This document shows, one piece after another, positions 1-64,000 of a stretch of 64,000 bases of DNA. The position numbers and the translations under genes were made by a program. Below the pieces are notes generated by a model. The model did no database searches and was not told the DNA's origin. It saw only the letters and a list, made by a program, of their open reading frames with translations. Each line of letters opens with the position of its first letter. The stretch's first letter is position 1. The DNA is taken from positions 4,774,001 through 4,838,000 of the forward strand of contig CM075988.1 of the NCBI GenBank assembly GCA_038087875.1, given 5' to 3'. Source of the DNA: Malacoraja senta (Eukaryota).

Positions 1-44
1 ACTAAACTAAAACATTTAATTATGCAAATATGTTATTTATATGA

Positions 45-880
45 TTAGATTAGATTAGATTAGATTCCTTTATTTGTCATTCAGACCTTTCGGTCTGAAC
101 GAAATTTCGTTGCCTGCAGTCATACACATAATAAATAACAAAACACACAATAAACACAAATTAACATCCACCACAGTGAGTTCACCAGGCACCTCCTCAC
201 TGTGATGGAGGCAAAAGTCTTAAAGTCTCTGTCTCTTCCCTCTTTGTTCTCCCTCTGCGCTGAGGCGATCCAGGCTTCTGATGTTGTGACCCCGCCGGGT
301 GATGGTAAGTCAGTCCCGCGGCTGAATCCGTGCTCCGCGACGGGCCGGTTCAAACTCCGCGGCCCGGGGTGGTCGAAGCTGCCGAAGCTGCCGCCCTCCA
401 GTCTAGCGGACGCAGCTGTAGTTGCGGGAGCTCCAGAAAAACAGGTCACCCACCTGTGACCTGCGAGCTCCCGACGATGTCGTCCACTGGGCCTGCCGCG
501 GCCGAGCCCCGGATTCAGGTCACCACCAATGTCTTTGGTCGCCACTGCCGGAACGCCACCGAAGTCGGCCGGCCTCGCGTTGGTAAGTCCTGGCTCTGCC
601 TCCGGAGCCTCGAGGTCGGTCGCAGTTGGAGGCCGCCAGCTCCGCCATTAGGCCTCAGTGCAGACGGAGGCAGAGAAGGGGGATACGACAAGAAAAATTC
701 GCATTCCCCCGAAGGAAGAGACAAAAATCATGTTTCCACCCACCCCCCCCCCCCCACACATACACAACCCAATAAACTAAAATGTAACTAAAACAGGACA
801 AAAGAAAACAACAACAAAAAGTAAAAACAGACGGACTGCAGGCGAGCCGCAGCTGTGCAACAGCACCGCCACTTCCGGAC
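45..880 (-). mobile_element. Non-autonomous LINE-mobilised element (GC-rich core, AATAAA plus (AATCT)n tail)
   Basis: On minus: starts GTCCGGAAGTGGCGG, then a T-rich stretch, a G-run followed by GGAAAC, a GC-rich core, a CCTCCATCACAGTGAGGAGGTG box and AATAAA plus tandem tail. Same layout as 6975-7797 and 29960-30865. Confidence 0.7.
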
Positions 881-1225
881 ATTAGTTAGGTAAAGAGTTA
901 AATCATGTAATTAAATTTTAAACCCTGGAACTGTAAATGTAAAGATGGAATCACTAATCTTGCCAGATGAGTTTGTCCACATTCTTGTTGTCACACCATT
1001 GGCACCCTTTGTTGTGTTGCCTCAAAGAAATGGGTATGCCAATTTAGAGTACGAAAATATGAGTGATAATATGCATGATTACTTGTAGAAAATTGCAAAG
1101 ATTAAAGAAGTTTGGGACCATGATACAGAAGGGAATGGAAAATGGTGGAGTTGATTTAGTTGAGGGTATGTCTAATTCAGATAGTTGGTGAGCTGAGTGT
1201 GGAATATCGAGATGGGTAATATGTG

Positions 1226-1522
1226 TTTAGTTTAGTTTATTTTAGAGACACAGCGTGGAAATAGGCCCTTCAGCCAACTGGGTCCATGCTGACCAGTGAT
1301 CCCCACGCACTAACATGCACAGAAGGTCCAATTTACAATTTTAACAAAGCCAATCAACCTATAAGCCTGTATGCCTTTGGACTGTGAGAGGAAACTGGAG
1401 CACCTGGAACAAACCCATGCAGGTCACAGAGAGAACGTACAAACGCAGTACAGACACCTCTGTACAGACCGAACCGGGGTCTCTGGTGCTACAAGGCAGA
1501 AACTCTACTGCTGTACCACCGT
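1226..1522 (-). mobile_element. HE1-like tRNA-derived SINE
   Basis: (TTTAG)n tail on plus, GGCCCTTC(A/G)GCC core, ends in the reverse complement of GCACGGTGG..AGCAGTAGAGTT head; matches many copies in the window. Confidence 0.85.
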
Positions 1523-1599
1523 GCATAAATTTGTGCATAACCTTGGTGGTAGTATCTGCTGCATGAACATTTCCAACAACAAGATGCAGCTCTATAAGA

Positions 1600-1700
1600 A
1601 GAAGGGTCTGAAGAAGGGTTTCGACCCGAAACGTTGCCTATTTCCTTCGCTCCATAGATGCTACCTCACCCGCTGAGTTTCTCCAACATTTTTGTCTACC
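1600..1700 (+). repeat. Penelope-type short repeat with hammerhead-like core
   Basis: CTGAAGA-AGGGTTTCGACCC-GAAACGTT at 1608-1635, followed by the common ...AGATGCT.CCT..CCCGCTGAGTTTCTCC arm. Confidence 0.6.
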
Positions 1701-1864
1701 GCAGCTCTAGAAGACTTTGGTTAGCCCGCAATTGGAGTATTGAATGCAGCTCTGGTCATCTAGATGTCAAGTCAAGTCAAAAGTGTTTTATTGTCATATG
1801 TTCCAAAACTAAAACAAATTGTTACTTGCAGAATCACAACAGATATTTAAACATGTCTGTTTAC

Positions 1865-2640
1865 AGGTTGTGGGGGCTTTGGAGAGGGTGCAGAGGATTG
1901 GACTGGGTGGTTTTAGCTACAAGGAGCAGTTGGACAACCTTGGATTGTTTTCTCTGGAATGTTGGATATTGAGGGGAGACCTGACAGAAGAATATAAAAT
2001 TGTGAGAGGCATGAATTATATTTATGTTTCATAATACATGAATTATTATGGGATAAACAGTCAGAACCGTTTTCCCAGGATAGGGCGACACGGTGACGCA
2101 GTGGTAGAGTTGCTGCCTTACACCGCCAGAGACCCGGATTCGATCCCGACTGCGGGTGCTGTCTGTCTGTCTGTATGTACTCCCCGTAATCATGTGGGTT
2201 TTCTCCGAGATCTTCGGTTCCCTCCCACACTCCGAAGGCGTACAGGTTTGTAGGTTAATTGGCTAAATATAAATGTAAATTGTCCCTAGTGTGTGTAGGG
2301 TAGTGTTAATGTGCGGGGATCTCTGGTCGGTGTGGACTTGGTGGGCTGAAGGGCCTGTTTCTGCAGTGTATCTCCAAACCAAACTAAACGAAACTAAACA
2401 TCAAAAACGACGATAGGGCATAACTTTAAGGTGAGAGGGGCAAAGTTTAAAAGAGAGGTTGATGTGGAGCTAGATGGCATTCAAAATACTTTTAGACACA
2501 CACATGGACTTGCGGGTAATGGAGGGATATGGATCACATGAGGACAGGTGAGATGAGTTTATTGGGGTATTATATCCGGCACAGACACTATGGGCCATAT
2601 GGCCTGTTCTTGTGCTACACTTGTTGATGTTCGATGTTCT
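1865..2640 (+). mobile_element. Degenerate CR1 LINE 3' fragment interrupted by a SINE (2083-2399)
   Basis: Translates to ALERVQR..SYKEQLDNLGLFSLE..LRGDLTEEYKI (CR1 ORF2 C-terminus). Resumes after the SINE with a GHNFKVRG-like segment and a GTTCT-type tail. Confidence 0.75.
2083..2399 (+). mobile_element. HE1-like SINE
   Basis: GGCGACACGGTGACGCAGTGGTAGAGTTGCTGCC head, TTCGATCC B-box-like motif, (AAACT)n tail. Confidence 0.9.
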
Positions 2641-3032
2641 CTGTAATGGAAATGGTTGTTTAGGTGATTGAGGTGATTTAGCCGAGGGGTTGATTAATTC
2701 TGATAGTTAATGAGCTGAATGTGGAATAACGAGATGGGTAATATGCGCATAACCTTGGTGTGGGCATCTGCTGCTTCAACATTTCTAAACTACATGGGGC
2801 CACAGCTTGAACGTAACGCAATAATTGTGTCACATTAACAAAGTTTTGATCAGTAAATGGTAAGACTTTACAAGAACAAAAATAAAACTGAACTGAACTT
2901 ACCCATTACTTAACTCACAACAAACACTATATCACCCTTAGTGTAACGCACCCTAAACCCCTCTGACTAACCCGTCCATTAATAACACCTTTACCACCTG
3001 GTGAATTGGCTGCTTAACCTCTCTGAAGGTCA

Positions 3033-3630
3033 GTGTTGAGGCTCTATAAGGTGCTGGTCAGGCCACATTTGGAGTATTGTGAGCAATTTTGGGCACCGAA
3101 GCTGAGGAAGGATGTGCTGGCTCTGGAGAGGGCCCAGACGAGGTTTACAAGAATGATCCCAAGAATGAGTAGGTTATCATATGATGAGCGTTTGTCGACA
3201 CTGGGCCTGTACTCGCTGGAGTTTAGAAGAATGAGGGGGTACCTCATTGAAATGTACAGAATAGTGAAAGGCTTGGTAGGAGTGGATGTGGAGACTGTGT
3301 TTCCATTAGTGAGAGAGTCGAGGACGAGAGGTCATAGCCTCCGAATTAAAGGGCGTTTCTTTAGGAAGTAGTTGAGGAGAAATTTATTTAGTCAGAGGAT
3401 GGTAAATCTGTGGAATTCTTTGCCACAGAAGGTTGTGGAGGCCAAGTCAATAGATATTTTTAAGGCAGAGATACAGTAGATAGATTCTTGATTAGTACGG
3501 GTGTCAGAGGTTATGGGGAGAAGGCGGGAGAGTGTGGTTAGGAGAGATAGATCAGCCATGATTGAATGCATAGTAGACTTGATGGGCCGAATGGGCAAAT
3601 TCTGCTCCTATCACTTATGACCTTATGATC
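3033..3630 (+). mobile_element. CR1 LINE 3' end
   Basis: ORF 3033-3371 LYKVLVRPHLEYCEQFWAP..RTRGHSLRIKG, then CR1 3' UTR and (CTTATGA)n tail. Confidence 0.9.
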
Positions 3631-4167
3631 TGTTACTCTCTGTGTCAAGTCTGTGTGATGCTATTTGTCATTCTCTTGCTCTGCCTATGTTATCTCATAT
3701 TTTAATATGTCCTTCCATTTATCAGATGTGCTCAGCTTTTGACCAATCTAGTTCAGATATTAATGGATTCAATCCCTTATTAAATATTGTTTGTTTAAAT
3801 ATTGATTGATACATGGTTCTGGATTTATTAATTCATTTCATGCTTTATTAATGCCATTTTAATAACAGACCCCTTATTACATTTTAATTATTAACCTTTC
3901 TTTATTCATACAGACAGAAAATTAAAAGTTGATTAATTAAAATAATTTTCCCCCACCACCTGTACTGTTACTGTAATGCTACAAGGCAGTTCAATTCTTG
4001 ATATTAAATAATCGTCCAAAGGCACATGACCTATATGCAAAATTTAACAACTATTCTTTGTATTTAATGTCAGGTATTGGCTTTTGAATACCAGGATATC
4101 AATGTTTTATGTTAAGTGTAGTTTAAAATGCGGAATAAAGATTGCTGTGTCTGAAGGATAGGTATTT

Positions 4168-4262
4168 CAGTCTGAAGAAGGGTCCCGACCGGAAACGTCA
4201 GCCATCTTTTTTCTCCAGAGAGGTTGCCTGACCCGCTGAGTTACTCCAGAACTTTGTGCCAA
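4168..4262 (+). repeat. Penelope-type short repeat with hammerhead-like core
   Basis: CTGAAGA-AGGGTCCCGACCG-GAAACGTC at 4172-4199 plus the conserved downstream arm. Confidence 0.6.
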
Positions 4263-4330
4263 TCTTGCTGAATAGCAGTTGGGAATTTCAAATCTGAATA
4301 TTTTTTTAAAGAATCCATATTCGTGACATA

Positions 4331-4910
4331 GCACGGTGGCTCTGTGGTACAGTTGCTGCCTTACAGCGCCAGAGACTCCGGTTTCGATCCTGACTACGGG
4401 TGCTGTATGTATGGAGTTTGTACGATCTCCCCATGACCTGCGTGGATTTTATCCGGGATTTCTGATTTTTAGAGATGCAGCATGGAAATAGGCCCTTCGG
4501 CCCACCAAGTCTGCACTGACCAGTGATCCCCACACATTAACACGATCCTACACACACGAAGGACAATTTACACTTATACCAAGTCAATTAACCAAATCCG
4601 TATGTCTTTGTAAGTGTGGGAGGAAGCCAAAGAACTTTGAGAAAACCCACGTGGGTCACGGAGTGAACTTACAAACTCCGCTACCGACAGCACCCATAGT
4701 CGGGATCGAACCCGGGTCTCTGCCGCTGCAAGCACTGTAAAGCATCAACTCTACCGCTGCGCCACTGTGCACTCCATTAATTAGCTTTGTTAAAATTGTA
4801 AATTGTCCCTCGTGTACATAGGATAGTGTTAATGTGCAGGGATTGCTGGTCGACGTGGACTCGGTGGGCCGAAGGACCTGTTTCCGCCCTGTATCTCTAA
4901 ACTAAACTAA
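4331..4910 (+). mobile_element. HE1-like SINE with an opposite-strand SINE nested inside (~4468-4770)
   Basis: Plus-strand head 4331-4455 and tail 4778-4910 flank a complete minus-strand copy. Confidence 0.8.
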
Positions 4911-5279
4911 CATATCAGAAATAAATACTGATAGTACAGGTGGCGGGAATATTGTCATTCCCAAACTTGTGGCTCAGGATTCACCCCATTTTCTTCGGCG
5001 TAAAATTGGGGCTGATATTTCATTGAAAACTGAAGAAATTCTAGAATGTTGGAGGTGACAAAAATCTAGAGTCTAGATTCTAGACGACATGTTAACTCAC
5101 ACCATTTTTTTGGATGCAGGAATTCCTCAGCCACAAGACAAAGACATCCAGGATAGTTGTACAACCGGTAGAGCTGCTGCCTCAAAGCTCCAGCATCCTG
5201 AGTTCAATCCTGACCATGGGTCACAGTGTCATAGTGTCATACAGCACCTTAACGGCCCACTTTATGTATACAACCTTTG

Positions 5280-5582
5280 TAGTTTAGTTTAGTGTAGAGA
5301 TACAGTGCAGAAGAAGGTCCCTCGGCCCATCAACTCTGCACCGACCAGTGATCCCCGCACACTAACACTACCCTACACGCACTAGGAACAATTTTACATT
5401 TACACCAACCCAATCATACTAGAAACCAGTATGTGGGAGGAAACCGAGGATCTCGGAGAAAATCCACGCAGGTCTCGGGGAGAACATACAAACTCCATAC
5501 CGAGAGCCCCCTTAGTCAGAATCAAACCCGAGTCCCTGGAGTGCTAAGGCAGGTGTTGTACTGCTGTGCCACCGTGCCACCC
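5280..5582 (-). mobile_element. HE1-like SINE
   Basis: (TTTAG)n tail and reverse head ending CCACCGTGCCAC. Confidence 0.85.
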
Positions 5583-5792
5583 CTTTTTGGTCCATCCACA
5601 CTAAACCCATTTTACTGCTCTCCCTGTGACAGCCGCACCCCTCCCCCCCCACCCCCACCCAACCAGTGTTTCTGTTTCCTCCCTTGGACCAGGTCCTCAA
5701 TGAATATTTCCCCCGTTTTATTCTGTGGTGAAAGTCATGAAGGATTGGGAACTTAATGTAGTGTTTTCAGGATGGCGTTACAGTAGAAGATG

Positions 5793-6100
5793 GTGGCACG
5801 GAGGCGCAGCGGTAGAGTTGCTGCTTTACAGTGCCAGAGACAGGGGTTCGGACCTGACTAAGGGTGTTGTCTGGATGGAGTTTGTACATTCTCCCTATGA
5901 CTGCATAGGTTTTCTCGGGATGCTTCGGTTTCACCCCACATTCCAAAGGCGTACAGGTTGGTTGTAGGTTGGTTGCCTTCAGCAAAATTTGCAAAATTGT
6001 TTCTTGTGCGTGGGATAGTGTTAGTGTACGCGGTGATCTCTGGTCGGCACGGGCTCAATGGGCTGAATGTCCTGTTTCCACACTGTATCTCTAAATCTAA
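5793..6100 (+). mobile_element. HE1-like SINE
   Basis: GGCACGGAGGCGCAGCGGTAGAGTTGCTGC head through TGTATCTCTAAA tail. Confidence 0.85.
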
Positions 6101-6104
6101 AGAC

Positions 6105-8200
6105 CAATGGTGCTAGATGTCTTAAAACGTGTGATGGTGGATAAATCTTCGGGGCTTGTTGTTGTATATCTTTATTGTCATTTCCTGAGTATTCGCATAC
6201 CCAGAGGAAACAAAAAAACGTTCCTCAACCAGTGTCCATTTCAGTGTGCAGTAAAAAATAAATAGAAGTAAAAATACATATATCATGAACAAATTAACAC
6301 TCTACTCTACTAAACATCAACAGGCGTTCCGATCGGCTTGTTCAAGAATAACCAAGAACACGGTGGAAGCCAGAGAAAAAAATGTGGGAGTCCTGCTTGA
6401 GATAGTAAGATAGACTAGAAGGTGGCTAATGTTGTGCCTTCAACCTTCAGGGTTGGAAAGAAACACCTGGAAACTATAGACCAGGATGGCTATCATAGAC
6501 TCATTGAGTCAAGGAATCATAAAGCCATATACAGTGTGATACAGTGTGGAAACAGGCCCTTCGGCCCAACTTGCCCACACCGGCCAACATCTCAACCACA
6601 ATAGTACAACCTTCCCACGTTTGGTCCATATCCCTCCAAACCTGTCCTATCCATGTACCTGTCTAACTGTTTCTTAAACGTTGGGATAGTCCAAGCCTCA
6701 GCTACCTCCGCTAGCAGCTTGTTCCATACATCCACCACCCTTTGTGTGCATAGGTAACCATCTGTGATAAGTAAGTTACTGGAGGGAATTCTGAAAGGAT
6801 TGGAAAGACAGGGAATGCTTCAGGATAGTCAGCATGGACTTGTGCATAAGAGATCATGCGTCATAAAATTGATTGAGTTTTTAGAAGATGTAACCAAGAG
6901 TGTTGTTGAGGGCAGGCTGTGAAATGTGGTCTCTGTGGACCTCAACAAGCTCTTTGAAAAGGTTCCACATGGTAGAATAGAATGGAATAGAATATAATGC
7001 CTTTTATTGTCATTCAAACAGCTTGGTTTGAACGAAATTGCATTTTCTACACTTAACATTACAAAAAAAAACAAGATCCAAGACTTAACACAATTTACAC
7101 AAACATCCATCACAGTGAATCTCCAACACCTCCTCACTGTGATGGAAGGTAAAAGTCTTATCTCTTCCCTTTGTTCTTCTCCCGCGGTCCAGCAGTCCAA
7201 CTGCAGCGTCGAGGCGAACTGGGGCTCCCGAAGTTAAAGCCCCCGGCGGGCGATGGTAAGTCCTGTGGCCGTTTAAGCCACGCTGGGCGATGTTAGGCCC
7301 CGCTCCGAGTCATTTAAACCCCGCGATTCCAGCAGGAGAGGTTGCCGTTGCGGGAGCTCCAAAAAGCGGTCTCCCACCAGGGACCTGGAGCTCCCGATGT
7401 TACCGTCCACCGGGCCTGCGGCCGGAGCCTCCGAAGCTCCGAAGTCGGGTCGCAGCCGCGCGCTACCACAGCTCTTCCCGTTCCAAAATCAGCCAGCTCC
7501 GCGATGTCAAGTCCGCAGGCTCTGCGACTGGAGCCCTCAGGCTAGTTCCGGTTGGAGGCCGCCGCCGGCTCCACGATGTTAGGCCCAACGACATCGGAGA
7601 CCCGACAGGGAAAAAGTCGGGTCCCCCGTATAGGGAAGAGATTAAACGGTTTCCCCACATCCCCCCCTCCACCCCCCACATATACACAGCTAAAAATATA
7701 ATAAAAAGTAGAATCAACACATACATTTAACGAGACAAAATCTTTAAAAAGACAGACGGACTGCAGTCGAGCCGCTGCCGTTAGGTGCCGCCACACCACA
7801 TCTGCTTTGGAAGGTTAGATCTCAGTGGATCCAGGGATAGTAGGAAGTAGAGGGTGGTGGTGGAAGGTTGTTTCTTGGACTGGAGGCCTGTGACTAGTGG
7901 TGTGGCTTGGGACTGGGGCTACATCTGTGGCTGTTTGGATGAGAATGTATAAAGCATGGTAGGTTTACAGATAAGTAAGCGGTATCTGATAGTGAAGATG
8001 GCAATCAAGAATTGCAGCGGGATCTTGACCAGCTGGTAGTTGGGCCGAGGAATGACTTTTGGAGTTTAATTCCGAAAAGTGTGAGGTGTTGCATTTTTGG
8101 AAGACAAATCATGATCGGACATTGACAGTAAATGGTTGGGCCCTGGAGGAGTGTTGTAGAACAAAGGGACCTGGGAGTACAGGTACGTAGTTCTCTGGGT
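6105..8200 (+). mobile_element. Old, fragmented CR1 ORF2 (RT region) interrupted by younger repeats
   Basis: Remnants of VDKS.G, VANVVP, QHGLVHKRSC..LIEFLEDVTK, VTSGV and LQRDLDQL motifs in collinear order. Confidence 0.65.
6975..7797 (-). mobile_element. Non-autonomous GC-rich LINE-mobilised element (relative of 45-880)
   Basis: Shares the CACCTCCTCACTGTGATGGA box, CAGACGGACTGCAG leader and C-run segment with 45-880; (AATAG)n tail on plus. Confidence 0.7.
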
Positions 8201-8299
8201 ACGGGTATGGGTTTGGCTATGAGTTTAGATGTGGGTCTGAATGATGAGGGAGTGGGTTTGAGTTGGACTTTGGAATTGGGTATAGTATGGCTGCAGATT

Positions 8300-8876
8300 T
8301 CACTGTGTGTGTCTTTGTGTGTATATGTGTGTGTCTTTGTGTGTGGGTGTGTGTGTGCGTATGTGTACATGCATACATGTGTGAGACTTTGTGAATGTCT
8401 GTCTAAAGGTATACATGTGTATATGTCTGTGTCTTTGTGTGTGTGCATGCTTGTGTGTGCCTCTATGTGTGTGTGTTTGTGTGTGCATGTCTGTTTGTGT
8501 TTTGTGTGCATGTGTGTGCCTCTGTATGTGTATGTATGTGTATGCACGCAGGTGTGAGTCCTTGTGTCTGTCTGTCTTTGTGTTTATATGTGTGTGTGTG
8601 TATGTTTTGGTCTCTGTGCTTGTGTGTGTCTGAGTGCCTGGGTGTGTGACTGTTGATGTGAGAGGCTATGGGGAAGTGTCCGTATGTGTGCTTGGCTCTG
8701 TGTGTGTATGTCATTGTGTTTGTGTGTCTGTGAGTGTATCTATACTGTGCATATGGATGTCTCCATGTGTTTGTATCTATCTGTGAGTGTGTGTGTCAAC
8801 GTGTGTGTGTGTGCGTACATATGTGTGCGTGTGTGTATGTGTGTGTCTGTGAGTGTGTTTATGTGTGTGTGTGTTG
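8300..8876. repeat. Degenerate (TG)n microsatellite
   Basis: Directly visible; explains the spurious CV/HT ORFs. Confidence 0.95.
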
Positions 8877-9675
8877 CATCATGACTATAAATGCAATCAC
8901 TTTAAGTTGCAAGGAGCTGAAGGATCCATGAGTTAGTCATGAATTCATCCCCCATGGACCCGCGTCACTGAAGTGCCACAATTAAAAAAACTACACAAAT
9001 GTGACATTCAGTCAAGATTTGAACTGGCCCCAAATATATTTTGTATCCTTCAGTCTCACCCAAGATATATCCATTTAGGGAACGACTTTATTTAAAAGGG
9101 GAATTTGCACAGAGAGCTGGGTTGTATTTCCTGATGGAACGAAAAATCCACCAGCTATCCATCATTGCTGCTGTTGCTCACACCCACTGACACATTACAG
9201 CTTCATTTTACATCACCTACTCAGCTCCAAGCACAGCGTCCTGGGAAAGCCATTCCTCTCCTCACGGTCGTGAGAAGATTATCTGTTCTGCTCTCTAAAC
9301 TGCCTCATTTGCAAAGGGAACATTAGAATATTGCTTAGCCAGGGGCTCTGGAGACTTTGCTTGAAGCCTGTTGGACCTTGGCAGCTTCAGTGATTCGAGG
9401 ATGTTGCCTCACGCACAGGAGAGTGTAGATCCAGCACACTTTCCCTTCCATTTATGGGGATAATGCACACATCTTCATCAAATTAAGACCCAGTGAATTA
9501 AAGGGATAATGGCAGTGTGCGGGTAAATCAAGTTATGCGGCAGAGAACAGCGATGGGAGGAATGTGTAGGAAGGAACTGCAGATGCTGGTTTTCACTGAA
9601 GATAGACACAATGCTGGAGTAACTCAGCGGGACAGGCAGCATCTCTGGATAGAAGGAATGGGAAAGAAAAAACCC

Positions 9676-10305
9676 TCAATGCTAGCATTTATTTCAAGAG
9701 GGCTTGTATAGAAAAAACTGGGATGTAATGTTGAGGCTCTATGAGGGGCTGGTAAGGCCGCATTTGGAATATTGTGAGCAATTTTGGGCATCATATCTGA
9801 GGAAGGATGTGCTGGCTCTGGAGATGGTCCAGAGGAGATTTACAAGAATTAACCCAGGAATGAGTAGGTTAACCTATGATAAGCGTTTGCACTGGGCCTG
9901 TACTCGCTGGAGTTTAGAAGAATGAGGGGAGACCTCATTGAAACATACAGAATAGTGAAAGGCTTGGATAGAGTGGATGTGGAAAGGGTGTTTCCACTAG
10001 TGGGAGAGTCTTGGATAGAGGTCATAGCCTCAGAATTAAAGGACGTTCTTTTAGGAGGGAGATGAGGAGAAATATCTTTAGTCAGTGGGTGGTGAATTTG
10101 TGGAATTCTTTGCCACAGAAGGCTGTGGAGGCCAAGTCATTGGATATTTCAAAGGTGGAGATAGATAGATTTTTGATTAATACACGTGTCAGATGTTATG
10201 GGAAGAAGGCAGGAGAATGGGGTTAGGAGGGAGAGATAGATCAGCCATAATTGAATGGCTTGATGGCCTAATTCTACTCCTATCATTTATGACCTTATGA
10301 CCTTC
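9676..10305 (+). mobile_element. CR1 LINE 3' fragment
   Basis: MLAFISRGL..LVRPHLEYCEQFW..RGHSLRIKG..VVNLWNSLPQKAVEA, then tail. Confidence 0.9.
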
Positions 10306-11314
10306 TGACCTTAATGGGTCAGCATCTCTGGATAGAAGGTAGACAACAATGCTGGAGAAACGCAGCGCGTGAGGAGCGAAGGAATAGGTGATGTTTTGGG
10401 TCGAGACCCTTCTTCAGACTGATGAAGGACTCTCTAGATAGATAGACAGACTCTCTAGATAGAAGGAATGGGTCGGCACCCACCCCTTCTCTCCAGTGGT
10501 GCTGCCTGTCCTGTTGAGTTACTCCAACATTTTGTGTCTATCTTAGATGGGAGAAATTATTCTTCTCCTGACTGGAGACAGCACACAAAGGCAAACGTTA
10601 GGTTAAGATCAGGAGCACTGCAATTTTTGATCAATATTGATGCGCTAAATTTGGATGCACAAGGCGTATTTAAAAAATTGAAAATGACACCAAACTACGA
10701 ATCAAGTAAACAACCAGATGGATGATCGCAACAAGGCATAAATCAAAAATCAATACACTGCAGATGTGTGGAATCTGAAATCAAAACTAGAGAATGGTGG
10801 AAACATGACAATAAACTCACGAACTTGAACGAACACTCATCAGGACAGACAGCATCTGTGGAGAGGCAACTATGGGTGAAAGTTTATAATCTTTAGAGAG
10901 TAGAAACAAGGATTTGCAGATGCTGGATATTTTTAAGGCGGAGATTGATAGATTTTTGATCGATAGGGGTGTCAGGGGTTATGGGGACAAGGCAGGAGAA
11001 TAGTGTTGAGAGGGAAAGGTAGATCAGCCATGATTGAATGGTGGAGTAGATTTGATGGGCCGAATGGCTTTATTCTGCTCCTAGAACTTATGAACTTATG
11101 CACTTTTTGAAAAGAAGCACAAAATGCTGGAATAACTCAGCGGGTTAGGCAGCATCTTAGGAGGACATGGATTGGTGACATTTTGGGTCACCTATCGATG
11201 TCCGACCCAAAACATTACCTGTCCATGCGCTCCAGAAACTTGGCCAGTCCCACTGAGTTACTCGAGCATTTTATGTGTTTTTTTTAACCTGATATTAGTT
11301 AACTATACTTTATG

Positions 11315-11535
11315 CTTTACTTTAGAGATACAGCATGGCAACAGGTCCACTCGGGCTGCACAATTATCCCGTACACAAACACTATCTTACACACTAGGGC
11401 CAATTTACACTTAACCAACAAACCCGCACGTCTTCGGAGTGCGGGAGGAAACCGGAGCTCCCGGAGAAAACCCATGCGGCCACAGGGAGAACGGACAAAC
11501 TCCATATAGACAGCACCCGCAGTCAGGATCGAACC
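11315..11535 (-). mobile_element. HE1-like SINE (partial)
   Basis: AGAGATACAGC..AACAGG tail side and GACAGCACCCGCAGTCAGGATCGAACC. Confidence 0.8.
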
Positions 11536-12094
11536 TCTGTGCTTCGCTAAAACTTTCTCCATAGTCTTGCCAGCATTCTATGTTATCATTTTAGTAGATC
11601 CCAGGTTGACTAGGGAGATGCAATTATACTCAGACAAACACACAGTGATTCACTCCTGAAGGAAGCATCAGGAGCGATGGCAGAAACCCAATGGTACAGG
11701 GTTTAGGAGCTCCATGGAGACTAATCCTGAGCGATGAACATCAATCCCTGAAGATGTCAAGGCAAGATGACTGAGTTCGAAAAACAAAACTGGATCCTAA
11801 ACGGAAGAAAGGAGACGAGAGAGGAATGTTGCCATACACTGGTGTGGCAACGATGGCTCAGCCCTGCTCATTTGTGGGCACCAGACTTTAGGAAGATGTG
11901 ATCACCGGTGATGAGGGGCTGCAAGAAGAAGCAGAGATTGCTCTTTTTCGAGACAAGGAGGTCAAGATGTGTTTTGATGAAAGGCTTTGATGGTCTAAAG
12001 GAACGGTCCAATGGCTGAATAACTAGCATCCAGACGACAGAGGTTTAAGGTGGCTGGCAGGATACATATATTTAAGCAGGGGATAGGTTTTACT

Positions 12095-12285
12095 GTAGAT
12101 AGACACAAAATGCTGGAGTAATTCAGCGGGATAGGCAGTATTTCTGGATAGAAGTAATGGGTGACGTTTTGGGTCGAGACAGTCTGAAAAAGGGCCTACT
12201 ATCCAGAAATGCTGCCTGTCCTGCTGAGTTACTACAGCATTTTGTGTCTGTATTCGGTGTAAACCAGCATCTGCAGTTCCTTTCT
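12095..12285. repeat. Penelope-type foldback (inverted-arm) repeat
   Basis: AGACACAAAATGCTGGAGTAATTCAGCGGGA arm and the reverse-complement arm TCCTGCTGAGTTACTACAGCATTTTGTGTCT. Confidence 0.7.
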
Positions 12286-12389
12286 GCACTAAAGGTTTTG
12301 CTGATTGCCCATGGTCTGGAATGCACCATGTTAAAGGGAACCTTAGAGATCGGAGGAGGGGAAGGTGTGCAAGGAGCAACCAATAGAGA

Positions 12390-13520
12390 GTTCATAAGTT
12401 AATCAGTCTTAGAAGCAGAATTAGGCCATTCGGCCCATCAAGACTACTCCGCCATTCAATCATGGCTGGTCTATCTTTCCCTGTAAACTCCATTCTTCTG
12501 CCCTCTTCCCATAACCTTTGACACCCTTGCTAATCAAGAATCTGTCAACCTCTGTTTTAAAAATATACAATTACTTGGCCTCTACAGCCTTCTGCTGCAA
12601 TGACTTCCCCAGATTCACCAATCTCTGACTAAAGAAATCTTCCTCATCTCCTTTCTAAAGGTACATCCTGATCTTAACCTAACGTTTGCCTTTGTGTGCT
12701 GTCTCCAGTCAGGAGAAGAATAATTTCTCCCATCTAAGATAGACACAAAATGCTGGAGTAACTCAACAGGACAGGCAGCACCACTGGAGAGAAGGGGTGG
12801 GTGCTGACCCATTCCTTCTATCTAGAGAGTCTGTCTATCTATCTAGAGAGACCCAAAACATCACCTATTCCTTCGCTCCTCACCCGCTGCGTTTCTCCAA
12901 CATTTTTGTCTACCTTCTATCCAGAGATGCTGACCCATTAAGGTCAGAAGGTCATAAGGTCATAAATGATAGGAGTAGATTTAGGCCATTCGGTCGATCA
13001 AGTCTACTCTGCCATTCAATTATGGCTGATCTATCTCTCCCTCCTAACCCCATTCTCCTGCCTTCTTCCCATAACATCTGACACGTGTATTAATCAAAAA
13101 TCTATCTATCTCTGCCTTTGAAATATCCAATGACTTGGCCTCCACAGCCTTCTGTGGCAATGACTTCCCCAGATTCACCAATCTCTGACTCAAGAAATCT
13201 TCCTCATCTCCTTTCTAAAGGTACATCCTTTTATTCTGAGGCTGTGCCCTCTGGTCCTGGACTCTCCCACTAGTGGAAACATCCTCTCCACATCCACTCT
13301 ATCCATGCCTTTCACCATTCAGTAAGTTTTCATGAGGTCTCCCCCTCATCCTTCCAAACTCCAGCGAGTACAGGCCCAGTGCCGTCAAACGCTCTTCATA
13401 AGTTAACCCGCTCATTCCAGGGATCATTCTTGTAATACTCCTCTGGACCCTCTCCAACGCCAGCGACATCCTTCCTCAGATACGGGGCCCAAAACTGCTC
13501 GCAATACTCCAAATGCAGAT
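12390..13520 (-). mobile_element. CR1 LINE 3' fragment containing an inverted copy of 10110-10614
   Basis: Reverse strand encodes CR1 C-terminal motifs; 12666-13160 is the reverse complement of 10110-10614. Confidence 0.85.
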
Positions 13521-14240
13521 CCACATCCACTCCATCCAGGCCGTTCAATATACTGTAGGTTTAAATCAGGTGCCCGTCATCCTTCGAAATTCAAGGAAGA
13601 GAAAAGATTGCTGCGGTTTTCTGGGAAAGAGTGTGCAGTGGTTTAAAGCTCTACCGAAGGAATAGCTCCCTTAAAAGCTGCATTATTCCACTCGATGCTT
13701 CTGTAGTTTTGTCAGGTAGCGCTCTCCAACCAAGCTATGAAAGTGAAATAAAGGTCCTTCTGCTTTGAAAGTTATTTAGGCTTTTAACTGAAATAAATGT
13801 GGGCAATTTGAGGCTGATTTCTTGATACTGAATTATACTGATCTGTCACAAATCCTGTGAGCCCCCAAGGTGCAAAGTGAGCCTTTCCTAGTGGTTCAGT
13901 AATTCAGTAATATGGTATTCAGGGAGTATATTACACCATTCCAAGCAAGCTCCACGCGCACTTAACCCATTCACTTGTGCCACGTGAGAACTCAGCAGAG
14001 GCAATGCGCTTGAGTAGAACTCGATCGAAGGGAGAAATATTTGTTCGGGAGAATGTGACATTTTTCACAGACAATGAGAAGAATAAAGAAGATTGAACGG
14101 CAAAGTGAAAGATTATGATGGGATTTCTGACAAAGAGCCGTGAATGATTATTTCCACTGGATTCTGAATCATTATGATTATGATGAGGATCACAATGAAA
14201 ATTCCCAATGGGTGAAAAAGAATAGGAAAGTAGATGAATA

Positions 14241-14522
14241 GGCACGGTGGCATAGCGGTAGAGTTGCTGCCTCACAGCGCCAGAGACCCTGGTTCGATCC
14301 TGTACGGAGTTTGTACATTCTTTCCATGACCTGCATGGGTTTTCTTACACACTGCAAAGATGCACAGGTTTGTAGGTTAATTGGTTTGGTATAAATGTAA
14401 AAAAATTGTCCCCCGCGTGTGTAGGATAGTTTTAGTATGCGGGGATCGCTGGTCGGTGCGAGGTCGACGGGCCAAAGGGCCTGTTTCTGCGCTGTATCTT
14501 TAAACTAAACCAAACTAAACTA
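14241..14522 (+). mobile_element. HE1-like SINE (internally deleted)
   Basis: GGCACGGTGGCATAGCGGTAGAGTTGCTGCC head and (AAACT)n tail. Confidence 0.85.
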
Positions 14523-15364
14523 TACTTCCCTTTTCCAGCTTTCTGCCCCCCTACTACAATCAGCTTGAAGAAAGGTCCCAACCCAAAATGTTGTCCATTC
14601 ATGTCTACCAGAGATGCTGCCTGATCCGTTGAGTTACTCCAACACTTTGCGGGTTTACCTTCGCCAATTTGAGCTTTCAAAAGCCCTTCTTTCTCCTGCA
14701 AAACACAAAACGCTGGAGTAACTCAGCGGGTGAGCGTGCATTTGTGTAAGGAATAGATTAAAAATGTTTCAGTTTGAGACAACTTCTTTTACAGATCTGA
14801 AACATCGCCTATCCATTCCCTACACAAATGTTGCTCCACTGACTTACTCCAACACTTTGTGTTTTGCAAAAATCCCCGTATCAATGAACAGAGGCCTTCT
14901 CCTCGCTGCGAGGCACAGCCTCCTTCTGCTGTACTAGTCCAAAGGGCAGTGAAGTCGTGGCCAGATTTTAGGCCCAGCAAGAAATAAGGCCATATTCTCT
15001 GGTCTTGTAACTACAGTTCAGTTGGGATGCTTTTCTTTGAATTAATCCCATCTGAGATCTGCTCTGTTTTATTTGTTTCTTGTAATACATTTCTAAGGCA
15101 AACCGAAAGGTGCATTAAAAATTGAGAATCTTCCCTGCTGGAGATTTTCAAACACATAATGCTTAATGTGTGGAAACGATAGTGAACTGGGGTAAAACTC
15201 TTAACCATAAAATTACACCAGAGTGGATTCAACATTTCCTCGCTGGATTCTTTAGGCTGATTTATGACCATTTATGTCTATTTTGCGTTTAGGAATCAGG
15301 GATGCTTGCCATTATTTATAATGGACCAATCCATCACAATTGTGACTGGGATTCACAGGCTTTT

Positions 15365-15692
15365 TAGTTAAGTTTAGTTTAGTTTAGAGATACAGCGTGG
15401 AAACAGGCCCTTCGGCCCATCGAGTCTGCATTCACCAGCGATCCATGGCCATTAATGCTATCCTACACATACAAGGGACAATTTTACAAATGTTGCCAAG
15501 CCAATTAACCTACAAACCTGTACATCATTGGAGTGTGGGAGGAAACCGGAGCACCCAGGGAAAACCCATGCAGGTCACTGGGGGAACGTACAAACTCCGT
15601 ACAGACAGCACCCGTAGCCAGGATTGAACCCAGGTCTCTTGCACTGTAAGTGCTGTAAGGCAGCAACTCTACCGCTGCGCCACCATGCTGCC
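15365..15692 (-). mobile_element. HE1-like SINE
   Basis: Standard tail and head in reverse. Confidence 0.85.
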
Positions 15693-16563
15693 CCCTTTTG
15701 TTCACCAACAAATCTCCAGGCTAGAATTTGCTTCCTTGGAACACTTCTCAGGCTGAGACAGGATTACAGAGTTTCATGAAATATAGGAATAGAACAGTAC
15801 AGGGTCAGGCCCTTCGGCCCACAATGTCCACGCTGAACATTAATTTCAATTCAAATCAATAATTCAATTATACTTTATTGTCACATGTACCTAGGTATAG
15901 CAGAATTCTTTGTTTTTGCTTACAATCCAGTAAAATCATACAGCAGAATTCACCGTTAATCAGAATGGCAAGTTAAACTGAAGATAGACTCAAGATGCTG
16001 GAGTAACTCAGCGGGTGAGGCAGAATCTCTGGAGGAAAAGGATAGGTGACAATTTAGGTTGGAACCCTTCTTTAAACTAATCTCCCCGGCCTGCACATAA
16101 TCCATACCCCTCCATTCCCTGCATATCCATGTCCCTATCTAAAAGCCTCTTAAATGCCGCTGCTGTATCTGCCTCCACCACCACAACTGGCAGCGTGATC
16201 CAGGCCCCCACCTCCCTCTGTGTAGAGAACTTGCCCCACACATCTGCCTTAAACTTTGCCCCTCTCATCGGGAAGAAGGTACAGGAGCCTGACAAGTGTA
16301 ACGTCCAGGTTCAGGAACAGTTTCTTCCCTACAGACATTAGGCAATTTTACTTCGGAGTCACGTCAGTGACTACGTGAAGGAGGGACGTCATTCCGTATG
16401 CGCGTCATTACGTCTGAAGGATGCGGCAACGACTGACTGGCAGGTGCGCTGCGTCCTTCCAGCGGTAAGTTTTAAAAACTGCAGGTAAGTGTTTCCAAAA
16501 ACTACTCTGCAGTCGTTTTGGCGGGTTCGTTAAACCTTGTTTTTTCAACAAGTTGGACCCAGC

Positions 16564-17802
16564 TATGTCCAAAGTGAGGATACGGTCTGCGGGGAAGCCG
16601 GCTACCGAAGACCGCGGTAATGCGGGTAGCGGGCGACTGTCTGTGTCACCGACCTTGTCGCTGGTGGTGGAGCCGGCGACAGCAGACCTGGTGCCCGAGG
16701 AAAGCACCGTGGCGGTCCCGCAGGGGCGCAAGGCCACACGAAAATCCGCAAGGCCCGTAGACTCAGATGAGTCGGGCCAGGAGGGATCCCCTCCTTCGTT
16801 GGGAAGCGTCCACTGGTGACTTACCCACATGGAGCACCTAATGGAGAGGTGGCTCGAGAGTGATCTGCTCCGTAGGAGGGAGCAGTATAAACACGGTTCT
16901 CCGCAGCAGCCCGCGCCAGCGACTTCATACATGGGTCTGCAACGTGTCTCCCTCGCTGGAGGGGGGAGTACACCGGGTCAGTTTTTGACTGACTCCGAGT
17001 TTGGAGGCACAGTGGGTGAGCATTCCAGGGGCACGGGTCTGAAGTGCCACTATTGGCATCCAGATTTGCCATATCCTCACCATTAGGAGCACCCCTGGAT
17101 GAAGACCTGGCCAACAATATCAATTATTTGGCCTCTCACCAACTAAAAGAATTAACTATGGAAGAAACCACCAACAGGTACCCCTCTCCTGCAAACTGTG
17201 CCTCCCTCAATGTGCCGGCCGTGAACCACTCCATCTGGGGTCACATTGGAGCGGGTGTCAGAGCCCAGGAAGTAAAGCTCCAGAAAGTCCTGAAGTTACT
17301 GGCCTCTGGCATAACGGCCTTTGCAAGATCAGTAGATGGGGAACTACTGACCGATACTCAACAAGACGCAGTGGCATTACTCTGTAATGCTCACTTTGAA
17401 ATAAATTGCCTGCGCAAGAACGCAATCCGGCCGGCGCTAAACCCCAAGTTTGCTGTGCTGTGCAAGGCCAGCAACGTCCAGCCGGCCAATTATCTATTTG
17501 GGGAAGATCTGCCAAAGCAGGTCCGGGAGCTGGACGATGAGGCGAAGACCATCCGCCTCATGAGTAGAGCCCAAACCACACCCAGGGGCTCATCATACCG
17601 GACTCACCCCTACGCACCCTACAGTACCAGGCGACACCAGCCTAGGGGCACCGGAACTGGTGGAAGACCCAAACTGGAGCCATCGAGGTCTTTTTTAGGG
17701 GTGGGCCCCAGCCGACCCACGGCAAGGATGTGCAGGGGCCACCCACCACCAGCTCTATTTCCGAAGCCTCACGAACGGAAGTCAGCACCACACCGCCAGT
17801 AA
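16564..17802 (+). pseudogene. DIRS ORF1 (gag-like), disrupted
   Basis: ATG at ~16564, in-frame stop at 16817-16819, frameshift near 17040. C-terminal part P.NC.SL.VP.VN.SIW..YLFGEDL is typical of DIRS gag. Confidence 0.75.
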
Positions 17803-19716
17803 CAACTGAGGTAGGTCTACCTAGTTCCTTGTGGAACACCTTACACATGCCCCACGCACCGGTTGGGGGAAGGTTGCAACATTTCTTGAATGAATGGTGT
17901 TGGGTCACAGCGGATCTGTTTATACTGCACAGTATACGAGGGTTCAAAATTGAGTTCATTATTGACTCATTACCACCCACACAACATTCACCTAACCGCA
18001 CAAATGTGTTTTCACACCAGGAGAGTTTGGATATACAAGCTGAAATCCAAATTATATCCAATAAAGAGGTCATTGAGAGGTCGCATCCAGAACCTCACCA
18101 ATTTGTATCCAATATTTTCACCAAGCAGAAAAAGGATGAAGGAGTTCGTATTATCCTAGACTTGACTGAACTCAACTCTTTTGTGCAGTATAAACATTTC
18201 AAAATGGATAATTTTGGCACTGCAATCCAAATGATTTCTGAAGGTGGCTATATGGCATGCATCGACCTAAAAGATGCATACTACACGGTACCTATTCACA
18301 GGGAGCACAGGAGATATTTGAAATTTAACTGGATGGGTCAATTATGGCAGTTCAAAGCATTGCCCAATGGGCTGACTTCAGCTCCCAGACTATTTACCAA
18401 ACTACTGAAACCCATTCTGGGGCTATTACGAGCTCAGAGCCACATGGTCATGGCATATTTGGATGACATCCTCATTTTCGGGGTCACCGAGCTATCGGCA
18501 GAATCATCTGTCTCAACCACCAAACTCATGTTTGAAAGATTGGGCTTTCTCATTCATCCAGTTAAGTCCATGTTGACACCTACCAGGGTTATGGATTACC
18601 TGGGGTTTACAATTAACTCAATCCACATGTCCGTGACTCTGCCTAGGGGCAAACAATTAGAGTTAACCAAAGCTTGTAATGACCTTATTGTGAAACAAAA
18701 GCCATCAATTAGACAATCAGCAAGTGTAATTGGCAAACTAGTGGCAGCATTTCCAGCAGTGCGTTACGGACCTTTGCACTATCAAAATTTACAACGTGCA
18801 AAGGAACAGGCACTCAGATCCCACGCTGGCCAATACGGTAGACCAATGCGATTGCCAGCCGAGGCCATTGCTGAACTACAATGGTGGATGACGAATATAC
18901 GTCATAGCTCCAGGGATATTTTGCTGGATACTCCATCGGTCGTCTTACAAAGCGATGCAAGCGGCCTAGGATGGGGAGCAACTGATACCATCTCCAGCTG
19001 TGGTGGGAGGTGGAATGAGCAGGAGTCCTTAATTCTTCAGCAATGAGGTATTAACTACTTAGAGTTGTTGGGGGATCACTATGGGCTGAAGGCTTATTGC
19101 AGCACTATGCAACATGTGCATGTTCAGCTCGAGATTGACAACACTACCACGGTGGCATATATTAATCACATGGGTGGTGTTGAGTCTGTGTCTTGTGATA
19201 GATTGGCAAATCTTATTTGGCACTGGTGTATGGCGATGGACATTTCGGTCTCAGCTGTCTACCTACCAGGTAGATACAACACGGTGGCGGACAACAGATC
19301 ATGCATTTTCAACGACAACACAGAATGGATGCTGAATCGTGCAGTATTTAACGATATAATCACCCGGTATGGCATCCCGGATATTGATCTGTTCGCATCC
19401 AGATTAAATCACCAATTACCCAAATATGTGTCCTGGGAGCCAGACCCAGGGGCAGTGGCAGTAGATGCGTTTTCGCTACACTGGGGAGGATTTTCCCCCA
19501 TTTTGCCTCATCGGCCGATGCTTGGCAAAAATCAAGCAAGACAATGCCACTGGCATTTTGGTAGTGCCTGACTGGCCTACACAGTCTTGGTTTCCACAAG
19601 TCCTGGGAATGATTACACAGCCTTTCCCCATGAGCAGGGAACTACTCATTCACCCAGTAACGGGGAGCAACCATCCACTTCATGACCGAATCAATTTATT
19701 GGTTTGCAGATTCTGA
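17730..19716 (+). pseudogene. DIRS pol: reverse transcriptase, RNase H and methyltransferase-like domain
   Basis: VGGRL, IDLKDAYY, LPNGLTSAPRLFTK, YLDD, SDASGLGWG, DNTTTVAYINHMGG, IDLFASRLN, PPF..PDWPTQSW. One in-frame TGA at 19044-19046 and a frameshift near 19490. Confidence 0.92.
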
Positions 19717-19754
19717 GGAGACCATAACTGGGGCTCGGACTGTCTAAACGAACT

Positions 19755-20685
19755 GTGGATGTGATAACAGCGGCCTGGAGGGACAGTGCACAAAAACAGT
19801 ACGTCTCTCACATCAAGAAGTGGGAGATGTTCTGTTCTGTCTCAAATATCTCGTATGATACAGCACGCATCACGGATGTCCTGGAGTTTCTATCTGCCCT
19901 GTACTATGACCAAAAACTGAGCTACAGTGCCATCAATAGTGCCAGAAGTGCACTATCCTCCTATTTAATGCTGGGGTCAGGGCACCAGACGTTAGGGACG
20001 CACCCTTTAATAACTAGGTTCATGAAGGGCATTTTTAATTCCATACCACCAAGTCCCCGGTACACGTACATTTGGGACGTGAGCGTGGTGCTTACACTGC
20101 TTCGCCAGGGGCACCAGCTCCCTCCCTACCCTTATCTAAGCTCACCCTTAAGGTGGTCATGCTGATGGCGCTGGTAACTGCGCAACGAGTCCAGACGTTG
20201 CACAAGCTGCACCTTGACTTCATGACCACCAATGTAAATTTAATAACCTTTTTCATAGAGGGCTTGATCAAACAGAGCAGGCCAGGGGTGCCAGGGCTCG
20301 AGCTAGAGTTCCTGGCATACCCCGAGGATCCACGGTTGTGTGTCATATCACATATACACCATTACATAGAGTCACCAAGGGCCTCAGAGGCTCTGAGCTA
20401 TCGGTCCTAATCAGTTATAAAAAGCCTCACCACAAGGTATCAGCACAAACCATTTCCAGATGGTTAAAGGAGGTACTGACGAGTGCAGGAGTGAACATTG
20501 ACACTTTAAAATCTCACTCCACCAGGGCTGCATCTACGTCGGCAGCGAGAGCAATGGACGTTCCCCTCGATAACATCCTAGCGGCTGCAGGATGGGCCAA
20601 TGAACGGATGTTCCACCGGTTTTACAACAAACCTATTGCCGGACCAGGGGTGTTTGCACGTACCATTTTAAATTCTGTTTTGTAG
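19755..20685 (+). pseudogene. DIRS tyrosine recombinase, frameshifted
   Basis: SYSAINSARSALS, AQRVQTL, HSTRAASTS..AAGW..F.RFY motifs spread over three frames. Confidence 0.9.
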
Positions 20686-20866
20686 TTTCCCCCCAGGATG
20701 GGAGGGGTTACTATTATTATTTTTTCTTTTTCATATTAAAGCATCAGTTTTATTACCTAACTAAAGTTATGCCTGAACGCTTTACCTTTTCACTCGTCCA
20801 TGGTCAATCCATTCAGTGTGTGACGCCTGGACTCGTATACAGCGTGAAGTCACAGAGCTTTAAAAT

Positions 20867-20978
20867 CTTCACGTAGTCACTCACGTGACTCCGAAGTAAA
20901 ATAGTAAGATTAAACGAGAACTTACCAGTTTGAAGATTGATCTTGATTTTAAGAGGAGTTACGTTGAGCGATTACGTG
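20867..20978 (+). repeat. DIRS internal complementary region (ICR)
   Basis: CTTCACGTAGTCAC..CCGAAGTAAAAT is the reverse complement of the left end; TAGTAAGAT..ATTACGTG is the reverse complement of the right end. Confidence 0.9.
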
Positions 20979-21331
20979 CCCACCGCTCCCTCCCTCATAT
21001 TACCAAGGTCATCTGGTAGTTTCTAGTTCTCAATCTTACTACCTTCAGGTCATTTCTCTTTTCTGTGATTTCACACCGCTGCTTTGAAGAATGACGTCCA
21101 TGCGGACTGACGTCCCTTCTTCACGTAATCGCTCATCGTAACTCTTCATAAAATCAAGATCAAACTTCAAACTGGTAAGTTCTCATTGAATCTTACTATT
21201 AAACACTGCACTCTCCAAATAAGTACTGAACTACATAGACTATTAATAAACTATTATTGTTATTATTGTACTATTATTGTTTGTTGTTTTTTACGTGTAC
21301 ATATGGGTGTGTATATACACATGTGTATATA

Positions 21332-22406
21332 TCTATTATAATACTAAAACTCTGTCTTGTTTGGGGCTGTGTGTGTGTCAATCTGGTTAATTTTCCTATT
21401 TTCTTCCAAATGCTGGGCCACAGCCTTCCCATTTTCACACATTACACTCACATTTTTCCCATCGAGGCGATAAACATCTTCGCATCGCATTCCCACCTAT
21501 ATTTCCAAACTTTTTAATCGTTTAAAGTTTTTAAAACAGCCTAAAAACTCACCCATTTTGGAAAAAAAAAACGTGACGTCACAATGCACTTGCAAGGCAG
21601 GACGGGACACTCCGTGGGGGGGGAGGGGCACTCCACCGCTCACGGTGAACGAGGAGTGGCGGTGGCTGCTCGCCGCCCGGTGCCCTGCGGCCGGCCAGTG
21701 CCTCGTGGGGAGGCTGCTGCCGCGGGCCGAACCCAGCGGTTGGGCCAGGGCTGGAGCCGAGGCTGGAGCTGGAGTGAGGGCCGAGTCCGGGGCTTGGGAT
21801 GGGGCCGTGACCTGGGCCGAGAAAGAAGCCGCCGGTGGAACCAAGGATGAGCCTGAGTCCGGGGTCAGGGAAGGTGAAGTCGAAACCTGCACTGGAACCC
21901 GGGCAGCGGCCGAGCTGACGGTTGGAGGCTGCTGCTGGAACCAAGGACAAGCCTGGGTCTACAGCCAGGGCTGGGTCGAGTACGAGAACCAGGCCGAGTT
22001 CCAGGCCCTGACGCTGCTCTACGACCTGGGTAGGTCCTGGGGCAGGGAATGGGGTGAGGGGAGGAGGATGAGGGAAATGAGGAGGAGGGAGATGGGGTAG
22101 GGTCGTTATCCCCCTCCCTCTCTGCCCCTCTCCCTCTCTACCCCCTTCCCCTCCCTCTACCCTCCCTCTCTACTCCCCTCCCTTTCCCTCTCGACCCGCT
22201 CCCCATCCCTCTCTACCCTCTCCGGCTCCCTCTCTACCCCCTCCTCCCTCCTCCTCCCTCTCTACCCCCTCCCTCTCTGCCGCCCCTCCCTCTCTATTGA
22301 AACCTATGGTGGAATATTGCGTTCGTAGACCAGCCCTCCACTGTGACGCCGCGCGCACCCCCCCCCCCCCCCCCCACCCGGTTCCACTTGGTTCCACTTG
22401 GTCGAG
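21332..22406 (+). mobile_element. Non-autonomous Helitron-like element H1 with captured gene fragment(s)
   Basis: A|TCTATTATAATACTAAAACTCTGTCTTG start; CACTTGGTCGAG|T end (CTAG variant); inserted in a (TA)n tract. Shares CTAAAACTCTG and the exact 17-mer TGGTGGAATATTGCGTT (22307-22323) with H2. The 3' hairpin is degenerate. Confidence 0.75.
21951..22029 (+). pseudogene. SAC3D1: Captured 3' end of an exon resembling SAC3D1 (SAC3/GANP domain), with donor GTAGGT
   Basis: AWVYSQGWVEYENQAEFQALTLLYDL(G): strongly GC3-biased codons, followed by G|GTAGGT. Resembles the recalled vertebrate SAC3D1 motif Y..G....Q..FQ.L.LLY.LG. Confidence 0.55.
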
Positions 22407-22539
22407 TATATATATATATATGTATATGTGTGTGTGTGTGTGTGTATATAAATGCTAATATGTACATATACAATATACAGTATATATGTATATGTGGGTA
22501 TGTGTATATATAGACACACTGATTTTTTTTTCCTTTTTA

Positions 22540-22837
22540 AAAAAAATAATTATTTATTAGAAGTACATTACATTACAACCACATACATTAGTACTCGTCA
22601 CTTATGTCTTCTTACAATTAATGTACTCCATTTGTTTTTTACACTAGAAAAGGAAAAGATTGAAAGAAAGAAGAAAGTGAAGGAAAAAGTGAGAGTGTAG
22701 AAAATGTGACAACAAAAAAGGACGAAGACCCTATAAGAACAAAATTAAAAACAAAAGAAAAAGAGTTAAGAAATAGACCCTAGAAAAGAAAGAGAAAGAG
22801 AAAGAAGAAAAAGAGAGAAACAAATATTTTTATGAGC
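22540..22837 (-). mobile_element. 5'-truncated L1 (3' UTR only), same family as 38860-45178
   Basis: Near-identical to 38880-39178; flanked by a TTTTTTCCTTTTT direct repeat. Confidence 0.85.
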
Positions 22838-23319
22838 TTTTTTCCTTTTTATTATATCGTTTACAGTGTACTATGTTTACATATTTTGTTGTGCTGCTTC
22901 AGGTAAGAATTTAAATGTTGACTTATGACAATAAAACACTCTTGACTCTCTTAAAGCTATGCCCTCTGGTCTGATATTTCCACTGGGAAAAAGATTCTGA
23001 CTCTCCCCTATCTATGCCTCTCATAGATTTATATACTTCTATCAGATCTCCCCTCAGCCACTGTTTAAACATAGCACATACTCTTATTAGTTTTAGGGAC
23101 ATGTTGAAAAATATAACGGCCTGGGAAATGTGTGGGGCTATTTGTTTTTGTTTGCAGAGAAGCTGCAGAGGAGTTGCTTTGTGTGTTATTAACTGTAGCT
23201 CAGCAGATAACCATTGCTCATCAGGGCAAAATTATATTTTAATACATTCTTGTGAATAGGTGCATGTAAAGCACATGCAGGTATCGAAGAAAGTTGGTGA
23301 AAGGATGACAAATGGGCAG

Positions 23320-23605
23320 TATGGTGTTGCTGAGGTAGTGTTGCTGCCTCATAGCGCCAGAGACCCGGGTTCAATCCTGACTACGGGTGCTGTCTGTACG
23401 GAGTTTGTACCTTTTCCCCATGACCTGCGTGGGTTTTCTCCGGATGCTCTGGTTTCCTTCCACACCCCCAGTACGTACAGGTTGATAGATTGATTGGCTT
23501 TGGTAAAATTAGAAATTGTCCCTAGTTTGTAGGATAGTGATAGTGTACGGTTAGACGTGTACTTGGTAGCCGAAGGACATGTTTTGCGGTGTATCTCTAA
23601 AGTCC
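23320..23605 (+). mobile_element. HE1-like SINE
   Basis: GTTGCTGCCTCATAGCGCCAGAGACCCGGGTTCAATCC and GTATCTCTAAA tail. Confidence 0.8.
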
Positions 23606-24202
23606 AAAGTCTTATGTGGACTTCAGCAACGCTTTTGACAAAGTACCACTTCTGGTTCAGAAGGTTAGTGCACATGGGCTCCAAGGCATGTTGGCAAATC
23701 GCATTCAGTGTTGGCTTTTGGATTGGAAACCAAGGTTCATGTTCAAGTTCCAGTTACATTTATTGTCACTGCACCAATTGGTTTAGTGAGATTTGGGTTA
23801 CCATACAGCCATACGCATAAAAAGAACACAACACACGATAGAATTTAACATGAACATCCCCACACAGTGGAATTAACGTTTCCCACTGTGAGGGAAGGCA
23901 ATACAGCTCTTTGTTCAATGGTATGAAGCTCTGATGGCATTTACTGGCTGGTGGGCTGAAGGGGCTATTTCTATTCTGATGCCCCTGATATTCTGTAAAC
24001 CTGGAATTCAGCACCATTGTCCATGTTTGAGATCTGGGCCTGTGTGGTTCAAAAGAAAGAAGGAACTGCAGATGCTGGTTTTGCGAAAAGAAGACACAAA
24101 GTGCTGGAGTAACTGAATGGGTCAGGTAGCATCTCTGAAGAACATATTACAAGAACAACAGTGTCATGCACATTTTGTGGATAGGGAAGCAGGGTTAGTG
24201 TT

Positions 24203-24490
24203 TCAAGTCAAGTCAAGTCAAGTCAATTTTATTTCTATATCACATTTAAAAAATAACTTTCGTTGTAAAGTGCTTTACATTAGTGCAGGTACTAACTTGC
24301 TACAAACAGTGGTACATAGATCAATAATACATACATAAATACATACATACAGCGCTCCCTCAGAGGACCTCAAGAAAGGCTTGAGAGTAGAAATAAGTTT
24401 TAAGTCTCGACTTAAAAGAGTTGATGGAGGGGGCAGTTCTGATGGGAAGAGGGATGCTGTTCCATAGTCTAGGTGTAGCAACTGCAGGTT
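24203..24490 (-). mobile_element. L2 LINE 3' end
   Basis: Reverse encodes ATPRLWNSIPLPIRTAPSINSFKSRLKTYFYSQAF; (TTGAC)n tail. Confidence 0.85.
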
Positions 24491-24789
24491 CAGGTCGAGA
24501 AACGTCATCTATCCATGTTCTCCAGAGATGCTGCCTGACCGAATGTGTTTTTCCAATACTTTGTGTCTTTTGCTGTATAGTTATAGTCATACAGCATGGA
24601 AACAGGGCCTTCGGCCCAACTTGCCCACACCAACCGACATGTCCCACCTACACTGGTCCCACCTGCCTCCATTTGGCCCATATCCCTCTAAACCTGTCCC
24701 GTCCATGTACCTGTCTCAATGCTTCTTAAACATTACGACAGTACCTGCCTCAACCCTCCTCTGGCAGCTTGTTCCATAGTTCTGAGTGA

Positions 24790-25100
24790 GTCCATTGTAA
24801 GTATAGCTTGACAGCACTGACAATGTCTTCCTAAAATATGCTGATGATTGAGAATAGGGTGACTGAGCAGTAATTAGCTGCATTAGATTTGTCCTGCTCT
24901 CTCTGAATGAGGGACATACCTAGGCAGCGTTCCACTTTGTCGGCAAGATGCCAGGTTTATAACTCTACTGGAACAGATTGGCTATGAGGCACGGCCAGAT
25001 CTGGAGAACAGGTCTTCAATCCTGTTCCTGGGATGTTGAATACTCCTACAGCCTTTGCTGTGTACAGTGCTCTCAGTCATCTCTTGATGTAACTTGGAGT
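24790..25100 (-). mobile_element. Ancient LINE RT relic
   Basis: Reverse reads approximately LRALYTAKAVG..NIP...LKTCSPDLA....QDKSNAANYCSVTL.SIIS, a decayed RT N-terminus. Confidence 0.55.
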
Positions 25101-25120
25101 GATTAGAACTGGTTAAAGAC

Positions 25121-25410
25121 TAGTTTAGTTTAGAGATATAGTGTGGAAACAGGCCTGTCGGCCCACTGAGTCCACATCAACTTTGTTCACCCATACACTC
25201 GTTCCATCCTACACACAAGGGACATTTTACATAAGCCAATTAACCTACAAACCTGCATATCTTTAGAATGTGGGAAGAAACCGAAGCACCCGGAGAAAAC
25301 CCACACGGTCACTGGGAGAACGCACAAACTCAATGCAGACAGCAACCATGGTCAGGATCGAACCAGGGTCTCTGCCGCTGTGAGGCAGCAACTCTACCGC
25401 TGCACCACCC
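25121..25410 (-). mobile_element. HE1-like SINE
   Basis: Standard tail and head in reverse. Confidence 0.85.
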
Positions 25411-26278
25411 TGATGTTGGGATGGGATCTCAGGCTGAAGCTCAGTACTTTTGGATGAATATGATTGCATAGGTTGTGTGTAGGAAGGAACTGCAGATGCT
25501 GGTTTAAACCGAAGATAGACGCAAAAAGCTGGAGTAACTCGGGAAGCGTGAATAGGTGACCTTTCGGGTCGAGACCCTTCTTCAGACCTACACATAATTT
25601 TACTGGATTGCATGTAAAACAAATAATTTCACTGTATCTAAGTACTTGTGGCACTAAAGTAACTATTACCAACTATTACTATTACTATTACTCGGAATCT
25701 CACCCAAGACTCCACCGATATGTCGGTCTGGGTAATGGTCTCAAGTCTGTGAAGACCCTAAACATCACCTATTCCTTTTCTCCAGAGATGCTGCCTGACC
25801 CGCTGAGTTTCTCCAGCACTCTTGTGTCTGTCTACAGCTGCGGAGGCTTCAGCTTTACCACGAGCGCTCACATGCTGAGTCCCACCACCGTGGAAGCTGG
25901 AGATATTCTTGGAATCTCCTCCTCCTGTCAGCTGTTAAATTACTCACTGATGTTAGCAACTGGGTGCGTTAGGACTGTCGAGCTTTGATCTGCTGGTTGC
26001 AAGATCACTCTGTTCCGTCTAGTGCATGGAAACAGAAGAGATTGGAAATGCTCAGCTGGTCCTGCGCACTTTGTTGCAGTTCAAAGACCTCTTGTCAGAA
26101 CCAAAGTTCAAAGAACCGAAGAAAACAAGTTAGTTTTAAATTGCAAAGTGAGCAGAGGATAGTGGGAGGTTATCCCCTGTGTTGAAACCTTCTCTCTCTG
26201 CCTCAGTCTCATTCTGCAGGCTTTGCTCAGCAGTGATGCTACAAGGCAGTCTTGGTAATGGACAATAATGTCCCTCAC

Positions 26279-26995
26279 CCTGTCCCACTTAGGCAACTTT
26301 TTTAGGCGCTGGACGGTCGCCACATGTTCGCGGGTGGTTGCTGGGGAGTCGCCTTCGTGGTTGTGAGGAGTTCCCACATTCTGGGAACTAGTCACGGCTT
26401 CATTCTGATCGCCGCCATGGAGAGTAGCGCGAATTCTCGTGCTGTAGGTGCAGCGGTAGTGGGTCGCCAGGAGGTCGTAGGTTGTCGTAGGTTCTCGTAG
26501 GTTGTAGCAGGTGCTGACCGGTGAATTTCAATGTCTCATCATCTCTAGTTTTCAGAACCAAGGATAACCGACCGGTAATGTTAATGTCCGCCGAGCTTCA
26601 CAGCCGTGTATCTCTGGCTTCTTAAAAAGTTGGCTCCACTCCTTCTCCCCAACTCGTCTCCCCCTTCTCCCCCCTTCCCCCCCTCTTTTAAAGGACTTAA
26701 GTGACCCTTCCCATACACTGTGCTTTCACTGTCTTAATTACTGCACCAACCTTCCTGTTTATCGTGGTGTGTGTCTGTATCGCATTGGCTTTGCACCGTG
26801 TGAATTTCACTCAGACAGCGCTCCCCCCCACCCCCCCACCCCACTTGCCCTGTCCCCTGCCTGCATAACGGGCTGGTGAAGGAAGCGATGTGTGTGTGTG
26901 AATTCCACTCTGACAGTCGCCGGTTTTTCAGCGACCTGCTAATACTTGACAGTCGCCGGCAGTCGCCTGAAAAATTGCCTAAGTGGGACAGGCCC
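26279..26995. mobile_element. MITE (non-autonomous DNA transposon) with (GGG)CCTGTCCCACTT TIRs
   Basis: CCTGTCCCACTTAGGCAACTTTTT at the left and AAAAATTGCCTAAGTGGGACAGGCCC at the right; no coding capacity. Confidence 0.8.
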
Positions 26996-27549
26996 ATTAC
27001 AGAGCTTACAGCGTCAGAGACCCGAGTTCGATTCTGGCCTTAGGTGCTGTCTGTATGGAGTTTGTACATTCTCCCCATTCATGCCACTCATAATTTTATA
27101 CACCTCTATCGGGTGACCCCACAACCACTAGCATTTCATGGAAAACAATCCAAGTCTGTCCAATCCCTACCTGTAGTTAATATCCCCTAATCCAGGCATC
27201 GCTCTGGTAATCATCCTCTGCACCCTTTCCAAAATCTCCGCATCCTTCCTGTAATGGGGTGACTCGGACTGCATTGCAAGAGTCCAAATATTTGAATATT
27301 CCAGTGTTTGAAGACCTTTGAGGATCGCGCTATGTTTATCATGTTACGGCATCATACTTGATGGGCCGAATGGTCTAATTCTGCTCCCGTAACTTATGAA
27401 CATATGAACTTACGAACTGCACGGGTGACAGGTCTCTAGCCAGAATACCTTCCTCCCTCCACAACACTCAGTCTTCTATGAATAAGCCAGACTGCCCCCT
27501 TGCGACCAAACCATCATGGTTAACATAGGGATGGTGGGGTGAATGGCCT

Positions 27550-27870
27550 GTTTAGTTTTATTTTAGTTTTAGTTTCAGAGATACAACGTGGAAACAGGCC
27601 CTTCGGCCCACCGAGTCCGCACCGACCAGCGATCCCCGCACATTAACACTATCCTACACACACTAGGGTCAATGTACATTTATACCAAGCCAATTTACCT
27701 ACAAACCTATACGTCTTTGGAATGTGGGAGGAAACCGAAGATCTCAGAGAACACCAAGCAGTCACGGGGAGAACGTACAAACTCTGTACAGACAGCACCC
27801 GTAGCCAGGATCGAACCCGGGTGTCTGTCGCTGTAAGTGCTGTAAGGCAGCAACTCTACCGCTGTTCCTC
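27550..27870 (-). mobile_element. HE1-like SINE
   Basis: Standard tail and head in reverse. Confidence 0.85.
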
Positions 27871-28279
27871 TGTGTTCTATGACTCGATGCCCAATGCCCT
27901 CTCATTCCTTCTGTCTCCAACAATCTATCAACACCTGCTTTGAATGTACCGCACTCCTAAACATGAATCAACATCACGGTGACATGTTGGAACTGCTTCT
28001 CCACAGGTCTAAAGACAAACTATTTTATGTTGCTTTGAAACAGGTTAGCAATTAATGCTAATTATTCTACACATCCCAGATGAAGCACGCAGCTAGGATG
28101 CAAGTTAAGCTGGGAAATTACAAAAGCATGTAACCCCGTTGTACGGACTGAGCTGAAAGAAAAGAAATCCACACAATGAAGGGAGAACGCTGTTGGAAGC
28201 AGTTGCCTGATATTACACAGGCTTACAACCAGCCAGCTAACTGAGTAATATGTCTGACAGCTGTAACCACCATCACAGT

Positions 28280-28702
28280 CACAGTGGTGCAGTGGTAGAG
28301 TTGCTGCATTACAGCGCCGGTACACCGGGTTCAATCCTGACTACGCACGCTGGCTGTATGGAGTTTGCACATTCTCCCCGTGACCTGTGTGGGTTTTCTC
28401 CGAGATCTTCGGTTTCCTCCCGCACTCCTAAGACGTACACGTTTCCTAGGTTAATTGGCTTGGTATAAGTGTAAAAAAATGTCCCTAGGGGATCGCTGGT
28501 CGGTATGGAGCCGGTGGGCCGAAGGGCCTGTTCCCATGCTGTATCTCTAAACTAAACTAAACTATTGGAGTCAGCAATTGGCTTGGTGTAAGTGTAAATT
28601 GTCCCTAGTGTGTGTAGGATATTGTTAATTTGCAGGGATCGCTGGTCGGTATGGACCCGGTGGGCCGAAGGGCCTGTTTCCGCGCTGTATCTCTAAAACT
28701 AA
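28280..28702 (+). mobile_element. HE1-like SINE with duplicated 3' half
   Basis: Head at 28280; the 3' module AATTGGCTTGGT..GTATCTCTAAA occurs twice (~28453-28563 and ~28577-28702). Confidence 0.8.
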
Positions 28703-29561
28703 ATTTAATTTGATGTGAACTGTTGTAAAATGAATAGATTTTGCATCTCGACCGCAGCTAAATTGTGAAGAATTTAAAAGCAGCCGTTATCTTAGCTGGC
28801 CATCTGGTGCAGTTGGGTTCAGAGACCCCAGACAAATACAAATCTGAGCACGATGCACTTCCTTGCTTGTAAGTCGGTGTAAGTTGTTCTCACTGTTCAA
28901 GTCTTTATTTCTCAGTGGTTAAGAAGCTGGAGCATTGGCCTCATTGTTCGCTGAGGCCACTGACACCCCATTGACCCCTCTGTGCTGTTATCAGCTCAAA
29001 CTTCCAGCAATCAGTGGGCTGAGATTAATTGGAGCAGCTTGGTGAGGATCGACATCTAATTCAAAACAGTGACTGCAAAACACCTTGCCCCAGCAGGTAT
29101 GGGGTTATTATGCAAATCAACCAGCAGAAGGCTCTGAATATTAATCGAGTCGAGAGAGGGCTGTGTAGCCTATTCCTCGGCTCCACGGTGTAAACTCAAT
29201 CCTTTCCCAACTAGTACCTGACTCCTTTGCAAACTTCTAGAGTAGAATTGGGCCGGTTGCCTGGTGTAGCAACAAAATGGTTGGCAGAATACTTCTAAAC
29301 ATCATAAAGTTCCCCGCCTTGAAAACCGTCAGGCTTGTTTTTATTGACATCTTAGTTCAGTTTAGTTTAATTTTGTTGTTTAGTTTAGTTTGGTTTAAGT
29401 TAGTTTAGTTTAGGTTAGGTTAGGCAATCCCCACACATTAAAACTACCCTACACACACTGGGGAGAAAGTTTGACATTTATTCCAATCCCATTAAACTTC
29501 AAACCTGTATGTCTTTGGAGTGTGGGAGAAAACCGAGGATCTTTTAATAGAAGGCAGTTAA

Positions 29562-29817
29562 GGGCCTGCCCCACTTTCACGACCTAATTCACGACCTCTG
29601 CCAAGTTTGCCCTTGACTCATACTCGCAGCATGGTCGTCACGAGGACGTAGGAGGTCATAGGAAGGTCGTGGGAGTTTCATATGTGGGTCGTAGCAGGTC
29701 GTGATGTTAGTCGTAGGTACACTTGGCATCAAGTAGGTCGGGGCGTTTTTTCAACATGATCAAAAATGTTCACGAGTAAAAAAGTCGTGAATTTGGTCTC
29801 GAAAGTGGGACAGGCCC
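29562..29817. mobile_element. MITE flanked by TTAA, inserted into a SINE
   Basis: TTAA-GGGCCTGCCCCACTTTCACGAC ... GTCTCGAAAGTGGGACAGGCCC-TTAA. The host SINE head AAGGCAG|CTCTA is split. Confidence 0.85.
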
Positions 29818-29959
29818 TTAACTCTATCGCTACGCCACCGTGCCGCCAAACAATATGGTTGACGTTGTTGGGATCCATAAGCTGAGAGATAATGCCAATC
29901 TGTAGAGTTGATTCTCCCTGTGCAGAAGGGTAGGATCATCGGAGAGTGGAAATCAAAGT

Positions 29960-30865
29960 CGGTGGGGGCGCTGCAAGACGGCGCCCTGTCAGCAGCGTGT
30001 TAGTTTTTTTTCAACTTTTTAAATTTTTTTAGTATGTTTTAAAGTATGTTTTTAATGTTTCTTTGTGTGTCTTGTGTGGGGGTGGTGTGGGGGGGGGGTG
30101 AGGGGGAAACCGCTTCGGTCGCCTCCTCCACAGAGAGGCGACTTTTTCCAGGTCTCCTCCCCCGTGGCCTAACATCGAGGATCGGGCGGCCTTTCCCGGA
30201 GATGAGCCCGGGGCTTCAGCGGCGGGCACAGCGTGGACTCTCGGCATGGAGGGGGCGAGCCCTCGCTGGGGCTCGCCGGAGGGGAGCGCTCCGTTTCGCT
30301 GGCCCGCGGCAGCCGGCAGCCTGAAACCGCGGTCTGCAGAGCTCCAGCTGGCGCGGCGTCCGCAGCCCGGGATCCCTCGTGGGGGGACCCGGGAGAAGAA
30401 GAAGCCACCACTGCCGGCCCACGGCCTACTTCTACCACGGGCCCGGCGTGGACTTACCATCACCCCTGGAGGGGAGCTTCGACCGCCGGCCCTGCGGTCT
30501 GCGGTGCTTCTGGCTGCCGCGGTGGGGACTTTAAATCTACGCCCGCTGGCCTGTGGCCTACACCAACCTGAAGCCGCGGTCTCCGGTGGGGAAGAACCGA
30601 CTCTGGACTTACCTGGACTTTTACCTGTCTGCACATCTGGACGCCCGCAGCAGCAGCTGCGGAGGGTTGATGTCCCGACCACGGGGGAAAATTGAGGAGG
30701 ACTGGCCAAATTTTCTCCCTTCCACCACAGTGATGAATGAAAGGTGGATGTTTGTGTTACATTTTTATTGTGTATTGTGTGTTCTTTCTCATTGTACCGC
30801 TGCTGGCAAATTCATTTCACTTGCACTTTATGTGCAATGTGACGAATAAAACCGTATTGTATTGT
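29960..30865 (+). mobile_element. Non-autonomous GC-rich LINE-mobilised element
   Basis: GC leader, T-rich stretch, G-run followed by GGAAAC, CpG-rich core, CCTTCCACCACAGTGA box, AATAAA plus (TATTG)n tail. Confidence 0.7.
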
Positions 30866-31859
30866 AAACAAGGAGCCACAGTTGCTGATTTACAAAAAAA
30901 CAGGTACCAAGTGCTGGGTTAAATTAGTGAGCCGGGCAGCATCTGTGGAGAACATGGAAAGGTGGAGTTTCAGATCGGGACCCATCTACAGACTGCAGAT
31001 CAGAGTACCCAGTCTGTATTGGAGGTAGATGATAGGTATGGAATGTGTGGTGGTGACTGGGTTTGTGGGTGTCTAGGTGTATAAGTTTCTTTTTTTTTTC
31101 ACTTAAGTTTTTATTGATTTTTCGCAGAGATATACAAAATACCATCACCATAAATAAAATAAAATATCAAAAGCAACAACCAAAAAACAAAATATATAGA
31201 CCCTCCCCCCAACAAATAAATAAATAAATAATTGGAATGAGACCATGTGGTGCACTTACCAAATAAAAAATAAAAACAGTTGCATTGATTAGTTATCTGG
31301 AGTTTTTTCAATATTTGCACAAACATACCATCTAGTTCTATATAACACAATCTTCCCATATCTAGCTCGGCATTTATCTAGTTGGTGTCGTGGCTCAATA
31401 AACGGTCCATTTTCCCCAGATCTTCTCAAATGAATTCTCCTTGACTCTCAAGAAATATGTCAATTTCTCCATAATAAAGATATCTTGCACAATTTCTTGC
31501 CACTGTTCCTGTTTTGGACTTTTTTCATTAAGCCACTGCCTGGTAATGGCCTTCTTACTTGCTGCAAGCAAAACTTTAATCAAATAGGTATCTTCTATCT
31601 TTACAATATCTTTAATGTGCCCCAGATACAACACAGGGCAGGTATTTGGAATTTTATAACCCAAGATATTTTGAACAGCTGCATTAACATTTTCCCAGTA
31701 TGGCCTTAGCACAGTTCCAGAAAATATGCGAGTGGTCTGCCTCCATACTCCCACACAGCCTCCAACAGTGTTGTTGGACAGCAAGTTGTCTGCTTTTTAT
31801 TTTGGGTGTTATAAAAAAGCGAGTTAGATCCTTCCAGCAAAATTCTCTCCATACTAGCG

Positions 31860-32476
31860 GACCTGGAGCAATATACCAGAGCGAACAACGTCATCATCAC
31901 CGGGCTCAGAGTAAAGCCCCGTTCATACGCGCGGGCGGTGACTGACGACAACGGGGGGGAGCCCGGGGAAATGGATGCTAGCTCCACGGAGCAACAGGTG
32001 ACTGCCTTCCTGCAGTCCAAGGGAATACACCTGGACTGCGGCAACATCGAGGCTTGTCACCCCCTGTCCAGGAGAAAAACCAACGATGTTAATAATAGCG
32101 ATGACAAACCAGCCATCATAATAAGGTTTGTCAATAGGAAAAACAAAGTTAGTCTGCTAAAACAAGGAAGACATTTGAAGGGAACAAACGTATTCATGAA
32201 CGAACATCTAACAAAACGCAACGCCGACATAGCCCGACAAGCACGACACCTCAAGAAACAAAAAAAAATACAAAACACCTGGACTGCAAACTGCAAAATC
32301 TTTATCAAATTAAACGGAACACCAGAGGAAGCCAAAGTGCTGGTCATCAGAGACATTGCAGACCTGGACAAATACCAATGAACATCAAACTGGAATGTGA
32401 GGTAACATTCATCTACACACACAACCATGACACACACTGAAGGAACTCATTCATTCACATCTGGAAACATCAGCCA
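31860..32476 (+). mobile_element. Internal ORF1 fragment of a CR1-group (Crack/Daphne/L2B-like) LINE
   Basis: LEQYTRANNVIITGL..IEACHPL..IIIRFVNRK..VFMNEHLTKRNA..TWTANCKIFIK (L1-like RRM/CTD ORF1); reading frame open to the stop at 32381. Confidence 0.8.
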
Positions 32477-33439
32477 AGCTTGTGGATGAACATTGTGTTT
32501 CACACATTTGATACCATTCTTCTTCTGTTATTTGAATTTTTAATTCTGCTTCCCATTTTAGTTTTTATGTAGAGCGTTGATTCTCCCCCGCTTCCCACCA
32601 GAGCTTGGTAGAAAGCAGAGATGACCCGAGATCCCTTCTGTTTGTATGCATCCACAATCACCTTGATCAGATTATTTGAAGTTTCATCTAGTTCTGGCCT
32701 TATCTCTTTTGTAAAGTAGTCTCTTAATTGCAATTATAAAAAAAATCTTTGTTTTCGAGACCATAATTTGACTTTCAATCTTGGAAGCTCATAAACTCGC
32801 TATTTTTTGAAACTGTATACATTGCCGTTATGCCTTTTTGTGCCCATTCTTTGAATCTTGAATCATACACCCCTGGCTTAAACTTTGAGTCATATGCGAA
32901 CCACTTCAATGTGTGAACCCCTCATTTCAATTTGTATTTTTCCACTATAACATTCCATATTTCTAACGTAAATGCTACTATTGGATCCATAGCATGTCTC
33001 AAAGCCCCTCTCAGATATTTGTCTCCCACCAAAATCTTGGTCTGGTAACCCTGTATCTCCCTTTCCATTTCTTTCCATCGAGACTCATAATCAGGTCTAC
33101 ACCAACAAGCCAATAGTTTTATTCTTGGTGTTTTGCTATTCCAAATGAATCTAGGGATCACCTTCTCCCAGGCTATGAATTTGTCTCGGGGAACATTAAT
33201 TGGGAGAAATTATAATAAATATAGTAGTTTAGGTATTTTTACCGTTTGTATTCTGGCACTGAAGTCTGGAGTAAGGGTAGACCACCTTTCAACATCCTTT
33301 TTGATGTTTTCATCAATTTTGTTATAATTAGTTTCGAACATGTTGGAAAGTTTTTTGGTTATAGTTACCAAGATACTGCATCGTTTTGGAATTCCATTTC
33401 AGATTATATGCATCTCTGATTTTTGGGGTGGAGAATAAT

Positions 33440-36400
33440 AATAATAATTTTTTTTTTTAAATAATTTTTATTAGAAGCAAACATATTATAAAGTATAGTA
33501 ACATATTATAGTAAAAAAAACTTTTCATATACATCAATCATACATTATTAAAATTGTCAATTGTCGATTAATTCTGCTTCTAGTGTTTAAAAAAATATAT
33601 ATAGATAGAAAAAGATAGAGAGAAAGAAAAAAGAATTACAAATATCAAAAAATAGAGGTGGAATGAATTACTTATAATACGTCATTGGAGATAAGTTCGT
33701 AGGTTATGAAGTATAATTTTACATCTAATCCTGAGTTCAAGCTTCAGTTGGGTGTTCGTGCTGGGCCAATCTATCCCTTCAGATAGTTAATGAATGGAGC
33801 CCATATTTTAACAAAAAGTTCTTGTTTGTCCATCAAGACAAGTCTAATTCTTTCTAGATGTAGGGTCTCCGACATTTCCACAATCCACATTTTAATTGTG
33901 GGGGTTATAGGGCCTTTCCAAAATTTTAATATTAATTTTTCCCAGTTATTATACTGTAGTCAAGGAAGTTTCTTTGGCTTGTTGTGAGTGTTAAACTTTG
34001 TTCTGATATCACAAGTATTATTAATTTTGAGTCTGGATCCAATTTAGTATTAACAACTTCAGAAATTATTTCAAAAATATCAGTCCAGAAATTTTTAATT
34101 TTTGTTCAATTTGCAAAAGTATGTGTTAAATTGGCCTCTAGGTGCAGACATTTATCACAGATAGGAGAAATATGTGGGAAGATTATATTTAGTTTTATTT
34201 TGGAGTAATGTAATCTGTGTAAGACTTTAAATTGTATTAAAGTATGTCTAGCATTTAACGAACATTGATGTATATGTTGTAAACTTTCGTCCCAAATATC
34301 TTTCGTTATAGAGTGACCTAACTCATTTTCCCATGTGTGTCTATATAGTTCCATCGGTGGTACCTCGTTGTTTAAGAGGGTGTTATAAATATAAGCTATT
34401 AATTTTTCAGTGTCAGGATTCTTATTCAAACATTCATCAAGAATTTCTGGTTCCCTAGTCCTATAAACTTGTGTATTAGATTTAACATAATCTCTAATTT
34501 GTAGATATCTGAAGAAATAATTTGAGTGCAGTCCATGATTCTGTTGTAACTCTTGAAATGAAAGAAAAATGCCTTTCCTATAAAGATGTCCAATCTTTTT
34601 AATTCCATAATTTTTCCATTGTGTGAAACCTTTATCCAATATAGATGGCTTGAATAAAGGATTATTTACAATGGGAAGACATAGTGGTATATTATTCAGT
34701 TTTAAAGCTTTTTTTTAATTGTTTCCAAATTCGTATTCCACTATGTATTATAGGGCTTTCCTTATAGGTTTTTTTATGCAGTTTTGTGGGAGCAAATATA
34801 ATCGAACCAATTTCAAAAGGTAAACAGTCTTCCTTTTCCATCCTTAACCAAGCTGGTTGTTGATCTATTTCTTCCAGCCAGAAATTCATGTTTTTAATAT
34901 GGACTGCCCAAAATAAAATAAGAAATTTGGCAAGGCCAAACCTCCGTCGCTCTTTGACTTACATAAATGTTTTTTACTTATTCTATGATTCTTATAATTC
35001 CAAATAAAGCTTGTAACAATGGAATCGACTTTTTTGAAAACGTTTTTTGGGATATATATCGGAATTAATTGAAATAGGTACAGTAGTTGCGGTAAGAAGA
35101 TCATTTTTATAGCATTAATTCTACCAAGCATTGCAATGGGAAGTGTTTTCCAGTACTGAATATTCTTGTGTAATTTATTAAGTAAGGGTGGAAAATTTTG
35201 TTTAAGGTATATGTCTTAGTTACGTAGATTCCTAAATATTTAAGTTTATCTTTAACTATTTTAAATGGGGATTGTTGTAATGTGTTTAAATTGAGTTTTG
35301 TTATTGGCATGATTTCACTTTTATTCCAGTTAATTCTATATCCTGAGAACTGACCAATTTGAGTTATTAGATTTAATAGATTTGGAATACTAGTTTCTAA
35401 CTTTGTAATATATATTAGTACATCATCTGCATATAAAGACATTTTATTCCTTGTATCTCTAGTGTTGTACCCGTGTATTCCTGGATGGGCTCTAACGCTT
35501 TCTGCTAATGGTTCAATTGCAAGAGCAAATAATAGTGGGGATAGTGAACATCCTTGTCTACAACCTCTAGAAAGATTAAATTTAGCTGATAACATTTGGT
35601 TTGTTAATATTCTAGCTGTTGGGTTAGAGTATAACAATTTAACCCATGTACAGTACTTCTCTCCCAGTTTTAATTTTTCCATTACCGAAAATAAATATGA
35701 CCATTCTACCTGGTCAAATGCTTTTTCAGCATCTAACGAAGTAATTGCTAGATCTGCATTAGGAATTCTATTTGTATATATAATATTGAATAGTCTTCTC
35801 AAATTATAAAATGAGTAACGTTTTGGAATAAAACCTGTTTGGTCGGGGTGTATTAATTTGTTAATCACTAAGCTCAATCTATGAGAAAGGATTTTGGTTA
35901 ATATTTTCTGATCAGTATTTAAGAGAGCTATTGCTCTATATGAACCTGGGTCTTCAGGATCCTTATCCGTTTTTGGTATAAGTATGACGGTAGATTCATT
36001 TAGAGTTTCTGGGAGTTTCTGTTGAGTGTAAGCGTATTTGTATAGTGTCTGTAGGCGTGGAGAAATCAGATCGTAAATTTTTAAATAAAATTCAGAGCAT
36101 AGACCATCAGGACCAGCGGCCTTTCCATTTTTTAAAGATCTAATTGACTCTTCAATGTCTTTTACCATAATTTCAGCATCCAGTGATTCTCTCTCTTTCT
36201 GATCTAAACCCGTAAGATTACATTTCTGTAGAAATGTTTCCATTCCTGCTGATTGTTCTGTCGTTTTAGATGAGTACAGTTTTTGATAGTATTGTAAAAA
36301 TCTATCATTAATATCTTTAGGCAGTGTTAATGTTTCTCCCTTGTCTGATCTAATTTTGTAAATTGCTTTTCCCCCGTCCAGTTTACGAAGTTGACGCGCC

Positions 36401-36824
36401 ATTGTTTTTGTGGTTTATCACCAAATTCAAAGTTTAATTGTTTTGTATGTTGATATAGTTTTATAACTTGGTCTGAGTATATCTTGTTTAACTTATATTT
36501 CAGTACTGCAATTTTATTGTGTTTTACCATAGATGGTGCTATTGCATTTTCTATGTCTAATTGCCTTATTTCCATTTCCAATGTCTGTTGTTTGGCCCTA
36601 TTCTCTTTGTTAAGAAATGATTGGGAAGAGATTAATACTCCTCGCACAAATACTTTAAATGTTTCCCAAAGAAGGGAGGCAGAGATTTCAGGGCTATCAT
36701 TAGCCTCAAAAAACATATTAATCTGTTTTACGAGGTATTCATTACATAGCTTTTCTTTTAAGATTTGGGGGTTAAGTCTCCATTGTGACTGTGTCTCGGT
36801 CATTCCATTTAGTTTAATCATAAA
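33440..36824 (-). mobile_element. 5'-truncated L1 with 16-bp TSD
   Basis: ORF2 pieces 36821-34106 (GKAAGPDG, DAEKAFD, GCRQGCSLSPLLF, YADD, C..C). TSD TGGGGTGGAGAATAAT at 33424-33439 and 36825-36840. Confidence 0.92.
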
Positions 36825-39261
36825 TGGGGTGGAGAATAATTAAATGAAAGAATTTGTGTTTTTGTTATATTCAGTTTATACCCTGAGTAGTATCCATATG
36901 TTTCAAGTAGGTTCATTAGATTTGGGAGACATATATCTGGTCGTTCAAGAAAAATAATGACATCATCAACGAAAAGACCAATGATATGGACCAATACGGA
37001 CCAATCACCGAAAAGACCAAAAGAGAATGCAGAAAATCAGAACGGAAGTACAAATCTGATAAGCTTCAAATTTCCTTTGAACTCCTGAAAAACAATCTTC
37101 ACAATTACCAGGAAGCGGTAAAATCTGCAAGAACTAAATACTTTTCCACCCTTATCTCCAAATCCGCTCATAATTCCAAGGTCCTTTTTAGCACCATCAC
37201 CTCCATTTGTCCTGCCCCCAGCACCAGCTTAACTGGGTCCCCTGCTAAGTGTGAGGAATTTACTACATTTTTCACCAGCAAGGTAAAAAACATAAGAACA
37301 AATATTTCCCCTCCCATCCGTGACCTGGCTGTCTCATTGGTCTGCTCTTCAAAATTAGAGCAACCCGTTACTCTACCCTCCCTTGTAAAACTGATCACCA
37401 CCATGAAACCTACTACCTGCCCCCTCGACACTGTCCCCTCTGCCCTCCTAAAGGATGTCATTACAACAGCCGGTCCCAGCATCTTCGCCATCTTCAACAC
37501 CTCTCTGGCCACTGGCACTGTACCTACCTGCTTCAAGCATGCGGTGGTCCAGCCACTCCTGAAAAAAACTAACCTCAACCCCACCTTGACAAGCAACTAC
37601 AGACCCATTGCCTTTCCTCTCAAAAGCCCTTGAAAAGATAATTTTAAGTCAACTTATGCCTTACCTTCACCAAAACACTATCTTCGAAACTTGAAGGTAC
37701 ATAATGACCTACTGCTCACCGTTGACTCCAGCGACTGTGCAATCCTGCTCCTTCTTGACCTCAGCGCAGCATTTGATACTGTCCACCACACCATCCTAAT
37801 TGACCGTCTCCGGTATGGGGTTGGTATTGATGGCACTGCCCTGAGCTGGTTCATCTCCTACCTCAAAGGTAGGAGTATCTCGACTAACATAGGCAACTCT
37901 TTCTCCTCCCCAGCTAATCTCTGCTGTGGGGTTCCACAAGGTTCCATCCTTGGCCCCATTCTCTGCTCCCTGCATATGCTCCCCTTAGGCCATGTCATTG
38001 AAAGGCACGGCATTTCCTTCCATTGCTACGCAGACGATACACAACTCTATCTCCCCCTGAAGCCCAAAAAACAATCAAATCTACTTAACCTTACCCAGTG
38101 CTTCGAGGATATAAAGTTGTGGATGGCCCAGAACTTCCTCCAACTAAACGAGAGTAAGTCTGAGGTCATCCTTCTCGGCCCCTCGGACTCAATCAAAATT
38201 ATAGCAGGCAGGCTTTGAAGCCTTACCCCACCACTCAAACCTCACGTCAAAAACCTTGGCGTGATATTTGACTCAGCACTGAAATTTGACAAACAAGTCA
38301 ATGCCGTGGTAAAAGCTAGCTTCTTTCAGCTTCAGACGATAGCTAAAATAAAACAATTCCTCCACTTTGATGACCTCGAAAAGATCATTCACACATTTAT
38401 CTCCTCCCGCCTAGATTACTGCAACTCCCTTTACACTGGCATCAGCCAATCTTCCCTGTCCCGCCTGCAACTGGTCCAAAACGCCGCAGCGAGACTCCTG
38501 ATGGGCACCCGAAAAAGGGACCACATCACCCCGTTCCTGGCCTCTCTCCACTGGCTCCCTGTGCGGTTCCGTATACATTTCAAGGTCCTCCTCTATGTCT
38601 ACAAAGCCCTCAATGGGCTTGCCCCCACCTACATTAAAAGTCTTCTCACCCACCACTCCACCTCCAGGTCCCTCAGGTCGTCTGACTTGGGGTTGCTGAA
38701 TATCCCGCGGTCTAGGCATAAGCTCAGGGGCGACCCCGCCTTTACGGTTGCAGCTCCTAGACTGTGGAACAGCATCCCCCTTGCCATCAGAACTGCCCCC
38801 TCCATCGACTCCTTTAAGTCAAGACTAAAAACTTATCTATACTCCCAAGCCTTTAAAACAATTTTTTTTTTTTTTTTTAATTTTTTATTTATTAGAAGTA
38901 CATTACATTACAACCACATACATTAGTACTCGTCACTTATGTCTTCTTACAATTAATGTACTCCATTTGTTTTTTACACTAGTAAAAGGAAAGGATAAGA
39001 TTGAAAGAAAGAAGAAAGTGAAGGAAAAAGTGAGAGTGTAGAAAATGTGACAACAAAAAAGGACGAAGACCCTATAAGAACAAAATTGAAAACAAAAGAA
39101 AAAGAGTTAAGAAATAGACCCTAGAAAAGAAGGAGAAAGAGAAAGACGAAAAAGAGAGAAACAAATATTTTTTATGAGCATTACGCAAATGGGACATACC
39201 AACTCTTCAACTATCATCCCCCATTACCTGACCTCAATTTTTTTTAAGGTACCTTTGCACC

Positions 39262-42200
39262 CTATATTTGTAATAATTCTATAAATGCAGACCACATCAG
39301 GTGGAAGTGATCTGGTTTACCTGCTAGGAGGAGTCTTATCTCTTCTAGGTGTAATGTTTCGAACATATTTGAAATCCACATGTTTATAGATGGTATTGGA
39401 GCCTTCTTCCAAAATTTTAGGATTAGCTTTTTTCCAGTTATTAACCCATAGTCTATTAGTTTCTTTTGAAACACATTTAGTTCTGGACCATCTTCCGTTA
39501 TTCCGAAGATAATCCATTCTGCTTTGGGTATCAGTTTTATTTTAAATAATTTTGTAAAGATTTTGAAAATTTCATTCCAAAATTTTTGAATTTTTGTACA
39601 GAAAACAAATGAGTGCGCTATAGTAGCTTCTTGGGATTGACATTTATCACAAATAGATGATACATTTGGGAAAATGTTATGAATTTTAGTTTTGGAATAA
39701 TATAATCTATGTAAAATTTTAAATTGTATTAAAGTGTGTCTTACATTAATCGAAAATTTATGCACGTTTAATAAGTGTTCATTCCAACTTTCCTTTGAAA
39801 TTTTAATAGCTAACTCTTGTTCCCAGTCTCTTCTGATACCCTCCGTAGATGGTATTTCTACATTTAAGATAATATTAAACAAATATGATATTAAGTTTGC
39901 TGATTCAGCTTTTATCTGCATTGCCTCATCCAATACATCTGCTGGGTTATTATAATGATCTTTTGTATATTTTTTCAAATAGTCGCATATTCGAAAATAT
40001 TTTAAATATTGATTATTTCCGAGTTTATATTTTATTTGTAATTGTTGAAATGAAAGTAATTTTCCAGTTTCATACAAGTCACCGAACGTTTTAATTCCTA
40101 GTCTATCCCAATGTGTAAAAGCTTTATCTATAATAGAGGGATTGAACGAAGGGTTATTAACTATGGGTAATAAAAGTGATACATTTCTTAATTTTAAATT
40201 TTGTTTTATTTGTTTCCAAATTCGGATTGTGCTATGAATAATTGGGTTCTTATTATAATTTATATTATTCAGTTTCATTGGAGAGAGGAGGATCGCTCCA
40301 ATGTTTCCAGAGGAGCAATCCTCTTTCTCCATTACAATCCAGTCCACTTGCTGGGCGGAGTTAACCATCAGTTGAATCATATTTTTAATATTTACTGACC
40401 AATAATAATACATAAAATTAGGTAGTGCTAAACCCCCTAATACTTTAGGTTTATTCAGATGAGTTTTTTGTATTCTATGTGATTTATAGTCCCATATAAA
40501 ATTAGTGATATCTGAGTCGAGTTTTTTAAAAAACTTCTTTGGTAAGTATATTGGAATCGATTGAAATAGGTATAAAATTTGTGGTAGAAAGATCATTTTT
40601 ATTGCATTTATTCGGCCTATTAAAGACATCGGGAGCGTTTTCCAGAATTTAATTAGTGTGTTTAATTTATTAAGTAGGGGATCAAAATTTGCCTTAAACA
40701 TACCTTGATATGTTCTAGTAATTTCGATTCCCAAGTATTTAAATTTTTCTGTAGCTATTTTAAAAGGGAATTTTAAAAGATGTGTTGAATCTTTCGGTTT
40801 TATTGACATAATTTCACTTTTATTCCAATTTATTCTATATCCAGAAAAAGATCCAAAGTCTTCAATTAAATTTAATATATTTGGTATAGTGATTTGAGGT
40901 TTTGTAATGTACAGTAATATATCATCCGCGTATAAAGATATTTTATTATATGAATCTTTAGTGTTATATCCATGGATATCAAGGTGTATTCTAATTTTTT
41001 CTGCTAGCGGTTCAATAATGAGAGCAAACAGCTGTGGTGATAATGAGCATCCTTGTCTATTTCCCCTTGATAGTTGCAATTTCGAGGATAATATGTTATT
41101 AGTTAGTATTCTAGCTGTAGGTTTATTATATAGTAATTTGATCCATAGAATAAAATTCTCTCCCAGTTGGAATTTTTGTAATACTTTATCCATATAATTC
41201 CATTCTACTTGGTCAAATGCTTTTTCAGCATCCAGCGAAATAATTGATAATTTTTGATCTTCAGATTTGTGTGAGTGCATTATGTTGAGTAAATGTCTCA
41301 TATTGTTAGATGAGTATCTCTTAGGGATAAACCCCGTCTGATCTGGGTTTATTAATTTACTAATGTATTTACTTAATCTTCTAGCTAATGTTTTCGCTAA
41401 TATTTTTTGATCTGTGTTTAACAATGCTATAGCTCTATATGAACCCGGTTCTTCTAAATCTTTGTCTTTCTTAAGTATTAGTGTAATCGTTGATTCCGCT
41501 AATGTATCAGGTAGTATTTGTTTTTTAAAAGCATATTGGTACATTTTTTGTAATCGTGGTATTATTTTATCATAAAAGCTTTTATAAAATTCATTAGTAA
41601 ATCCATCAGGACCTGGTGTTTTTCCATTCTTTAGTGAGTTTATTGTATCTTCTAATTCCTTAATTGAAATTTGTGCACCCAATTCCTCTTGTTCCTTCAG
41701 CTCTAACTTTGGAAGATTACAATTATCCAAAAACTTTGTGATATTATTGGAATCAATTGTCGTTTTAGATGTATACAAATTCTCATAAAATTGCGCAAAT
41801 CTTTTATTAATATCCTTCGGTGTTGTTAATAATTCCCCTTTATCTGATTTAATCTTTGGGATAGTATGTTCCTTTTCTCGTTTTTTTAGCTGGCGAGCCA
41901 AAAGTTTATGCGGTTTATCCCCAAATTCAAAGTGCTCTTGTTTTGTAATTTGAAAAAGTCTTATAAGTTTGGCAGATAATAATTTATTTAATTTAAATTT
42001 CAAAATTATTATTTGTATTATGTTTATCTATTGATGGATCTTTAGCATTATCTATATCTATTTGTCTAATAAGTTCTTCTAACTGTCTTTGTGCATTCTT
42101 ATACTTTTTATTTTGAAAAGCTTGATATGAAATTATAATACCCCTAATGTATGCTTTAAAAGATTCCCATAATACAGTAGACGATATATCTGGAGTATCA

Positions 42201-43038
42201 TTTATTTGAAAAAAGGCATCCATTTGTTCTTTTAAATATATACTCGCTTGTGGATCTTTTAGAATTTGAGAATTAAATCTCCAAAACGATTTATTCTTAA
42301 ACATTCCTTCCAGTTTTAAAAATAAAGTTAGTGGAGAATGGTCTGAAATCGAATTTGTGTGGTATGTTGGGTTAAATGTTTGAGGGATTAATTTTGTATC
42401 CAGCAGGAAGTAATCTATACGTGAGTATGTCTTATGTACCATTGAATAAAACGAGTATTCCCTGCCAGTTGGATTAACAATTCTCCAAACATCTGCTATA
42501 TTAGTATTGTTTATATAAGTATTGAGAAGTTCCCCGGTTTTTGATTTCATATTCCCTCTCTGTTTTTGGCTTGATTTATCTAAGTACGGATCTAAAACAC
42601 AGTTAAAGGCTCCTCCTATTATAACATTTTGAAAGTTAAACTCTGCAATTATGTTGAAAATTTTATTGAAAAAGTGGGGATTGTCAAAGTTAGGGGCATA
42701 TATATTTACCAAGGTAAGTGGAGTATCATGAATTTCTCCATTAACTATTAAGTATCTCCCTTCTATATCTGTTATGATATTCTTTGCTTTAAATGGTATA
42801 CCTTTTCTTATAATAATTTCGAAGTGAATGAAGAATGGTATGTTTGACCTATCCATTTCGCCCTCAACCTAACTTGATCCTGAGATTTTAAGTGTGTTTC
42901 TTGTAAGAAGATAATGTCAGAGTTGTACAGTTTCAGCTGAGCTAGTATCTTACCCCTTTTAATAGGTTCGTTAATACCTCTTATATTCCAACTACAAAAT
43001 GAGATTCTTCCTAGGTTCTTTTGTTTAGTGTCATGCAT
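39262..43038 (-). pseudogene. L1 ORF2 (APE endonuclease plus RT), two frameshifts
   Basis: SWNIRG, FLQETH, NIYAPN, YSRIDYF, SDH, GKTPGPDG, YADD and CDKC motifs in ORFs 43038-42808, 42856-41993 and 42003-39262. Confidence 0.93.
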
Positions 43039-43862
43039 TTTGAATAATTATAGTACCTTTAAATCTTGTGGTGCATCCATATCCCAGGTCTTTGGGTATT
43101 GGGGGAACTTTTGAATTTTTAAGTTTTGTTGGTATATCCATTTTACGCTTATCACTAAACACAAAACACAAACATGTGAGTTTATGTGGTAATTAAAAAA
43201 CACCGAAAAAAGTGAAAATACAGTGTCTAATATAGTCGGCACTGTAGCGAGTGTCCCACCTGTAGGTGGGAAAAAACCTTGTTTTGACTTCCATTGTGAT
43301 GTTAAACAAATAGCTCCGCTCTCTTGGTTGATCATAACATATTAAAATATTAAAACGGGGCCTCACATTCAGATATATAATACAATTTTACCCTATATAT
43401 TTCATTATAACATATCATATATATATCACAATTTTAGCTACTAATTATTAAACCGATACTTTTGACTTCAATAAGAATCAACTGTTGGTTGAAGGGGTTA
43501 ACGAGACGTGCCTAAGCCAGGTGCTCGTTTCTCATCCCCTCCTCCCACTTATAGATAAGGTTTCAATTTATTAAAAATTTATATTAGTATGTTAGATCGT
43601 TATTTTTTATTTTTATTTTTGTTAGTATTCTAATCTAACATGAATAACTTATTAAGTTATTAATAGGATAAATTCTTACAATTGGTTTTAATATTATAAT
43701 CTAATAAACAAGTAAGTGCTTCTGGTATATACCATTCCCATCTGTTTACTCATTTTGAACAGAAAGTGTCCTTGATTCAACATTCCAAAGATAACAGTCT
43801 AGCTATCCCCAGACAAAGCATTGCTTAGAATGGTTCAGATCTGCCAAACCCCCATTTGATTT

Positions 43863-44984
43863 CTATTTTTCAACGATAGTTTGGGCATATTTGAATGCGT
43901 CTTCAGGCTTAACAAATGACTTTTCAGAACCCTTGAAGGAAATACGCATTTTCGCTGGATAAAAAACTCCATATCTGATCCCTTCTTTCCCTCTTAAAAG
44001 ATCCTTAACCTTCTCGAATTTGTTTCTTTTTTGCACAATTTCATACGGGTAGTCCCTGAATATCTTGATAGTGTCATTGTCCAGGTGCAGTTGCACACCG
44101 TGTTTGATTTTGCTCATAACATCTTCCAGTTCTAAAATATCCCGAAATTTCACAATAATACGTCGTGGATAAGTTCTTCCCGCACCAGATCTTTGTGTAA
44201 ATCTTGGGACACGATGAGCCACTTCGATTTTCGGTTCTTTGGAAAGATTAAGCAGTTGTTTAAGCAAGCCCATGGCAAACTCACGCACATCCTCCCCCTC
44301 GGCTCCCTCTGAGACTCCAAGAATTCTGAAATTCTGACGTCTAGAGCGAGCTTCCAGGTCCAGGCATTTTTCTGAGACTTTACCCAGTTGAATCACCATC
44401 TGTAGTTAAGTTTGTTCATTTTCTTGCCTCATTTGCTCATGTTCTTGCCTCATTTTCGCCATGTCTTCAACCACTCGAGCCGTGTTTTTCTCCAATTCCG
44501 TAATTGTGCGCATACTTGCAGCTACTGTTTCAAGCACAGCCGTGAACCTGTCCGTAGTAGTTTCATCCATCTTGTCCATTCTCTCTGATAGTCCATCTTT
44601 CACCTCATCAATTCGTTTATTCATAATGTCCAGTGAATCAATCACCTTCTGATTGCCAGCATCCATAGCCTTCTGATTACCAGCATTTAAATCCTTCAAC
44701 ATCTTTTCCATTTTTTCCATCATATTTCCCATATTTTCCTTCATATTTTCCATCATAATTTTATTTTCATCCAAAATCTCATCTTTCATATTTTTCACTG
44801 ATTTCTTCAAGTCATCAAACTCTTTCTTAGCTCTTGTATCCATTTCTGCAGCCACTTCAGAGACTTCAGAGACTTCAGAGACTTCAGAGACTTCAGAGGT
44901 AACTTCTGGTTCAGACTTCTTCTGGTCTCTCAGCAGCTTTTTCACTGTTCTCTGAGGGCTCTCAGCTGGAGACACTTTACTCAT
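43863..44984 (-). pseudogene. L1 ORF1 (coiled coil plus RRM/CTD), one in-frame stop
   Basis: Heptad-rich N-terminus with (EVS)n, then DLEARSRRQNFRILGV..AHRV..YPAKMRI. TAA at 44408-44406 is in frame. Confidence 0.9.
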
Positions 44985-45809
44985 TTAAAGGGCTTTAAAC
45001 CACCGTTTAAAACATCGCGCTTAATGATGACGTCATCAGCGCGGCGACCAGAAGCTCCGGTAAGGTTTTTAAATCCAATCCCGATTTATGGACCCGTTTT
45101 ACACGATAAATCGTGAAATTTTTCGGGAGAGGAGCTAGGTGCACGTCTGTTAATCCAACATGGCGCCACCGGAAGTCCTCTTGACGTCCTCTGAGCGAGG
45201 GCTATATGTATATATGTATGTAGTTTGTTTGTTTATATTATTCTTATAACAAATGTAAAGCACTTTGGCCATCGAGAGTTGTTTTTTAAAGTGCTATATA
45301 AATAATTGTGACTTAACTTGACCTGATATGTTCTTTCCCCCCTATTTTGACCCCCTGCAAGTCTTCTCTCTGCCTTATTGCTTGTGCTAAGGGTTCAACA
45401 TACAAAACGAGGAGAGTAGGAGAAAGACAGCATCCTTGATCCTTGTCGTACCCCTCTCTAACTGGATCCTTTTTGATAGGTTTCCATTTACCTTAATCCT
45501 AGCTGTAGGCACCTGAAATATTCAAGATTCAAGATTCAAGATTCAAGAGAGTTTATTGTCATGTGTCCCAGAAAGGACAATGAAATTCTTGCTTTGCTTC
45601 AACATAACAGAATATAGTAGGCATAAATAAATACAGAACAGAACAGAACAGATCAGTGTGACTATATTCCAATGAATACACCAAATTTTAATACACCGAA
45701 TTGTATCTTCATTGAAACCAAATCTCCTTAGTACTTCATATAAAAATACCCAACTAACACTATCAAAGGCTTTTTCTGTATCCATACTAACCAGGACCAT
45801 ATTTGTATC

Positions 45810-46589
45810 TTTTTTTTTTTTTTTTTTTAATTTTTTTTTTTTTTAATTTTTATTTATTAGAAGTACATTACATCACAGCCACATACATTAATACTCGTCA
45901 TTTATATCTTCTTACAATTAATGTACTCCCTTTATTTATTTTTTTACACTAAAGAAAGAAAAGATTGAAAGAGAGAAGAAAGTGAAGGAAAAAGTGCAAG
46001 TGTAGAAAAGTGTAGAAAATGTAACAACAAAAAAGGACGAAGACCCTATGAGAGCGAAATTAAAAACAAAAAGAAAAAGAGTTAAGAAATAGGCCCTAAG
46101 AAAAGAAAAGAGAAAGAGAAAAAAAGAAAAACAAATGTTTTTTTTTGAGCATCACGTAAATAGGACATACCAACTCTTCAACTATCATCCCCCCTTACCT
46201 GACCTCAATTTTTTATTTTTTTAAAGTACTTTTGCACCCTATGTTTGTAATAATTCTATAAATGCAGACCACGTCAGGTGGAAGTGATCTGGTTTACCTG
46301 CTAGGAGGAGTCTTATCTCTTCAAGGTGTAGTGTTTCAAACATATTTGAAATCCACATATTTATAGTTGGTATTGGAGCCTTCTTCCAAAATTTTAGAAT
46401 TAGCTTTTTTCCAGTTATTAACCCATAATCCATTAATTTCTTTTGAAACACATTTAGTTCTGGATCATCTTCCGTTATTCCGAAGATAATCCATTCTGCT
46501 TTGGGTATCAGTCTTGTTTTAAATAACTTTGTAAAGATTTCAAAAATTTCATTCCAAAATTTTTGAATTTTTGTACAGAAGACAAATGA
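45810..46589 (-). mobile_element. 5'-truncated L1 (same family as 38860-45178) with 9-bp TSD
   Basis: Highly similar to 38860-39610; TSD ATTTGTATC at 45801-45809 and 46590-46598. Confidence 0.9.
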
Positions 46590-47123
46590 ATTTGTATCAT
46601 TTTTTTAAGCATTATCTGCAGTGTGGAGGGTTCTACTAATATTGTCCTGTGTTTGACGCCCCCTAATAAATCCAGTTTGGTCTTCATTAATCGGATCTGG
46701 TACAAAAGTCTCGAGTCTTTTGCAAATGATTGAGGTAAATAGTTTGTAGTCTACATTTAAAATTGAGATTGGCCTGAAATGTTTACATTCCTCTTTGTCT
46801 TTGCCTTCCTTAGGTAAAATGGTAATAATTGCTTCCTTCCATGATGGGGAAGCCCTGCCCTCTTTAAGGGTCCAGTTAAAGCAAGACAGGAGCAGAGGTG
46901 TTAGCTCTTTCTTAAAGGCCTTGCACCATTCTTGTGGAAACCCATCGCTGCCTGGTGATTTACTAGCCTTAAGTCTACTGATTGCAGCTTCCAGCTCCTT
47001 CACAGTAAATTGTGACGTAATGGTATTATTTTTTATCTCACCAATGGATGGCAGGTCGAGTGAGTTAAGAAAACTTCTCATTGTCCTTTCGTCAGCTGAT
47101 GGTGGTTTGGAATAGAGTTTCTT

Positions 47124-47270
47124 CTTTTTCTTCTTCTTCTTGTGTATGGCGTGCACAGCCTAAAGTTGTAGGACAACTTGTTCTATTTGATCTTACTTGA
47201 TTGTGCACGCCAGGTTGATTGCATTCGTCGAAACAGGGCGGACCACTTGAAGGTTGCAATCTCCCACCCC
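47124..47270 (-). mobile_element. Short retroposed element with (GAA)n tail and 14-bp TSD
   Basis: TSD GAATAGAGTTTCTT at 47110-47123 and 47271-47284; internal inverted repeat TGGCGTGCACA / TGTGCACGCCA. Confidence 0.8.
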
Positions 47271-48521
47271 GAATAGAGTTTCTTATAGTGCTCTTCAAAT
47301 ATTCTTTCTATCTCATCTGGTTCATGTGATAATTGATTGGTTTTAGGATTTCTTAGTTTATGAATTGTATTAGAGGCCTACTGTTTACGCAGGCGTCTGG
47401 CCAGGAGTCTAGTTGCTTTTGCACCTGCTTCATAATAGGTCTGCTTTACAAATCTTGCCCTTTTTTCCATATCTCCCCTGAGGATCTCATCTATCTCCCC
47501 CCTTATTTCCTTAATCTGTTTTAGTACCAACTGATCCTGTGCGTTTTAATGTTTTTTCTCCAGTTCTTTCAATTTTTCTACTATATGTTCATATGTAGCT
47601 AGCCGGGCCTTTTTTTGTGATGATGTCAGGGCGAATGCTTTCCACATATAACTGCCTTCATAGCATCCCACAGTATTACAGGATCCACATCGCTATTATC
47701 ATTCTCTTCTATGTATCTTTTTATCTCTTCCCTTATTTGTTCCACATTTGCCTTATTATTCAAAATACCCATATTGAGCCTCCAAACAGTATTTCTTGTT
47801 CTACTATTCAGGTGCACTGTCAAGCTGATCGCACTGTGATCAGATATATAAGTCACCCCAATTTTACACCCTGTGGCTTTCACTCGTATTCATTAAAAAG
47901 TAGTCAATCATGGAGTAGACTGGGTGAGGTACTGAATAGTGTGTACAGTCCCTTTCTAAATGGTGAAGTTCTCTCCAAACATCAATTACACCCATTTCCT
48001 GCACTGATGTGTTAATAAACTTGGTCAGATGCATCTTGTTTTTCTTTAGGCTTGTTGTATCCAAATTATGATTCATGACCACATTGAAGTCCCCTCCACA
48101 TATCAAAATACCTCCAGTCTCTAAGGCAATAATGTCAAACAGAGTTTTGAAATAAACATTTGGTACTCTCTGGGGTCACATATACATTGATCAGTGTCAC
48201 CACTTTGTTTTCCAGCTTTCCTTTAACTAATACATACCTTCCCTCTTTGTCACTGACTTCTTTATGGCATTCAAATTGGACTGCAATACCCAAATTGGAC
48301 TGTGTAAGTTTCATGCAGAGTGTAGGTGTGTGTGAGGAGTGGGGGGAGCTTGGAGGGGTGGAGTTTGTGAGGTGCGTAGTTGTGTCTGGGAATGTAGGTT
48401 TGGTGGGGTGCATGGATGTGTATGGAGTGTGTGGGAGTTTAGGGTGTGGGGGTGTGAATGTAGAGGTTTTGAGAGGAGGGTGTGGTGTGTCTGGGTGCGA
48501 GGATGTTTCGGAGGAGTGAAG

Positions 48522-48830
48522 CTTAGTTTAATTTAGAGATACAGCGTGGAAACAGGCCCTTCGGCCCACTGAGTCCGCACCGACCAGCGATCCCCGCACA
48601 GTAACACTTTCCTGCACACACTAAGGATAATTTACATTTATACCAAGCCAGTTAACCTGCAAACCTGTACGTCTTTGGAGTGTGGGAGGAATCCAAAGAT
48701 CTCGGAGAAAAACCCATGTTGTCTTGGGGAGAACGTACAAACTCCGTACAGACAGCACCCGTGATCGGGATAGAACCTGGGTCTCCGACGCTGCAAGCGC
48801 TGTAATGCAGCAACTCTACCGTTGTGCTAC
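48522..48830 (-). mobile_element. HE1-like SINE
   Basis: Standard tail and head in reverse. Confidence 0.85.
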
Positions 48831-49027
48831 CCCACGGTGGGAAGTATCTAGGTATGTAGGTTTCAGGAGTGTGTGGGGGATGTATGGGGAGATTAGGATG
48901 TGGTGGTTGTGAGATGTGTGTGAGTGTGTGTGAGTGTGGAGATTTAGTGGGGTGGTACGGGAGTATAGAAGGTAGATGGGGAGTTTGACGTATGTGTAGG
49001 GTTTATTGGGTTTGTGGGAAGTATATG

Positions 49028-49406
49028 AACATATAGAAAATAGGTGCAGGAGTAGGCCATTCGGCCATTCGAACCAGCACTGCCATTCAATATGATCATG
49101 GCTGATCATCCAAAATCAGTACCTCGTTCCTGCTTTCTACCCATATACATTGAGTCCATTCGCCCTAAGAGCTAAATCTAACTCTCTCTTGAAATCATCC
49201 AGTGAATCGGCCTCCACTGCCTTCTGTGGCAGAGAATTCCACAGATTCACAACTCTCTGAGTGAATAAGTTTTTCCTCAACTCAGTTTTAAATGTCCTAC
49301 TCCTTATTCTTAATCTGTGACCCCTGGTTCTGGACTCCCCCAACATCCGGAACATTTTTCCTGCATCTAGCCTGTCCAACCCCTGAAGAATTTTATATGT
49401 TTCTAT
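49028..49406 (-). mobile_element. CR1 LINE 3' end
   Basis: DRLDAGKMF..RTRGHRLRI..FTQRVVNLWNSLPQKAVEA. Confidence 0.9.
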
Positions 49407-49714
49407 GGGGGATGGTCAGGCTCCAAACCAATTCACGGGAGGATAATTTTGATGAGTGAGAGGTGGATCAGTGGGAGAGGATCTCTTGAGTATGACGGTA
49501 ACAGAATTGGTTCATTCTGTTACAAATTGGATGGATTTTGTTCAGAAAAAAACATTTTGCAATAGATTTGCTGTATAATTTGTTTGATGACCTGTGGTAA
49601 AACATGTGAAGCAGAGGAAGGGGTAACGCTAGGCGAGGAAACTCAATGAATGATGCGGCCTCTTTATGCTGGAGTCCTGACTTCCTTGTCAGTGGTGTGA
49701 ACAGTTGCAACTTC

Positions 49715-49771
49715 ACACAACCACACACTCTGCGCACAACCCACAGCTCTCCGATACAATGCCACACTCAC

Positions 49772-49815
<44 letters not shown>

Positions 49816-49877
49816 ACCCACACCCACACACCACACACCGCACACAGCCCACAGCTCTCCGATACAATACCACACTC

Positions 49878-49919
<42 letters not shown>

Positions 49920-50374
49920 ACCCACACCCACACACCACACACCGCCCACAGCTCTCCAATACAACTCTACACTTACACACATACACCCACACACCCACAC
50001 GCACACACGCACACACTTACCAGATACACACACCACACACACACACTTGCCACGTACACATGCACACACCTCACACTACACACAAACACACCACAGACAC
50101 ACAGATATAACACAAACACACCACACACATACACGTGCACACACACACATATACACACACACAGATACACTCACATACACAGATACACATGCATACACAC
50201 ACACAGATACACACATACACACACGCATACACACACATACACACACACATAGGTACACACACACTGATATACACACACACATACACAGATACACACACAT
50301 ACACAGATACACACACACAGAAACACTCACATACACACACCCACACACACAGAGACACACCCACACACACACAG

Positions 50375-50453
<79 letters not shown>

Positions 50454-50735
50454 CATACACACACTCACACACAGATACACACACACACACACACACACAT
50501 ACTCACACACAGACACACACACATGGATACACACAGACATACACACACACAGATACACACACACTCACACAGACACAGACACGTACAGATACACAGACAC
50601 TCTCACACAATCCCACACACACAGACACACATCTCACACAACCCACACACACACACACACACCCCACACAACCACACACCCAGACTCCCTACATACCCTA
50701 CACATTGTGCACCTCCCTCACACCACACCACACAA
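49715..50735. repeat. Long degenerate (CA)n microsatellite
   Basis: Directly visible; source of the HT/CV ORFs. Confidence 0.95.
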
Positions 50736-51879
50736 TTCACATCTCTTCCACAGGACCCTGACTTCCCGCCCTACCTCTTCCCACCTTTCCCCTATTCTGC
50801 TCAAGCACCCTCGCTGATGCCAAGACCCACCCCGTCCTTTTCAATGCTTTGCTCCTACATCCTCCATATCCGAACCAGTGGATGCAGACGTAAAAACAAG
50901 CTCAAGAACACCAAGTTCCAAATGCGTCCCCACCAAAGCTTTATGCAGCTGCAACATGACTCCCCAACTTTTATACTCAATGCCCTGACCAATGAAGCCA
51001 AGCACCATTCTGCCTTCTTTACCTCCTTATCCACGAGTGTAGCCACCTTCAGAAAGCTATGGACCTGCAACCCAAGATCCTCAGAGCCTTGGGAAGCTGG
51101 GAGATTGAGAGATCTGAAAGTCCACAGGCACTGACCACGGAAGGAGGTGAGTCTGATTAAATTACTTTACCTTTGAAACAAAGGAGGGATTGTTGAGATG
51201 AGTGAGTGAAGGGATGCTGTAAGTGGACTTTAATAAACATGTGTTGTATCTTGATGTGTGTTTGACTCGACTCATTACAATATTGCTACCACATCTGCTT
51301 CCACCACCTTCCCTGGCAGGGTGCTCCAGGCATCTATAACTTTTTCTGTAAAAAATATTTGCCCCACAAACCTTCTTTATACTTTCTCCCTTCCATTTTA
51401 AACCTATGACCTCTGGTATTTGACATTCCCACCTTTGGAAAATTATTCTGACCATCCATCCCATTTAGCCCCTCATGTATTTATAAACATCTATTAGAAT
51501 GTTCCTCATCTGCTGATGATTCAGTAAATACAATCCAAGTATGGCTGAACTCTCCTGATAGCAAATAACCTCTAATCCAGGATTATGAGGACATTAATGT
51601 ATGGGAAAGAACTGCAGATGCTAGTTTAAACCAAATATAAATGCAAAATTCTGGAGTAACTCAGCGGGTCAGGCAGCACCTCTGGACTCTGAAAAATCAG
51701 CAAAACCTCTTAAGGTTAACCTCCTTCTCTCCAGAGATGCTGAGTTACTCCAGCATTTTGTGTCTATCTTTTGAAGACATTAAATTATTGTTCATTCTGG
51801 GTTGCAGTCATAGAAACATAGAAAAATAGGTGAAGGAGTAGGCCATTCGACCCTTCGAGCCATGCAATATGATTGAATA

Positions 51880-52582
51880 AATAAATTGAATACATTTTAT
51901 TAGTCAAATATGTATACAAACAAGGAATTTGCCTTGGTGCTTTGCTCGCAAGTATCAACACGATATACAGTAGACAATCAAAAATAAAACATTATAATTT
52001 AAACATGTGAAGAATTAAATAAAATACCAGAGCACAAGGAGGCTACAGATTTTAGGTTATTGATTAGAGCTACTGCTCGTGGAAAAAAAAACTGTTTTTA
52101 TGTCTTAACAGTCCGGAGTAGCCTTCCAGAGGGAAGTGATTCAAAGAGTTTCCGGCCAAAGTGAGAGGGATCAGAGATGATCTTACCCGCTCGCTTCCTG
52201 GCCATTGCAGTGTACAGTTTGTCAATGGGGGGGAAGGTTGCAGTGAATAACCTTCTCGGCTAATCGAATGAAGCACTGCAGCCTCCAGATGTTGTGCATG
52301 GTGGCTGAGCCAAACCAAACAATGATGGAGAAGGTGAGGACAGACTCTACATTGGCCGTATAGAATTGGACCATCATTGCCTGTGGCAGATTATGTTTTC
52401 TCAACTGCAGCAGGAAGTACATCCTCTGTTGGCCTTTTTTTTACTGTGGAGTCGATGGTGGCCCCCCATTTAAGGTCCTTGGAGATGATGGTCCCAAGAA
52501 ACTTAAATGACTCTACAGATGTGACTGTGGTGTTGTTGATGGTGAGTGGGGGGAGGGGAGGGGGAACTCTCTTAATGTCTAC
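51880..52582 (-). mobile_element. Rex1/Babar-type LINE 3' fragment
   Basis: Reverse: VESFKFLGTIISKDLKW..QRMYFL.QLRKHNLPQAMMVQFYTA.VESVLTFSIIVWFGS..RHKNSFF. Confidence 0.85.
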
Positions 52583-52834
52583 CTAAAATGATCATGGCTG
52601 ATCATCTAAAATCAGTACCCCGTTCCTGCTTTCCCCCCCATATCCCTTGATTTCTTTAGCCACAAGAGCTAAATCTAACTCTCATGAAGTCCTGGACATC
52701 TCGTTTCCATCACTGAGTTCCTTACTCATGTCTTTCCCCGGGTATTTCATTTGTGCTCTGGATTGTTTCCAGGAGGTGGATCTGGATGTTTACAGTGAGG
52801 GTTCCAGCACTAGAGTCCAAAATTCAGCTGTCTT

Positions 52835-53000
52835 AGAACATAGAACATAGAACATAGAACATAGATCATAGATCATAAAACATAAAACATAGAACATAGA
52901 ACATAGAACATAGAACATAGATCATAAAACATAGAACATAGAACATAGAACATAGAACATAGAACATAGAACATAGATCATAGAACATAGAACATAGAAC
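52835..53000. repeat. (ATAGAAC)n heptamer tandem array (expanded CR1 tail)
   Basis: Directly visible; adjoins a minus-strand CR1 3' UTR remnant. Confidence 0.9.
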
Positions 53001-53109
53001 ATTGAACTCTACAGTGCAGGAACCTGCCCTTTGGTCCACTAAATCTGTGCCGCCCATGACGCCAATCCGACTAACCTTATCGGCCTACACATGGTCCATA
53101 TCCCTCCAT

Positions 53110-53390
53110 TCTGTGCCAGATTATGCATCCTGAACATTGCAACAATCTGTCCTGGATCAATCACATTGATGCGACGGCCAAGAAGGCACACCAGTCTGAG
53201 ACTGAGGAAATTTGGCATTACTCCAATGGCTCTAATAAACTTCTACAGATACACCATAGAAAGCAGACTGCCGAGTTATGTTACAGCCTGGTTTTGGAAC
53301 ACCTCTACCCATGACTGCAAGTAACTGCAGAGTGTTGTACATATAACCCAGCCCATCACACAGACCAGACTTCTCACCATTGACTTTGTT
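53110..53390 (+). mobile_element. Degenerate Rex1-type RT fragment
   Basis: NNLSWINHIDATAKKAHQ / LRLRKFGITPMALINFYRYTIES..TAWF. Confidence 0.7.
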
Positions 53391-54522
53391 TAAGGGAGAG
53401 GTGTGGGGCATGTTTTTGACACAGAGAGTGGTGGGATCCTGGAACCCGCTGCCAGAGGTGCTGGTGGAGGAAGCTACGATCGTGGTGTTGAAGAGATTTT
53501 AGGATTGGTGTCTGGAAATGCAGAAAATGGAGGGAAGTGGATCACGTGCATGCAGAGCAAATTAGTTCAACTTAGCATCATGATTGGCATGGATATTACC
53601 TGATGAAGGGCCTGTTCCTATGCTGTACAGGATTAAGCTCTACTAGACTAAGTGCAGACCCATTGGGTCTGCTCACCCAATGCAAGATTCCACCACTCAC
53701 CCATTCTCCCACCACAACCCATCCCCCCAACGCAATATTCCACCACTCACACATAGCCCCTAACTGCACAGGCGCGGCTCATTTCTCCTCATCCCCAGCA
53801 CTACCTTCCCGTCCTCTTCACCCTCCCTCTACTTTCCCCTCTCCTCATCCCCTCCAACAATCCTTCCCTCACCTCTCCCTCCCTCTCCTTTCCCCTACCC
53901 TCCCTCCCTCCATAACTCCTCTCCCTCCCTACCCCCTCCTATCCCTCTAACCCCCACTCCTCACCTCCTCCTATCCCCCCAACCATCCGTCCTGACCATC
54001 CCCACTGCCCTCCTCTCCCTCCATTCCCCACTCCCTACCTCCCCCACTCCCCCCTCCTCTCTCTCTATTCCCCCTCTTCCTCACTTCCCCCACTTTCCCC
54101 TCTCTCCCTCACTACCGCCTCCTCTCCCTCAATCCCCCTCATTCCCCCTCTTCACCTCCCCAGCATCTTTGCCCACTCCTCCTTCCCTCCCTCACCTCTC
54201 CCTCCCTCTCCTTTCCCCTACCCTCAGTCACTCCCTCCCTCTCTCTATAAAAATCAGCATCTGCAGTTACTTCCTCCACAGGTCACTCATTGTTACCTGT
54301 GGTTTAGATCCCGTTGACTTGACGATTGGACCAGTTTGTATCGTTTGTGTGTGTGTGTGAGTTGCTCAAACTACGCACAAACTGCTCGGCCACCCTGCAA
54401 CCCGACTCTCCCTCCCTCCCTCTGCCCACTCCGGCCTGCCCGGCCGCCTACTGCTGCCGCTCGGCCCTTCCCCGCCCTGCCCACCCGCCTACCTGCCTGC
54501 CTGCTCGCTGCTGCCGGTGGGG

Positions 54523-54603
54523 ATGGAGTCGGTGTTCGTCACGGTGGGCATCACGAGTTTCGATGAGCTGATGGAGAAGATCTCCTCCGAGAGGGCCGTG
54601 AGG
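54523..54603 (+). pseudogene. ALG13: Copy of ALG13 (UDP-GlcNAc transferase subunit) first coding exon, inside Helitron H2
   Basis: ATG..81 nt encodes MESVFVTVGITSFDELMEKISSERAVR, then phase-0 donor GTGAGT. Matches the ALG13 N-terminal VFVTVGTTSFD motif; no exon 2 recognised downstream in the window. Confidence 0.85.
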
Positions 54604-55158
54604 GTGAGTTAATGCAGCGGCTGCGATGGCGGAGGAGACAGACGGTCACAGCCATTCACCCGGGGGGGACGGGTAGACGGGACCGCCATTGCCGTAGAGG
54701 GTGGGAGGGGGAGAGTGGTGAGTGAGGGAGAGAGAGATAGGACCAGGGCCTCCACTGAACCCCCCTCTCCCCCCCTCACCGCGGCCGCCGCCGGTGGTGG
54801 GGGAGACGGTAGACAAGTTATTGTGAGGAGGGGAGAGAGGAGTTTGTGAGTGAGGCAGGAGAGGCCACTGTGCAGGAAGGGGCATCGCCGTCCCGGTCAT
54901 GGCCTTGACTGACAGGAGAGGAGACCAATCTGCGTGGCGCTGACTGACAGGAGAAGAGACTAATCTGTGCATGCACGGTTTTTAAGATTTTTAAACTTTA
55001 ATATCTTCTAAATATACCATAGATCGGAACAAAACTTGTTGCACTTGCAGTACAGGAGAATGGTGAGTAAGGTGGCGAAAAATCATAGCACTATCGTGTA
55101 CCATCTTTGCACAAATAGAAAAACCACGCAAACCGGAAGTGCACAAGATCAGAGTTTT

Positions 55159-55284
<126 letters not shown>

Positions 55285-56139
55285 GTTCTATGTTAGTGGA
55301 ACTTACAACAACTACAGCAAAGGATATGTTGCAATTTCCAAATGGAAACAAAACACCCAGGAAAATAAGCAGCATTATGCCTTTAAGAAGAGTAATTTGT
55401 AGACTCTGTAAATACAGTGGGTGGAAGTAAACATGATTATAAAGAAGAGGCAGAAGACAGGCCTTAACGTTGAATCTTAAAGTTGAAAGCAGACTGGGTC
55501 TATTCCTCAAGGGTCTCAGGAGTTTGATCAAAGGGAGATGGAGTGCTTCAGGCAACTCTTCAGACTGGAGTGGAAACAGTTTCCCTGAACATTGCACCAG
55601 TTGATGGTTAAGGCAAAAAAATTAAAGAAATGAAAGTCAGTGAAAATTAGAGGAAGGAGCAAGTACAAGCACGCAAGGACCTTGAACAATGCAAAACCAA
55701 ACGGGTAGGGAAAAAAGCGTTTGTTCAAAGTGTTTGCACAGGGACAATTTGTGAGGTGAAGTTTGATGAGTACAGGATGATTTTATTTTCATTTTAATTT
55801 TATTGGTTTAATTTTATTTTGCAATTAGATTTGCTTAAGATTGCAGTTTAAAATCCCAGTGATTTAACATAGTTTTTGTCTCCTGGGTGACTTGGTTATT
55901 AGCCTGTAATTGAAGTTAGCTGAAGTTTCTTTTAATTTAATTTAAAAAAATAAACTTTATTCAGAATAAAAACATATATACAAATCAAACAGCATGCAAA
56001 ACCTCTTATTGCATTCTTAGTGTCTATACATTCAATATTGATTTTAAAAAATCAGCTGAAGATACCTGGGACTATGAATTGGAGAGTCCAGATACAAGCA
56101 GATCAACAAAGTGCTGGAGAAACTCAGCAGGTCAGGCAG

Positions 56140-56742
56140 CATAAGGTCATAAGTGGCAGGAGCAGAATTAGGCCATTCGGCCCATCAAGTCTACTCTGCC
56201 ATTCAATCATGGCTGATCTAACTCTCCCTCCTAACACCATTCTCCTGCCGTCTCCCCATAACCTCTGACACCTGCACTAATCAAGAATTTATCTGAGGAA
56301 GAAGCTTGAATTTTATTGCCTTCCATCACCGTGAGGAATGTGGAACCCGCTGTGGTGGATGTTTATGTTAACTTTTTTGTGGTTGTGAGTCTTGTTGCTT
56401 TTCACTTAGTAAGGCTGTATGGTAACACCAATTTCACTGTAGCTTATTGGTACATGTGACAATAAACTGACCTAGACCTTGAAGCCTTGAACCTTGAACT
56501 ATATCCACTGACGGCCCCTACAACCTTCTGTGGGAAAGAATTCCACAGATTCACCACCCACTGACTAAAGAAATGTCTCCTCATCTCCTTCCTAAAGTAA
56601 TGTCCTTTAATTCTGAGGCTATGACCTCTAGTCCTGGACTTTCCCACTAGTGGAAAACATCCTCTCCACATCCACTCCATCCAAGCCCTTCACTATTCTG
56701 TATGTTTTAACAAGGTCCCCCCTCATTCTTCTAAACTCCAAC
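56140..56742 (-). mobile_element. CR1 3' fragment with nested LINE tail (~56295-56500)
   Basis: RTRGHSLRIKG..FFSQWVVNLWNS in reverse; the insert has a CCTTCCATCAC box and (CTTGAAC)n tail. Confidence 0.8.
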
Positions 56743-57769
56743 TGAAGTGGAGTGTAGAAGAAGTTGAGTTGAGCTTGAGACGGAGCTTTGGACACTGCAA
56801 AGTATCAGGGAGAGAAAGTTAGCAGGGCACTTTGTTCATTCACACCCCTTAGATTGTACTGCAGAAGAGTTATGACTGAGGGAGGTTGGTTTAAGTGTCT
56901 AAAACATAGCTTTGCAAGGACTCCGGGTCTTGTACTGTGCAGAACAGATTACTGGGTAGATGTTCTGCCTCACACTGCACACACCTCCCTTTCATATGGA
57001 AGATGACGTGTGGAAAGGATGGTGGTGGCAACAGGGAACAATAGAGTTGGGGGATGGATACAGTTCTCTGCAGAGTCCTCATGGCTGTGAGACAGGCACA
57101 AAAATCTGGAGCAACTCAGCGGGTCAGACAACATCTCTGGAGAAAAGGAATAGATGATGTATTGGGTCGAGATCCTTCTTCAGACTGAGAGTCTCGGGAA
57201 AGGAAAATGAGAGATATACAGTGGAAGGTGGTGTAGAGAGATAGAAAACAAATGAATGAAAGATATGCAAAAAAGTAATGATGATAAAGGAAATAGGCCA
57301 TTGTTAGCTGTGGCCTAGGTGAGAATGAGTACAGACCATTTGACTCAACAAGACAACTTTGAAGTCACTGAGTTACTCCTGCTTTTTGTGTCTACCTTTG
57401 GTTTAAACCAGCATCTGCAGTTCCTTCATGCACACCCCTCATCACTGTGCTTCTTCAATACACCCCTAGAGTTGCTGCCAATTAACTATGTTGTTCATTT
57501 ACATCGATTACCCAGCCAAGGGAAGCAGGTCGATTCCATTCACACGTACAGTCAGCACCCGTAGTCAGGATCGAACCGGGTTTCTGGCTCTATAAGGCAG
57601 CAACATTACCGCTGCGCCACCGTGCCGCTCATAGGTTCTGGGATGAACGTTCCTGAATTTGTATTCAATGCCGCAACCTATAAAGGCAATCAGCATAGCT
57701 CTTCTTAAGCACCTTATCAATTTGCCTTGCCACCTTCAGGGATGTGCGGGCATGTGCTCCGTTGAAACT

Positions 57770-58082
57770 TTGGACTTTAGACTTTACAAATACAGCGTGG
57801 AAACAGGCCTTTCAGCCCACCGAGTCCATGCCGACCAGCGATCACCATACACCTGCACTATCCTATACACTAGGGTCAATTTACAATTTTACCAAAGCCA
57901 ACTTTCCTACAAACCTGTACGTCTTTGGCGTGTGGGAGGAAACCGGAGCACCCGGAAAAATCCCACGCAGGTCGCAGGGAGAACGTACAAACTCCGTACA
58001 GACAGCACCTGTAGTCAGGATTGAACCCAGGTCTCTGGCGCTGTAAGGTGGCAACTCTTCCGCTGCGCCACCGTGCCGCCCC
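57770..58082 (-). mobile_element. HE1-like SINE
   Basis: Standard tail and head in reverse. Confidence 0.85.
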
Positions 58083-58099
58083 CTTTATATTCTCAGCTG

Positions 58100-59678
58100 T
58101 TCCTTAAAGGCCGATAAATCCCCAGGGCCAGATAGGCTGCATCCCAGAGTACTTAAGGAAGTAGCCCCAGAAATAGTGGATGCATTAGTGATAATTTTTC
58201 AGAACTCTTTAGATTCTGGAGTAGTTCCTGAGGATTGGAGGGTAGCTAATGTAACCCCACTTTTTAAAAAGGGAGGGAGAGAGAAAACGGGGAATTACAG
58301 ACCAGTTAGTCTAACATCAGTAGTGGGGAAACTGCTAGAGTCAGTTATTAAAGATGGGATAGCAGCACATTTGGAAAGTGGTGAAATCATTGGACAAAGT
58401 CAGCATGGATTTACGAAAGGTAAATCATGTCTGACGAATCTTATAGAATTTTTCGAGGATGTAACTAGTAGAGTGGATAAGGGAGAACCAGTGGATGTGT
58501 TATATCTGGACTTTCAGAAGGCATTCGACAAGGTCCCACATAAGAGATTAGTATACAAACTTAAAGCACACGGTATTGGGGGTTCAGTATTGATGTGGAT
58601 AGAGAACTGGCTGGCAGACAGGAAGCAAAGAGTAGGAGTAAACGGGTCCTTTTCAGAATGGCAGGCAGTGACTAGTGGGGTACCGCAACGCTCAGTGCTG
58701 GGACCCCAGCTATTTACAATATATATTAGTGATCTGGATGAGGGAAATTAATGCAACATCTCCAAGTTTGCGGATGACACAAAGCTGGGGGGCAGTGTTA
58801 GCTGTGAGGAGGATGCTAGGAGGCTGCAAGGTGACTTGGATAGGTTGGGTGAGTGGGCAAATGCATGGCAGATGCAGTATAATGTGGATAAATGTGAGAT
58901 CCACTTTGGTGGCACAAACAGGAAAGTAGACTATTATCTGAATGGTGGCCGATTAGGAAAAGGGGAGATGCAACGAGATCTGGGTGTCATGGTACACCAG
59001 TCATTGAAAGTAGGCATGCAGGTGCAGCAGGCAGTGAAGAAAGCGAATGGTATGTTAGCATTCATAGCAAAAGGATTTGAGTATAAGAGCAGGGAGGTTC
59101 TACTGCAGTTGTACAGGGTCTTGGTGAGGCCACACCTGGAGTATTGCGTACAGTTTTGGTCACCAAATCTGAGGAAATACATTCTTGCCATAGAGGGAGT
59201 ACAGAGAAGGTTCACCAGACTGATTCCTGGGATGGCAGGACTTTCATATGAAGAAAGACTGGATAGACTCGGCTTGAACTCGCTAGAATTTAGAAGATTG
59301 AGGGGGATCTTATAGAAACTTACAAGATTCTTAAGGGGATGGACAGGCTAGATGCAGGAAGATTGTTCCCGATGATGTGGAAGTCCAGAACAAGGGGACA
59401 CAGTTTAAGGATAAGTTTTAGGACCGAGATGAGAAAATTATTTTTTACACAGAGAGTGGTGAATCTGTGGAATTCTCTGCCACAGAAGGTAGTTGAGGCC
59501 AGTTCATTGGCTATATTTAAGAGGGAGTTAGATGTGGCCCTTGTGGCTAAAGGGATCAGGGGGTATGGAGAGAAGGCAGGTACAGGATACTGAGTTGGAT
59601 GATCAGCCATGATCATATTGAATGGCCCAATGGCCTACTTCTGCACCTATTTTCTATGTTTCTATGTCTGTCTATGTT
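58100..59678 (+). mobile_element. Young 5'-truncated CR1 LINE (whole RT plus 3' end)
   Basis: [48 protein letters not shown]; a few frameshifts; (TTCTATG) tail. Confidence 0.95.
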
Positions 59679-60859
59679 TACTCTCTAGTAACTCTTAATT
59701 TTGCACTTATTCTCCTGTGTTTGTCCTGAATGAATCACATACCACATGGAGTCAGAGGATATGGGGAGAAGGCAGGAACGGGGTACTGATTGGGGATGAT
59801 CAGCCATGATCACATTGAATGGCGGTGCTGGCTCGAAGGGCTGAATGGCCTACTCCTGCACCTATTGTCTATTGTCTACGTCTCTGCATTTGCCGCACTA
59901 TGTTCATCCAACCGATTCTTCTTTGAGATTTTTTCTTCACTATCGATCACTCTGCTTCGAGTTTTGGAGTCCTCAGTAAAGTTCTTAATCATGGCCACCA
60001 TATTTATTTCCAAGTCATTATACAATATTACCCATGGCAAGGGACCTCAACTGCAAAAGGGCTGAACATGCAGACAAAACTCACCGAAACTTCCATTGAC
60101 AATTACTCTGCTTTTTCCCAAGGAGGCGATTTTTAATCCATCATCACTTTCCTTTGGATCCCACAGGCCTTTACCTCCCTGACTAATCCCCCTTGTGGGA
60201 TTCAGCTGAGTATGTTGCTGAAATCCATGTACATCAAATATACTGCCCTTATTGACACATCTTGCAACGTCCTCAAAAAATGCAATTATGGTTAGACATG
60301 ACCTCCCATTAATAAGTCCATGTTGACTGTGATTAAGCCATGCCTTGCCAAATGCTGATTTATGCCCTATCTCAGTAATTTTCCAATAACTTGCCCCAAC
60401 TAAGGCCTGTCTGACTGTGATTACTTGGTCAATTCCTCTTTGTCTGCACTTGAAGAGGATTGGAAAACTTAGATGGAGCCGGTGCTATCTCACCCCATAG
60501 TCATTTCTAAGAGCCTGAGGTATGTTCAGTTCGGTTTAAGATGGACACATAATAGACAAAAGACAATAGACAATAGACAATAGGTGCAGGAGTAGGCCAT
60601 TCGGCCTTTCGAACCAGCACCGCCATTCAATGTGATCATGGCTGATCATCCCCAATCAGTACCCCGTTCCTGCCTTCTCCCCATATCCCCTGACTCCGCT
60701 ACCTTTAAGAGCCCTATCTAGCTCTCTCTTGAAAGTATCCAGAGAACCCGCCTCCACCGCTCTCTGAGGCAGAGAATTACATACCCACAACTCTCTGTGA
60801 GAAAAAGTGTTTCCTCGTCTCCGTTCTAAAGCTGGAGTAACTCAGCATGTCAAAGATAA

Positions 60860-61200
60860 CTTTAGTTTAGTTTTTAGGTTAATTTAGTTTAGGTTAGTTT
60901 AGTTTAGTTTAATGATACAGTGTGGCAACAGGCCCTTCAGCCCACTGGGTCCACGCTGACTATCGATCACACCTTCACGCTTCACATGTCATCCCACTTT
61001 CTCATTCACTCTCTGCACACTGGGGGCAATTTACACAGGACAATTAACCTACAAATCCACATGTCTTTGGGATGAAGGGAGAAACTGGAGCACCCAAAGC
61101 ACGTGGTTACAGGGAGAACATGCAGACTCTACACAGACAGCACCAGAGTCTCTGGCGCTGTGAGGCAGCAGATAACAGCTCTGCCATTGTGCCACCTTGG
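60860..61200 (-). mobile_element. HE1-like SINE (diverged)
   Basis: (TTTAG)n tail and reverse head. Confidence 0.75.
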
Positions 61201-61214
61201 CATGGTGTGTTACA

Positions 61215-61585
61215 AGTTCATAAGTTAATGTCATAGGAGCAGAATTAGGCCATTCAACTAATCAAGTCTACTCCACCATTCAATCATGGCTGATCTATCC
61301 TTCTATCTCAACTTCATTCTCCTGCCTTCTCCCCAAAACCTCTGACACCCGTACTAATCAAGAATCTGTCACTCTCTGCCTTAGAAATATCCAATGACAC
61401 GGCCTCCACAGCCTTTGTAGCAATGAATTCCACAGCCTCACCACCGTCTGACAAAATAAATTCCTCCTCATCTCCTTTCTAAAGGTATGACCTCTTATTC
61501 TGAGCCTGTGCCCTCTGGTCCTAGACTCTCCCACTAGCGGAAACATCCTCTACACATCCACTTTATCCAGGCCTGTCACTATTCG
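61215..61585 (-). mobile_element. CR1 3' end
   Basis: MFPLVGESRTRGHRLRIRG..RLWNSL. Confidence 0.85.
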
Positions 61586-61601
61586 ATAAGTATTCGTTAA
61601 G

Positions 61602-61915
61602 CTTAGGTTAGTTTAGTTTGGAGGTACAGCACGCAAACAGGCCCTTCGGCCCAGCAAGTCCATGCCGACCAGCGATCCCTGTACACAAGCACCGTCCTAC
61701 ATATTAGGAACAATTTGCTAATTTTACCGAAGCCAATTAACCTACAAACCCGTGCATATTTGGAATGTGGGAGGAAACCGGAGCACCCGGAGAAAACCCA
61801 CGCAATCACAGGGAGAACGTACAAACTCAGGAGTGAGAGCACCTGTGGTCAGGATCGAACCGGGGTCTCTGGCGCTATAAAGTGGCAACTCTACCATTGT
61901 GTCGGCGTGCCGACC
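61602..61915 (-). mobile_element. HE1-like SINE
   Basis: Standard tail and head in reverse. Confidence 0.85.
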
Positions 61916-62544
61916 TATAAGTCTCGTGATTTATCCACTGTTAGTGATTCTAAATCCCTTAATATGTCTTCTTTTTCTTCTGAGACAAAAGAGAGGGCCC
62001 TTTGCTGGAATCTGGAGAGAACAACACAAACTGAAGGAGGAACATAGTCCTGATGCAGGGTATGAAGCCGAAAGTCCGACCATCCCTCTGCATCCTCAGA
62101 TGCTGGCTGCTCCTCCAATTTCTTTGTTATTTGTTCTTGCTCTGCGTGTTTTGTTTCCACAATTTTGCATTCTTCCTTGTTGATGTCAATCAGGCTCGAA
62201 CATCCTAACTTGTGAAGACTTCTCCAGGTATTTCTGATTATCTTTTCAAACTTACTTATAAATATATTTTTCAAAATAAATGTTATTATTTAAAAATCCT
62301 TTTGCCAACATTTATGCTGCTATTTGGGTCTTAAAAAAATATTTCCTTTTCATTTATTTAAAAGTAACCATGCAGTTCTTCCTGGTTGTCAGCAGTTTTC
62401 TCATGCACTCCCTTCGGCTTTTCAATGTATTTTTAATTTCACCAACCCCTGTACTTGCTGCCATCTTTCATCACTTATGCAGCATTGAGCCGTCGGAATT
62501 TGTGATAATCTTCAGGTTTGCTTTATCCAACCCTGCATGTTCTA

Positions 62545-62740
62545 TGTGTGGGTAAGAACTGCAGATGCTGGTTTAAACGGAAGATAGACGCAAAATGCTG
62601 GAGTAACTCAGTGGGACAGGCAGCATCTCTGGAGAGAAGGAATGGCTAACGTTTCGGGTCAAGACCTTGGGTCACTCATTCCTTCTCTCCAGAGATACTG
62701 CCTGTCCCGCTGAGTTACTCCAGCATTTTGTGTCCATCTC
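62545..62740. repeat. Penelope-type foldback repeat
   Basis: CAAAATGCTGGAGTAACTCAG..CTCTGGAGAGAAGGAATG arm and its reverse complement. Confidence 0.7.
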
Positions 62741-62884
62741 CTGTATGTTCCATGATATCCATGGGTGTTGAGATCTGAGCGTTGTATTTTGTTTAGTTGG
62801 GAATATGTTTGATCTGAACCTTCATACTTCGTCCTTGCACTTACAGAATTGTCCATTGCATTGACACAGAGAACCCCAACAAGC

Positions 62885-63137
62885 CAGACTACGAGTGCTT
62901 GTCTGTACGGAGTTTGTACCTTCTCCCCGTGACCTGCGTGGGTTTTCCCCGTGAGCTCCGGTTTTCTCCCACACTTCAAAGGAGTACAGGTTTGTAGGAT
63001 AATTGACGTTTTAAAGTTTGTAAATTATCCTAGTGTGTGTAGGACAGAGTTAATATATGGGGATCGCTGGTCAGCGCATGCTCGGCAGGCCGAAGAGACT
63101 ATTTTCGCGCTGTATGTCTAAACTAAAAAAAACTAAA
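62885..63137 (+). mobile_element. HE1-like SINE (5' truncated)
   Basis: GACTACG.GTGCT.GTCTGTACGGAGTTTGTAC body and AAACTAAA tail. Confidence 0.8.
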
Positions 63138-63954
63138 AATCAAGCCTGAGGAATATCAAACACTAAAAACTAGGCGGAATCGGAGGTGACATGACACCTA
63201 AATAGGTAATATCATCGGCAGTGAAGATGGTTCTCAAGAATTACAGTGGGATCCTGATCAGTTGGGCAAGTGGGCCGAGGAATGACAAGTTTAGTTTAGT
63301 TGATTGTCAAGTGTACCGAGGTACAGTGAAAAGTTTTGCTGCTTGCTAACCAGTCAGCGGAAAGACGATAGAAAATGGACAACATGAAGTTTAGTAAGTG
63401 TGAGGTGGTACACTTTCGAAAGTCAAACCAACACAGGAATTTCACAGTGAATAGTAGAGCACTGGGGATGTTGTGGAGGCAGAGGATCTGGGAGTACAAC
63501 TACATAGTTCCCTAGGGGGTGCAGAGAAGATTTACAAGGATGTTGCCAGGACTCGAGAGCCTGGGTCATTGGGAGTGTTTAGGCAGATTAGGACTTGATT
63601 CCTTGGAGCGCAGGAGGCCAGTTCCAGCTTAGTTTATTGGCACGTGTACCGAGGTATGGTGAAAAGCTTTTGTTACGTGCTAACCAGTGAGCAGAAAGAC
63701 AATACGTGATTACAATCGAGCCATTTACACTGTATAGATACATGATAAGGGAATAACGTTTAGTGCAACGTCAAGCCAGCAAAGTCCGATCACGGATAGT
63801 CTGAGGGTCACCAATGAGTTAGATAGTAGTTCAGCACTGCCCTGTGGTTGTGGTAGCATGATTCAGTTGCCTGATAACTGCTGGGAATAATCTGGAGGTG
63901 TGCATTTTCACACTTCTCTGCCTTTTGCCTGATGAGAGGGGAGATGTCTTTAAT

Positions 63955-64000
63955 GTGCCTGTCCCACTTGGGAAACTTTTTAGGCGAGTGCAGGAGACTC
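63955..64000. mobile_element. Left TIR of a MITE (family of 26279-26995), cut by the window end
   Basis: GCCTGTCCCACTTGGGAAACTTTTTAGGCG. Confidence 0.7.

Follow-up and report, generated by a model that had tools for sequence, protein, structure and literature searches.

Organization of the locus

Positions 21332-22406 of the window (the whole 64-kb stretch of DNA analysed) hold a Helitron-like element with a CpG-rich interior, the features of which are collected in Table 1. Direct reading places a host A at 21331 before the TC at 21332-21333, CTAAAACTCTG at 21344-21354, and CACTTGGTCGAG at 22395-22406 as the 3' end of the copy, which closes with GTCGAG and is followed by a host T at 22407; because both flanks are TA/TG microsatellite, a short target-site duplication could lie concealed at the insertion site. 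The core (21560-22030) has a GC content of 67.5%, with a maximum of 0.755, and a CpG observed/expected ratio of 0.70, and its 3' edge reads ...YENQAEFQALTLLYDL-G and then GTAGGT. The codons at 21960-22028, YSQGWVEYENQAEFQALTLLYDL, end in G or C in 23 of 23 cases and run into G and GTAGGT at 22029-22035. The original prediction had described the A/TC start, the GTCGAG end before T, the CpG-rich core and the GC3-biased codons before the G-GTAGGT junction, and all of these can be read directly from the letters. Inside the window the terminal words occur no more often than chance would allow (CTAAAACTCTG, 2 versus 1.48 expected; CACTTGGTCGAG, 1 versus 0.16 expected), and their significance derives from the genome-wide counts given below.

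The surroundings of the element differ from those first proposed, which had placed it inside the 3' UTR of a Rex1 element. The upstream neighbour encodes a reverse transcriptase and a tyrosine recombinase, and by this domain content it is a DIRS-like retroelement, not a Rex1 LINE. Since 38 of the 39 other scored copies of this retroelement terminate at window positions 21199-21204, the Helitron lies about 130 bp past the retroelement end and not within it, and because the retroelement family ends before the insertion, its other copies offer no paralogous empty site. Of 28 long frames of the window that were scanned, five match a reverse transcriptase, one a retroelement endonuclease domain and 22 no family; a host-gene domain was found in none of them.

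Table 1. Features of the Helitron copy and its neighbours in the window
Feature	Position	Strand	Basis
RVT_1 domain of the upstream retroelement	17646-19043		
Phage_int_SAM_4 and Phage_integrase domains of the upstream retroelement	19728-20682		
Insertion point and 5' terminus (host A, Helitron TC)	21331..21333	+	Same A/TC in 21/27 related loci
Type A non-autonomous Helitron 5' backbone, with CTAAAACTCTG (21344-21354) and (TG)n microsatellite (21367-21379)	21332..21572	+	78-89% identity to 5' parts of other loci
GTGACGTCACAATGCAC with palindrome TGACGTCA; likely Helitron backbone	21573..21589	+	Motif search across type A and type B loci
SAC3D1 exon-1 remnant, one open frame, with internal deletions removing the SAC3 core	21590..22029	+	BLASTP; deletion seen relative to L032
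Best-kept exon part, CWNQGQAWVYSQGWVEYENQAEFQALTLLYDL plus first base of Gly	21933-22029	+	BLASTP to P0001 and P0002
GTAGGT splice-donor sequence and GA-rich stretch running into the family minisatellite; likely start of SAC3D1 intron 1	22030..22105	+	GT kept in 22/26 aligned copies
CT-rich minisatellite, ~15-bp unit, ~12 copies	22110..22296	+	Tandem Repeats Finder
Decayed 3' backbone: TGGTGGAATATTGCGTT (22307-22323), poly-C, duplicated GGTTCCACTT, CGAG for CTAG, hairpin lost	22297..22406	+	Alignment with intact copies
Host T after 3' end	22407..22407	+	T after 16/16 readable family 3' ends
Other Helitron, with ALG13-like gene start	about 53643-55179	-	Parent locus comparison

The Helitron family and its autonomous partners

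The whole element is repeated in its own genome, with 4592 first-look candidates, of which 40 were scored and proved 74-87% identical to the window element over query positions 6-965. The family 3' word GGTCCCACTTGGTCTAG, which comprises the hairpin and the CTAG end, has 2160 exact occurrences, and its reversed control has none. An anchored fuzzy search of 27 related loci recovered the A/TC junction in 21 (15 with the strict pattern, five with an extra TC, and the window copy); three more were variant or tandem, and three had no located 5' end. At the other terminus, the family consensus is the CTAG-ended ...GGGACCCAACGGGTCCCACTTGGTCTAG followed by T, this T being present after 16 of 16 readable ends and after 22 of 25 matches to the 3' pattern, where the three exceptions lie at the mismatch limit. 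The hairpin, GGGACCCAACGGGTCCC or CAGACCCAACGGGTCTG, sits 11 nt upstream of the 3' end, and intact ends (L020, L076 and the other Helitron of the window) fold at -6.7 to -8.9 kcal/mol. By these relationships the segment 21332-22406 is a member of an abundant non-autonomous Helitron family, and the Helitron-like character originally proposed is borne out by both junctions, by the hairpin and CTAG consensus and by the RepHel partners described below. Short contigs from four sequencing runs, probably of DNA, also match many copies of the family.

The window copy taken by itself lacks two hallmarks of Helitrons: its end reads CGAG instead of CTRR, and the final 40 nt, with a folding energy of 0 kcal/mol, form no sub-terminal hairpin. 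Because the element can be aligned along its length with copies whose ends are intact, both losses are best explained as decay. It also has no in-frame ATG, and since the SAC3 core, this ATG, the 3' hairpin and CTAG are all missing, we predict that the copy can neither move nor encode a protein; at most it would now supply a CpG-rich stretch and a splice donor, on the + strand.

Two 5' backbones, type A and type B, occur among the loci. With up to two mismatches allowed, GTGACGTCACAATGCAC was found in 26 of the 30 type A loci but in none of the 30 type B loci, and in the autonomous element L076 a 16/17 match to it occurs about 290 bp from the 5' end. Because the motif is specific to type A and nearly matched in L076, the palindrome TGACGTCA likely belongs to the Helitron backbone and not to a SAC3D1 promoter. 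The GA/CT minisatellites are likewise present in type B copies and beside autonomous elements.

The autonomous partners share the 3' end of the family and contain open RepHel frames of 1669-1766 aa; the 104 Helitron_like_N matches found genome-wide lie in open frames, the longest of 1766 aa. At L076:3306-8486, a 1727-aa frame without a stop matches Helitron_like_N (193 bits) and PIF1 (231 bits), and the same hairpin with ACTTGGTCTAG lies 740 bp past the frame. The 5' terminal word TAAAACTCT is also present there and is common to the window copy, the other Helitron of the window, L032 and L076; beyond short motifs, BLAST found no match between the type A 5' part and three autonomous loci. The traits of a Helentron or Helitron2 were not seen: there is no endonuclease family among the seven Pfam families of the L076 frame, and the ends, judged by reading, are TC...CTAG and not inverted repeats.

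The cargo, a probable remnant of a SAC3D1 exon

In BLASTP comparisons the window peptide is identical to P0001 at 23 of 32 residues (E 7e-12) and to P0002 at 19 of 23 (E 2e-9), so that its identity to SAC3D1 proteins of skates is 72-83%, in alignments that reach ...LLYDL(G). Weaker collinear matches include LVGRLLPRAEP against SAC3D1 residues 66-76. When three SAC3D1 proteins were compared with the whole window by tblastn, the best match of each fell at 21933-22031, the other rows reaching only E 0.22 and 0.42. The proposed resemblance to SAC3D1 is thereby upheld. The window frames match no Pfam family, the lack of a SAC3_GANP match being due to deletion of the core, and the peptide at 21828-22028 had no match in a large protein search; the link of the window copy to SAC3D1 is made by the pairwise alignments together with sister copies. 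One of these, L032, scores 36.9 bits for SAC3_GANP against a Pfam cut-off of 27, and another, L031, reaches 17.5 bits across profile positions 95-177, which take in the YKNQAEFQALALLY segment. All three SAC3_GANP matches in the genome sit in family copies, which are 88-91% identical to the window element over its positions 628-771, and a genome search with PF03399 gave nothing beyond these three transposon copies. Less-deleted sister copies resemble SAC3D1-like proteins of Rhinoraja (76%), Amblyraja (74%) and Pristis (60%), with E 5e-30 for the first two (74-76%).

Among 30 loci with the SAC3D1 core, a Helitron 5' end lies upstream in 28 and a terminal 3' end downstream in 20. The fullest copies cover residues ~13-286, the earliest convincing residue being ~13 in L032 and L048, and Met1 was found in none of the family copies aligned. 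What the window copy carries is thus most probably the first coding exon of SAC3D1, reduced to a remnant by deletions. That it might instead be a native single-copy exon of a gene at this locus is suggested by the open frame, which runs for 208 codons between two stops, and by the G/C third bases of 23 of 23 codons; however, the sequence exists in thousands of copies, is bounded by Helitron ends and has lost the SAC3 core, and no other SAC3D1 exon was found in the 64-kb window. The copy number and the absence of other exons refute a native exon, to which we give practically no credence. A minus-strand reading, with a polypyrimidine tract and a CAG/G acceptor at 22029 and with an open minus frame, was also dropped, the plus-strand frame having matched SAC3D1.

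A probable captured exon/intron junction

The homology to SAC3D1 stops at one point throughout the genome: all 97 matches are confined to residues 64-286, and none passes residue 286. GT follows the exon end directly in 22 of 26 aligned copies, and the junction word CTCTACGACCTGGGTAGGT, which joins the exon end to this GT, has 316 exact occurrences in the genome against 0 for its control. At residue 286 the three SAC3D1 proteins have G, D and G, in keeping with a codon that is interrupted after its first base, as had been anticipated for this Gly. SAC3D1 residues past 286 had no match anywhere in the genome or the window, and the bases after GT hold no coding sequence of a next exon. The end of homology together with the GT supports a captured exon/intron junction.

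Past the donor, the sequence likely represents the beginning of SAC3D1 intron 1, although the GA-rich stretch in it could be the Helitron's own minisatellite. We infer this intron origin, as we do the breakpoints of the capture, because the parent SAC3D1 was not recovered when the assembly was searched with the whole protein, with its N-terminal 76 aa or with its C-terminal 160 aa; the gene may be missing from the assembly or may have escaped the first look. The proposal of a captured junction with retained intron sequence therefore stands for the junction itself and is provisional for the intron, and what the window copy retains of the exon is a deleted remnant.

The 316 exact junction words in the genome argue that the whole family inherited the capture from its ancestor, and that it did not happen in the window copy. 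The SAC3D1 piece could nevertheless have entered twice, separately in type A and type B, or have moved between the types by recombination. Type A and type B are unlike over the whole 5' part, GTGACGTCACAATGCAC marks 26 of 30 type A loci and no type B locus, and the internal deletions differ between the types, all of which would suit two entries. On the other hand, both types share the downstream breakpoint and the post-donor bases (88-91% over positions 628-771) and have the upstream exon parts VKEWRR and HLVxRVVPRAEP in common, and one capture followed by rearrangement is simpler, so that we regard double entry or transfer as improbable.

A second captured gene start in the window

In the other Helitron of the window, the cargo consists of the first exon of an ALG13-like gene together with its 5' flank and the beginning of its intron; the parent locus was found in the assembly (74% identity over ~660 bp, extending into the intron). 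The capture takes in ~335 bp upstream of the ATG of the parent locus, and for this element DNA-level capture, including the 5' flank and intron, is shown directly. The ALG13-like link was made through the parent locus because protein searches gave no match: none was found with 40 aa of the exon, and none in Pfam. The two elements have a related 5' word (CTAAAACTCTG), and each has a GA/CT minisatellite and a single captured gene 5' end with its donor; the 3' hairpin and CTAG of the ALG13-like element are the same as those of the SAC3D1-carrying family. Unlike the SAC3D1 copy, the other element has a type B 5' backbone and a different gene, which lies antisense to the element and whose parent is in the assembly.

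This sister capture bears on an RNA route for SAC3D1, by which a retrocopy of unspliced pre-mRNA would later have been engulfed by a Helitron. Unspliced pre-mRNA would likewise retain the donor and the start of the intron, but neither poly(A) nor another exon accompanies the fragment, the junctions on its two sides are not of the retrotransposon type, and the ALG13-like capture, with its ~335 bp from upstream of the ATG, fits DNA copying better. We therefore consider the RNA route very improbable.

Discussion

Helitrons are the main DNA transposons known for capturing and spreading pieces of host genes. In this report, the segment at 21332-22406 is best explained as a decayed copy of a non-autonomous Helitron that carries a remnant of SAC3D1 exon 1 with its GT donor and that likely descends from one capture of chromosomal DNA before amplification, a reading to which we assign a probability of roughly 85%. 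The observation from which we started is partly confirmed: its sequence features hold, and its Rex1 context does not. We propose that the SAC3D1 exon-1 fragment was likely picked up once, from chromosomal DNA and ahead of the amplification of the family; that this capture may have occurred at the DNA level in the course of rolling-circle transposition, through either end bypass or template switching; and that the copies were likely mobilised in trans by the RepHel of autonomous Helitrons with shared termini and still-open frames.

Vertebrate precedent for such gene capture comes from vespertilionid bats, where, in the portion of PMC4778049 considered here, HelibatN3 of Myotis is described as having taken the promoter, six codons and splice donor of NUBPL. 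The SAC3D1-carrying family resembles HelibatN3, as described there, in being non-autonomous, in its 5'-TC and 3'-CTAG ends, in a hairpin that lies some 11 nt before the 3' end, and in carrying the 5' end of a host gene through the first splice donor in hundreds to thousands of copies. It differs from that description in its cartilaginous-fish host and its SAC3D1 cargo, and in covering nearly the whole of a long first exon (residues ~13-286) as against six codons. Moreover, HelibatN3 took a promoter, whereas the earliest SAC3D1 residue convincingly aligned in the family is ~13 and the TGACGTCA motif upstream is likely backbone, and the partners in the skate have frames that are still open, whereas the abstract of PMC4778049 speaks of a bat element 'reconstruct'ed from an 'ancient' one. 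Non-autonomous Helitrons of maize also carry gene fragments, according to the parts of PMC2575219 and PMC4528327 used here, and share with the present family DNA-level capture of exon and intron fragments followed by amplification; the maize elements described there often chain fragments of several genes, whereas each element in the window holds one 5' gene end. The SAC3D1-carrying Helitron is thus a further case of behaviour known from bats and maize. Our literature search found no paper joining Helitrons with SAC3D1, and the two papers that name Helitrons together with skates do so only in passing.

The bat precedent raises the question of whether the CpG-rich exon-1/donor module acts as a dispersed alternative first exon or promoter that gives rise to chimeric host transcripts. 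The NUBPL capture by HelibatN3, as far as that portion of PMC4778049 reports it, would be a model for this; in addition, GT is kept in 22 of 26 copies, the interior has the composition of a CpG island, a TGACGTCA motif lies upstream, and CpG bases have changed only 2.4 times as much as other G/C bases (16.6% versus 6.9%). Against such a role, the window copy has no in-frame ATG, no host-gene domain was found in the 28 long frames scanned in the window, and retention of GT at 6-12% divergence is explicable without selection, so that an exon-trap function seems rather unlikely as an account of the module. A broader proposal is that a potentially active Helitron lineage repeatedly took CpG-rich 5' gene ends (SAC3D1 and the ALG13-like gene) and spread hundreds to thousands of first-exon/donor modules that would now start or re-head host transcripts, as an independent parallel to bats; we hold this as a tentative and rather unlikely idea.

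Apart from that proposal, the single decayed copy belongs to the same capture behaviour at scale, with nearly all of SAC3D1 exon 1 and its donor in hundreds to thousands of copies, a separate ALG13-like capture, and transposase frames that are still open. For annotation, this serves as a warning that SAC3D1-like exon matches across this genome are transposon cargo and not genes. The skate family provides material for studying how Helitrons capture the 5' ends of genes, and with it one can ask whether dispersed modules of first exon and donor rewire transcription in a vertebrate that branched off early.

Results

The element at 21332-22406 had been predicted to be a Helitron-like copy carrying a captured exon end, and direct reading found its TC start behind a host A, its CACTTGGTCGAG end before a host T, its CpG-rich interior and its splice donor all as originally noted. 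TA/TG microsatellite lies on both flanks; GC content over 21560-22030 is 67.5% with a CpG observed/expected ratio of 0.70, and the final 23 codons ahead of 22029, YSQGWVEYENQAEFQALTLLYDL, carry G or C at the third position in 23/23 cases and are directly followed by G and GTAGGT. Counts of the two terminal words within the 64-kb window do not stand out from chance (2 for an expectation of 1.48, and 1 for 0.16); the observation draws its weight from the remainder of the genome.

Feature coordinates (window positions unless stated otherwise)
Feature	Position	Strand	Basis or remark
DIRS-like retroelement	17020-21200		reverse transcriptase and tyrosine recombinase domains
Host A	21331		direct reading
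5' TC of window element	21332-21333		direct reading
CTAAAACTCTG near 5' end of window element	21344-21354		direct reading
CACTTGGTCGAG, 3' end of window element	22395-22406		direct reading
Host T directly 3' of window element	22407		direct reading
Reverse-transcriptase frame	35107-36411	-	long-frame scan
Reverse-transcriptase frame	37634-38215	+	long-frame scan
Reverse-transcriptase frame(s)	39262-42865	-	long-frame scan
Reverse-transcriptase frame	46605-47156	-	long-frame scan
Other Helitron	~53643-55179	-	type B 5' part, intact hairpin, CTAG then T
Captured first exon, MESVFVTVGITSFDELMEKISSERAVR then GTGAGT	54523-54603	+	ATG at 54523, antisense to element
Reverse-transcriptase frame	58047-58748	+	long-frame scan
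RepHel frame of L076 (G000:C4719:107500-117499)	3306-8486 of that stretch		first of three autonomous stretches

Used as a query against its own 1.94-Gb genome, the 1075-base element returned 4592 first-look candidates, and among the 40 scored the longer matches were 74-87% identical over positions 6-965; because the element is so highly repeated, the CpG-rich core, the peptide and GTAGGT are features of a family and not of this locus. Alignment of 27 related loci, anchored on the element body to locate 5' ends, revealed a host A and then TCTATAT(T/A)ACTAAAACTCT in 21 (15 with the strict pattern, five with an extra TC and the window copy), the others being variant or head-to-tail behind another element (three) or without a detectable 5' end (three). 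The 3' consensus reads ...TGGTGGAATATTGCGTTCGGGGACCAGCCCTCCCCTGTGACGCCG(C)n...GGGACCCAACGGGTCCCACTTGGTCTAG, a T follows 16/16 readable ends, the 17-base 3' word GGTCCCACTTGGTCTAG occurs 2160 times in the genome against 0 for the reversed control, and in intact ends a palindrome 11 bases ahead of CTAG has a folding energy of -6.7 to -8.9 kcal/mol. Helitron identity is thus upheld, and these ends (TC start, hairpin, CTAG before T) match the canonical hallmarks that PMC4778049 describes for Helraiser/Helibat1. At five loci (L002, L013, L016, L055 and L057) copies are arrayed head to tail: the CTAG of one directly adjoins the 5' end of the next, whose initial TC is absent or altered.

The window copy is a decayed family member: it lies 6.3% off the majority sequence of 26 aligned copies (median 8.2%), has lost the hairpin, holds the 10-base unit GGTTCCACTT twice near its 3' end, and ends in CGAG in place of CTAG, its final 40 bases folding at 0 kcal/mol. 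We predict that it is immobile and makes no protein. Across the 26 copies, CpG bases in the captured core changed at 16.6% compared with 6.9% for other G/C bases, a modest 2.4-fold excess. The captured cores (window 21560-22030 and the aligned copies) keep CpG-island criteria at 6-12% divergence.

The proposed insertion inside a Rex1 3' UTR was the one claim that failed. The upstream neighbour carries reverse transcriptase (17646-19043) and tyrosine recombinase (19728-20682) frames, the latter ruling out Rex1, so that it is best classified, from its domains, as a DIRS-like retroelement. Since 38 of 39 other scored copies of this retroelement stop at window 21199-21204, the Helitron sits about 130 bases beyond its end, in simple sequence. 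The retroelement, with 4784 candidates and copies up to 95% identical, ends in a ~300-bp inverted-repeat structure (20900-21200). The window is rich in repeats; 28 further long frames comprised five with reverse transcriptase, one with a retroelement endonuclease domain and 22 without a family, and one of the reverse-transcriptase frames, 920 codons long (39262-42024), also has an endonuclease domain and is LINE-like. None of these 28 frames showed a host-gene domain, and the donor therefore has no obvious downstream exon to join.

The window peptide alone matched no Pfam family and nothing in a large protein search. A genome search with SAC3_GANP (PF03399) turned up three matches, each within a copy of the same family; these copies hold element positions 628-771 at 88-91% and, between positions 596 and 628, about 270 additional bases encoding ...PWHVVHGFMTDRLRSVRQDNVSQRLGGCPATAILEHNLRFLLCGQLWLG..., the SAC3 core. 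One of them, L032, scores 36.9 bits (cut-off 27), and in another, L031, the Pfam alignment reaches profile position 177, spanning ...EYKNQAEFQALALLYNLG; its 78-residue stretch is 76% identical to a Rhinoraja longicauda SAC3D1-like protein (E 4.8e-30), 74% to Amblyraja radiata SAC3D1 and 60% to Pristis pectinata SAC3D1, matches that point to a skate or close relative as host. In the window's own frame, 23/32 residues (E 7e-12) are identical to one skate SAC3D1 protein and 19/23 (E 2e-9) to another, up to ...LLYDL, with a weaker collinear match of LVGRLLPRAEP to residues 66-76; all three proteins have their best match in the whole window at 21933-22031, the sole other rows having E values of 0.22 and 0.42. 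Because both the window frame and its sister copies match SAC3D1, which bears out the original naming of this gene, the open frame at 21474-22100 is a SAC3D1 exon-1 relic. Besides lacking an in-frame ATG, it has lost the SAC3 domain core to internal deletions.

The Amblyraja SAC3D1 protein yielded 3589 genomic candidates, of which 95 were scored; 97/97 scored matches fall inside residues 64-286 and 0 beyond, the C-terminal 160 residues having no genome match. The three SAC3D1 proteins have G, D and G at residue 286, as expected if exon 1 holds only the first base of its codon, and GT follows that base in 22/26 copies. A 19-base junction word occurs 316 times in the genome (control, 0), and the post-donor sequence GTAGGTCCTGGGGCAGGGAATGGG... 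does not code for the next residues, SDQALHH.... The predicted exon/intron junction is thereby supported as a family feature. As matches end at the exon border, GT follows and the next residues are not encoded, a spliced RNA copy as source is excluded, and the simplest reading, in agreement with the DNA-level capture first proposed, is that chromosomal DNA was copied across the SAC3D1 exon-intron border. The putative intron part merges into a GA/CT minisatellite that other family members share and that also adjoins autonomous elements. Queries with the whole protein, its N-terminal 76 and its C-terminal 160 residues did not recover the parent SAC3D1 gene from the 1.94-Gb assembly, in which transposon copies of its first exon number in the hundreds to thousands.

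The best 30 SAC3D1-core loci have a 5' backbone of type B: directly upstream, 28/30 carry the 5' part of the window's other Helitron, 20/30 have the terminal hairpin and CTAG downstream, and 27/30 hold the junction word with at most three mismatches. The fullest copies extend back to about residue 13, and no SAC3D1 start codon was found in them. The window copy is type A: its 5' backbone is distinct and contains a (TG)n tract, its exon is shortened, and its minisatellite is inverted and CT-rich. Its 17-base word GTGACGTCACAATGCAC, found in 26/30 type A and 0/30 type B loci, contains the palindrome TGACGTCA and recurs (16/17) about 290 bases inside the autonomous Helitron L076; on the basis of this one autonomous locus, the promoter-like beginning of the 'CpG island' probably belongs to the Helitron backbone and not to a SAC3D1 promoter. 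Two backbones could mean that the SAC3D1 piece was captured twice, or exchanged between types, but the downstream breakpoint and upstream exon pieces are common to both, which makes this improbable and favours one capture with subsequent rearrangement.

The other Helitron represents a second, independent capture of a gene 5' end; its cargo runs from the 5' flank of an ALG13-like gene through the first exon and into the intron. Near 5.53 Mb on contig C7 lies the parent locus, a multi-exon gene, presumably ALG13, with exons matching Glyco_tran_28_C (PF04101) and MESVFVTVGTTSFDELVEEISSERAVR about 3 kb upstream of them; it shares 74% DNA similarity with the Helitron over ~660 bases, a stretch that begins ~335 bases ahead of the ATG and reaches ~210 bases into the intron. 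Like the SAC3D1 piece, this cargo is repeated in the genome: of 573 candidates, 40 were scored, at 72-86%. By analogy, the parent alignment lends support to DNA-level capture of SAC3D1 as well.

A genome search for the Helitron Rep domain (PF14214) gave 104 matches, many within long open frames. Three 10-kb autonomous stretches (L076, L077 and L078) hold stop-free RepHel frames of 1727 (L076), 1766 and 1669 codons; in L076, Pfam identified Helitron_like_N (193 bits) and PIF1 helicase (231 bits) and no endonuclease domain, so L076 is a canonical Helitron and Helentron identity is ruled out. About 740 bases past its frame stands ...CAGACCCAACGGGTCTGCACTTGGTCTAG, with hairpin and end identical to those of the non-autonomous copies; its start is ...TTTTAAAACTCTCT, and the word TAAAACTCT is common to L076 and both window elements. 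Because these ends are shared, autonomous partners may mobilise the family in trans; BLAST found no match between the window copy's 5' backbone and the three loci other than such short motifs. L076 and L077 each have two successive hairpin-CTAG ends behind the frame, separated by a CT-rich minisatellite, and are identical after the first end, which points to transduction of a 3' extension and perhaps to recent activity.

Discussion

Apart from its Rex1 context, the original observation is real, and its interpretation as gene capture is supported. From the observed anatomy, homologies and copy numbers, we infer a route in which rolling-circle transposition, through end bypass or template switching, would lead a Helitron to copy host DNA beside or into itself, the capture-bearing element then being amplified in trans. 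A 'read-through' capture model is discussed in PMC4778049, and the tandem 3' ends of L076 and L077 fit frequent end bypass in this lineage.

The closest known case is HelibatN3/NUBPL, in which, as here, a Helitron captured a gene's 5' exon with its donor. The literature searched contained no published description of a SAC3D1-carrying Helitron; for Helitrons and skates it gave incidental mentions only, with no account for Leucoraja, Amblyraja, Rajidae or batoids among the matches listed. Gene finders may report false SAC3D1-like exons in the Malacoraja senta genome. With its scale, its open transposase frames and two captures within a single window, this lineage merits genome-wide study.
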